Shown: positions 1 through 64,000 of the stretch, piece by piece
Numbering within the stretch: position 1 is the first letter of the stretch
Layout of the letters: every line of letters begins with the position of its first letter
Source of the DNA: Phoronis australis
Lineage: Eukaryota > Animalia > Phoronida
DNA length: 64,000 nucleotides
Direction: 5' to 3'
NCBI GenBank assembly: GCA_002633005.1
Contig: NMRA01000032.1
Location: 159,044 to 223,043 of the forward strand
Made by a program: the position numbers and the translations under genes
The notes under the pieces: model-generated
Seen by the model: the letters and a program-made list of their open reading frames with translations, nothing else
What the model was told of the DNA's origin: nothing
The model's database searches: none

Positions 1-811
1 AGTAATTTGACAGAAAACACTCACAACTTGCCCGGTTGTCTATATACTTGTACGAAACACTCTGGAAAAAATCTCTACTCATTATTTTGGACACTGGAGC
101 ATAGGCCTAAATAAGAGCATGCACGGTGAAATGTCTTTCAGTTAATACCGTAGGTGTTATAATTATAGGCGTAGTTCATGACGAGTATATCGAAGATTAT
201 ACAGAAAAAGTAATAAAGTTCTGTCGAACTCGGGAAAAAATGGAAACATTCAAGCCAAGAATAACGTACAGCAAAAGCGAGCTGTTATCGCCATGGGAAC
301 GGAGTGTGACGGGAATGAATCATCCGCGCCACAGTGCGGCGTATTGTGTGATTGGTGCGTATTATCAAAACTAAAACAATGTTAACGTATTACTCCCGAC
401 TGCTGAATTTTTGTCTGTTTTGGTGTTTTTGTACGTCAGCCTTTGACTATGCATATGCAGTAGTTCACTTTGTAAAAAAATGAAATTGATTCGCCATNTT
501 GGTACAGGAAATTGAGCCACTTTCCCATAGCATCTTAGAAGAATTCTTGTATAGGATTTCTAATACTTTTATAATGGTAGCGCGCAGCTAGCAACTGCTT
601 TCGTCTTACCGTCAGCGACTGTACTGCCACCAGTTGGGGCTTCTTGCAACTGCCGTACCCTACCTCCTGGTAAAAAGCTGGCGCGCGTGACAACCTCCCC
701 CAGCGCAAATCCTGACGATAAGACCGAGATGATTCTTGAAGTTACCAACGGGGTTTGTTGTAACAACATAAAATAGCACACGTGCTAATTTTTTACCTAT
801 TACAATTTCAG

Positions 812-972
812 GTGACTACCTGTACGTGTTTGGTGGCAGTACCGTAGAACACGGGGCGACAGTCAACACGTCAGAGTATTACGATGTTGCCTCCAAGTCG
901 TGGGTAGAGGACTTTTCACTTCCCAGGAAGAAGGGTGAGAAAACATTGATTAGGAGTGGAATAATCGGATAG
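812..972 (+). CDS. Terminal coding exon of a kelch-repeat protein (upstream exons lie left of the window)
   Basis: Acceptor tttcag at 806-811; translates (G)DYLYVFGGSTVEHGATVNTSEYYDVASKSWVEDFSLPRKKGEKTLIRSGIIG*, with kelch hallmarks LYVFGG and EYYD...W; AATAAA at 2096-2101. Confidence 0.8.
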
Positions 973-2889
973 CGTTGGGCATCATATACACAAAGGATAT
1001 GGTGATATAGCAGTCATCCAAAGCACCACCGGTAGTTGACTTGCATAACAGATTTGCAGAAATCTCTTCATTTTAGTTCAGTAGGCCTAGTTCAAGAAGC
1101 TATAAGTCCATTTTTAGCACAGAAACGAATATACAGGCAGTGTCTGTCCAAAACAACTACCAGCTTAACAAGCAGACGATCGCCCACGTGACACTTTACT
1201 GATTCTACATTGGACTACCGTGTATCCCAAATCTACTCTCCGTAAAGCGCACGCATCGATTTCCGCTACCCAGTAAAAATTCACAATAACACAGCTCACG
1301 GACCGCAAACTTGCACGGTACTGCGAACACCGTACATGGACTCCTCCGAATGTTTACTGTTTGAAGATGTTGGTGAACTAAGGCTTTGTTTCACGAGTAA
1401 GTTCAATGAACCGAATTTATAATTGATGAACGTTTCTTGTATGTACGTCCGAACAGCCTGTCATAGTGTAATTGGGTGTAATTTTCTTTTTCTAGGAAAC
1501 TTCAGTAACATTTCTTGTTGCATGCTGAAATATGTCATCGTGCCGGAATTGTTTCCGTCCAGAGTTCCAAAGAAATGGGTTTTCTGGTGATGCCAACAAC
1601 CAAGTTCATCCGCAGGAGATCCACAAAAGAAATGTTCGATTTAAAATACCACGAGCCAATGAATTGGGAAAGAAATATACCTGAGACGTGCGTTCCGTAG
1701 AGGCGAGAATCTCGCGAAAATGCGGGATTTGGTGATCGAGGTATCGCCATGCATTACATACAAGCGAAGCACGGGTGTCATGGTCACACTAGCTTCCTTA
1801 GCAAGATTATTGCGTTTATGAAACCCAGAACAAAATCCGATTTATAATTGAGACAGGTGTTAAAAGATATGCTTTGACTCCGTCTCGAGTCCATGCTGTG
1901 TCTGTGATGCGTTATAGTGAGTCTGATACGAACGAGATTTTTCGTTTATCATCCGATTCGTAGTTTTCGAATACTTAATGAACTGTGACCTCTCACAGTA
2001 ACAAATCGTGGCCTAGTCTCAAGAGTGGCTGATTATCAATTAACGTCCAGGAACACTATATAGCATGAACACTGTACAGTACACCTGAACTGTTCAATAA
2101 ACATCAAATCTCAACTAATTTCCGATACCCATAGCTCTTCGAGTCTTCGCTATACACCGCATTACCAAATCTACATCACAAATCTGAAGTATAGAAACAT
2201 TCCCAAGTAATGGGAAGCCTACATGTACGTACAGACAACATGAACCGGAAAAATGCAAAATTTACATTTGTGGTATTTATACGTGAAGGCACCAGTGAGA
2301 CGCTTTATTTCTGGTAGCCTCAAATCCAGACTCTATTAGTATTTGATTCTGAGGGTGATGTTGGGAACGAGACCATTTGGCTAATTTGTGTACAAAACTA
2401 AGCCACGGTCGGAGTTGTATCAACATTTCATACTGAGTCTTATTTCTATCATTTTTGGGACAATGAATTTATGCTTCCACCGTTGCATAATATGGGGTTA
2501 CAGACGATCAAACAACCCCCGGAATCCATTGCTTTTGGCATCCAACAACTATGAATAAACTTTTTGAAATAATTGTGACTAATCTGTAAAATTAAAGTAA
2601 TAAAGTGTTTCTTTTGCGTTTCATCTTTTTTATTGTTGATAATGCTAGGGCGTCGCATTTAAGTAGAGAGGGCATCCCATACAAATCGCCCAGGGCATCA
2701 CCAATCCTCTGCACGCTACTGCTACTGCAGCTATCTCTTATAACTCTTGCAGAATTGTAATGAGTTTCGACATATGTGGTCCTGTGAAGTTGGCAAACAT
2801 CCGCTCGATTCGACTACCGCTGTATCTATTAGAAGCGACTCTGTTTTGTTTTTTTTTGTTTTTTTCGTTGAATTCTGTTTTTTCAGAGT

Positions 2890-3330
2890 TCCTTGGTCAT
2901 GGATTTTCGAGAAGTCATAGATTTCTATTGAGGAGAAGAGATAACGTTTTCATTTTCGAACGGACTCGACTTAATCTGTGTAATCCAATGGCAATATTTT
3001 ATTATTTGCGAACCCGTTTTCTGCGTTCGCCTTTCTATATTCCAACCACTGGAAAAACGATGAAAAATAAAAGATGACCCTGTTGAGAAGACCACGACTG
3101 ACACTGCCTTTCTAACAGGTCTGACGTCTGATATCTGTGGCACCCCTCATGGCAATTTTGTCTTATTTTGCATCCGCAATGTGAATGTGACAACAGATAA
3201 CCACGATTTTTGGATGGATCTGACTACTCCTTTGACCCTCAGTGCCAAGTTTGATTTTTCACACTTGCCACTGTATATTCAGTCTTACTTCATTAACGTT
3301 GTGAAAGTATCTTTTAGGTTCAATTGTTCA
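2890..3330 (-). repeat. Eroded inverted copy of the 19660-20945 repeat family
   Basis: cattttcgaacggactcgactta (~2951) matches the reverse complement of taagtcgaatccatccgaaaatg (~20613); spurious ORF 3181-3381 resembles spurious minus-strand ORFs 19728-19931 and 20102-20356. Confidence 0.65.
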
Positions 3331-4200
3331 AATACACCGGTTGACCAACCCAGATTAGTGATCTGCACCATACCCAAATGATAAATTATACTCTGGGCTC
3401 GAGAATACCGTCTGAACACAAGCTTGAATGTCAACAGTCCTAAAGAATATTCTAGCAGATACTTGATTATTTCGAAATATATGACGCAACATAGGTCAAT
3501 GTTATACGCGTAACAGTGATGTGGAAATGGCCTAAAAAACCCTTGTTATGTACACACCATGTCGAGTTAACTACGCTCACTACCACGATCAATCAGTACA
3601 GGCCGCGCTACCCACTCGAGCATAGTCCACGGATGAATTTATAAATTCCCATTCTGTTTAAATCATGTCTTTTTCGAGCTGACTCTTTTAATGTACCGAC
3701 TGTGTTCTTTGAGCGCGAATATTTCAGTCTGCCTCCTCATATTGGCCGGTGGATGGCGCTTACGTGCAATCACAATGTCGTGTTCCACAGCAAGACCTGA
3801 CGTCTGGAATAAAAGATTCGTCGTAAGTAATGCTTGCGGCACTCGACCACCATGTACAATTTATAGTGAATAGCCTAGCACGGGCGAGGGAAATGCAGAC
3901 CGAATTACTGTTTGACACAACATCTCTAAGCCATTTTTTCAGCAATGACAGATTTGCATGGACCGCATCCTCGACATGACCCCAGTTGGACTCATTCAGA
4001 ATATCTTGAGAGGTGAACGTTGTCTGCGCATGCAGCCCGTCGTGTGAACTTTAAACTGGAGAATGGCTGACGATAAGATTGATGTTCGCATATGCACAGA
4101 TAACGCTCACCTCTGAGGACATCCGGAACATCTCGGGTATTTTTGTGAGTCTCCAATTATCTGCCCGGAGATGTGTTTCGTGTCTGCCCATGTGCCAAAT

Positions 4201-4491
4201 TCAGCCATAGCAGCCAATGGATCCGGTCAAGCGACGGATATAGTGGTGGCTGCAGCTCCCCCATTCAGAGAATGCCCTTTTAAGCCGTGGAATCACAATA
4301 CTGACCCATTGGTAAAGCCGAGCTGCACCACTGCTGACTCCCCGGATGTCTTCAATATCGAGCAGGTCGAGTATTTCGCGTACTCTCGCGACTATCTCAG
4401 GATGGAGAAAGTCAATGTCGATGCTGATGAGACGCGCGACGATTGCGTACGGACCAACAGGATTCAGCAACTTTTGGCTGTAAGACCAGTC
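4201..4491 (-). CDS. Hillarin/KY-like exon 10 (second half of dynein-MTBD-like domain; probable last exon)
   Basis: ttttcag acceptor, phase 0; DWSYSQKLL...SSGAARLYQWVSIV; stop at 4201-4203. A possible internal donor at 4305 makes the 3' end uncertain. Confidence 0.72.
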   Translation of the reverse strand, partial: DWSYSQKLLNPVGPYAIVARLISIDIDFLHPEIVARVREILDLLDIEDIRGVSSGAARLYQWVSIVIPRLKRAFSEWGSCSHHYIRRLTGSIGCYG

Positions 4492-7400
4492 CTGAAAATG
4501 TACAAATCGCACTAATCACTTTATGGAGGTTTTATCATTATATATTGTAATCGACAGCGACTCTGTTTGTAAACTTAAATGGCAGGAATTCCGTGTTACA
4601 CGGGGACTTCAGCTGTCGCTCTGACAACTGAAATGACTGTGTAAATGACGAGGCATGTGCGATCATCTTTCTCTATCATCATTTGCAACAGCTTAGTAAC
4701 GAAACGGATTAACCTGAGTTACCTCCCATGTCTGGAGTGAAGCAACTATTTTGTGGCTTGTTCTGCTGTCTCTTCGCAAAAAAATGCAAAATGTGAATTT
4801 TCAACGGTTGACTTGGAGAAGGTAGAGGTCTGCAAACATTTGAATATTCCAGAAGGCTTCTCATTATCTTTTACATTTTCAGCTTGAATTTATTATAAAT
4901 TATAATAACCTGCACCACAAAGTGACCAAATCGGAAATCGGGACCTCCATGCGGAGCCTCAGTTTTATTTGTAAAATAAAAAGATAAAATGGAGAGAACA
5001 AAATAAAATCAAACATTCAAAACCTGTCGCTGTGCAAGTCCATTTGATTGCCACTGCCATGTGATCTGTGCAATGTAGATGGAGTGTTGAAAGTACGTGT
5101 GGACCCATTATTTGAAAACTGACACGAATTTTCACGTTGACAATGTGTTGATAATTGGTTTTACACCTAGAGTCACGGAAGTTCGTATCACCTAAGAAAT
5201 TACATCTGAAGCAGAACTATTGGATACGTAAAAAACCTATCACAATGCGAAACAGAAAAGGAGTTAAATGAGAATGGAATGACAATATTCGTGCAGTTGC
5301 AGGCAGTTGTCATCGTTTATATTTTCAATGATTGTGAAAGAATTAGAAAACGATTTAAAACATTCAGGTTCAGGTGTATCACCTGTCAGCGTGAGCGCGT
5401 CAACTTGTAAATCTTATTGTTTGCTGATGATCTGGCTCTACTTGCCGAAATAGCTGTTGTAATGCAGAGATTGGTTTGTAAATTAGAAGTATAGTCTACG
5501 TAAATGGAACAAAAATTTTAGTTTTCAGAAATTGTGGTTGTTTGAGATAATACGAGCAGTGAAAGATATTTGGCAACAAATGACGTCGTAACTCAGCACA
5601 GTTATTTAGCAGTACGTTTATCAGGATGTTTTTACAAAAGTCCAAAAAATTAATTTCCGCATAAGCGTGGAAGACACTATTTGTTATAAAAAGGAAAAAA
5701 TTCGTCGACGTTCCGATGTTGCTATGGTCAAGATCATTTCACATGGCTCAGAAATATGACAAGCTCTGCAAACGTCTGCTGCAACTTGTTCAATGTATCT
5801 CAACTGTTGCAATTCGTTCAACACATCTCAACTGTGGCAACTTGTTCAACACATCTCAGCTGTTGCAACTTGTTCAACACATCTCAGCTCTTGCAACTTG
5901 TTCAACACATCTCAGCTGTTGCAACTTGTTCAAACATCTCAGCTGTTGCAACTTGTTCAACACATCTCAGCTGTTGCAACTTGTTCAACACATCTCAGCT
6001 GTTGTAACTTGTTAATCACATCTCAGCTGTTGCATGGGGAGAACGTGAAGGAACAAACATAAAAGTTGAGAGTTTTACAATACCCGTATAAGAGATATGA
6101 AGGCCAAGACGCATACATGTACATGTATGCTTTGGAATTCAACCTACAATGTAGTGACATAGGGGCGAAACAATGGGCAAACAAAATTTCCTCCCAGTCG
6201 TTAGATGTGTAGAAACTAGTTAAATCGGTTTTTTGTCAGAATTCCACATTATGTATTTCGATAGTCTCCTACTTCGACCTACTTTGGCGAAACTTAGATG
6301 CGAAAGTCTCTTATGATTTTTAAAGATAGACGTACATGGATTTAGCCGTAAATGAGAGAATATGCTTATGTTGCTATATGAATTAAATAGAAGCAGATCG
6401 CCATTTGTTAATGTCTAATATCTGACGAAGCAAGAAGGAGGTGCCTTGGTGATCAACGAGTAATAGCATAATTAAGAGATTCATTCTTGCAGACACGAAA
6501 CAAGACAACATTAAGAGGTGTTGCCTAGTCCATTGCACGTACTAAGAAATTGAGAAAAATATATCTACACTTTATGGTTGAGCTCAGTTAATCTGCTATC
6601 TGCATTTAATCTGTGTAATACGGTGCCGAGGTTTGATTACCGTAATAAACAAACACATCCATGATGAAATAATTGTTGCTGCGCTTCAGTAGAGTTAGCT
6701 TTATACTGCGCCATCTTCAGCTGTTGGGGACAATTATTACAATAACTTGAATTTTCTAAAAACTTTAATTATTAAAACATCACTAAATAGAAATTATTTT
6801 TTAAACTGAAAACATAAACTTTCCAAAAGTGTCTTGGAAGAAGCTTTTTGAAAACATTTCCGCAAACTTGAGTTACACAACTTAAATTGGTTCCAGAAAA
6901 CGTGTCCAAAATATTTAAGTTTTGCCAAAGTTTCCGTGATCAAAAACTTAATTTAAGCTGTGAATGCTTAATTTCATATTTGTAAAGGGAATGTTTTGAG
7001 CTAAAAGATTGAACTGCAATATGTACATGACATCGTTCAAGAATCAATGGTTTATTTAAATGTGCACCAGCCTCTGGCTTACTTACATTGGAAGTTACAC
7101 GTAGACTAAAGGGCATTGTACACAGATTTTAGAAATTATTTTCTACATCACCGCTTCAGAAAAAGTTCAGAATGCCGACGTGAGCATGCTTCGCCCTCAT
7201 CAAACCATTGGCAAAACTTGCTAAATGAAAGCCCAATTACGACTTTAATTGAACGAAAGTTACATTCTTCTCTGTAACGTAAACAACCGACGCCCAATAC
7301 AAAAAGTAACGTATCAGGGAAATTCGACTCCAGAACTTCAGAGCAGATAAAACACTGTCACATCGACGACTGAGAATTGTGAAGACAATAGTGAAGACAG

Positions 7401-10400
7401 TGAAGTTGCTACTTTTACGTGTACATGGTATACAATGACTCCTCTTTGCACAGGCCGGAGAAGAAAGGCAAGGTGGGGGAAGGCAATTGTCAGACTTTTT
7501 CAATTCTGCAGCAGGGAAGGCCTATTCCCGCATAGAGCAACCGATGCAGCGGGGTTTCAGAAAGTGTACTCTTCATGGAGTTCAGTTGAAGCACATCACA
7601 TTACGCACATACAAATCTTACCATGAAACAAAATGGTGAATGAAAGCCGTGAATGGGACAATTGGTTTGACAAGTAAACTCGCCCGGCAGGCAGGATGAG
7701 ATTAATAAGTTAATTAAATATACTACACTGGATTGGAAATCAATCGATTTCAATCATCAACAACATTGAGAGAGCTCCTGAACAAGAATTGATTGGAAAG
7801 GTCTGCCAGTTATGTGATTTTCTAAAGTGTGCTTCTGTGCTACGACAGCCGTTCCTTGTGAGGAAATTTTCGAAACCGATTAAAAGGGATAAAAACTCAT
7901 TTGTTTTTACTTTGCAGTTTTTCGAGAAACTAATCAGACGGCAATGTATTCTACAAGCATGCAATACTCACCCTGGTGTTACGTTCCCCTTCGCTAAGGA
8001 GAAGCAATGTGGCGACCACGACATCACGGACACAGGCAGGCGGGTCGCGCAGGCCCCTGATCTCCATCAATTCGGCCTCGGAGGCTTTCATTAATTCTTT
8101 GTTAAGATTGTTAATACGCTGCAAACTCTCAATGAGGGCGTTGGCCTGAAATCGTGTTCACACAAAAATGTTGAGGATGTGTGCACAAGCTAATCTTTAA
8201 TGGGGTCTTCAAGCATTCAGGTGAATGATTTGTAAAATTACTAGAATCACAGTAACGACCGTTAACTATTTCGCGGAGCTGTTGTTTGAAAGTCCCCCGC
8301 GAGCTGCACAAGCGCACTCCACTCACTTACCTCGAGTAACTCCAAATTGAATTGTTCTTTGAACTCGCTCTTTTCAAGAATAACAACGCATTTCTGTATA
8401 ACCTCAGGACTCTTCTGATCCATAGCATGAAGCAATTCTGGAAACATTTTGAGAGTGCCATCATTGTAGAAAACAGTCAGACAATCACTTGAGTTAAACA
8501 GTTCATCAACACGTAAGGTAGGTATAAATGACAGTACTGGGCAAGATAAACCTTTGTTTTTGGACAACTTGAAACCACTGCTAAATTAAACCTGTATCCA
8601 ATGCCTGCGTGCTGGCGTCAAAATTGACGCAGAAATTCCGAGCGTGAGGTCAGAAATGACATAATCTTGCTAATTCCAGAAAACGTGTAAGAAATAACTT
8701 CACGTAAAACATAGCGTTTTATAATCCCGAGTTCAGAATTAGATTTTTAAGTAAAGACGGGAGTCCAGCGTCCAAACGTTTACCTGAGTGTAACTTTTGG
8801 GAAGCATTGAATAGCATGGACTGAAAACTATCCCTGACGCAATTCAATGTGGTATACGGCAATTATTAAGTATGACGTGCTTGTCTTGATGAACGGAAGC
8901 GAATGCGAAAATGCTTCGGTCCCAGTCAAGACTATGAGTTTATGGAGACACGTCATTGTCCAATATTTTCTTAACTTTGGTGCTCATCAAGTCCATAACC
9001 TTTAACGTCCAAAGCTAATGTCACATGACCATCCTAAAGGCAAACGTGACTGATTATCCCTACCATTTAGGGTCTTGAGTAGGATCAGCACCTTTTCTGC
9101 TGATGCGCATTCGCCGAGGTCAGGCACTTTATGCTTGCGGTGCTCGATCATCGCTTGTTTAATGGCCGTCTCGTCTCCCAGCTTTGTAGCCACCTCCAGA
9201 GCACGGCGAAGCACAACAAACTCTTCGTCTGAGACAGCAAATGTTGAAAGTTGGAAAATTTCACAAATATTAGGTCAAGAAACATTTAATGGAAGATCAT
9301 AATCCTGTAAAATACATAGAACACAAATTAAATAAAATTAAGCACTTACCGGTAGATATTTGTATTCCCCCAAGATCCATTTTGTCGCGCAGGTCGTCGA
9401 GAGTATGCAACTGTTTCATAAAGAGAAGAAGTTATATTAAATGTGTGTCATGTAATTGTTAACTGAACACGTGTCCATACGAATCACCTACAGGTTTCAT
9501 GGCTTAATCGAACAATGGAACTGTGTATTAAAATACCCAAGCCGAAACGAGTGAATACTGCCCACTGACCTCTGCTCGCAGTTGATCGTGTATGCAGTTC
9601 CTCTCGTTAAGCATTCTCTCAGCCTCGGCGCGCATGCGCTGTGCCTCTTCTCCAAGCCTTAACGCTTCCGTCTCGTCCTTAAGCATATCCACCAGTTGTT
9701 TCATGATGTTCTCTGTCCTCGCCATGGACACGTTCTGCTCTTCCCAGTTATATACGATGTGGTCCTGCATGTCCAGAGTCTCGCGCATCTGCAGCAGGTA
9801 CTTGAGATACTGGGTCAGCTGCTCCGCGTGTTCCACCCGGCGCTCCTCCGACTCGTCAATGCGGTTCTGACAATCCTCGATGCGCACATCAAAGAGCTGT
9901 GCACTCTCAGGGATGTGCAGTTTGAAGTGCTCAAACTGGCTGACTTGGTTCTCCAGAATGCGCCGTAGCTCGTCCAAGTTCTCCGCCAACACCGTCGACT
10001 CCTCGTGGATTTTGATGCGGTCACGCTCAATCTCACGCAACTTCTTTATTCGCCTACCCACCTCCTCCTGCAGCTTTTCGCGCACCGCTTGGTTGTCATT
10101 GAACGCCTTTAGCACTGCGTCCTCTCTCATGTGTTTATTCTTGCCCTCTAGCTTGTGGTAGTCTTGCAGTAGTTGGCGAGCGTCCGTGTCTAGCTTCCGC
10201 CGCTTAATGATGTCCTGGTAGCCATGGATGATCTCTTTCTTCTTGTACAAGATCTCGTCGTACATCACGCGGACGCGGTCGAAGTCAGCGATCTGCTCGT
10301 TGATCTCCATCTTTATCTCACCGAATTCTTCCAACGCCGTTAACTTCTTGCTGGTGGCAAAGAGAAGACTTTCTTTCTGCCGTTGCTGTTCAAGGACCTC

Positions 10401-13400
10401 TTCAAGTTTGTTGAGTTTTGTTTCCAGCTCCTTGTGTTCTTTCTGCAAGAGCTTTATCTTATTCTCTTTCTTTTTGTCCACGAGACGCATGGTTCTACCC
10501 TGTAGTCGTTCCATCTCGTCCCACACTTCTGCGGTGACCACCTTAAAATGTTGCGCAATTTACATTAACTAAACAACCAATCAGGCAAATAACTAATATT
10601 TAATACTGGTGCCGTGCACCACTGTAGCGTCTTCGTGACGGTATAGCTGCTTCGACCGACTAACTGTAGTCATTTCTCAAAGAGTTTTACTAGCCGTCGG
10701 TGCAGTATCTAAGCAGATTATAAGCATTTTGGAAAGTACACATACCCCATATCTGAAGCAGCTTTTACCATATTCCCCAAAAACCAGCAACATCTTTTAA
10801 AATTTGCAAATACCGTTGCTTCTTTTAAAATGTATAGTAACCCTATGAGGTAATTAGTTGTCGGGTTTACCTGATACACAAGCAGCGTGTGATACTCCTC
10901 CATGTCAGCGCCGCAACAGGAGACCTTGAGGTCCGTCTTACCCTCACTAGTCTGAACATGACCTCTCCATACACTGTCCTCACCCTTTTGAAGATCCGAC
11001 CACACGTCTTCCTCTGCAACAGTTACGTTTGACGCTTGGGGCACCTTAACTTCGAACTTTACCGACGTTAGAGGTGGCAACTGCCTCGTGTTTGGCGTGA
11101 TTAACACATGGTCGATACCCCAGCTTGACATCGGTTTTGGGAAGGGTGTGGCACCAGGCTTGGGCCAATCCACCTGGATCACAGAATTGTACAGCATCGG
11201 AAGGATGCCTTCCGCCTCCACAGGTTTTCCGTGAAGTTTCAGGTGATACTGGCCAATGTCGCGAAAACGGAGAAAAATGGTCGTTTCTTCGATTTTATGC
11301 TGAAAGAATACGTAGTCAGTGGCGGATGTTGGGGGAAGGCCTTCTTCGTTCATCTTTAACATGGTTGCCTGGTACATCATAGGTGATTTTGTGGAAATCA
11401 CTATTTTCATTTCACCGACGTCCGGCGCGCTTAAAAAAGGAGCCAAATCAGTCTCGGTGACCAGGCCTTTAAAAAGCTCCGTGGCCCCGAGACCACCTTT
11501 TTTAATTAAGGGATACGGGGTCTTGTATTCACACGCTTGCTCGGCTTCTACAAGATAATCACAAACGCTTTTAAAGTGTTCGCTAGCTGCACCCCTAAGT
11601 CTCCTTGCGTATATCCCAAACCCGTACATACCTTCCCTCGGGCACTTCATACTAAATATCACCACGTCGTCTTCTATTCTGTAGACGATGAAGCGCTTCA
11701 TATCGTCTTCGCACATTTCATCATGCTTGCATGTATACATAAATTCGAGAGGTGTTTCCATTTCAAATCGTATCTCACACGTACCGTCTTTGGCGGCTTG
11801 TACGACTCCTCTCTTGTGCGACAATGGGGTCATTCCCATGGCAATAGAGCCAGGACCAGGACCCCACTCTCTACGGTCACTGATGGGCATTGCTCGCAGA
11901 TCTGAGGTTGCCTTTTCACAATTAATGACGTACCTCAGCAGCTCAAGGTTGTAACCGCTCTGTGCATCCACGGTATTTCCGTACAATTCAAGCTTGTAAA
12001 GCCCTACCTTCGGAAATATAATCTTAATGCGAAGTACGTCGTCTCGTCTCTCGCGAAACATGTACCTATCCAACTTCAGGTCACCAAATGCGTCCGCTTC
12101 GTCAGCAACCGCATATAGCAGATGCCGGAAGCGAAGAACCTTATCAGTGGGCAAGCCTAACTGAAGCTCAAAGTCCCCATGACTCACTTCAACTAGACAA
12201 GTCTCGTGGTTTATCACTTTCATGTCCAGGTTGAAAAAGCCCGGGCGCAGATACGCCAAGTCATTAAACTCTTCTAGAGTGACTTGACGAGCAAGAAGCT
12301 GCCACCGTGGGTCTTCGGGAAGGTGCGTGTAAATAAACTCAACAGGATCTGTCAAAAAATAAAACTCATTGTATGCATACTGTACTGACAGGTCGTTGTT
12401 GTCGCGCCTTGGTTGAGTTGGTTTAACCACTGGTCCTCCTAATCCGTAGACGAGAGCCCAGTCGTCCACTGTATCTTCTCCTTCAACGTGGCTTGAAGCC
12501 CAGTGAGGATCAATAAGTCGCCAAATGTTGTCGATGAGAACTGCTAGCCAACCTCCAATATAGTCATTCGTGTTTTCCGCGATATTGTCGCCGGGGGAGT
12601 AGTTAACACCTTTTACTATTCCTTCTATTCTTACTGATATAACGTTGGCAGCCCTGAAAAGTTAGAAAGGAAAGTGTTTTAACTATAAAATATTGAATTG
12701 ACCCCTCAATGCATAATACATTGTCGCTCTCCTTTCATTTCCATTTTACAAGTAAAACTCGAAGAAGAAAAAGTGTAAAGAGACGAAATGCCCAATTTTA
12801 GACGTTTTATTTGTAAAAAAACGACATCCTGAGCATGTTTTCTTTTTCCTACGCGAATGTTGAATTTCTTATCAGGGAAGTACACTATGGAAAACTCACT
12901 TGAAGAGCTCACTCAGCAGCGTGTCGTAGTACGATGTCACACCATTCTGTATTTTCCATAAGCAGTACATGGGAGTGTCTCTCTGCGGTATTGTCCGGCG
13001 GAACTTGTATTTGCTCAGGTCCTGGGCTGTCACCCAGCGAAATAGCACTCGAACCTTCTCCATTTCAGTCTGCGCCTTCTGCGTGAGGTAGTGCGCGAGT
13101 TCCTCGTAACTCTTTCGGGCATGTTCCATGGGTGTCTACAAAAGCCAAACATAGAGAGCTCATACAGTTGCCAATTCACTAGATGTCATTTTATGTAGCG
13201 TGTGAGAAAGACAGGGGCCAGGGATTGACTAAATATGATTGGAAATCTTCCCAAATAGGGGACGGAAATCTTCGCCCAACCAGTTTTCTGGGGTTTGTTG
13301 GTCGCAACATAATCGGCCTATGTGATAATTTCCCACGACCCTTGCAATTTTAATCGTGTAAATATTGACATCACGAAAAGTCTACCAAACCAATTGTCCC

Positions 13401-16400
13401 GCGATCTCGACTGCCATAATGAAGACTTCGACATTGTGTTCTTCACTAACGATCTAAACGTTTTTTTTATCGTCGAGGTATTAGAGAATACCTGGTTTCA
13501 CGAGTACAACTCGAACGCACTAGAATCGATGGAAGGACACGCCCCTTGTCAGATCCTACAAAGAGAGTGTCCCTCATACTACGAGGCACATCACGGGTCT
13601 GAAACTTCTTGCGAGCAAGGAACATTCACTGATAATAACCATGGCGTCGCTCTGACAAGACAAGGAGGTGCAGTCAAACGTCATCAAAGAGTAATTGTCA
13701 CAGAACTGATTATTCTACAAAGTCTGTGCAATTACTACACTAGCCTTTTCCTATGCAAGCGCTGATTCCAAAATCTGGGCTTGCTATGGCCATGAACACA
13801 TACACCGGTCAATGATTTTGGAGAAGTGGAGTGAAAATATAGAGACCGAACTTGTTGGAGCCAAGATTGCCGATGCTCTGGAATGTTCTAATTGTCAGTT
13901 CATACCGCCAAGGCCTCAGACAATGGGGCTGAGTGATGTAACGGAGGCCAACCACTGGTAAATAATGTGGGCCAGATCTGCTCCTGGAGGAATGCCCAAG
14001 AGACCGATGGCTTTGACCAGTACGCCATCTCATTGAAGGATTTGAATTAAATCTTTCATGTGAAGGCCGCCACAGCCTGGGACTAGAAATGGGTTGAGAA
14101 TACGAAGCGCAAGTTACGAAGATTCATGGATACTTCTCTCTTAATTCGCGACAAATTTAGATCTACATTAAAAAAGTGTATAACAAACGTTAACTCAGGC
14201 CGCAGAAGGAATTGTCACTCAGACATTCCGCAGGAGCTCATCTGACGCACAACACCCCCCCACTTAAGGAACCTTTATCTATTGTACCTCATAATCCATG
14301 TACACCCTGTCCATGGTTGTGAGTGACTACTAGGAGCCCTTACGGTATATATCGATGGGGAGTGGTATGAGTTCCGTCCTGTGATAACTGTTTGGTGGTC
14401 AGCTCTTTATTACCTTAATTGCAAACTGGTCCAGCTCCTGATAGTCATCAATGTTGAACACTTCTTTCTTCAGGCTCGGTGTTGGGAATGGATGAGGCAT
14501 CAAGTTCTCGTCAAGTTCCACTTCTAAGTTGCGCGCCGTGTGCACGTTCTGTCGCTCTTGAAGGACAATGTGTGTGGGGAATTCATATGGCTTAGGCAGC
14601 TTCTGACTGACTATGAACGGGTTTTTCACCTTGGCCGCCTTGGGCACTCGTGTGGTCAGTGCTAGGCGGTTCGCCTTGAACGATAAGTAGAGGTGTGTGT
14701 AGACATGATGCATAATTGCATGCACATCCCAACTCAAGAGAATTCCAAAGTTTCAACCAGATCAAGTGCAATTTGAGTTGGATGAATTACATGAATTTAC
14801 GTTTTACTGGATATGTTTCAAAAACTAAGCAAACGTAATACACTGGAGAGCATTTGGTAATTAAAATTGCTAATTCTCCTAACATTAAGCGAAGAATACA
14901 CGGTCACTCAGCCTTCGTTGTCACTCCTTCTTCAAGCTCGCCCGTTCACGACAGCTTGTAAACAAAGCCGCAGAAACTGAGCATAGTACACTGTAGACTG
15001 CTGTGGTAACTACAATAGCGTTCTGTTTTGTTGTTTTGTAGTGTAAAAATAACAGTAGTAATATCCAGTTGAATTCAGTCGAAAACTTTTATTTATATGA
15101 CACATTACCGATAAATCAACAGGATTTGTCTGCCTACAATCCGGGACCGAAGTCAAAGCCAAAAACGCATCAAAGTTGGTCAATTTAGTCATACCGTTAT
15201 TATGAATGGCAGTCACTACTGGGTGAAACGGGGGTAAACCGAAAATTGGCTACAATAAATAAATATCTATGAAATACAGAAAACCAGGAAAACAGGTGTT
15301 TAGAATACAATCTCAAATATCGTCTGCTCACCTGCCATTCCACGGAAATAAAAGCTAACTTTGATTTGGGGTTCAGCTTTGACGAATTCGAATGGGTAGA
15401 ACTGAATTTGGAAGAAATGTCACAGCTTCAGGTAGCCAGTGAGAGATATGTGGACCAAGTTGACGAAGTTCATAGAATCGAAAAGAAATGAAAACAACAA
15501 GAAAAACGCGAGTGACTGTTGAAACCTGGCTTTTCGGTGTCGTTGTGTTCATACGGGTATTGGCCAAACAGGAAGTAATTAAAGGAGAATGCCACCAAAA
15601 TCAACGTATTTTGTATCAATTTAGATCGAGTAGTTCCACTCGACAACAGCAAGTTCAACTATTTTATCTGAAATTAACCAATGAAGTCATTAGCTTATAA
15701 CACAATCTGTTCATCAGTTCACAACGCGCTTACTGGTGTCACTTTATCGCTTGACTTCATCGCTTTACACCAATAAATCATCAAAATTCAATGCAAAACC
15801 CTTAAAATACATTCCGTTTTTACACACACGACTTGTTTTATTTCGCTGTTACGGATTCGTAGAAATTTTGAACGTTCCGTAGCCTACAGATTTCGGTAGG
15901 CCAACTTCAGTAGGCCTACTGAGGTCTGTCGCGGGAAGTTTGGATCTGTTCGGTGATAAATTAGAATTATTTTTCCGTGAAATACAGACAGGAGAGTATA
16001 TCCGTGTATTGTAATATTTGGTTAGTAGTGCTTTATCGGTTCTAAAGAAACAAAACGCTCGTTGTAACCCAGTGGCTCGGACCCCGATTAGGCCTGTCGC
16101 CGGCGACCCCCCATCTCGAACATAAATCAGCCGGGTTAGTTGGCTGCCAAAGTTGAAAATTAAACTCCCAGTCACGAAATGACTGGACTAGTGACTCAAA
16201 GAAATAATGTGCACGTGAATATTCTGGCAAAACGCCGCAAAATTGCAAATCTACTTATCTGCCGAGGCCGCGAAGCCCCTTAGTTCCAAAAACCGTAGCG
16301 GGCAAAAGGTGTACAATAACAATGATTTGAATAATGTATATACATGTCGTATATATCTAAATAAGGATTTCATTAACGTCTGACCAAAGCATTCAAAAGC

Positions 16401-17318
16401 AATTTATTGTTTCAAAGTAGCTTTCTGTCTGCAAACACTGAATTAACGAGTTAGTTTTAGTGCATCTGAAGCCGGTAACGCAGTGTGGTATATTCATTGT
16501 TGGTTTCTCAAAACATTTGCACTCACGAACACTCCAAAGGCATTGTAAATTGTATCTACTAAGGCAGTTTTAAGAGACACTTTGTTTCAGTTATATTCAA
16601 CATTGGTTAGAGCGAGAATAATTCCACACTTGGTATTAACGGCATGCTTTTCATTCTTAACTGCCGCGAACGACTTCCCAAGCATTTCGGATTCTCGAGA
16701 AAATCAGAAAAGCGATATACCCGATTTTCTCGCAGCTTCATGGTTCGTCACAATTAAGCGGGAACGATACGTGGCACACACTCAGCTGAAGAACCACTGA
16801 CGTCGCCGCGTCGTGTACTCACCTTCCTCACAGGTTAACACAACGCTTACCTCTAGGCGAGGTGTGATCTACCGTATGCGAGGTGATGTGGATATAGACC
16901 GATTAAGATGGTAAAAACAACGAAATGAATCGGGTGGCATTCTCCTTTAAGACTCAACGATGATCTTAGTATGTGGTATCAATAAGTTTGCTGCCGTGAG
17001 TATTTTCACGCGGCCTTCGGCCTCATGAGAATGCTCACACCGCACATCAACCTCGGCTAATAACACACTCATATAAAACACGTGTAGTTTAACGTATATT
17101 TAGTCTCTTTTTCTGCACAGAATTCAAGCGAATCGCTTCACCTCTTCACTTATAGTTTATTTTGATAAAATCACCTCGCCGCGTATAATAGTAGTGACAC
17201 GTTGCAAGAAGGGTGTCTCTTCTTTTAAAATTCTGCCTGTGTACAACCCTCAACGTTAACCTACCTGGGCTTTCGCCGGAGCGATTTCCAGCTTCATTTT
17301 GGAAAATTTGCAGCCCAT
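4201..17318 (-). CDS. Hillarin/KY (kyphoscoliosis peptidase)-family transglutaminase-like protein, ~1367 aa, 10 coding exons
   Basis: Phase-consistent GT-AG model: 17318-17265, 14674-14414, 13135-12900, 12653-10871, 10541-9570, 9410-9350, 9228-9064, 8437-8331, 8145-7972, 4491-4201. Family motifs EKVRVLFRWVTAQDL, W.AVLID..WRLIDPHW, YNEFYFLTDPVEFIYTHLP.DPRWQLL; three Ig-like repeats (GLYKLELYG, GMYGFGIYA, GQYHLKLHG). Confidence 0.85.
5200..6655 (+). mobile_element. Decayed non-LTR retrotransposon (CR1/L2-like) ORF2 3' fragment
   Basis: ILLFADDLALLAE at 5411 (RT YADD-box variant), KILVFRN near 5511, NERICLCCYMN*IEADRHLL at ~6351-6410 (C-terminal Cys/His motif), aataaacaaac tail at ~6644; many stops and frameshifts. 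Confidence 0.75.
5776..6033. repeat. 28-bp minisatellite, ~9 copies (ttgttcaacacatctcagctgttgcaac)
   Basis: Directly visible; period 28 (e.g. 5841 vs 5869); no spacers. Confidence 0.95.
7972..8145 (-). CDS. Hillarin/KY-like exon 9 (first half of dynein-MTBD-like domain)
   Basis: 174 nt, ANALIESLQRINNLNKELMKASEAELMEIRGLRDPPACVRDVVVATLLLLSEGERNTR; tttcag acceptor, AGG/GTGAGT donor. Not in the supplied ORF track. Confidence 0.82.
8331..8437 (-). CDS. Hillarin/KY-like exon 8
   Basis: 107 nt, phase 1-0, tttccag acceptor, GAG/GTAAGT donor. Confidence 0.8.
9064..9228 (-). CDS. Hillarin/KY-like exon 7
   Basis: 165 nt, phase 1-1, (D)EEFVVLRRALEVATKLGDETAIKQAM...LLKTLN. Confidence 0.8.
9350..9410 (-). 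CDS. Hillarin/KY-like exon 6
   Basis: 61 nt LHTLDDLRDKMDLGGIQIST, aaacag acceptor, GTAAGT donor, phase 0-1. Confidence 0.8.
9570..10541 (-). CDS. Hillarin/KY-like exon 5 (long coiled coil)
   Basis: 972 nt, phase 0-0, E/K/Q/R/L-rich heptad-like sequence; GAG/GTCAGT donor. Confidence 0.88.
10871..12653 (-). CDS. Hillarin/KY-like exon 4 (transglutaminase-like core plus Ig-like repeats)
   Basis: 1783 nt open exon overlapping ORF 10718-12469; ttttcag acceptor, CAG/GTAAAC donor. Confidence 0.92.
12900..13135 (-). CDS. Hillarin/KY-like exon 3 (start of transglutaminase-like domain)
   Basis: 236 nt, ttgtag acceptor, GTGAGT donor; EKVRVLFRWVTAQDL motif. Confidence 0.9.
14414..14674 (-). CDS. Hillarin/KY-like exon 2
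   Basis: 261 nt, ttcaag acceptor, AAG/GTAATA donor; ends PHPFPTPSLKKEVFNIDDYQELDQFAIK, typical of the segment preceding the KY/hillarin core. Confidence 0.8.
16996..17038. repeat. Imperfect hairpin with a cTTCGg loop, probably a repeat relic
   Basis: gtgagtattttcacgcggcc-ttc-ggcctcatgagaatgctcac; 20-nt arms with 4 mismatches. Confidence 0.55.
17265..17318 (-). CDS. Hillarin/KY-like exon 1 (MGCKFSKMKLEIAPAKAQ)
   Basis: ATG at 17318, 18 codons, donor CAG/GTAGGT, phase 0 matches the next exon; MGCxxS acylation motif. Confidence 0.7.
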
Positions 17319-18762
17319 TTTTGTCACGGCATGTTTTCAGCTAGGAACTTAGCTATAGTGGCGAAGACTTCCGTTATGTGAAAATGATCTCTCATCGGAG
17401 AGCAAAACAAGCATCAAATCCGGTTGTATTGAACATTCTGCTGTTTTAATTCACTTGAAACATCAGCCACACTATTGTCCCTGTTGAAAATCAACCCATA
17501 TTTTTTTGTAAAAACTAAACGATATACGCACACTTTAGATCACGTTCTTTGCTGAAATCACACTCAATCTCACGATTGTTGATGCTGATATCGCAAATAG
17601 GTTATTCAGGCTTGATCACGAAATGACGGCAAGGACCTTAGATGATATCGAATGAAGCCTATTCACTCTGACGCTCATTTAGTACGGATCCAAAATGGGC
17701 AGCACGAACGATATATGGAGCACTGACCGTCAAAGAAGACGCACGGACACAAATTGTCAAAGCGGCCACAATTGTCTCACCTTCTGAACTATGACATTTT
17801 CTAGTCATCACGGGTGGTTGAAATTATCACAATTGGTCCAGTCTAACAAGGTTTCCTTGTGCCAATTTGGGCCTGAGTGGGGCATACACAAGACACCGAC
17901 CCCGAGATATTAAGACCGGGCTGAGACCAGAAGCACGACGTTACCGTAGTTGAGACTTTTTTGATTTCATCATCGCGCCACCATGAAGTTAGAGTATGCA
18001 TCGTAACGTAGAACGATCGTAATAAGTACACCCAGAACATGTACTTGCTGTAAACAAAAGACCATTCTGAAAACAGTCAATGGGTACGCGCCGAATACTA
18101 CAGATATTGTTTTATTTACCTGTTTCAGTTTTCAGAAACTCCCTACGCCGTTATCCTTGAGACGACGAAAGTCACCTAAACAAAGTTGAAGCGAGTATCG
18201 TAGGCCCCTAGATATCACTGACCTCATCCCCATCCCCATCCAAAGCTCTAGCGTAAAGTAACAAGAGTATGACGTACATGTGTTGCAGCTGCTTCTGCTT
18301 GTGACGCACGCATTATTTACGTGTTGTTCGGGACATACATGTATGTCGAAATATGACTGCCTAGAAATCGGACCTGACATTCTAGGTTAATGCTCTGGAG
18401 GGGGGTCCAGGGCAGTTGGGTCATGCCCCTTGCATGGTTGCGCCCGTATTTTATGTTGGAAATCCCCTGTACTAGGCTGAACAGATTTTGAAATCAACCA
18501 ATTACCACCAGAATTGAGGGGCAATGGAGATAGGTAATGTTAAGAGAGGTGGGAGCTATTGTGGACCAAAACTTGCAGATCAAGTTCCCGATTATTTAGC
18601 ATTCTCACAATGGATTTTGTATACTGGTGAAAAAAAGTTAATACCGAAAGTACTGTATGTGCTTCCCACTTAAGTGTATTTTTACATTATAAGACTCGCT
18701 GTGGTGGCGGATTGATAAACTGATGTACATACTCTCCGGCAACACTTGGGCGTCCATTTTTA

Positions 18763-18921
18763 CCGTAATCGTTCGGGTTAACGCCCATGCTCAGTTAACC
18801 GCCCATCCCCGACTTTAGGTGGATTTTCGATTTAACCGCCCACTGCTCGGTTAACCGCCCTCCCCCGATTTTTTGGATTCGCCCATTTAACCGCCCAGGG
18901 CGTTAACCCGAACGATTACGG
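18763..18921. mobile_element. 159-bp MITE, Tc1/mariner-type, TA target-site duplication
   Basis: Perfect 24-bp TIRs ccgtaatcgttcgggttaacgccc / gggcgttaacccgaacgattacgg flanked by TA (18761-62, 18922-23); internal ttaaccgccc repeats. Confidence 0.9.
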
Positions 18922-19659
18922 TAAGTCTACCACAAAACCACAGAACACATAAACACGCATGTTTATTTCCTGAAATAACTTCCACTCATCTGACCACAAC
19001 TGCTTTATTTTCGTTATATAAAGGAATACAATTCTCTCACTTTTGTGAATAAGCCATACAATACGACTACCGTTATTTCACTTCCTGGCATGACGGGAAG
19101 CAGTGAACAAGCTGGATAACTCCCATGAAAAAACAGTCAATGTCAAATTAAGTCAAACATTTCTAATTAAAGCAGATTCGGGACTTTTGCTAAGCCTAAA
19201 ATGCTGTTCAAGCCCAGTCCTGAAATACACGGAGTGTTTATAAAATATATATACTTAAAAAATAACTCAAATCTATTTGGTAAATGGAAATGAAAAATAA
19301 AAATGGTTGTCACTGAAACACAAGCATGATAAGAATAAGTCCCATAGAACAGATTACGCCATCTAGTGTAGGTGACAACATACCCTCCACTTACTATTAT
19401 TACTAAACGCATTTGCCAACAGAACCCATGATTCACCAAACAAAAAAGTCGAGAAAATGTAAAATTAAACAAATCTTCCCTAGATCATGGACACCTACCA
19501 AGCATTTGAAGGAAATCAGTTGATCACACAACCTCTTCTCATAACTGTCTAGGGTCTATGGAACACAACTGGAGTATCACAGACTTTAACAAGAGCTTCA
19601 TGTATCTAGTTCAAAACATCAGCTTCGGTGCAAGTTAAAAAACCTAAGACTCTGGAATA

Positions 19660-20945
19660 AATAACAAGAGCAAAGCGGAGCGTTGAAATGCGCCCACAAA
19701 TGCATTGCAAATGGTGTGCTTTTACGGTTATTTATTTGTATCATAAAAATGGCCACTAGATGGCACAAAACATACAATCCATTCAAAAACAGGAACATGC
19801 CATATTTCATAAAAAACTTTCAAGGAACTTAAGAGAAACAAAGGAAAACAGTGTAACATGAAATTGCCACTAGTGGGCACAGTGTCCGTTGGATCCGCCT
19901 GAAAGCCATCGTGGTCTGTTGTTATCTTCATATAAATACATTTACTAAATTTAGTAAAGATCCTGCAGTGGGTTTAGGCGATATAACCATGGGCGCAAAA
20001 CAAAACTACCACTAGGAGGCGCTACAGTAGTCAGTCACCATCATCAAAGGTCGTCTTCACACTGAGAACATATACGTCAATTTTCAAATGATTTGGTTGA
20101 TTCAGGGGTGGACGCCAAAAACAAGATTTGAAAACAGCAAAAATGGCCACAAGGTGGTGCAAAATACCTCGATTCCATCCAAAAACAGAAAGATAGCGTC
20201 ATCACACCAATAGATACCTATATTTAAAATTTTATGACAATTTGGTGAGGATCTTTGAAGATACTGAGTTAAACGTAAAAAACTAAAATTGCCACTAGGG
20301 GGCAAAACAGTAGTTAGATCTGTCTGAAAGTCGTCGTCATCTACATTCAACATCATATAAATACACTTGCTAAATTAAGTAACGATCTTGCGAACGGTTT
20401 AGGAGATACAGCCACAGGCGCAACAAAATCAAAGCTGCCACTAGGAGGCGCCACAGTAATTGAAATAGGAAAAGCATCGGCAACCATCCTCTTTATAGTA
20501 AGCACAGACATGCCAATATTTTCACAATCATCCTTTGAGCTGTTCTGTTGATAGAGGAGTAGACACAAAAAAGACTCGAAAACAGTAAAAATGGCCACTA
20601 GGTGGTGCAAACTAAGTCGAATCCATCCGAAAATGGGAGGATAGCGTCATCACACTAATAGGTGCCTACATACCAAATTTCATGAAAATCCGTACAGGAC
20701 TTTTAAAGATACGATGGTAAGCATAAAAAAATAAAATTGCCACTAGGGGGCACACCAGTAGTTGAATCTGTCCCAAAGTTCGCTTATGCCGTCTCATTCA
20801 TGAATGGAATACATGTTCCAAATTTCATGAAACGGTTTTGGAGATAGAGCAGCGGACGCCGGACTTACGCCGGACAGACGACGCCTGGACGGACGGAGAT
20901 GACGGCATAATGCGTTCATATGTAAGTATGTGGGCGCATAAAAAA
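19660..20945 (+). mobile_element. Non-autonomous Helentron/Helitron-like element with internal ~145-bp tandem units
   Basis: Subterminal inverted repeats ATGCGCCCACA (19688-19698) / TGTGGGCGCAT (20929-20939), ggac microsatellite near 20850-20900, repeated CCACTAG(G/A/T)NGGC cores; related copies at ~30475-31432 and ~2890-3330. Superfamily assignment is inferred from structure only. Confidence 0.65.
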
Positions 20946-22173
20946 TTGTCAACAGTGCGAATATAAGAATCAACGAGAAATTTACAAAGTAATAAAGCAC
21001 AACAAGTTCTTTGGAATGGAAGGGTGATACAAAAAAACGTGAAAATAAACATTCACTGAGCTCAAACAACCCTAAGGTGTTTTTGAGGCACAAGAACGGT
21101 TTCAAAACTAAATCAAGCAAGTTTGAGTCACCGTTTCACAAGAAAAATTCAGGGACACATTACAAAACTAGAAGACATACACTAATTGTTCATCTTATGA
21201 GCAGTATAATATGGTGGAAAAACTAAAAAAATAATTTGTTAGGAGTCTAAGCAATTGTTGACTTACTCCCTACTCCATACCTACATATAGGGCTAAAAAA
21301 TTTAATTTACTTCAATATGAAATTGTCGCTTGGGATTGTCTACGCTTAAACTCTAAACTCAGAGCATCAAACTGCGAAAATAGAGATAAAAGAATAAATC
21401 ACAACTGTTATTATTCTATTCTAAAATATTGACCAGGCCTAATGAGTGCAATAGCTTCGAGAATATTCAAGTAAGATGAGGGGTTGTATCGGAGTTCCCC
21501 AGCCCACATATTACCCCATCCCCTGACCCCCAACCAACGTTACCCTGTCTCTGTGTTACAAGTAACAAGTCCCAATGTTCCTCCGACACAATGTCCCCCT
21601 AAGCTTACTTTCCTCTGTACCCCCCACATGGTGTTTCCCCCAAAACGATGTTGTCCTGGACTTATTGCTTGATTAATGGCCTCATTCGTTTGCCAGTCCA
21701 AAAGTTGAAAATAAACAATGTTGAAAGCATTAACAAACTGGAATTATTTGCACCTGATGTGCGACAAAACATCATCATTTAATGATAAGGGGCAGTTGGG
21801 CTCAGGACACATGGAGTGTGATAAGGAATAGCGGCACTGAGGACTCCAGTGTCAGAGCCTCATGATGGAGTAATATCAGTGGGAGGGGGATACAGGAGCC
21901 AGGGATAATCAGCATGACGCTATAGAGACCCCTCCCTAGCGTTTATGTCACAGTTGCCTCAATGAACTATCACTGCTATTGCCAAAATCCTTCTAATCAA
22001 CCACGTAACTGTCCACACCCAGGTGAATGAAGAAAGTTCCGCGTCACTATTGTCGTTACAAGTAACACTAACTATCTACACAATAAAGATTAAGGCAGCC
22101 CCCTTTGTATAGTTTTGAATTCTGACACAGCTGTCTCAAACTGTTGGCACTGGTATTATTGTTATCCTGCTAA

Positions 22174-22288
22174 TCAACTACGTGAATACCCATGGAGATG
22201 AAGACAACTCCCATCACAGTCCTGACACAGTTGTCTCAAAGTGGCGTCGCTATCCACCGAGTAGGGCTCACTGTCCTTGGGGTGATAC
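22174..22288 (-). CDS. NCF2: NCF2-like exon 7 (PB1 C-half, stop)
   Basis: ttgtag acceptor, phase 2: (W)YHPKDSEPYSVDSDATLRQLCQDCDGSCLHLHGYSRS*. Confidence 0.8.
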
Positions 22289-25200
22289 CTACAAAACAAA
22301 CCTTTCATTGTAAGTTCTATAACACCCGTTGACAATGGGTCAAACAGTTGTTGAATGCACTCAGCAACCAATTATTAACTCAACCGAAAGGTCAAAACTT
22401 GGATGAAATAAGCTACACAACTTTTGAAACATTAACATTCTATGTTTGCACTAGTATTTATTTATGATTTATTTTATTTTTTATCTTGATTGTGATATTT
22501 ACAATGGGGGTAACCCTGATAGCGATATTTAAAATGAGGGTAACCCTACCAGTTTTCACTGCTTTCCATGGGGGCCCTTGGTAAAAACATACAAGAAGTA
22601 TAAACAGACTTACAAATACAAGAAGTACATGATTGTATAAACAGACTTACAAAACAAGAAGTATTTTACAAATACAAGAAGTATAAACAGACTTACAAAC
22701 ACAAGAAGTATAAACAGACTTACAAACACAAGAAGTATTAACAAACTTAAAAATATGAAAGACAAGATATAAATGATCAATGACGAATATGAAACTGATC
22801 TGAAAAGACAGATGAAACAAAACTAATAATAAATAAACAATAAATAGAAGATAATAATAAAAGTATAAGAAAAATGACATGATTAAATAAAAATAATTAC
22901 TAGATAAATAATAAATAGTAACATAACCCCCAAAAATTTTTGAACTTCATCAATATAAGCACCCTTATTTACAGCTCAATGGACAATGTAAAGTGGACAT
23001 TAATACTTACGAGGGTCGTTCAATAAGTTCTCAGCCTCACCAAGAAAACAGGGACACAGGTTAAATTTTTCACACCATAGTGAAATTTCATCTTTGATAA
23101 CAGTACTGCGTTCATGCTGAATTAGTACGGTTAGCTGCTGCTAGGTGACGCTGCTTTAAAAAAGCAGACGACAACACATTTAGCAGCATGGAGATAACGG
23201 AGATGAGAACTGTCATAAGGTATTTGAGTAAAAAGGGAATGAAACCAAAAGATATTCATGAAGAGATGCGAAAAAGACTCGGAACAGACTCCCCGAGCTA
23301 CTCAACAGTAAAAAAGAGGTAAGCTTGTTTCAAGAGGGGTAGAGAAAGCGTTGAAGATGACCCTCGTCCAGGACGTCCCAAATTATCGACTTCCAGTGAA
23401 AATGTGCAGAAAATTCATGCAATGAATAAGAAAGACAGGCGAATGACTGTTCAACATCTGGCAAACACTGTTGGCATCATCAATGGGTCCAACTCTAAAA
23501 TTTTGAGTGAAGATTTGGACATGAGTAAGCAGAGTGCACAATGGGTGCCAAGAATGTTAACTCAGGATAAGAAAATGAGCAGAATGCAAATTTCAAACTT
23601 GGTTCTTCTAGGAAGATTCCAAGCAGATCCAGCCAAATTTTCGAGAAGACCTGTAACCCAGGATGAGACAAGTGTCCACCACTTTGACCCGCAATCAAAA
23701 CAACAAAGTAAACAATGGAAGCACGTGGGTTCCACAAGCCCGAGAAAGTTCAAGTTGGATGCCTCTGCAAGCAAAATTTTGGCCTCTGTGTTCTGGGACA
23801 GCGAAGGTACTCTGATGATCGACTACTTAGAACGAGGACACACAGTTACTGTGAATTACTATGCATCACTTTTGGAAAAACTCAAAAAAGCAATCAAGAA
23901 AAAGAGACGCGGGAAGTTTCAGGATGGAGTGCTGTTGCTGCAAGACAACGCACCTGCCCATACTGTCTAAGTTGCGGTGGCTGAAGCAACTAGATGTGGC
24001 TTTGAAATCCTTCCACACCCCACCTATTCTCCAGACCTGGCACCGTCTGATTTTCATTTGTTTCCACATTTGAAGGCCTACCTGCGTGGATGCCAGTATG
24101 TGAGCGATAATGATGTCATGAGTGCAGTGGAGGAGTATTTTGAGGGGCTCGACAAAAGTTTCTTCAGGCATTGCAAAACTGGAGCACAGATGGAAGAAAT
24201 GCATTGATGTGACGGGAGATTATTTTGAAAAATAAAAGTCAAAATTAGTTGCTATCGTGTTGTTTTCTGGGTGAGGCTGAGAACTTATTGGACGACCCTC
24301 ATAATAGGCTTTATGCATTCCTTACTTTATTTATCTCAGTTATATCTCAACATCTCTGCAGACAGAGCTGTTGAAAACTATTGAATGAAATTAATAATTT
24401 GTTAACATGACAATCATTAAACCACATTACTCACCACAGTGCAACTGTACCCTGTTCGAATGCCAGTTTTTCATTGGCTAATCTTTCCAGTTCACTCAAT
24501 GAAATGTCGGATTTCACTCGCAAGGCGTGAACACCAAGACACTCCAGCTCCACAGTCATCATGTTGCTATATCTTGGCACTGGTCTGGGTTTTTTAGCAC
24601 TGACATCTGTGAGTATTTTAGATGTGGTCTCCGCTGAGGATTTTGGAGGAATTCCTGGACGACGTGGCGGAAGGGGCTTTGGTGGTGGGAGTGGCTTTGA
24701 CCCAGTTGAAGACAGTACAACTGGCTTTGATTGACTTTTTGTCTTTGGTGGTCTTGGTGGTGGTTCACTGGGAGCATCGTCAGTAATGACTATTGAAGGC
24801 GGCTTCCTGTCCGGCAGCGGATGTCGATTGGTAGCTGTTAACGGTTTTGCATTGCCAAATCTACCTTGCTTGCTTGAAGCATCCGATAATTGACTGACAG
24901 GAGTGACAGTTTTACCCAGTGCGACTTGATTGGCCAGTTTCTCCTTTAATTCATGCATAGCATTGCCTTCCGAGGATGGTTTCCGCGGTAAATCGGGCGA
25001 GGCTAGCGCGGGACTGGACCGTACTTCGTCACGCCTTTTGAGTAAAGGAGAATTTGGTAAAGATCTAGATACTGTCTTGACTTGTCCAGCTTCTAACAAC
25101 TGCAATAAAATGAGCACGCAAAATAGTGTAAAATGCCGTAATTCAGCCGTCAGCGCCATATTTGTCGTTTTGTTCTGAAATTTCCAACGCTACCTCAAAC

Positions 25201-28200
25201 AAGCAACTGACATGACCCACTAGCTGATCTAGGATGTGGACAATGGGGTCAACCACAAAAGAAAAATGTCAGACTCCATTAAAGCCATAAGGGGAGGGGG
25301 TGGCATTGGCCCCCTGAATCCAGCTGTGTAACTTTGCTACGGCATTTATGTAGGAACAATGATGCTCTCTACTAATCACGTCATACACAAGAATAAGACA
25401 ATTACAGGACATGGAGAATTAGAACGATGAGTTTTCATGCTTAATAACAAAATCAAAGAGCAATAAAATTATGATTGCATGGTTCAACTACTGAATGGCT
25501 ATAACTTAATGCAGCTCTTAGTCAGGCATTAGTTGTGGATGTTCTGAAAGTCAGAGCTTATCTTGGTCTGACGAGGCTGTTTATGATATGATCAAAGAGG
25601 TCACTTTGAAGTTATCAGATCATCACAAGTAAGAAGAAAATAAAGATTCCCAGATTGATAACTGCTATTACATCACTCACTGGATTTAAATTTAGCAAGG
25701 TCAAGGTCAAATCGTCTGTAGACATCAGTTGCTTGTTTTAGGTAGAGACGTGTTCATTATAAGATTCACCAACATCTAACTGGCTATTAAAAGTCGTACC
25801 CGTAAATGTTCAGGGTTCGCAAATGAGACGAAGCACCTCATGTCAAATATGATTTTGTTTTTGGCTCAAATGGTCTAACTTACACTTTGCATGGATGACT
25901 TACCCTAGGACCAGCAAATCCAGCAAACGTGTCACTATCGTCCACCGTAGCCACGACCTTGGCCTTGCCTAAATAATCCTTCCTCTGCAAAGCTGCTGTC
26001 TTGGTTTTGGCAGGCCGGAAATATAAAGATTCCATTTTCACTTCCATCAGAGGAAAACTTCGACGGGCCTATAAAGGTAATGACAATCTTAAAAATGGTG
26101 TCACTGCCAATGACAGTGACAATGCCGGGGGTGACAAAAGGATCATGCACATTGCTATACAATATGGTGGATGAAAACAAAAAAGCGTGCACTTTAGACA
26201 GGGAAAGGTCAGGATTCGTGCACAAATATGCAGATACTTACTGTAATTAACTTGGTAGTTACGTTTGTATATCTGATGACTAGCCAGTCATAAATTTAAA
26301 TTTAAAATAGTGTTAATTTTGGCAGAATTCATTTACTGTTTTTTCAGCTAAGCTGAGGACAACCTATGTGTTGATGGGTTTTTAATGAAGTGGTGCAAAA
26401 ATATTGGTCTGAAATTTACCAGCACTGTGTGTGGAGTTCGAGAACTCATCTGTTGTAAAATTGTGATAACAAGACATAGGTGTCTTTGAAACACATGTAT
26501 CCATAAAATGTATCTATAAAATGTATCCCAAAAAGACACAAGTTGACCTGAAGATTTTTTAGCCGGTACTTATTTCACTTTGGCAGCACTTAAGATAAGC
26601 TACCTACTAAGTTTGTAAGAACAAGAGTGACGAGTGCGTGAGTTATACAGAACTGTTAGTGTTGTGCTTTTCTATGTTTCGCATAACTAAATAATATTGG
26701 TTTATCAGTTTGGCTTGTCTCTGATTCTATTGATTACAAGCTCCCAGTTTAACTTGTGTATCAAAGCATGACAATGTTCATCAACATTTTGTCAAACTGG
26801 AAGCACATTACAGCGTTTTCCTGTTGCTCCCAACTTGTTCGATTCTATAGCCCAACAGCAAGCTGGGAAGTTTACCCCTGTAGCCAATATCATACACGAC
26901 TGATTAACTCCATTCTGGCATTTATGGCTGGAGGGCCAGCTCTCTTTTGTTCGATAATTGCTCTAATCTCCACTAAGTTGTATCTACCCTGACTAGGCTG
27001 TGCTGTTAAAAATAAAAGTTAAGTTTGAACATGAACCTATAGCATTTCTGAAATCTTCATCAAATGGTGATCATGCTTAGTTTTTGAATCGCCAAAATCG
27101 CCCAACTGCAACCGAAGTTACGTCAATCTATTCTTTCCGAACACACTAAATTCACTCTGAGTTTGACTGTGTTCACAGGTGGTCTGCAATAAGCCTGGTA
27201 GATAAGTGGCCTGCTTGTTGTCATAACAGACAAAAGAGTGTGCTTGGCAGTTAACAAAGAAGCTAGATGTTATCACACGCTCAGAACCCCTATACGTCTG
27301 GTAAAGTCAATGAACGGGAAAACGCTGTCATGAATGAGGCAGTGTCTAGACTCTGAATGACAGCAAGGGGTAGCCGGACGCCCAGCTACATGGGACGCTG
27401 CCCACAAGTGCTTGAAGACAGAAAAACAGTAAACACCTAGGGCAGCATGTGGGTTTGTAAACAGATGGCAGCCGGTGTGGGCAGCTTGAGGATGATGGCT
27501 GTTAAAAATCAATTGATTGATACAAATTAAAATCATTTTGATCATGAAATGGTCATCATTCCAATCATCATTCATGGAAAACCTTTTTTGAAGATTTACC
27601 ATCGCTCAGTGATAAGAAATCCATGATTGATGATAAACTTAGCGTGAAAAAATACGTAATATGACTCCGGACCAGCCAGATATATCATATCATACCACTG
27701 AATTCATGGAAATGATTGATAGCAATTTAATAATATAAAAATATTGAATGATACAATATGATCAACTAAAACTGCCATTATAGTACTTTTAGCCATCAGC
27801 TGTGATCTGAACAATGGATCACATTTAGTATTAACTGACCAGACCTGTCCCACAGCGGCCTCTAGTGGTGAGGGCATAACCAGTGCAAACAACAAGTGAA
27901 CTGTATTTCACATCATGCAATTAATATGGACCAATACCAACGGTGTTATCAAGGTGCATGGACTGAGGGAGAGCAATGTTGGTCGAGGCTGAATACAACA
28001 TTGCTCTCCCGAGGTCCTCACCACTTGATATGCCAGAGGGATTTTTTAACATTTGTTTAATTACACGACCAGATCCTTCTTTATTCTGGTTTTGTCGTAT
28101 CTTAAGACATCCTTGCTCTTACGCGTTTTGCTGTACTGACATCGTCTGCATGCTTTGTTGTCAGGGATTCACATTCTGACCAATCGGACACTTAAAGTGT

Positions 28201-31200
28201 CCGATTGGTCAGAATGTAAAAAGCTATATCTGACATCCGAGTGGATTGAATGAAAAAGGACAAAGCCCGGTTTGTCAATATTACAGTATATCAGAAGTTA
28301 TCGTACTGGGTTTTATCCCACCAGAGGGCAGGAATATCAATGGTCACATAAACAAATGTATTTACTTTCTCCAAGACAAAAAGCATATAGCAAACTAAAT
28401 GTTACAACACAAAAAAAACGTCTGAATCCAAGTGTCAAAATGAGTTGTTACTGAAACCTACCAAGGGCCATGATGTAATCTTAATACTCGAATAGAACTT
28501 GAAATTCATTTTGACATTTTCTGTTTTACTTTGCTTGCATTCTGGGCTCAGCTACATGTAATCTATAGGGGGTAATTCCCTTTGTTAAACTGTGTTTAAT
28601 TACACAGTAAAACCAGAACAGTTGTATGACTAAGAGCAGGGTTCACCAAGAACTACTTTCACTGACCTTGCAGGCCTGTTATTAACATTTCACACAAAAC
28701 CTCAAAATTTGAAGATCAGACTCAAACTTTTAGCCTCAATTACGGTAAAAATTTTTCAATTTGGGACAATTTCTAAAATTTGGGATACTGATATTCTAGG
28801 AATAATTGAATTTTCTTGATTCTAAAGATTGGGGCATGGGTGTAAGATGATTTATTTACCTGACATAGGTTCTCGTTGAAATGAAGCTGGAGGTTATGAA
28901 CAATAGGCAAGCTATTTTCAATGCAAACCAAAGCCATGATACCCGAATTTCAAAAAGGGGTTTATAGGCACATCATTTTGTAGCTTCCAGTTCAAAGAAT
29001 CTGTCCCAAGGCTAGAATCCGATGCGAAATTGTTTGAAATTACCTAACTACTGTACGCAACTTGAAAAAGGCAAAATACACGACCCCGTGTAAAAAAATA
29101 TGTCTAACTTTTCTGGGACAGACCTGCTATAGGACTGTAATCAAAATCAATAAAGATGCGAGGTATAAACTCCTTCCTTTTGTAACTCAAATGGCTGAAA
29201 ACATCCTGTCGCAAAAAATCTGCAAACCACTGACCACTGGCCACTGACCACTGGACGAATGACTAAACTGTAAACTAGGATTAGACAGTCGTCCACAAAA
29301 GTCATTTTGTACTTGAGCATAGAATAGATAATAGATACTAATTTAAAGATCGTAGAAAAATAAAATAGGAATTACTAAAAATGATTTCAGGTTTGATATC
29401 GAGTATAAAGATTAGACTCTCTAGAGGTAAACAGCGTATTACCTGCACAAGCTTTATTGCATCACCTATACACTGATGCCTCGACTCCATTTTCAACCCA
29501 TCAGCTTGCTGCAAGCTGTTCAGTGCTTTACCAAAGTCGCCGAGGTTAACCATGTTTGATGCCATGTTGTAGAGAACCTGTTAAATCATAGTAACATAGA
29601 CTTGTATTACATGGATCACCAACTGAATGCATATCTGCAATCTTGGGCACAAGCTGTGTCCTGACACCTGCCGCGTTAGCCCAATTCACTCCCGACATGT
29701 AGTTTGTTCACTGTGCAAAATAGTGGTTGAATTTTGCAATCGCACTCCTGAACTACTGGCAAACTTATTAAGACACCACGAATTCAACAACAGGAAGCCA
29801 TTGAAAGTTTTTTCAATGGCCAAATATATATTTTTTGAACTGCTGAACGGTACTATAGTACCAGAATTTTCCATTTGAATACATATACATGTAGTGGAAG
29901 CAAACCATGTAAGTGGCGCCACCTTTGGAAATTCCATAAGAAAATGCTGCAGTAGTGAATATGTTGTCTATGATCTATGGTTAGAAAGAACAATAAGTTG
30001 AACAACACTAAACTTGAGAAACATTTCTTTTTAAATATTATAATATATTTTCTTGGTTGGTGACAACTTGTAAGACATGTCATTAATAAAAACACTAAAA
30101 GTTTTAACAAAAAAAAAATTTTTACGTACATTGCATTGATTTCAAGTGGGTCTATGGCACGTATACTGCAACCAGCTAGTAGACGATTTATTGAATCTGA
30201 CAAATAAGAGACTAGCGAAGAATTGGAGAAAAATCATCATGACTGCAATGAAAGTTTTTGGCACCCTTAGCCTGCATAGTCCTGTAAATGATTCTTTACA
30301 TCCCCCATTTTGCATATATTGTACTGTCATATTATTTGTGTGGTATTTTTAACTTAATTAAACTAATAGACTACAATGAATGAAAGCAATACAGAGGGGA
30401 CTATCCCTGTTACGTACCAGTATAATATTTCTTCACTAACCCCAGCAGTGTTGTTTCTGATAACTCTTATCAATATGCAAGCAAAGCACAGCGCGTACAA
30501 AGATAAACCACTATCCAAACACGCAGGTCATTTTTGGAAGTAGCTTTTGTAATGAAATAAAAACATAAAAATGAGAAAATAAAACAAAACTAAAGAAAAA
30601 ATATCTTTGAAAAATTCACAAATTCAAGGTGTTGTCAAAGACATCAAGATAATATGTATGATGACTTCTGGTTACACAGGATGCTAGAAAATTATCCAAA
30701 TTTGGCTACCTTTTGAACAGTGCGTCTCAGAAATGGTGGATCAAATTCATAAGACACTTTCAGAGTCTATGCTTTACGCTATATTCTCCAAATTTTATAC
30801 ATTGTTAGGAATTAAATTTATGACAATCCACTTTTGTGTCAGGGGACCTCAAATATAGGCAATTCTGGTAAATCCAAAATGGCTTTTAGGGGGTGAAAAA
30901 CAAGTCAACAATGCTGCCTTCCATCACGATTCTTCAAGCAGTTGAAAGGATAAGGAGGCGAGCGACAAAGCACAGGCACAAAAATAATAGACAGATCCAA
31001 GGGGGACGCAATGATCAAATCCACCTGAAAAGTGCTGCATCACCATAATAACTTGGCCAAATTTCAAGAGCATCCTCCAAGGAGTTTGGTAGTATATCAA
31101 GGCAAACGTAAAAAAACGTAATGTCAGTTACCAATAAAAACAAAAAATTCCATGGAAAACCATCAAGTGATTCAGCAGATACCGAGCCAAAGGCAAAAAT

Positions 31201-34200
31201 CGCCACTAGGGGGCACCACAGCAGTTGCACCCATCTGTAAAGCATCACCAGCCATACTTGTCCCAGTAGGAGTACAAACACCAATTTTCATGATTCATAA
31301 AATGATTAGACAGATAAAGTGGCACACACCAAACATGCCACACATACGTCAGCAAAATTTCACGACCATTAATCAAGATGTTTTGTAGGTACAGATGGAC
31401 AAGGATGGCACATATATGTGGGCGCATTAAAAGGTAACGATATTGCTATCACTTTGCAGTAAACAGTGACCTTACAGCCACAAGACCTGAGTATACACAT
31501 CACCCAACAGAAAAGCACTCTTTCAAAGATACCATAGTTGCAAAATAGCCTGGGGGTATTGGTACTGTTTATTGGGAATTATCAGTTTAAGGATCAAAAG
31601 TCAAATCCAAATACACAACCAGACAGATATTTGCTTTAGTTGTATTAATACTGTAGCCAGTGTGTAAAGTGAAACCAAGACAGTCAATGCATTATAATGT
31701 GGATATGTGACTGTACTTACAGTCACTAGGTGGTGACACTGGCTCATATATAAGTCAATGCATAATAATGTCGATATGTGACTGTTCTTACAGTGTAAGA
31801 GCCACATAGTACAAAATAATGTCACCATATTTTTTCATCTGAAAATTTCGCCTAGATTTATATTGTGGACCGGATATCTGTAATATAACATGGGGTACTG
31901 ACCCATTAAATAAATGTGTTCCTACAGGTACGAGTTTATGATTAAAAACTGACTTAAGTTACACTTTCGGTGTCCATTTCCTGTAAATAGGGAAAGTTTT
32001 AAAGCCTAACTGCAACGGAATTTTGTTACTTTAGATGTATTAGCCTTAGTAAAATAAGAAAATGTGAGTTCAATCAGGCAAATGTAAGCCCGTCAAATGA
32101 TAAGTGAAGCTGCCTTTTTGTGCCATGTTGCGTCACCGCGAGATTCCATCGCAAACAACAAAACGTTGTATTGAATAGGGATCTGAATAGAACACCATTG
32201 CGTGCGGGTGTTATTCGCAGCTGTTTGAATTAAAAAGTGATTCTCGCGGTGACATAGACAAAAGCAAGCCAAAACATCTAACAGTTCATTACATTTGGCA
32301 ATTTGTGGCACTAGTGGGCTCAGAGCGATGCTCTTAACATACTGTTGGAACAAAATTTACATGTTACCGTTGAAGATGAGCTTTAAGATTCACCTATGAA
32401 TACTTTATCCCAAACATATGTCCAGGCATATCTGAGAAAATTTGTCCTCATGCAGGCGCTGGGAGAATACAAAAATGGCAATGTCTGCAGTAAACCCCTG
32501 TATGACTGGGGAAAATCATACACCCAAGAATTTTCTCCTAAATCCTAATTCTTCATTCTAAGTGCCAAGCCTAAGTAATAAGGTCGAGTCTTAATTTCTA
32601 AGACTAAGTCCTAAATCCTAAGGTTTAGTCCTAACTTCTAAGTTCAAGTGCACCATCAACCTTTATACATACCTCACAGCTATACAACTTGAACCTCAAG
32701 CCAAGTTGCTTGTAGTCAATCATCTTGTTACCTCTAAGACGAGTGAGACATTCCTCAAAGTCCACCAAAGCCTCCTGCATTCTGAAAGATGGCAACAGAG
32801 TTGACAAAAAATAACCACAAACAATAACAGGATTATTCTTTAATCACTTTGTACAAAGAATGTTATTTTTACAGAATTAAAAAAATCTAGTTTGTAGCCA
32901 ACACAGCAACCTATAATGTATTATTGAAATTTGTTGTACAAGTCAGAGTGAACACACAGACGCATGGTATTGGGGGAGTTACATGGTAAATTAAAATTAA
33001 AATTAATTTTGCCATTCTTAAAAAGGATCAGTTCTCACTATATGAATGGTCACAATCTCACAAATTATCATTCGACGGTAGCTATCATATGATAAAAGTA
33101 ATAATTCAGCACCACTCAATCTTGAAAAATGGTAAAAAAAACTTTCACCTGTCCGTCATATTGTGTACTGCATTAGTCAAGATTTTACAGCAGCCGCATA
33201 ATAATCAGAATCTAGGACAACAAAATGATACAACTGCTTCTTGTGCATATATATGTGTGAATTGTACATTCAGGTAAAGTACTGTACCTTTGGTACCACA
33301 ACCAGATTCAATCTTTGGTAAAATCGCACCAATTTCGCACAAAAATATCTGTCAAAATTGTATTTCTTTATTCCTTAAGGGCTTCTCAGATTGTTGTGTA
33401 TGCCTGCAGTTTTTCAAAATATTGCCTTGATTGCCATGAATATGCCAAAGCATTATTTTTGTACTACCCATCATTTATAAAAAATTCACCTATCTGCCAT
33501 ACCGAGCCCTAAATCAATGAAAGTTTACCATATAATTGAGCTTGGTATTACTGGTCATATAAAACAAACCTTCCAAGTCTGTTGTATACTGTCCCTCGTT
33601 GAAAATAAGCCACAGCCAAATGTTGATCCTTTGTTACACATTGATTCAAGCTCTGAAATCAAAGCAGGAAACATTAATATTTGCTATGTTTCCAACAGCC
33701 AAAATGATATAGAAATACAAAAGTTTAGCACATTTAAGCCAATTGCCTGAGCTGCGTGTTATTAGAAATGACTTTTGGCAAGATTCCAGACTAATACCCC
33801 AGGCTGGATGATGTGGTTGTCTCTGAGCTCGTTGCTTGGTATTGAACTGATCAAAGTTGGATGATCTTAAAAGCAGTAAGTAAATAGACAAAACAACATC
33901 TGAATGACATACATGTAAGATAAGTACATAAGCAACTTTCACACGACTAAATCAAGACGGGCCGAGTTGACGAGGCGAAATGCAATTTTTTAAAAAAAAT
34001 TAAACTTTTTGCAGGCATCATTTGAATATCACACTGCACAATAATCACTAAGAATTCACGAAAGGTACGAAACCAGTCTAGCCTCATTGGTTTCTTCACG
34101 CAAATCACAAGGTATGGTCTAATGATAGCTAGGAAACCATTAGACTATATACTAGCAACAATATCGAAATCACAATTCAAAAAATAAAAGCATCAGAGTC

Positions 34201-34699
34201 CGAGGTTGGGAAACCCTCTAATTAAAAAAATGGCACACGTACGCATTGGTTGTGACTTAAGTTGGCACTGGAAATATAGAATGAGTAAGGAACATCGTGA
34301 GACCAATTTTATCCAGCTAATTAGCAGCTGGGATAAAATGAAACTTTCTATCAGAAAATTTACACTGTAGTCTCACACAGACAATATAAGAAATTGCCAA
34401 ATAAGTAATTTAGTATTTTAATTGTATTTTACTATGTTTAAAAGATGGCTAAATATGATAATCAAATTATAGACAGTGAACAGTGAATAAGAAACAAATA
34501 GCAGATACAGATCAAATACCATTAATGCACTCTCAGGATCATCCAATAACACGTGAACTGTCCCTATGTTGAAGAAAGTCTTAGCAGACTTTTGGCTTTC
34601 TGGTACTTCCTGTAGTTTTGACAAAGCACCCCGCAAGTCGCCACGATCGAACAATGCCTGCGATTCGTCCCAAACTTGAAGAGAAGTTCGTATTGACAT
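22174..34699 (-). CDS. NCF2: p67phox/NOXA1-like NADPH oxidase activator, ~483 aa, 7 coding exons
   Basis: Phase-consistent model: 34699-34520, 33652-33570, 32781-32673, 29577-29443, 26068-25904, 25099-24435, 22288-22174. Motifs FFNIG, [42 protein letters not shown]..K...L.RKDYLGKAKVVATVDDSDTFAGF (activation domain), EPPPRPPK, C-terminal PB1-like domain. Confidence 0.92.
22455..22590 (-). mobile_element. Probable 3' tail of an L2/CR1-type LINE
   Basis: Minus strand reads gggcccccatggaaagcag...gggttaccc...aataaaataaatcataaataaa, a stem-loop plus A-rich tail of the type seen at LINE 3' ends; no coding part seen. Confidence 0.45.
22591..22750. repeat. 27-bp minisatellite (acaagaagtataaacagacttacaaac), ~5 imperfect copies
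   Basis: Directly visible. Confidence 0.85.
23010..24301 (+). mobile_element. Full-length mariner DNA transposon (DD34D, irritans/Himar-like), inside NCF2-like intron 6
   Basis: 41-bp TIRs cgagggtcgttcaataagttctcagcctcaccaagaaaaca with 3 mismatches, TA TSDs at 23008-09 and 24302-03, length 1292 bp. Confidence 0.96.
23188..24235 (+). pseudogene. Mariner transposase pseudogene
   Basis: MEITEMRTVIRYL...DDPRPGRP...WVPRML...QDET...QDNAPAH...YSPDLAPSDFHLF...GDYFEK*; in-frame stops at ~23320 and 23968, frameshift near 24165. Confidence 0.95.
24435..25099 (-). CDS. NCF2: NCF2-like exon 6 (Pro-rich linker plus PB1 N-half)
   Basis: 665 nt within ORF 24431-25159; ttattgcag acceptor, TG/GTGAGT donor. 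Confidence 0.88.
25904..26068 (-). CDS. NCF2: NCF2-like exon 5 (activation domain)
   Basis: 165 nt ARRSFPLMEVKMESLYFRPAKTKTAALQRKDYLGKAKVVATVDDSDTFAGFAGPR; GTAAGT donor. Confidence 0.92.
27920..28350. repeat. Fold-back (MITE-like) repeat with two strong hairpins
   Basis: Perfect 23-bp arms with 1-nt loop at 28171-28217; second hairpin gggagagcaatgttg...caacattgctctccc at ~27967-28010. Outer limits approximate. Confidence 0.6.
29443..29577 (-). CDS. NCF2: NCF2-like exon 4 (TPR4)
   Basis: 135 nt VLYNMASNMVNLGDFGKALNSLQQADGLKMESRHQCIGDAIKLVQ. Confidence 0.92.
30475..31432 (+). mobile_element. Second, more diverged copy of the 19660-20945 element family, in NCF2-like intron 3
   Basis: Shares caag..caaagc start, GCCACTAGGGGGCACC at ~31202, ccaattttcatga and the TGTGGGCGCAT end (31417-31427). 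Confidence 0.65.
32003..32210 (+). repeat. Dispersed repeat, copy 1 (copy 2 at 63777-64000)
   Basis: gcctaactgcaacggaattttgtta...cccgtcaaatgataa...tctgaatagaacaccattgcgtgcggg aligns by eye with the end of the window. Confidence 0.9.
32535..32648. repeat. Degenerate 7-bp tandem repeat (cctaagt/cctaaat)
   Basis: Visible ctaa periodicity. Confidence 0.6.
32673..32781 (-). CDS. NCF2: NCF2-like exon 3 (Rac-binding insert)
   Basis: 109 nt [36 protein letters not shown]. Confidence 0.93.
33570..33652 (-). CDS. NCF2: NCF2-like exon 2
   Basis: 83 nt [27 protein letters not shown](R). Confidence 0.92.
34520..34699 (-). CDS. NCF2: NCF2-like exon 1 (TPR1-2)
   Basis: MSIRTSLQVWDESQ...KTFFNIGTVHVLLDDPESALM; GTATTT donor. 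Confidence 0.9.
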
Positions 34700-35291
34700 G
34701 ATTTCAATAGTTACAAGAGCTCAGCTTCTGGAAGCGCCGATGAAGAAAGTCGCAGGCTAACAAGACAAAATATGAAGTCAGTGATTCATTGTATCACAGA
34801 TTACATTTCACAGTTGGTTATCAATTCGGATTCGCCGTCAACTTAACTTGCCCCGCTGTGAGCAGTACGCCTCAACTCAAACAGGCCTTCAGTCTTTCAC
34901 GTTTCCGGAAACTGAACACCATCGGCGCATCGCTGTTCACCGGGCGCGGTTGTTTAGCCACCGGTCCGACATTTGTCCACGAAAGACGCTGAAGTTTTTC
35001 AAAGTTTTCAAAAACCCACTGATCCAGGTATACCCTGATCCAGATAGAGAAAATAGCCCTTAACCATAAAATGTCATACGGATCTCGATTTTTTATCAAC
35101 AAAATAGTGAAAGCCGACACTGGCCTTGTGGCTCTTCTGTTGACACAAGTTAACCCGGAAGTGAATAATGGAAATATCACGTGATATCTTTGACCTCATG
35201 AGGCGCAAAACACTCCGCAGATGAGTCGCAAAAATGCAGGTGTGTTTGTGAATCATTTGTTCTTCTAGTACCGGGTACATCTACGCGCCAG
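34700..35291. promoter_or_regulatory. Probable bidirectional promoter plus first non-coding exon of the BCAR3-like gene
   Basis: NCF2-like ATG at 34699 on -; strong + donor CAG/GTAAGA at 35291/35292; CpG-richer segment; ETS-type CCGGAAGTG at 35155-35163, palindrome ATATCACGTGATAT at 35174-35187, TTTCCGGAAA at 34902. Confidence 0.55.
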
Positions 35292-38200
35292 GTAAGATGT
35301 GAGAACTGTATATATGTCGTTACATTAAAGGTTATTTTGTTTCATTTTCCATTGCCAAGTTCAACAGGTAACTTGAATGACATATGTAGCGACAGGTGTA
35401 ATTTCATTTTCTGTCTTCTGAGTGATCGACTTCTTACTAGAAAATGAACTTGTCTTACTCAAAACCGTGCTTGGATTTTGTAATAAATAGTATTCAGTGT
35501 CTGATGGTGATAGTTTAGCCTTTTGACGGTTGAAAAGCCACGTCATGATGCCAACGCAGGAGTTCTTAATCTTGACTACATGGTAAAACCTCGGCCGTGT
35601 CGTGTTTGAGACTGCTCTGTAAACAAGTCAAGTGTGAGTTGTCAGTAAAATGTTCAGGCTTGAGCACACGTACATTGTGAGTACTGTGCCTAATGATAAG
35701 GTAGTTTTATGATTTTGGTTTGAAAAATGGTTCTCATTTTCAAAACTACAGTATGCCGGAAATTTACTGTTCTTTATTTTTCTGCCACAGGGTATAAATA
35801 CAGTAGTTCACTGATTCATGTTAGTATGTTTTCTATGCTTTATGGAAATTTTCTTGACAGCTTCAAATGTTATCCTAATTCTCCAGTGGCTGGTACAGTT
35901 ACATGGCAATGGTAATCGTTTCCCAAACATGGTGGTAATAATTCTGTTAATGGCAAGAAAGACAGATAACAAATATAAGGGTGGTAAAATTCTAACTGAA
36001 GAATGTTTAGCTGCCTTTCTAACTTGCCTGTTAATTCCCCTTCACTACTCTGGTGATGAATTCAGCCTCCGTCCAGTTGTCATGACCGGGAATTCTAGGT
36101 CATTATGTCTCAAACTTATGGGTTGTACTCTATTGTATTGTTTCCCATGAACAATAGAACCATTTTCCTCCTGAATACTGCAGCTTGACCTTATTAGCGC
36201 TGTGTAGGACTTGAAAGTGCCATCAAGTGAATGGGGTTGGAGATTATTGAATGATAATTTGTGCAGCATTTCCTTCATTCCTTGGCAATGGCAATACCCT
36301 AGTTCCACCCCTGTGACCACAACTGCTGTGTCCTTGTAATCTAGTTGTATCAGCTTCAGTTCCTGGTTTACGCTTGATCTGACAATTATTTGCCTGGCTC
36401 TGCTACAGCAAATGCGAATCCATGTCATTGGTGAAGGGTAAAAATCATTTATTGTTTCTGCTCAAATTTTAAGTTCTCAAAATTTTTCTGAGGCTTGTGG
36501 GTACAATTGATCCCATGTTTGGAACAGAGTTGGACATAATTGTTCAAACTTATGCTGTGTTAATTACAGATGCGAAACACAAGTTTGTACTAATGAGAAA
36601 TGACCCTATTTTAAAATGTACGGTAGAAATTCTTCTGTTTCTGACAGCAAAAAATTAAATTTATTTGTCCCAAATTTAATGTGGGTATTTTCAATGGTTT
36701 TATGAACTGCCAAGTCTTTTGTGAGACTACCGTAATACAAAACACACTGTCTCAATCTTCAGAATGAAGGAAATCCAGTTTCTGCTTGAATTTCAGTGAC
36801 TGTCCTAAATTTTAAGAGACTGTCTCAAACAGGACATTACCATATAGATTCGCTGATAAGAACAAGCAGTTCATGGTGTTTGTTGGCTAGTTGTCCCATG
36901 TCGGTAAATTTGTGTAGGTAAGATTTTTGTTTCAGTAATGTGTCCCAGTCAATTTGAAGTCACCCTTGTTACACCTGGTCACATTTTTTAAAATGACTTC
37001 ATGGTCTAGACCGTGTGTTTTCTGTGGCGCGCTCTGGTGTTGATTAGTAAGGTGTGAACTTTTGTAAAAGGTAAACATGGATTGGATCGGACACTTTAAC
37101 CTTGCCACGATCTCCAAGTAGACTGTAGTTGGCCACTGACACTGATCATCCTCCACCTTATCAGTTTGTACCTGTCAGTTTTTTGTGGTGTCATGCCTAA
37201 GTGATAATCGAAAACATTAAGCTAATATACAAGTAGATATGTGGCTTGATGTTGTCCTTCAATACACAAGTCTACCTCACTCTGGTATGATATTCTGATA
37301 ACAGCATGCAGTTAGAGTATGTACATTGGGTGCCATAGGCTTGGTCATTTTGTTGCCCTGATTACCCAGTATCTAAATCGTGGAAGATAGAGGTTTAGTA
37401 TTTGAATTGCTTATCACAAGTTGATTCTCTGTGAAATTCAGTCTACTGGCAAGAAAGACTATCAGGGTTTTCATGCATGAAAACATGTGGATAGGCTCGG
37501 ACATGAACAGTTATTGCAGAGGTCTTGTGACTTGTAGAGGTTTACGGAGAAAGCCTGGTCAGAGATCTAGTTTCCATTAATATTTCTGGAAGGACTTTCC
37601 GTTGCTCATCATTGCTGCGAGATTGGTAATGTCTGTTTATGTCAGAATGTAACCTTATGTTTTTAGCGACAAAGCAGATAACTGAAAATCTCTCATTTGT
37701 AACATATTAAGCACAAGTAGTGCTAAAAGTCTATTTTGTAAAAACATTAAAAGGCTGTGTTTTCATTTGTTTAAAATTTAATATGTATGTTACAGGGATC
37801 GTTGGGTGAACTTTGCTAGACTGCCATTTTGTCCTTGATAGTGCTGTGGTGAAAAGCCATAAGGAAATTTCACATTTAGAATTAGCTAGAAGTTTTTGCT
37901 TAGAATTTAGAGGTCACTGTTTTGAAAACTTGTATACAGCAATATTGCGTAGAGACAATGGTGTCTGTGAGGAATGAGCTTTTTAATTCAACTGCTTTGC
38001 TTATGTTTTCTCTCTATGCGACCTTGAAATTCTGGTGTGAGCAAGTGAACGATAATCACAGTTGTGAAAAAATCGCCTGCATAGACTTTGCACTGTGATT
38101 CATTCATTCTCCGAAGTCAATTTCTGCTGACATTAAATGAATTTCCGTACCATTTGCTCATTTTGAACTGTCAGTGCTGTGCTATTAATTTAGAACTGGT

Positions 38201-38514
38201 GTGTCTCACTTCTAGTATTATGTGAAAGTGTTGGAAATTGAGAAGTGGAGTAATCCCACTACAAAGAGGAGAAAAGTGTCCGTCATTGTGATCTCATTCC
38301 TTGAACATTTTTTTTGTTGCGGTTGCAAAAACAAACTTCTCCCTAATTTTCCAGTTGTTCACACTGAAAATAGTTGCTGAAAACTGTACATGTATAATTT
38401 CATGTTTTTCAAAAGCTCATTACAAAGCACTACAAATAACGGAATTTTCACCAAATGTTGAGCAAATCGTAAGATTTTCTTAATTTTCATTTTTGATGAG
38501 AAATTTTATGAAAT

Positions 38515-38630
38515 AGAATTTCACATGTTGGCCACTCTGTATGCTAAATAAGTGGAAAAGTGCATTTTTGATGAAAAAGAATTTCACATGTTGGCCACAC
38601 TTTGTGCTAAATAAGTGGAAAAGTGCATTT
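38515..38630. repeat. Tandem duplication, 63-bp period
   Basis: agaatttcacatgttggccac...tgctaaataagtggaaaagtgcattt occurs twice. Confidence 0.9.
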
Positions 38631-41600
38631 AGTTACTGGTCAGTGCTCATTTCTCAAATATCAGACACTCAGGGTTTTGTATTATCTTGAGTCTTAAAAT
38701 AGACTTGGCAGTTCATAAAATCATCAAGAATAGTGAGTGCCAGTGATACACATGTAGCTAGTCCATACATTCTCACCATGTGCAACATTGGGATGAGTGA
38801 TCTTTTGCTGCAGCTCCAAATTCCTGAATTTGCTTATATTTCAGTTAGGTTCAATCTCCGATCTAAACTGCAGAATTTTTCATAAACAAAGTGCTTTTGG
38901 CTTAAAAGAATTACAGCACTGATTTGATTCTGAAGTGTTGGTAAATGAGCCATCAACAGTATAGCAGTGCATGCACCGTGTTCAAATTTGCAATTTTAAG
39001 GTTGTTCAACCTCATTAAACTCTCAGTTCTTGAGTCATTGATAGATTTGATGTTCCTGTTCATGTACAGAAATCAAGTTTTATCACTGTAAGGAATATAA
39101 TGAGACAGCCGTTAGGAGCTTATGTGGCTTCGTTCTTCGGTCTTAAAAATTAAATGCTGCGGAAGTGTAATTTTATCAAAAACCTTGATTTTTTTAAATG
39201 TGACAATCCTCGTTGTATATTTTTATCTGAAACCGTAATCTGGATACCCCATACTAAAAGGTGGATTTGCTCCAGATGCTGTCCAGAGCACTGAGTGCTT
39301 TTAGTGCAAGAGTGATGCTGGTGTCGTTATTAATGGGTCTGTGTTTTACAGGATCTGATGACTGGTCATATTGCCTGTTGTTTGGCTCCAGGTCATGTTG
39401 TACACAACCACAAGATTATGGTGTTGTCTAGCTATTAAGCCACACTGGGGGTCATCCCTAGTAATGATAGAGGGTCTTCTCAGTACAGGGGGATCTGGTA
39501 TACCCTGATTATTAGCATGTGGTGTTAATAATATTTATACTGGGAGTTATGATTGCTCTTATAGTTGTCTAATGAGGGCACTACATAGCCACTGAGCCAC
39601 ACCTGACTGGTTGGTTGCCTCTGGTCTCTTGGGAACATTAAACTTTTAGCAGATGTTTGCTCTATCCTTTGTAATATTAATGAAGTTAAATTAATAAATG
39701 TTTGATAGTGCTGTTTTGTTTTGTGTGCACTTATCTGGCAAATACATCTTTGACAGTCAAGCAGGTTGTGATTTGTTGCCGGAAGGTACATGTTGCCTTG
39801 TTTATTTAATAATTAATAATTAATACTTTATGTGTACACATGATAACTGACAATCTTTTACTTCTATACATTTATTTTTCTAATAGACAACGTTGATGTG
39901 GATGGTGTCAACATTTTTATTTTTCTATACTGTTAAATAATGTTTTTGGCTTATTCTGAATCTGCGCACCAGAATCTGGACCTCCTGTGCTCTTTTTGTG
40001 GTTGGGTGGTATGTCTAGTCCTTGTTTATCTTGGTTTTGAATGATTGGCAGCTTGTTGAGATTGGAGGCTATTCATACCTGGCTGAAGGTAGTGGGGTTC
40101 TTTTGAGATTTAACCTTGGAAGTTGTGGTTTATTTTCCTTGCGGTTTCTGTATTCCATGGTGCCTTTGTTGAGGTTTTAAAAAGTGTGATTGATTGAAGT
40201 TGAGCTCAACTGTTGAGGTAGACTGTAGAGTGAACTCCAGTGTAGGGCATTGATTGTAGTTTTCATGCAACCTGCAAATATTATGCCAGGGTGCATTTTG
40301 TGACTACAGGTTTCCATTTAAGAGCTAGTCATGCTTGCATGAGCTTGGTCTGACCTGAGTATAAAAGGTAATGTCTGGCAGAGTGCTGTTATTGTCTGAC
40401 AATGAAACACAATGGTGAACTCACAGCTATGTGTTGTGTCTATCAGCTCATAGGCAATAGATTAAAGGTTAAACCAATACACATTACTTGTGGTTCACAC
40501 AGATGTTTGCACTTCCCCCCTCCCAGATTTCACTTACCTGCCCTAGAGGTAAGTACCAGTTTACAAGTGGCAACTTGAGCCTTTTGCAGAATTCAGTCAA
40601 TTAACAGTTGTCCAATGTTTGTCATTGATCACAATTTGTTGTTGAATTCAACTGTAAGAGAAGCCAAATAGTAGTTGGTAACATACGCAACAACTTGCAA
40701 CATTTGGGTCACTATAATTTCCCATTTGCTGCATGGGTGCATGAACTGCTCTGTCAGGAGGTCTTGCAACTGCTGTACCAATATTTTCCACATAAAAGTA
40801 CATCTAAAAAGATGTTTTGAGGCCAAGTGAGACTTGAATTCACTAAATCTCCTTGGGGAGCCCCCCCCCCCCNCCCCCCCCAGAGCACCTATGACTGTGA
40901 CTGTACTTGGAAGAAATTAATACTTTTTTGATAACAACACTAGTTTATAGCAGCTTTTTTTAAGAGCTGTTATAAACTTAAAAGTTGTGAAAAAGCGTTT
41001 GTCCAGGAAAGTTATGATGTGTTTTTTTTTTATTGGCGTATTCCAATACCTTTCTACCCAGTTGCTTCAGTGTCCACCCTTCCTGTGTTTTTGATTCTCT
41101 GTGTTTATCTAGATCTTGCAAGAACTTCCCAGTTGGACTATAATTGAATCTATGGACAAGGGAGCACATGGTAGAACTATTAGCGCAGCAGATAAGCTTA
41201 AATACCCTTCCTTGAAAGCCTGTTAACTAAATGACTTAATTAATCGGAGGATCCCACTAAATACCATTCTTTGTGATCCATTTTGAAAGGAGTGATCACA
41301 TTACCTGATGGTGATTGCTCCAGTTCACATGTTTGATCAGCTTTTGCATGGTCTGTGACCATGTCTGTGCTTTTTGCCTGCTGGGCATCAGTGCCTGGTG
41401 TGGATAGACCAATGGTGTAGATCAGGTTCCAGGAGTTTCAGTCTGTGGGAAAGCACGACTCACACTCTGAAACACCCATTGCGACTGCTCAAAGTAGGTA
41501 GGCTAAAATGTAAAGTTGTGCAACTCCCCTGGAATGGTAAAGGTGAACTCCATTCTGGTGGGAGTATTTACCAGAGGTTGTGGTATGCAACAAATATTCG

Positions 41601-41996
41601 TATGCAACAAATATTCAGTTGAGAGTGCCAATCAACTATGTCATTTGATGTTGATCGAATGTCCCTAGAACTAAAGGCTATGTCACTTACCAGAGGGAGT
41701 TAGTGCCAGGGAAGGTATGGTTGCGATGGAGTTGTGATAGATAGAAGTTTATGTAACAGAATCGAGTGACATTTGGCCTGTTTTGCAAATTTTGTTTGTA
41801 CATTTTTTGGGGAACATTTTGCAGTTTTTTCCTCAAAGTTTTTATAAGTGAAGTAAACAGTTACACAGTTTTTGTTTCATTTAAGTAAGCTTTCCTTAAT
41901 AATTTTCTCAAAAAGACTCACTCGCAGAGTGTCTACAATAGTCATTGATGAAAATCTTAGAAATACAATATGCTTAATTATAAACTTGAATTTGTA

Positions 41997-42162
41997 AATC
42001 TTTGGAGAATATGGAACCTTGATTCTCCAGTTCAGAGGTTGAGTAGTGATGGAAATGTGTCAATGTTTTTTTCATTTTTTCAATCTTTGGAGAATATGGA
42101 AACTTAATTCTCCCGTTCAGAGGTTGAGTTGTGATGGAAATGTATCAATGTTTTTTTTCATT
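41997..42162. repeat. Tandem duplication, 85-bp period
   Basis: aatctttggagaatatggaa...ttcagaggttgagt.gtgatggaaatgt...caatgtttttttcatt occurs twice. Confidence 0.9.
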
Positions 42163-44657
42163 CTGAAATTGATTTCGTGTTATTTGATGTTAAATTAGGG
42201 ATTTATTATAAAAGTAATTTGGTTCATTTGAGTTTCATTCTAAATCTGAGAGATCCAGTGTGAAGCATCACTGTTCAGATCCCTTACCTGCTAATACATA
42301 GTGGGCTTAAAATATTAATTGAATAATTGGATTGCTGACACACCATGCAATCTAAGGAGTGTCTTTTCATTCAATCGATGATAAACAGCCCATTTCAACT
42401 GACATCCGATCATGTGATTCGATTTTTTGCTGGGTGACTGTTTGACATGGTTGTTTGATTTTACTCTATACATGCAAATAGTGTACTTCAGGAAGTTCAG
42501 ATTCGAACACACCCTGTCTCAAGACCGTGTTGGGCTATTTTAAATTATCAATCTTTAGGAATGTTAAGTGATTGATTGTAAAGAGTATTCATCGTTGGTA
42601 AAGAAATTGATAAGAGGTAAGGATTCAAAATGTTAAAAAGTGGATGTGTTTGTTTTATCCAGTGTGCCATGGCAATGACTCACTGACAAAGAATCTTTCT
42701 CAATAAGCATTGTGCAATGTTTTATCAGAACTAAGCAAATTAATGCCCTATTTTCAGAGCTCAAAATGAAAGTAGAAATTTGCCAATTACGGGGATCGAC
42801 ATGTTTGTCCATTTCCATTGTGGCACTGTGCATGTTTTAATGACTTTCTAAAGTTTTTAACTAGAAATAGCCATGTCTCGTATAAATAACATTGGTTATG
42901 GTTAAGCACCTGACTGCTTTATGAAGAAAGAGTTTGATATTTTATCCATTTTACAAACTATTGGTAATTGGTAAAACAGCCATGATTGTTGCCAAGATTT
43001 CACTTTTGTCCGTTTCAATGGTTCCTCATTTAGGTTATTTCCCTGTACAATGCATGACAAAAATACTTTTATCCTGTCATGAAGACAATTCTCATACTTA
43101 CAGCAATGACCTACTGTATTTTAATTATTCTGTTGTTAATATGTTTTCCTATATTACCGTATGATTTTTTCTTACTTTTTGTTTTCTTTGCTTTTGATAT
43201 TTTTTGCTCTATGTTAAAAGCCTGGATATAATGGTTCGCTTTTTGGACTAAATATTTGAATTTAATGTGTTGTCATTTATTTGAGTAGCAATAAAACAAA
43301 CTATTATAGGCCATGGGGGTGAAACTCTGATTACGGAATAACCTAGCCACGTTATGTACTAACTGTCCCATTAATTCCTTTTCATCCATCTTCATGAGGG
43401 AGGACTGCTCTGACGAATTCGGCTGCAGCCTAGTCGTCATAAGCGAAAAATTCCAGGACATTTGGTCTGGATACTTTTTGCCGCGTGCTGTATTTCTTCA
43501 GGGTGAATTCTAGCTCTGTCTAAATGTGCCAGTAATGTACTGACCATCATCATATAGCCTTGTGTTTAACATTGTGTCAAAACATTACAATTCTCCACAC
43601 ATTGCCTTGCTTATTAACTAACTATTGATGAAGGTTTAAGAATGCATGCAGTGGCCCCTGGGGTGTTTATTCTGAACTTCCTCCTTAAGTATGTCCAACT
43701 TGTGGATGAAAATAGTAACACATGTCATAATACATGTTGCGAGGTGAAACAACATCATGGTTGTGTTATCTTGAACAGATGGTGGTGAGACTTGGCCATT
43801 TGATGCTTAGGTGTGTGGGAAGGTATTTAGTTCAGGTAGGTGAACTGGGAGAGTATGAGAGGCTAGGTTGCCGCCTGGATTTATGTCGTTCATATGGATT
43901 GGGTGAGCTTACAAAAGGCTGTTATCAAAAATCCGATAAAAATTTGGAGTGAAAATTTTCTGCTCGAGGTTATGTAAGAGCGTAGAAAAATCACTGTTTT
44001 TGCCAACAGGGGAACATCGTGTTTCAGAAATGGCTGATGAGATTCACATGAAAACTTTCAGATTCCATTCTTTATTTATTGTTCTCCAAAATACTACTGG
44101 TATAAAGAATTGTTTTTAAATGTTCCGTTTTTAAATGAGAAACTGTCAAAAGTAGGACTTTTACGATTTTTTCTAAATATTTGTTAAAGATGCATAATAC
44201 GAAAACAAAACAATAATTTAGAAAACTGTGGCGGTGTTTTTGAGACTTTTGCTTAAACATTTATGTCATACGAAATTTGGGATCGTGCTGCTTTGATATG
44301 CATGTACCCATCTTTTTGCTAAATTGTCCTAAAAAACAAGCTCACATGACCTAATTAGTGGCAGATTAGCATAAAGTCCCAAATCAAATTCTGCGGAATT
44401 TCTACTTTCAGAAAATTTTGGTAAGTTAAGTTATATAGATTCGTAGTTATTTGCCTAAATGTACAGTCTTGTCGATAAGGCTCTACATAACCTTAAATCT
44501 TCAAAATCTTCCTTCAAAATTTTTAACTTCATAAAACGCAATTTGTCCTTCATTTTTGGAAACGTGTGTATTGCTGTCGGTTATTACACTTACACTATTC
44601 TTTTACATTGTGTTTGTCAGACATTATTGCCTGTAATATGATTCTTTTCTTTTCCAG

Positions 44658-44715
44658 CAGATGGCGTGACGTAATGTGATAACATTCCAGTGGATTAACC
44701 TTTCATTAATAAAAG
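44658..44715 (+). other. Candidate 5'UTR exon of the BCAR3-like gene
   Basis: Long pyrimidine tract, CAGCAG tandem acceptor, AAG/GTAACT donor; contains ATG GCG TGA and ATG TGA. Confidence 0.5.
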
Positions 44716-45915
44716 GTAACTGTTTGAAGTTTTTTTTTTAATCTCAGTATCAGTAAGAAAGAATGTTTGAGCAACCGAAAAGGATTGTTCTTCAATCATG
44801 GAATTTCCACTATTTCTCTTTGCTCATTTTAAGTTCTAAATGATTAAATCATCTATTTCGAGTGCAATGGTACTTGAGTTAAGGGGTTGGTGTCATGGTG
44901 TTTGATATCTTGTGTTTTTTTCTATGGTTATACAATTCAAACACTATAATATTGATGGAATACAAAGTGTGTGTTCAGTTGTTGTTAAATCCCCTGGAGA
45001 AGTGGTGCTCTCTGGTCTAGAATTAAAATGACTACAAAAATAAACTAGGTAATACTAGCAAATCATACAAAAATAAACAGCAGTATCTTCTTCTTAAGTG
45101 GGTTCTGAGAATCAGATTTTTGAAACTAACCCGCAAGGTAGGGACCAGACTGAACCTTAGGGGCCTGTCCAAAGGTCACATGCCTGGGTGTAATATTATT
45201 ACAGTGCTGGGTATGTATATTGCACAGCATTGCTTTATGGCAAAATTTTGCAATTGCGTTAACTTTAGTTTATAGTTTACAATAAACAATCAATTTGTAA
45301 ACTACTTTAAGCTGCTATAAACACACATTTGTGTCATTTCTCCCAGTCTCAAAATCGGGCAGCGCCCCCTAGATGCGAGAATTTCACAAATGGAGCCGTT
45401 TTGATCACGTACTTCGCTTGTAATGCATTGAAATTTCTCTCAAATTCTTGCATAGTCTTGTGTTTTCGAAGGTTGTAGTCTCTATAGAACACATTCCAGA
45501 TTCCTTAAACAGACTGCACGAGAAGTGGTGTCCGAGTATGAAAAGTCTGATATTTCTGAGGCCGTTCTTCGTTTATAATATGTCTGGTCATGACGAGCTA
45601 AATTTACGATCTTCATCTTTCAAACAATAACATTGCCACTCGGTTCTTTCAAACCCTCGTAATTTTCATTTCTAATTTGATTATGGAACAAGCCTGGACC
45701 AGTTTCAAGTCCTTTGAAATTCTGAAAAGTAATTTTTGCGGAAGACTGTTATAGCAGCATAAATCATGTGCGCTTTGTAAAAATTATATTTTTCTGTGTC
45801 CAATTATCTCACCTTTCAATTGGGTTTTAGTGATTGGACTCCAAGACCTGGGATCACTGGTTAAGACCCTCCTTGCTGGTGGTGCGTACAATCTAGCTTT
45901 GTATTTCAGCTCAAC

Positions 45916-46014
45916 ATGTCGATGTCTATAAAACTGATACCGGTTGAGACATGGCTGGAGAAGATAGGCCTTATGGAGTACAGACAGCTGTTCACCAAGT
46001 ACACGGGGATAGAG
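45916..46014 (+). CDS. BCAR3: BCAR3-like first coding exon (SAM N-half)
   Basis: MSMSIKLIPVETWLEKIGLMEYRQLFTKYTGIE; acceptor tttcag at 45909, donor GTTAGT. Confidence 0.82.
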
Positions 46015-49000
46015 GTTAGTCGCAAAACGGGGGTGTAGTGAATAGGTCGCCCTGGTTTTCAGGACTGAAGTCCTGTTTTGGAGGCAACAAAATTGCAACC
46101 AAATGTGGATTAAAAACTATTTGTCTATTGAGCAGACGTTGTCAGGTGCTATGAAAGTGAGAATTACTAGTATTTAATCTTACCAATAGAGTGTGCTTTT
46201 TGCATACTGAGAGAGTTCTTGCTATTTAGACATTACAGTGGATTATGAGGTAGATGCATCACACACTGACCTGAATTCAGAAATTCGAGGTCTCAGTATC
46301 CATGTTGTGGCTGAGAATGTGGGGTGTATTCTGTATCTCCGTTACTTTTTGATCTAGGCTTAAATGACGTGAGGAATGAAAATTTGTGGTTTGCTGTCGG
46401 GCAAATCACAATCAAGGTTCATATTCAGTGGCCACTTTTGGTGAAAAATGAAGGTTGTCAAATAACTGTAAAAGCTGGGTTATTTTAAAGTACCATCATT
46501 CCAAATTTGTAATCTAAAATATTTTTGCACAAGAACCATCAAATAAAATTTTATGGCCTAATGCATCGCAGTTGTATAAAAGGGTACGTACACTACAACT
46601 TGTGGTCACAGCCCACTTCTATCATGCATAAATACATAAGGTAGCTGGTAATTTAATAAGTTCTTGATCAAATTGAAGAAGTATCACATACTAAAGTAAG
46701 AAAAGTTATTACCATGCTGATCAAGTTTTTCTAGATGATGATACAAATGGTCTTGGCAACATGCTTAATGTGTTAGTATCGAGGCTTATTTCCACATTAA
46801 AACATCAGAATAAGGATTTTGTTTTTTTGTTTTGTTTTTTTTGAAGTCCGCTTAGAAAAACAAAGTATCTCCCTGCTTTAAAGACTAGCTCTCCACTTGG
46901 CGAACAACCGCTGCATTTTTTCTCTCCTACCACTTTTTTGTGACGTTTGGGACTGAACATATGGCTAAATATATTTCTGATGATTGGGTGGGGATATGGG
47001 TAGTAAGGGGGAGGGTGATACAGGCACTACAGTATTACAAGTGGCACTGAAGCACGGTGTGCTATGAACGGACGTGTGCAATAGTCTGTTGTTACCATTT
47101 TATGTACAATACTCCCTATAAATGTCCATCCCCAGGTTAGTCTTTTCGTTACAGAAGGGATGGGTCTACATATCAAGTTAACGAATTGTAGCCATTTCTT
47201 TACAAGTATCATAGGTTTTTAATTGCAGATTTTGAATTTTATTTCAAAACCTTTTTATCGCAATGAACGTATTTCTTGACTTGTTGCCAGCAACAATAAA
47301 TGCTAGGTAATTCTCATAATTGCATCTCTTAGTCTCAAGTGTCTGAAAATGATGCAATCAATTTATTCAATACACGCTCTCCCTGCAGAACATCAGCTGT
47401 GTGACATGGCAGTTGCATTGACCTAAGGTTCATATATTTTGTCCCCCACATGTCTGTTATACTGGCGATTTGCATTTCTGTCGCAGACTCGGTTTCAAAA
47501 ATTTCCAAACATCGATCGATTCAATTCATGCAGAGCCAAACCGTTGATAAACTTTGTTGTTATTGATTTTTGGCAGTTTGTTATTCCAGTCTGATCGGAA
47601 TGTGAGGAGCACTTGACAGGTCGTGAGATTCTAATAGACACATAGGAATCAATGACGTCCTTTGATCTTGTGACTGGGAAATGTACTAGACAGCCACCCA
47701 TGAATCAAAGACTCCCTCTTTGTAATAAATGGAAACTTTAACAAAATTTAGTGTTGTTTTATGAATCGACAGTCTGGAAACCATGCTGGTAATAGACAGA
47801 TGTTATTTTTTTCTTTTGCGGAATCATTTGGCAGAATATTGGACCATATTGTGCGACGTAATTTTGCTAAATATGGAAAGAATTACCATTAATTTATTTG
47901 TTTTGCATATATTTGCAAAACTTATCTTGTTTTCCACGGTGGTTAAATTTCATCGGCTTCTTTCATCTTCTTTATATGGCGCAGTTGTGACCTTGAAAGC
48001 ATTAACTGTGACCTTGAAAGCATTAACTGCTCGGTGTAGTTTTATTGTACCATTCATATTTCAGCTTCTGTTGTATATCAAGGAGGTAGAGTTACGTGAC
48101 CTCGGGGTAGTGAACAGTGCCCACAGAGCAAGAATGATCTCTAGTTTGAGTATACTAAGAGCCAAGATGGAAGGTAAGGGATCATGGGAGCCAAGGTTTC
48201 AATGAATTATGGGTAGGTGTAATGTATTGCGGAAAGTTAGAGTTAACTATACGAATCTATCATGAATTATGGGAAGTTTTGAAGAATTCTGGGAAGTTAC
48301 CAGGAATTATGGGAAATTAAGGTAAGTATTGGAAAGTAATCTTAATTCATGAAGAATTCTGGGAAATTATGGAAAGGTATCAAGATGAAGTAATTTTAAA
48401 AAATCTCAAAACTTATGCTGCAAAAATTTCTTGTTTATTTCTGCTTGACATAATATAGAACAGAAGTCAAGTTTCAAAAACACGTCTTCATAAGCATTAG
48501 ATGGATTTTTGTAATACTGTAACGACATTTTGAAAATATGGTGTCACTCAAGAAAGCATTGTCCCTGAATCATAAACAGTCATGGTGTAGCTGCTTGAGA
48601 GTGATCTGATATCTGCCGTATATGATTCTGTATCTTGGAAAGCAGAGGAAATCTCTTCAAATCATTGAATGTGTTCTTGTGTAATGAGGCCATGTTCTAT
48701 TTACTTTTCCAATCTTGCTTATTGTTCCAAAAACATTAACCTCATGTTCAGTTCATCCTCTCACTAGTTCCCTAGGGATAACTGATCAATTTTGTATAAC
48801 TTAGTGGAACTATTTTTATACCGGCAGTTCAATACCGGCTTAAACTCTCATGTATGTGTGCTGGTTTCTTTGAATAATAGTCATTCATCCAAATAATACA
48901 TGCTTGCCGCTTTAGACTGGTAGCTGTTCAGCAGGAATTCAGTGGTGCATTTCTATAGGACGAACAATATTCTGTTTGTTTGACTGAGTCGTTGCCTTTT

Positions 49001-52000
49001 TGCAGTTTCTTCCTTTTGACAACTTTTTGTATTCTCAAGACTAAAGTTTCAAATCTAATCTAACCTTGTTGGACATTCTACTTTGTAAATCATTTTAAAT
49101 AACAAATTACGGAGATGATTATTCAACTATTCTTTCTACAGCGTCACTGCATTTTCAGACAAATTTGTAATCTTTCCATGAACTGCTTCAACCAAAAAGA
49201 GTGCAGCAAATGAATGTTCTCATTCAAATCTAATGTTACCCAAGTCATCTGTGTTTCTCCAAGCTTGCTTCAACATGAACCGTCTGCTTTTCATGTTTGT
49301 GCTGCCCTCTTTAGGGAGGATGTGTATAATTGAAACCAGAATGATACTTGAACTGCAGGATGTACTTATCAAACATTTTATTTGGGGACCGTATCACAAG
49401 ATAACTGATGGTGAAATGAAAAGCAAAATTTGATATCAAAGTTCAGGTTATGTAAGTCCAAAACTTGGTTCCAGTGTTCACAAATTAGTGCTTTTGAGTA
49501 TATTCCTCTCTTACTGAAATTCCTTTAGACCACTCACCAGTTTTAAAAAACTTTGAAAAAATAAAACTTGGCCAAGTTGTTGCAGCAACATACATCTAAT
49601 GTATCAATCTCAACAGGATGCCACTAAAAGTGAAAACTTTGAGTACTGTTGGATATTAAATATCACTTTGGACACTTTCCCTTAGCCTTATTAATAAATT
49701 GGTTTAACTCTTTCAGGTTTCATTTTGACATCCATTTTGCTTGGGGAAATTATGCAGATTTTTAGCTGTCCACAACTGCAGTTTTTCATTTAGTGAATCA
49801 CTCTACTAAGGAACCATCTGTTGAATGTTGTGACATCTGTTTTAGTGTGCTAATTTGAAAAGGCTGTTTTAATTGCTGCAAGTTAGCTCAGTGCACTCTA
49901 GTACTGCACTGATTGTCAAACAGTCCAGAACACCATAGTCTCTTAATCCTTTGTCGTCGCTGAAGCCATTTTCTCTCGTGTTTTGCTTTCCAGGAAAGCC
50001 ACCAAGTTCCCCGCGTCATTCAGGAAGGTAAGTCTGTCATTTCACCTGTATTTTTGGAAAGTTTTTTTAAAAATCTTTGACTTCTTGAGGTTTACATTGT
50101 GTGTTTGCCATAAAGTTCTGAAGCAAAGGTATTACTACATTTTAGAGGTCTACATTATCTGGACTTCAAACTTTAGTTTCAATGTCCGAATTAATAATTT
50201 ATTTGTTTTCTCCGATGGCATTCTTAATCCTAACCAGGGGCGGATCCAGGATTTTAAGTTAGGGATGGCCAGGGCAGAGTATTATCCAGAATTTTGCCTG
50301 TCAAGATATTCGCACCCCCGATCTGGGAGAATTTTAGGGGGGATGGCCCCCTTGGCTCCCCTCTAAATCTGCCACGCTTACGTTACCCTTTGAAGGAGTT
50401 TGAATTTAAAGTTATATTGGACTGTTTTGAAGCACGATGGAGGTATCAAAATGATTGAATAATTTAGACTCTTGGTGCAGTAGATTGGACTTTCTAGTGA
50501 TGATTTAGACAGCCTTTAAAATGCAGGATGCTAGGAAACTAGCCAGTTTGCAGCCTAAGTATCTGTTGCGTGAATTCTGGCTGGAGGCTGGAATCATTAG
50601 CTGCTACCTGAGGCATTGTCATGTTACAAGTTACATTACAGTACTGTAGAGGGAGCCTTTTTCACTTTAGGATTTACACCAGGTTTGTGGTGTAATTCAG
50701 CTCAACACGTGGCTACTAATTAGCTAATTTTTTTCTGATATTGAACAGCTTTTATAGTGAGATGTTAAGTTTGGGGAATCTACAGATAAAGCACTGACTT
50801 AGTTTTAAGTTCAGGTGCGAGTTAAAAATATCAAGTTACAAATTTTCAGTGTCACGATTCCTTTTTAGGTAGTGCAGGTTCCAGCTTGTGAACTAACTCT
50901 TCTCGCAAAAATGTCTTTTACATAAATGTAGATCCCTTAGTGTTTTGAAATTGTCATTTCACTATTACACAAAACAGGGTTGACTTGATCCAGCCCAAGC
51001 CATCACTGAGCTTGTGTAATCACTTTTTTCTTAATTTGAAAAAAGGTTGAAATTTTGAAACTAAATTTCGTATCCTTGTACATGATTTTTCAAAAATATT
51101 TAAAAAGTGTTGAATTTATTATTAAAAATTCTTGTTCTTCAGTAGCATTATGATGGAACCAAGATTCTTTCTATTCTATTTTTTTAATTTCGATATTTAT
51201 AGTAAGTCCTTGTCACTATCTTGTTGCCATGGAAAATTTTGAAAACCTCATGGTCCTCAGGGATGCAGCCATTTACTGTCGGTTCTTCCCCAAATTTCAA
51301 AGTCACCTCTACAGGGAGTAAGTTGGCACTAGCTGTGTAGCCCTAACAAACAGAGTATTAGATAAAAATGTTGGCCTTTTTGACTGAGGGCATGTTTATG
51401 GCAACATTAACAGATACAATTTCAATCATGTGGCCAGTTACATAAAACAGTCCAAAATAGGGTCTCGACTAAGTTCTCAAAATCTTTTAAATATCTGAGT
51501 CAGATCTAATTATTTTGGTTATTCTATCTTTATTATGAGCTCCTTATTGACTAGTGACTTTTTCTAACCATATAACTAAAAACCGAGCCTTTAGTTGATT
51601 GAAAATAAATAAATATGGCCTTTATATAAGAGGCATTGTATGAAAAGATTCCTACTTATTTTCAGTAATTGGGAATTCAACTTAGAGTTCAATTTCGAGT
51701 TGTATCAGACAAAAACTGAAACTAAAACGGCATAAGAAAGGAAAGCCATTTTTTCACAAGTTCACTTATAAACAGGAGATTTGGGGGAACTGAGATGAAT
51801 TCCTACTTGGAACTGTTTTATGCAATAGGGCACAGAAATGAGTTCTTGCTAGTTTGAGTGTAAGCGTTGTCATGACAACCCTTCACACCTTAGTAAGCAG
51901 TGCTTTCTCTACATGCATTCATGCATGGTGTTGCGGCTTTATTGGAAATCTTGAGCCATGTTTGAAAAGTCCAGTGCCATATTCAAAGTTTAACTCTTTT

Positions 52001-55000
52001 AAGCCATTTTTGAAAACCCAGAATTACATGAAAAAGTGTTGCGTAGAATTGCTTATTTTTATTTATTTTGCACTTTCAAGTGACGTGCCCAGAAAGTGAA
52101 AATAACGTGAAACCAGTTGTTCTTTTTCTGAAGTATAAGAAAGGAAATTAGGATACAAAAACATGATATAGAATTTGCAACATGGTAGATTATTTGCTCT
52201 GGAGAAACCCTGGTGAGGTATACAGTAACTTATTGGTGGGTGTCTTGCCTCCGTACAAGGCAGATTTGCTGTAGTGTGGTACTTGGTCATCAGGATAATT
52301 TTAATTGTGGAGAGCAGGGCGTGGACACTCAACTTATTGAGTGGTAGAGGCGAGATATCCTGGAGCAAGATTTTCTTTGGTAACTGGTTAAGTGTTCACT
52401 TGACTGTAGTTATAGGGGGTTGGGGCTTTGTCCCAATGGGTTGTTTTACTAACCAAGGATTGCATTACATTGGCGTTAATAGACAGATGTGCCTGTCAGG
52501 CCAGTGTGTAGTATGCAATGCTCTCCACAACAGAAAATTTAAACTTGACAGGAATTACAAAATCCATGTCGGTGTTCATGAGCCGATGTTCATTTACTGA
52601 GGAGCTTGTGTGTTAAGTCTTGGAATAAACGCACTGACCTGGCTCTAAACAATCAAAAATGTCCTAATTTGCTTAAGAATGACTGATCTACCAATACTGC
52701 AAACTCGTTGCATAGGATTTCAAACTCGACGCTTAGTAGCCCTAACTAGTCACAACAAATTTCAGACTCTACGCAGTGACGGGTCAAAACCAGTTGTGAA
52801 AAATATTTGTTAATAGTGACAGGCTCGCTTGTGAACTTAAGGTAAAATGTGTGTAGAGTAGTTTCCTAAAAACGTGATGAATTTTGTCAGCGTTGGAAGT
52901 TGTGGGGTAAACATATAAGGGAACCAGATGAAATGAAATTATGCAATCATTTTAAATAAGTAAAAAAATTCAGATTTTCGATGAGAAGAATTTTGGACAT
53001 ATTGTTTGATTCAAAAATTATAGTGTGATTTTTCTTCCCCATTTCGCGCGCGGTATGAATGACAATTGAAATTTCTTTTTTCTAAATTTTAGAAATTCAT
53101 CCTCCACCATTACCATAGCTATTCCTGCCGCAGATTTCATAAACAGCATTATGATAGTTTTCCTGTGCATAACCTGTTTAATCTCTGGTGCATTAAAGGC
53201 TGCCATGACAACCACAGTCCCCCATACATGGTGCCTTACTGACTGTTGCTGTAATATTGGTCTGTTCCTAATTTCCTCTGCTGGTATGTTGTTCCAGTTA
53301 CAACTGACATGTTTCCTGTCATGCTGACAAGTGCTGAGTTTGTGACTCATCCCATCCAGAAAGGGCAATTTCTGTTATTGAGTAGCCACAAAAATCACTG
53401 TCAGACCTTGATTACAGTAGTCTAGGGGGACAGCATTTTGTTGAACCTGCCAAATCAGATGTAGATACGTGCTATCTAATGGAAGGTTGCAGCAGTTAAA
53501 TACTCTTCTTCAATTTTGATTAGGTATGCCAAAACTAATCTGGCAACATTCTTTGTTTCCTCAGCATGGCAGGGTACCTTTTGTGTTGAAACCTGTTATA
53601 TTGGCTAATGACCTTCACATGAACTGTTATGGTCATTTGCATTCTGCTGTCAACAACAGCATTATTTGAATCTGAAATTGACAACACATGCTGTTTTATT
53701 ATTTATTCATGGAATGGTTTCAGCCAACCAATATTTTTTGCTTTGACGGTGCTAAGCATTTTTCATGGTTGTGGCCAATTGAGAGAAAACAGAATAGCCT
53801 AATTAAAGGTTTATCCGACGGAACGACCTTACATCCGCTGCTTTTGTAAACTCTCCTCAGAAATGTGTTATTTCACAAGTAAAGCCGGCGCGGTCTTCCA
53901 TTCTAGGATTTTTAATAGTAATTATTAATAAACCTTCAGGACTCATCATATCTCATAATTCCAGCTAGTCTGATAGTTACTACACGCGGCTGTCGTGACA
54001 CAGATTTCCATTTGCAATCAGTCCTTGTAGTAGAGAAATTGACGGTTCTTTTTCTATGTTGTCGTCAAGGAATGGGATGCATTTTTCGCGCGTTTCTTTT
54101 GTCAGCTACAGCCGGGGCAAAAAATAGAGGGTCAATAATCCTTGATGTACATCACCTATTGTTATAAAATTGCTCTAAAATCTTGTTGGATCCTCATTCA
54201 TGTTAGACATGATTTCTCAGTTTGAGAAGAGCTGATAATTCGAACCACTGCTTTGGACCAAGTTGCCTGTCATGGTGGTTATCTTCACAAATTCAGTCCG
54301 ATGGTGTTGCTTTGAGTGAGCCCGACTTTAAAGAAAGTTGATGCTTTTAACACCAGAACACTAAATGGTTGATTGCCTCAATTTTGATGCTGAATATTGC
54401 CTTCATTGCCCTGTGAAAAATATTTCAAACTCACGTGAAATTCCCCTCAAATAATTAAAAAATTCTCTTCCAGTTCAGAATCACATAATCATGTATACCT
54501 TTTTGCACAGTCAAACTGGTGGTGACTGTCTTTGGAGATTTCCCCTCATCAGAAGAAATTCCCTCTCAGAAGGGACAGGTACCTTTCTTTTCTGGTTAGG
54601 GATCGAGGGCTCTCACTGCGGTTTTATAGCGATGAAAATATAAGATTATTATGTAAAGACTAAACATCTCTTGGAACATAACGTGATGTAGAATTGTCGT
54701 GAGAACTTGACAGGGACCTCAGGGGGTCTCCACATTATTTTGAAAACGCTTTGCCCAATCACACATTGGGTGTCATAAAAGAGATAAGCATACCTGCAGC
54801 TGACATAGCAAGCAGAACTACTCTCGTTTGTCACATTGGTGTAGACTCACAGTTGAACTGTGGGTTTCTGTTGACCCCAGATCATCCGGAGTTGCACCAT
54901 GTACCAACCCCGGACGGTCTCTCGCGACGATTTAGCGTTATGAGGTAGGCAATAAAAAGGGGGCTGCACAGAAGTATGAGAAGATGTCAAAAGTAATGAG

Positions 55001-58000
55001 AGGTAGTGGGTGGGTAAAATTGAAAAATATTGGGACAGCTCTGTCTGTGTCTTTTACACAAGGAAATTGAACCGAGATGTGAATTTACAAAATAAAAAAG
55101 AAAATTTATGTGACATCATCAGCCTTTGAGAACTGTGAGCTGACCATCATAAAGCACATTGATAACATAGACCAACCAGTACAAGGCTGGGAATAATCTT
55201 ACATAGCACTGCACAAATGATTATTAGTGGACCCGTCCGAGATGGGCAAAAAGGGGTGAAAGGGAGGACGGGTCCATGTGCTCGTATAAATATTTTCAGT
55301 ACACAAGGCCGGATACTCAAAGTACTAAGTTACAAACAGCTAATGTTGTCCGTACTGCTGTTGTGTTCCCAATTCTGTCTTGTCCCATGTTGAGACTTAT
55401 AATCCTAAGCTCATGCATACTTTTCATTCCAGCTTCAGTCCATCACCCCCTACCTTGGCCAGTCATCCGGATTATTCATTTGCCAACGTCAGCCAAGAAC
55501 AACTCAAGGCTGACTTGGAGAAGGAGCTTAGGATGGACTCAAATGACATTCGCAGCCACGCATGGTTCCACGGTGCCATCTCACGGCAACTGGCCGAGAC
55601 ATATGTCAAAAACGAGGGTGACTTCTTGGTGAGAGAGTCGACGTCTCAACCCGGTGATTTTGTTCTCACATGTTTCTCGAAGGGCGTACCCCTGCATTTT
55701 GTCATCAACAAAACGGTACACCAGACTGTCAAGTATTCATCTCTGCTTTATCAGTTTGAAGCTGATTCCTTCAACACCATTCCTGACCTCATTCGGTTCT
55801 ATGTAGGCAACCGTCAGCCAGTCACAGCTGCGTCACGTTGTGTCATTGCCAGCCCCATCAATCGGACCATTCCCCTCAGTTATTATGGGGGCAAAAACAA
55901 GTCGCCTCCATCCAGTGATGGTCGTCGGAGGTCGGGCATATACATGCCTGTTCATAGCCAGAAACGAGGAAGCCCTCAAGCGAGTCCGCAATTGGACAGG
56001 AAGTTGGTTCACAGGCGAGGAGGCAGCCAGCCAATCCTGAGTCAAGATGGCAGTGTTATGCTCCATGGTAAGTATCACTCTGGACACAGGAAACAAAATG
56101 TCTGAAATGAGCAGTGTAACCAGTGACCTTGTTTTTGCTTGATTCTTATAAAAATTACTACCGTCATTATGGTGTTAGAAAGAGTTGTATTCTGGCAGTT
56201 GTCTTGGTAGTATCATTCTTTTTTAGCACTGCCCAGAAATTGCTTTCGTATTTATCTCAGTCAGTCACTGCCTTGCATACACTCACAAGTAAGACCGAGC
56301 TCAGAGGAGCATGCAGGAGACACATTATTCTGCCAGTAAAGCCAGGATTTGAATCTGCAGGGTCTCCCAAACCGGAGCCCTGAGCTCAAACCACTGAGCC
56401 ATATGGTCTCCTGTTAGTATTTTTAATGTCCATTTTCGGCTGACAGAAAGTTTCATGAAACAAGATTCATCCATATTTTATGGTGAATAGGTTAGAATTA
56501 CTGTAAACTAAATCAAAGCTTTGAAATATTGAATTACTTTGCACTATTTTGCTGGAGGGCTCTCTGTGGCGCTTGGCTTTCATAAAATTGCAGGAATTCT
56601 ACAATTTTGCGTCACAGATTTAAAGAGTTATGAACATTTAGATTGCTGACAATGGTCACACTGACATTTCCATTATATATGCGTAGTGCCTGGGGTAGTC
56701 CACCCATGTTTTCCATCATTGGTTATTTTCAAACAACGATAATCGTGGTTTTGAAATATGTTCTGGTAGAAACTGTGACACAAATAATTAAATTAAAAAA
56801 TACAAACATCAATTCTGTTACTGAGAAATGAAGCAATTTTGCATTCTGGCATAAAAACATAAGTGACAATCTGCAATAGCTGTCGTTTCGCCTTATTGCG
56901 ATATTTTCTTTTGCTTCCGCATATCTGACTTAAACTTGGTGGTAAATTTACTTAAAGTTCGGCTTATCTGTGAGTGAGGAAGTGGGTTCATTGATAGCAT
57001 CTCTGATTTAAATTAAATCAACATCAAGTACATGTAATGTGCTGCTGGAGTGAATAATGAAGAACTGCCTGTAGTTGGTAGTGTGTAGTAATACTGTGTT
57101 AAGTTGCAACACAGCTGGAGTAAGTAACACAGAATAGCTGATCGGAGCACTTTGTGTGTGTAAAACCAAGTTAACATGGCGGCGGCCATTTTTGACACTG
57201 GTTTGAAGGGTAGAGCGAGTTGCACTCGATCAGTTGCTCCAGTTTCAACTGCACGTCTAAACACAACTGGGGCAGGGCGAAAAGGAATCATCTTTCAATG
57301 CGATTGCAAAATAGTGTAAATACGGGTGATCTGCTGACATTCCGCATGGTTTGGACATTCGCTATTGTTTATGCGAGCATGCTCAACCAGTCTTCATGTA
57401 AGTGACTCATGAGTAACATCTAATTAAATGATTTTTCCATGTTTTTGTTCCACTGTTGCCATCAGACAAAGTTTTGAAAAATTGCAGGCATTTACAACAG
57501 TGTTAGAAGCCATACTGAAATTGAATAAACAGAGTTTTTGGCAATTATTTTTGTCCGAATTATCATGTGGTCCCAAGTGTTTCTTTCCTACTTTCTATAT
57601 AAACACAGGAATCTTGAAATAGACTGATTAAGTTTTGAACTGCACTGGACTTTTGCTTTGCCGTGTTGACAAATGGTTTCTATCGTAGTTGTAAAAGTGA
57701 ATGGAGGAGTCATACATTCGAAGCAATGCAAGCGTTATGTCACCTTTATTCCTACTTTTGCTGTGGATGTGAATGTCTGTCGATGGAGATTCATTTTGTC
57801 CCTTGGTTTGCACGTAGTATAACAGTAAAGGAAACAGATCCATCTCTCAAACGTGAGCTTTTACTTTTATATTTCCTGCCATTAAGTCTGGACAGGATGA
57901 ACTCGCTGTTTTCTCTGCAGATGGCAGCAGTCTGGGCCACCACGGAAGCCTGCCCTCTATTGACAAAGTGGGTCAACAAAGACCGTCCGCCATTGACAAC

Positions 58001-61000
58001 AAAATGGCAGCTCATCTCCAGCTGAGAACAGGTGATTTTCAACAACTGTAGTGTAAAAGGCATTATAAGTAGGATCCAGTGGTACCAAGACTATATGAAG
58101 GAAGCAAAATTTTACTTATCTGAAAGTCTGAGTGAATGATCGGTCATACGGCTTATAACTATGTTCAAATTATTGAATGAAAATTGGATTTATGCACAAA
58201 TCTTTTTTAAGTTTTACCGTAATTGTCTTATATGGCGTGCCCGCATTTTGTGACTCAGTTTTCTTCACCGAATAGCGGGCATCAACTGGTTCTCAAAATG
58301 CGGGTATGTTATATCAGACTGTTGCCAATTTTATTGTATTCAAAAAGTAACCGCCCTACCTACAGTGCTGTGAAGATGTTGCTTGCCAACAGTTCTAATA
58401 TTTGCAATCTTTAAATAGGATTAAGCAAAAACATGGGTCTAAGGGCAAACTGAAAAAAATTTGGACTTTCAATGAGAAGTGGGAAAACAGCCTGAAGGGA
58501 ATGGAGTCATTGTAAGGTGTGACAATATGTAAGTTGTATTTTGCTGAATGTCACAGACTGTGTTTTTAATGATTGTTCTCTAGAGATTTCTCAAATAGGG
58601 CCCAATTAGTCCAGCACTGAGTATTGCAATGCACATTATGTCATAGTATTTATTAGTTATACACTTGTAGCGGTCAAGTTGCCATTTTAATTTGCATTTG
58701 CATTAATGCATTTCCAGGCAGCGATCCTGTCCTTACATCTGAGGGGACGCCACAGGCAGGGGATTTCAAATGCAAACCTCCTGATAGAAAAGTTAACAAA
58801 GACTCCTCTGTTGGCCCTCCAAAACCAAGCAGAGTGCCATCTATTGTTCACCGCCAAAGGCCGAACATTCAAATTCGTAACAAGGCATTGTATGATGACA
58901 ACGATCAAGGAGATTATTCAGATTACGATCAAGTGAAGACTGCGCCGAAGGCTCGCGAGTATTACCGTGATGATATTATATACGATACCTCGCCAGCTGC
59001 AATACATAATGTTGCTAAGGCAACCAAACCGGGTGTTGTGAATCGCAGTAGCTTCACTGAGGGCGTGTACGATAATAATTTCAACACTATGTTCACTCTA
59101 GGTGACGCTGACGATTACGACACGCCTCAGTCCAACAAGCCTGTTGTTGCTATGAGAAAGTGTCAATCAAGTGATAACATTCTGCGTCGCGAAGATAGTG
59201 GGTATGGAACAATCAGGCCCGCTCCAGCAGATGAATTTGACGAACAGGAGTATATTGTAAAATCCCGCAGACGAACAATGAGCATACCTGCTATGCCCTC
59301 TATAGGAGATGGCCCGTCACATTTTGATATTGATGCATTCTCTTCAGAAATTTTGCCTCCAGAAAACAAGCCACTTGAGACTACAGTCATGATTACAGTG
59401 AAGTGTATTTTACTGGAGATGGCGCCGAGTTTGCTGGCGAAGTGCATCACCAAACTTGACCTCGAACTCTTGAAGATTGTAGGTGAACATGACCTGGGGG
59501 TAGAGGTCACATCAGGTCTTGAACTCATTACATTACCACAGGGTGAACAGCTGAGGAAAGACATGCTGGAGAGGTAAATGTTCAGAATATTACTTGGTTG
59601 ACTATCAAGTAAAAATGCCTTAAATAGCATCCAAATTTCACTGCATTCTTTGGGGAAATTATTATTAATAACCAGTGGTGTGAACTAGTCAAGTCATCTC
59701 GCGTTGCACAGTGCGGTTACACATCCCTATCAATCAAGGCAGTTGTTATTAAGAAAAGTGACCTTTATGGCGCCTTGCCAGATTGTTTTTCACTATTTCT
59801 TTAAGAAGCAGTCACTGGCTTCTCATTAATCTGTCAGATGTTCTTTAAAGTCAGCGCATACGTAAGGAAAGACATTTATTAGATGACGTTTTGGTTTATT
59901 ATCACTAAACCATTCTCAAGACAAATATTCTTCATAATACCCCAGTCAAGTAAACACATGAGAACAGTCTGCCCAGGAGAGAGAGACGGACTATGCATTT
60001 TGATGTGTGCATGATGTGCAGACTGTTCTTATGTGTTACTTGACTGGAGTATTGTGACGAAGTTTGTGGTTGCCACAGTTATTTTAACTGACACTTGTCA
60101 TTGTACGCTTGATATCCATTTTGTTGCAGATACAACTGTCTCAAGATGTTTGTGGTCACCTCCTTATTGACATGTAACAAAGTTCAAGATAGGTCTCGCT
60201 TGCTACAACAGTGGATAGAGGTCGCCACTGAGATGAGGAGCAGTCTGGGTAATCTGTTTGCCTTTGCCACCATCATGGATGCATTAGGCTCGTCTCAGGT
60301 TGGTCTGCCAGTATAGCAAACCTATATGTTGGAAAGTACAAGTGAATTACACTGTCATGTATTGTTGTGTTACAGTAACTGTTAAAAATGTGTTCAACTG
60401 TGACATGTCTCTTACAAAAATAATTAATTGCTAAAATTATCACTTTTTCATTTTTCTATGTGAACAAATGAATATGTTTTGTGATACCTAACCAGTGCAA
60501 ACTAAGCTGCTCATTGACTATAATGTTAATCTTTAGTTTTATTGCAAGAAACTAGGCAAAGAACTATAACTGTAATAGCCAAAGTCCATCATTTTTGTTC
60601 CTTCCCAGACTGTGGTAGGGGATTTCTAATGAGTCATGAACTTCCACAAGTTCACCATTGTATTCTTCTGGAGACTTTTCCACAATGTTGTGTGCAAATC
60701 TTTGTAAATCAATTTACATGGCATACAGTGTTCAAGGCTGTTTTTTTGTCATTAGGCCTTTCTTTAAAGTCTAAAAAGATGTTATGGCTGCATCAGTGGA
60801 TGCATTTTTGTAAGAAATGGTGTGGAAATTTTTTATTTTCTTGGTTTCATAGCCATTTTTTGATTATTTTCCCACTTTTGCCAATTGGTAAATGTACTTC
60901 TGGGTTTGCCTTGTTCTTATAATCTACATGTTGTGTCCGTCTGTGATCTAGTGCAGTCATGATTTCAACCTGTGTATCACTATACATATGCATGTGTATT

Positions 61001-61540
61001 GAATTTGATGTTTCATCTACTTTCTATGCTCTTCTTCAGGTGACGAGGCTGAAGGCCACGTGGTCATCTCTGCGCCAGAACTACACAAAGAGCGCGTTCA
61101 TGTTCGACTCGAAACTGAAGAACCTGATGAAGTCACTGAATGAAGGCAGTGGTAGTTTGCCCTTGCAGAATATAAGCATACCTTACGTTATACCACTTGT
61201 GCAGTTGATGGAGCGAACATCACCTGACGAGATCACCCACTGGGAGAAAAATGACGTCGATCTCGGCATAGACAATGTGTTGGCACATTTAGATATTGCG
61301 CGCATCGTTGCCGAGCAGTGCGGATTGTACAGGGTCAAAGGTCAAGAGATTGTTGACGGGTTCAGACCAGAGTCGCGCGTGTTAGACATTTTCCGCACAG
61401 AACTGCATCTGAAACTTCTCTGGGGGTCGAAAGGAGCAGGGGTGAACTGTAAGGATAGATACGATAAGTTTGTGCAGTTGTTGAATGTGTTGTCAGAGAA
61501 GGTTGAGCCAGTAAATATGAATATTGGGACAGAGTTGTGA
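45916..61540 (+). CDS. BCAR3: BCAR3/SH2D3C (NSP-family) adaptor, SAM + SH2 + Cdc25/RasGEF-like, ~881 aa
   Basis: Phase-consistent model: 45916-46014, 48065-48173, 49994-50027, 54511-54578, 54881-54944, 55433-56067, 57921-58031, 58718-59573, 60130-60298, 61040-61540. Motifs LEKEL...DIRSHAWFHGAISR, FLVRES, RTGSDP, PPENKPLE, SGLELITLPQGEQLRKDMLER, LGNLFAF, FRTELHLKLLWGSKGA. Confidence 0.93.
48065..48173 (+). CDS. BCAR3: BCAR3-like exon (SAM C-half)
   Basis: LLLYIKEVELRDLGVVNSAHRARMISSLSILRAKME; AAG/GTAAGG donor. Confidence 0.85.
48200..48380. repeat. Degenerate tandem repeat (gaattatgggaa)
   Basis: Motif recurs about six times. Confidence 0.6.
49994..50027 (+). CDS. BCAR3: BCAR3-like 34-nt exon
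   Basis: ttttgctttccag acceptor, AAG/GTAAGT donor; supplies the required phase 1 to 2 change. Confidence 0.75.
50235..50377. mobile_element. Short non-autonomous DNA transposon relic (Harbinger/hAT-like ends)
   Basis: caggggcggatccagg at the left end and an imperfect complement ccctctaaatctgccacg at the right. Confidence 0.55.
54511..54578 (+). CDS. BCAR3: BCAR3-like candidate cassette exon A
   Basis: 68 nt, phase 2-1, QTGGDCLWRFPLIRRNSLSEGT. Confidence 0.5.
54881..54944 (+). CDS. BCAR3: BCAR3-like candidate cassette exon B
   Basis: 64 nt, phase 1-2, (D)HPELHHVPTPDGLSRRFSVM. Confidence 0.55.
55433..56067 (+). CDS. BCAR3: BCAR3-like SH2 exon
   Basis: WFHG...GDFLVRESTSQPGDFVLT...LHFVI; ATG/GTAAGT donor. 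Confidence 0.95.
56150..56411 (-). mobile_element. tRNA-derived SINE
   Basis: Minus strand: A box TGGCTCAGTGG (56401-56391) and B-box-like GATTCAAATCC (56355-56345); no complete cloverleaf; 3' limit approximate. Confidence 0.6.
57921..58031 (+). CDS. BCAR3: BCAR3-like linker exon
   Basis: 111 nt, phase 1-1, ends LQLRT(G), joining SDPVL of the next exon. Confidence 0.8.
58718..59573 (+). CDS. BCAR3: BCAR3-like exon (Tyr/Pro-rich linker plus start of GEF-like domain)
   Basis: 856 nt overlapping ORF 58834-59577. Confidence 0.93.
59936..60053. repeat. Intronic inverted repeat, ~36-bp arms (MITE-like)
   Basis: aataccccagtcaagtaaacacatgagaacagtctgc ... gcagactgttcttatgtgttacttgactggagtatt. Confidence 0.8.
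60130..60298 (+). CDS. BCAR3: BCAR3-like GEF-like domain exon
   Basis: YNCLKMFVVTSLLTCNKVQDRSRLLQQWIEVATEMRSSLGNLFAFATIMDALGSSQ. Confidence 0.92.
61040..61540 (+). CDS. BCAR3: BCAR3-like last coding exon
   Basis: VTRLKATWSSLRQNYT...LLWGSKGA...SEKVEPVNMNIGTEL*; AATAAA candidates at 62261 and later. Confidence 0.93.
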   Translation: MTRLKATWSSLRQNYTKSAFMFDSKLKNLMKSLNEGSGSLPLQNISIPYVIPLVQLMERTSPDEITHWEKNDVDLGIDNVLAHLDIARIVAEQCGLYRVKGQEIVDGFRPESRVLDIFRTELHLKLLWGSKGAGVNCKDRYDKFVQLLNVLSEKVEPVNMNIGTEL

Positions 61541-63776
61541 TCCCTCTGCTCAGTTGAAATGCATAGTAAGCCAGGCAGTCAATACAGTGGAACTTCTTTT
61601 ACAACATACATACATATATGGACCTTAGAAGTCTGATGGTAATAACAGTAATTGGTGGTATTCAGGGTAGAGTTTCATACATTATGTAAACTTGGGATTT
61701 GGAAGTCTGTATGTTATATCGATGTAAACATATTCTAAACAGGGTCTGTGGGAACGAGATTTGACTGAATGAAGGTTAGGAGGAAGCTGTGATACCAGAC
61801 ACCAGGTGGCAGCTGGCTACTGCGATAGATGTCTGTGGCTGTCATACACTTGGTGTTGTTTTTAAAAGGTTTATGTTCATCAGTTGTCAAGGCTGGCAGA
61901 GTCTTTCATTTATGTGTTGGTGATAAATATTCCTCCCAGGAGGTTTTAACTATGGACTAACCTACAGTGTAATGCACTTGCATATCTAGGACATGGTTAT
62001 GGGGGCTTACACAATTTTCGTAAAAAGTTTGCATGAACGTAAAATACAACATGCTAACATTTATGTTTTAGTCATGATCATTGAGGGGCAGGTCCCCTGG
62101 TCCCTCTTAAACCTGGTTATGTAACCCATGCTGTTGTATGGACATTGTTAGTTGCTTTGATGTGTAAAAAATTTTTGTTTTCCTTGTTGGGTGAAAATAT
62201 CACTGATGAATCACACGCGGGAGCTTTGCGCATACACAAATTGGCAGGTGTATACTAGCCAATAAAATCCACAACATTTAATACAAAGTCTGTTGCCATA
62301 GCAGAATTCCCTGGCTGGTCATTGTGCATTAAAATTCGGAAGCTTTAGAAATTCGCCCTGTTTCTTCGCCTTTGCGCATTATCAATAGGTCTGTATAAGA
62401 GGGTTGATGTCATCAATTCTGCTGATCAGGAACACTGATCTAAAATGTTTTGCCTGGAGCTGGGTAACTATTGCATTATGATTACTATAAACTAATAAAG
62501 CTCTGGCTGAAATAAAGCGAAGGCAAAAAATGCAAGCGCGATGATTTGTCAATTTGTAGTTAACTGGACTAGAAATTTTGTGGAAATTCAGAGCGAATTC
62601 CACAGAGAAGAGGAGCGGATATAAAGTGTGCAATTATTGTGCAAAAAAATCCGTGTGGATAGAAAAACGATTGCTATCTTTCTGGAAAATTACCAAAAAT
62701 TCAGTTATAGGTAACAGGAGCAGTTTTTGATAAAAACGCCAAAACATAGTTTCATGTCCTCTTAATACGTTGCGTGTTCTACATGACTGAGAGGCCAACT
62801 TATGGCGGAGTGGCTGCTTCACATTTACAAAGGTCATGCACATGAAGACCAGTGCTTTGTACAGATCTGTTGCTGTTTATCGATATACCATGTTAATTTT
62901 GTTTTATTTAATGGTAATTAATAAATTTCACGCCCACCTGTGGGGTCTAAAATGTTTGTTCTCTTCAGTCTACCACTGTCCCATTTTGTCGTGACTGAAA
63001 CATCCACTGCCAAAGTTGTTATTAATTAGAATGAGGCTGCACCAAGACCCAGGAGTTTGTTGGTGATGATGATGACGATGACGACGATGTGAACCAGGGC
63101 GGGAGAGCTTTATTTTTTAGTGCAAGATCATTCTATAATTATGGCCGATGATGTCGGCCTCCTTTGCGGGGGTGTAGATTTTTAAAACGTGAGAATAGGT
63201 GAAAAATCGGATTAAAGATGCGAGGAAGACGTGCGTCGCTGCACGTATTATTCTCAGCATTGACACCTGAACCCAATTACCGACCAACCTGAGAATAGAC
63301 GTCGATACTACGCGGTTAATATATTCAGAAGTTTTCATACGATTCTTCAATTTGACAATGTTAATGGCCTCCAAACTGACCACGACTGGTGACAACTGTC
63401 TGAGCCCTGGCCAGGCTACAGTATGTAAAACTAAAACGCACCATTTATATGTATGGTAATCATCCAGCATCAATATTCAGTCCATCTGAACGACTGGAGA
63501 AATGTAACAATTCTCGTTTTCAGTCTTGTTACAATATACTTATCCGATATCGTAGAAAGCATGGTTTGTTTTATTCAGATAAGTAAAACGAAAATAAAGA
63601 AACGGATTAGAATCATAATTAAACGTGTTTGGTAACTTACGAATAAGATCTGTTGATTTTATTGCATTAACGTTAAGTTCAAAACAACTATTTTGCTTAT
63701 GCCATAACACAACTGCGTGTTTAGGAATAGGCGTAAGTCGTGAAAGGTTAAAAATTAATAAGCTTAAAACAGTTAC

Positions 63777-64000
63777 AGCCTAACTTCAACGGAATTTTGT
63801 TATTTTAGAGATAGTCCTGGCAAAGCCATAGTAAAATAAGAAAACGCGAGTTCAATCACGCAAATGTAAACCCGTCAAATGATAAATGAAGCTGCCTTTT
63901 CGTGCCATGTTGAGTCACCGTGAGATCCCAGCACAAACATCAAAAGGCCGATAACAGTTTTATTGAATAGAAGTCTGAATAGAATACCATTGCCTGCGGG
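63777..64000 (+). repeat. Dispersed repeat, copy 2 (runs off the window end)
   Basis: Aligns with 32003-32210 in the same orientation. Confidence 0.9.

Follow-up and report, generated by a model that had tools for sequence, protein, structure and literature searches.

Does a hillarin/KY-like gene of the phoronid Phoronis australis end in the microtubule-binding domain (MTBD) of the dynein stalk, and if so, would such a domain still bind microtubules on a protein that has no motor? Studies normally consider the MTBD only as part of the dynein motor, at whose tip it sits and in which ATP sets its affinity through the stalk. The question is raised by a first-pass annotation of a 64,000-nucleotide stretch of contig NMRA01000032.1 (the window), in which two exons were joined into a dynein MTBD-like C-terminus on a protein without an AAA ring.

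Gene structure and transcripts

Exon ends with AG/GT and the translations given in the annotation were found in the sequence both for the exon 8145-7972 and for the exon that starts at 4491. The proposed phase-0 join of 7972 to 4491 was borne out by RNA-seq (54 reads in run X1 and 51 in run X2), and all junctions upstream of the tail, back through the KY exons to the first exon, were seen in 31-132 reads each. The junction 17265/14674 is carried by 64 and 31 reads, with the molecule end at 17495. The gene is hillarin/KY-like, is expressed in runs X1 and X2 and not in run X3, and comprises 11 exons and 1379 codons on the minus strand (Table 1).

The end first assigned to the second tail exon, 4201, belongs to a minor form. 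The main donor is 4306, spliced to 3803 (97 and 112 reads), and the main protein consequently departs from the version proposed before in the residues beyond the final Trp. In the minor form the stop at 4203-4201 lies 90 bases before the last junction, which would make it a possible target of nonsense-mediated decay. The last coding exon encodes a short CC2-like stretch and a basic tail; its stop ends at 3663 and is followed by the 3' UTR.

Table 1. Exons of the P. australis gene, in positions of the window.
Feature	Position	Strand	Content and evidence
Exon 1	17265..17495	-	ATG at 17318 after an in-frame stop; start MGCKFS
Exon 2	14414..14674	-	Residues 19-105, N-terminal region; junction reads
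Exon 3	12900..13135	-	Residues 106-184, transglutaminase-like core, first half
Exon 4	10871..12653	-	Residues 184-778, remainder of transglutaminase-like core and KY-type Ig-like domains
Exon 5	9570..10541	-	Residues 779-1102, long coiled coil (predicted)
Exon 6	9350..9410	-	Residues 1103-1123; junctions 92-108 reads per run
Exon 7	9064..9228	-	Residues 1123-1178, helical region preceding the module
Exon 8	8331..8437	-	Residues 1178-1213, helices opening the conserved tail module
Exon 9	7972..8145	-	Residues 1214-1271: CC1-like helix, H1 (Glu1241, Arg1243), Pro-Pro, H2
Exon 10	4306..4491	-	Residues 1272-1333: H3 (Trp1273) to H6, CC2 start (Trp1333)
Exon 10, minor extension	4111..4305	-	Alternative donor 4111, joined to 3803 in 12 of 109 (X1) and 9 of 121 (X2) reads into 3803
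Last coding exon	3663..3803	-	Residues 1334-1379; 97 and 112 junction reads

The N-terminal half

By its sequence, the protein follows the hillarin/KY layout of a transglutaminase-like core and then KY-type Ig domains. Pfam Ig-like_KY (PF23265) matches exon 4 in 3 stretches (E 5.4e-58), and Transglut_core (PF01841) is found on the split exon 3 at E 0.025, which is below the cut-off, and above the cut-off in relatives. At what we take, from the motif, to be the positions of the catalytic triad, Thr172 occupies that of Cys and Gly217 that of His, with Asp232 kept; of the 69 cores from tail-bearing proteins, at least 67 lack the catalytic His, and the Cys-His-Asp triad of an active transglutaminase or cysteine peptidase is probably absent. 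The coiled coil predicted for exon 5 is indicated by a hydrophobic period of 3.5, a content of 41% E/K/R/Q and 1 Pro in 324 residues. N-myristoylation calls for Gly2 and a small residue at position 6. The MGCKFS start is a likely myristoylation/palmitoylation signal of this kind, and an MG start occurs in 57 of 82 tail-bearing proteins.

Homology of the tail to the dynein stalk tip

The claimed homology to the dynein stalk MTBD withstood both profile and fold comparisons. For the P. australis protein the profile link is transitive, from tail to family profile and from family profile to dynein. The spliced tail matches the family profile with 98.7 bits, gapless from residue 1172, where the match starts, to residue 1337; in a comparison with randomised sequences it scored 105.5 bits, against at most 5.9 for shuffled tails (891 reported of 1000 shuffles) and 1.6 for the reversed tail. 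Among the PDB entries matched by the family profile, each of the best 60 of 69 is a dynein heavy chain or a construct of its stalk (lowest E 4.9e-12), two chains of 4,500+ residues among them bearing other labels. Pfam MT (PF12777) matches 18 of 34 family rows at E up to 1, with a best E of 3.4e-5.

As a proxy for the fold, the tail of the closest relative, P0048 (35% identical to the P. australis protein), was used. Its AlphaFold model (pLDDT 97.4) superimposes on the dynein stalk 5ayh with Z 17.3 and rmsd 3.4 over 136 residues, unrelated folds reaching a Z of at most 8, and on 6rzb with TM 0.64/0.73 and rmsd 2.3, and an Atlas model matches dynein stalk clusters at TM 0.79-0.84. For this relative, the model thus predicts the six-helix H1-H6 fold between CC1 and CC2. 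The structural match spans about 30 residues of CC1, and the final helix has 23 residues in the full-length P0048 model, so that the long CC1/CC2 stalk of a dynein heavy chain appears to be missing. The absence of an AAA ring noted in the annotation was confirmed: the 1379-residue model contains no Walker A, the scanned exons match no AAA Pfam family, and a read-supported stop, 46 codons past the MTBD-like domain, leaves the protein without the AAA+ ring of a dynein heavy chain. Between the two helical units that precede the domain, no significant sequence repeat was found (an equally high score was reached by 340, 151 and 154 of 500 shuffles).

Could the resemblance be convergence or an artefact, with helices that follow the pattern by chance, exons wrongly joined in the gene model, or a broken dynein gene that left a fragment here? 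Single exons give some reason to ask: exons 9 and 10 searched singly matched no Pfam family, exon 10 alone matched nothing in the PDB, and exon 9 alone had 7 weak PDB matches, all dyneins and none significant (E 0.086-2); a word-based protein search with single exons recovered 0 of 304 candidates, and the Atlas search with single exons gave no usable match. Furthermore, identity to dynein in the structural alignments is 12-20%, and the first family member scores 17.7 bits against Pfam MT, under the curated cut-off of 24 bits. However, reads join the tail to the KY exons and reach a stop, the profile matches in the PDB (best 60 of 69) are dynein-specific, the Z of 17 is far above that of unrelated folds, no Walker A remains in the model and the same tail architecture recurs in dozens of independently annotated proteins. 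We consider this explanation very improbable and largely refuted.

Family distribution and origin

The annotation had suggested an uncharacterised family with mollusc members, and such a family was found, much wider than the molluscs. Members on a KY scaffold occur in molluscs, a brachiopod, annelids, a flatworm and amphioxus, and cnidarian members carry the same tail on EF-hand/coiled-coil proteins that have no KY part. Of the idea that a dynein MTBD was transplanted onto a hillarin/KY protein, the scaffold was confirmed by the PF23265 match; the graft from dynein at this locus was not. Since the tail also sits on a non-KY scaffold in cnidarians and the family is broad, the unit, as read from sequence, is a mobile module of two helices, a short CC1 and the MTBD, old and shared, and not a local graft.

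A single origin of the KY-tail fusion is unsupported: on a quick, unrooted tree of 58 KY cores, from which redundant mollusc orthologues among P0004-P0043 were dropped except eight and in which truncated models may account for several of the rows without a tail, 9 changes of the tail label are required, 6 of them forced by strong branches. DNAH6, yeast cytoplasmic dynein and dynein-2 score alike against the family profile, which singles out no donor dynein class. Existing InterPro/Gene3D annotation may, we presume, already tag such tails. A literature search, mostly of freely available papers, returned no paper on this family or on a KY-MTBD fusion; the "MTBD-like" element named in PMC12366701 is an unrelated TTLL motif.

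Tubulin-contact residues

Six tubulin contacts defined in yeast dynein were scored, E3122, K3117, R3124, R3152, R3159 and R3201, located in H1, H3 and H6. The H1 Glu, which pairs with alpha-tubulin R402 according to two studies (PMC7042235, PMC4298687), is present in 83 of 83 family domains and in the P. australis copy (Glu1241); this invariant residue might instead be structural. The R3124 position holds K/R in 77 of 83 domains and Arg in P. australis (Arg1243). The H6 Arg (yeast R3201) is described as highly conserved and required for strong binding; Asp takes its place in 56 of 83 domains of the family and Gly does so in P. australis, and the only basic residue kept there is an Arg/Lys at the adjoining position (70 of 83). 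At the K3117 position, Gln is found in 46 of 83 domains and Glu in P. australis. Family members keep 2-4 of the six contacts strictly, never more than four, and 46 of 83 keep all six when one position of slack is allowed; for axonemal DNAH6 the strict count is 4 of 6 (alignment read by eye). For the P. australis copy the strict count is 2 of 6, and with slack it is 3 of 6. Most members have, no more than one position away from the other four contacts, basic residues that the P. australis copy lacks; its core charge, -4, is tied lowest among 84 (family median +3). The assertion that the tail matches dynein motif by motif holds for the structural residues and fails for 4 of the 6 contacts, and microtubule binding therefore does not follow from the motif match. 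The P. australis copy would likely bind microtubules weakly, if at all.

Two further readings were weighed. The MTBD descendant may have been redeployed as a protein-protein module that does not bind microtubules, with a conserved GK-G-(K/R) loop and an RR motif as its new partner surface. This is a serious possibility, which we nevertheless hold to be doubtful: the Asp at the H6 Arg position, the Gln at the K3117 position and family-specific basic residues at profile positions 113, 116, 121 and 122 (71-76 of 83) speak for it, as do the conservation of the two helices before CC1 together with the domain, cnidarian EF-hand proteins included, the shared fold of a radial-spoke chain and the capacity of a dynein MTBD for binding another protein (6l4p, a complex with light chain 1), but on H1 the invariant Glu and the near-invariant basic residue lie on the tubulin face of dynein, and most members keep basic residues next to the other contacts.

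Alternatively, the family may bind microtubules and the divergent branch of this P. australis paralogue no longer do so; its domain would then persist as a folded spacer or serve a different partner. The tail groups with P0091, P0132, P0128, P0062 and P0100-P0102 (SH-aLRT 85, long branches), a branch that holds 4 of the 5 family domains with three or fewer contacts and to which P. australis, with its lowest (tied) net charge, belongs. Against such a loss, the reading frame is intact, well expressed and gapless on the profile; the copy retains Glu1241, Arg1243, Pro-Pro, both Trp and Arg1321; the middle of H3, where Dictyostelium dynein has substitute basic residues, holds Lys1278; and the basic C-terminal tail could add affinity. 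We regard it as distinctly unlikely.

Proposed function and significance

Our preferred reading, to which we give somewhat less than an even chance, is that of a motor-less scaffold which, through its MTBD-homologous C-terminus, passively ties membranes to microtubules, probably weakly in P. australis. The MG..S start, if lipidated, would hold the N-terminus at a membrane, the transglutaminase-like core without Cys/His and the Ig domains could act as a binding platform, like the inactive domain of Cyk3, and the 324-residue coiled coil would be a spacer. The invariant H1 Glu and the H1 Arg may let the domain occupy the site used by dynein, between alpha- and beta-tubulin, with an affinity that would be fixed, because without an AAA ring and with only a short CC1/CC2 ATP could not switch the stalk registry. 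That it would act in cilia or at the cortex is conjecture.

In favour of the tether we count the junction reads, the 98.7-bit profile match, the dynein-specific PDB matches, the P0048 fold, the conservation of the H1 Glu and basic residue, the six contacts kept with slack in 46 of 83 domains, the strict count of only 4 of 6 in DNAH6 itself, the microtubule-bound non-motor chain 9ya2_L, the frequent MG start (57 of 82) and the match to ciliary FAP246; against it, the 2 of 6 contacts, the charge of -4, the lost H6 Arg, the possibly structural role of the invariant Glu, the radial-spoke chain, a fold predicted for a relative only, and the septin/Rho role of hillarin relatives. More speculatively, and rather unlikely as a whole, the cnidarian-to-amphioxus family could be a fixed-affinity, motor-free dynein foot that anchors microtubules, possibly ciliary or cortical ones, to membranes at dynein's lattice site. 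Dynein and kinesin would then face a competitor there, its paralogues would range from strong to weak binders, and the cnidarian versions would be under calcium control. With the radial-spoke and Toxoplasma chains added, the MTBD would be a general microtubule-reading module rather than a part confined to dynein.

Work on the isolated MTBD relies on fusion to an artificial coiled coil, as described in PMC6629372. The family carries the MTBD naturally, on a short helical base of its own, and its members have lost contacts to different degrees; they offer a series for probing motor-free affinity and for asking whether the H1 Glu alone is enough to recognise the site. Dozens of invertebrate proteins labelled "uncharacterized" also gain a first hint of their function, and hillarin/KY scaffolds, hitherto associated with septins, Rho and muscle, would be linked to microtubules. 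Even if there is no microtubule binding, the family is a clear case of a motor part reused.

Comparison with known systems

The dynein MTBD (the middle of PF12777; 3err, 5ayh, 6rzb, 6kio and 8i3j; best sequence match DNAH6) has the same CC1-H1...H6-CC2 order and fold, with residues 31-172 of the P0048 model aligned on mouse 3263-3401 (Z 17.3). Common to both are E-I-R/K, Pro, both Trp, the H6 Ser, the H1 Glu and the H1 basic residue. Unlike a dynein heavy chain, the family protein is without AAA ring, linker and long stalk, and its CC1 comes after a two-helix unit. The family also differs in the replaced H6 Arg, a short conserved insertion after H3 and a score below the Pfam cut-off, and in the alignments it lacks the CC1 proline of DNAH6 and, in those shown, the axonemal flap.

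Hillarin/Cyk3 proteins carry a LIM or SH3 domain. In its place the P. australis protein has the MG..S start, and it shares with hillarin/KY/LTD-1/Cyk3 (PF01841 and PF23265) the transglutaminase-like core without catalytic Cys/His, followed by KY-type Ig domains. In contrast to these proteins, it runs on past the point at which the last Ig domain usually ends, into the coiled coil, helices and MTBD-like domain. In PMC3718969, known hillarin relatives are placed at cleavage furrows with septins and Rho, and not on microtubules.

The best solved match of the KY half, and its only strong solved relative, is Chlamydomonas FAP246 of the C1b arm of the ciliary central apparatus (7n6g/7sqc; profile E 6.9e-15, Foldseek E 1.8e-15). 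The match covers the transglutaminase-like core alone, not the tail, and its top rank may merely reflect how few KY-like proteins have been solved. FAP246 bears guanylate kinase and EF-hand domains, according to PMC9113940. The cnidarian proteins P0054 and P0056-P0058 (one named "trichohyalin") share the 172-residue module, which the family profile matches with 213-220 bits; they have EF-hands, no KY part and no MG start.

Two non-motor chains have a fold similar to the MTBD, with Z values in the range that the tool treats as ambiguous for helical folds; both have 12% identity, belong to different scaffolds and are not among the best 60 of 69 sequence matches. The radial-spoke chain 7jtk_C/7jrj_I, which we take to be RSP2 (Z 12.5, rmsd 3.6, 138 residues), suggests that the fold can sit in a non-motor complex, lattice binding there not being established. 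The Toxoplasma chain 9ya2_L (Z 9.7, rmsd 3.2, 121 residues), probably ICMAP2 to judge from its length and range, is bound to the microtubule; ICMAP2 binds as a dimer between protofilaments.

Gene structure and expression

The first-pass annotation had joined two minus-strand exons, 8145-7972 and 4491-4201; both lie on that strand with canonical splice sites, their translation is as proposed, and the junction 7972/4491 is spanned by 54 and 51 RNA reads. The second exon is joined as claimed, but it usually ends at 4306 (97 and 112 reads), and the stop at 4201 is reached in a less common transcript (12 and 9 reads). In two of the three raw-read runs, RNA reads span every one of the ten junctions between the first exon (17495-17265) and the last (which starts at 3803), with the read strand expected for a minus-strand gene. 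The reads also revealed an extra exon (9410-9350) and shifted one acceptor to 9228; the main reading frame comprises 1379 codons (ATG 17318 to stop 3663). In the third run (X3) no reads fell on the exons of the gene, but spliced reads of the neighbouring gene were present, indicating that expression varies among samples. Two differences from the window sequence are probably allelic: a 7-base deletion at 3618 in the 3' UTR (55 of 149 and 12 of 85 reads) and, present in every read, a substitution at 3709 that replaces Lys by Arg close to the C-terminus.

Features of the protein and of the window (nucleotide positions unless marked as residues)
Feature	Position	Strand	Observation
N-terminus			starts MGCKFS
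Transglutaminase-like core			Thr at Cys position, Gly at His position
KY-type Ig domains			PF23265, E 5.4e-58
324-residue segment			hydrophobic period 3.5 residues
Helical region			between 324-residue segment and tail module
Tail module	residues 1172-1337
C-terminal end			short, basic
Upstream neighbour	34720-19600	minus	weak TPR matches; spliced reads in all three runs
Mariner-type transposase remnant	23323-24207	plus	Pfam Transposase_1, E 5.3e-23; within neighbour's intron
SAM/SH2 gene	47765-61540	plus	weak SAM match; SH2 domain, E 1.5e-17
Kelch-motif exon	772-972	plus	E 2e-7; its gene converges on the KY-MTBD gene
Tandem array	~5780-6040		unit roughly 28 bases, by eye; inside the 3.5-kb intron splitting the MTBD-like domain
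Dispersed repeats	15579-17000, 18760-18923		both-strand reads, many mismatches, loose ends in all runs

Within the core, a sequence motif served to place Cys and His. The layout of the upstream neighbour presumably resembles that of p67phox/NOXA1, and we take the SAM/SH2 gene to be similar to BCAR3/SH2D3C.

Relationship of the tail to dynein

The tail had been likened to the microtubule-binding domain (MTBD) at the tip of the dynein stalk, with no AAA ring present; the protein contains no Walker A motif, and the likeness is borne out by profile and, for a relative, by predicted structure. Against the PDB, the tail of a scallop relative alone matched DNAH6 (E 4.8e-4), and a 34-row family alignment matched 69 chains (E up to 0.01, best E 4.9e-12), the best 60 of which come from dynein heavy chains or from constructs of their stalks. 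Pfam MT was matched by 18 of the 34 rows (E up to 1, best 3.4e-5); the tail carries no annotation because the first row scores under the cut-off. For structure prediction we used the tail of P0048, the nearest relative (35% identical), of which the AlphaFold model has a pLDDT of 97.4. With this model Foldseek ranked dynein stalks at the top, and a wide structural search gave Z 17.3 and 17.2 against mouse dynein stalks, whereas folds that are clearly unrelated reached 7.7 at most; the Atlas model gives the same picture. The match extends over about 30 residues of CC1, helices H1-H6 and a short CC2, and in the full-length P0048 model CC1 emerges from a helical unit and the last helix has 23 residues. 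We regard the tail as almost certainly homologous to the dynein stalk-tip domain.

Distribution of the family

When the KY exon was searched against long proteins, two of 4567 candidates matched, one being the scallop protein with a similar tail. With that tail as query, 55 of 3468 candidates matched, from bivalves, gastropods, Lingula, annelids, Branchiostoma and cnidarians, so that the suspected unannotated family does have mollusc members and ranges more widely. The window's protein aligns to a profile of these 55 tails without gaps and scores 98.7 bits, against a maximum of 5.9 bits for shuffled controls. The tail is present in 31 of the best 150 KY relatives that an exhaustive search gave; named bearers also include Owenia, Helobdella, Macrostomum and several amphioxus paralogues. 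Vertebrate, arthropod and nematode names were absent among the matches of these searches, which were restricted by length and shared words.

In four of the 55 matches (Porites, Nematostella, Sanderia and one more) the module stands behind a coiled coil without a KY part, and a pearl-oyster (Pinctada) protein, P0155, carries it three times in tandem, joined to a KY scaffold, which indicates that the module is mobile. The Porites protein has EF-hands by Pfam, the cnidarian members P0054 and P0056-P0058 combine EF-hand and coiled coil, and the amphioxus member P0055 has a CARD-type Pfam entry (PF00619) inserted. Models of an Atlas oomycete cluster with Impact_N match the module at TM 0.72. The proposed transplantation of a dynein MTBD onto a KY scaffold holds only in that both parts occur in one protein; the module is mobile and likely predates the cnidarian/bilaterian split.

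Tubulin contacts and possible function

Yeast dynein contacts the microtubule through six salt bridges (PMC7042235, available text), the key pair being the H1 Glu and the H6 Arg (PMC4298687, available text). When these positions are transferred through an alignment of the family to dyneins, none of the 83 family domains lacks the H1 Glu, and 77 have a basic residue at the H1 Arg position. At the H6 Arg position 56 of the 83 have Asp, and 70 carry Arg or Lys one residue before it; two further contacts are also displaced by one position. Counted strictly, each member has two to four of the six contacts; with one-position slack, 46 of the 83 domains have all six. A domain serving a non-tubulin partner, which the Asp would suit and the invariant H1 Glu would not, is possible if somewhat doubtful.

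In the window's copy two contacts are present strictly and three with slack, the residue at the K3117 position is Glu, and the core charge is -4, where the family median is +3; in the tree this copy clusters with other low-contact paralogues (moderate support, long branches). Contact counts, charge and grouping make the family, judged by sequence, a fair candidate microtubule binder and the window's copy a weak candidate. A microtubule-binding family with an inactive copy in the window would fit these values, less readily the H1 Glu, and seems unlikely.

Our tentative preference is for a passive tether with a foot of fixed affinity. The N-terminus would bear a lipid anchor, the transglutaminase/Ig part would be an inactive platform, for which Cyk3 is a precedent (PMC3718969, available text), the coiled coil would be a spacer, and the MTBD-like domain the foot. 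Affinity in dynein is described as set by the ring-driven CC1/CC2 registry (PMC6629372, available text); without a ring, it would depend on the helices packed against CC1.

Comparison with solved non-motor proteins

The feature and its homology are real: the domain is known, its scaffold is new, and the combination is undescribed in the literature searched, where we found no account of an MTBD-tailed KY family (radial-spoke papers lay outside that search). The best solved match to the KY half is FAP246 of Chlamydomonas (PDB 7n6g_6E), a central-apparatus protein whose KY/hillarin-type transglutaminase-like core (E 6.9e-15) is not named in the available text of PMC9113940. Because FAP246 is the best solved relative, a ciliary setting is hinted at by analogy, although few KY-like proteins have been solved. 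Two axonemal chains, 9fqr_Xl at Z 10.4 and 9e5c_2e at Z 8.0, likewise match the MTBD-like model. Residues 440-583 of the non-motor radial-spoke chain 7jtk_C/7jrj_I, which we take to be RSP2, have an MTBD-like fold at a moderate Z of 12.5. In Toxoplasma, where the available main text of the structure paper does not use the term MTBD (PMC12819142), the intraconoidal-microtubule chain 9ya2_L, likely ICMAP2 to judge by the number (162) and range of its modelled residues, has an MTBD-like fold (moderate, Z 9.7) in a non-motor, microtubule-bound protein.
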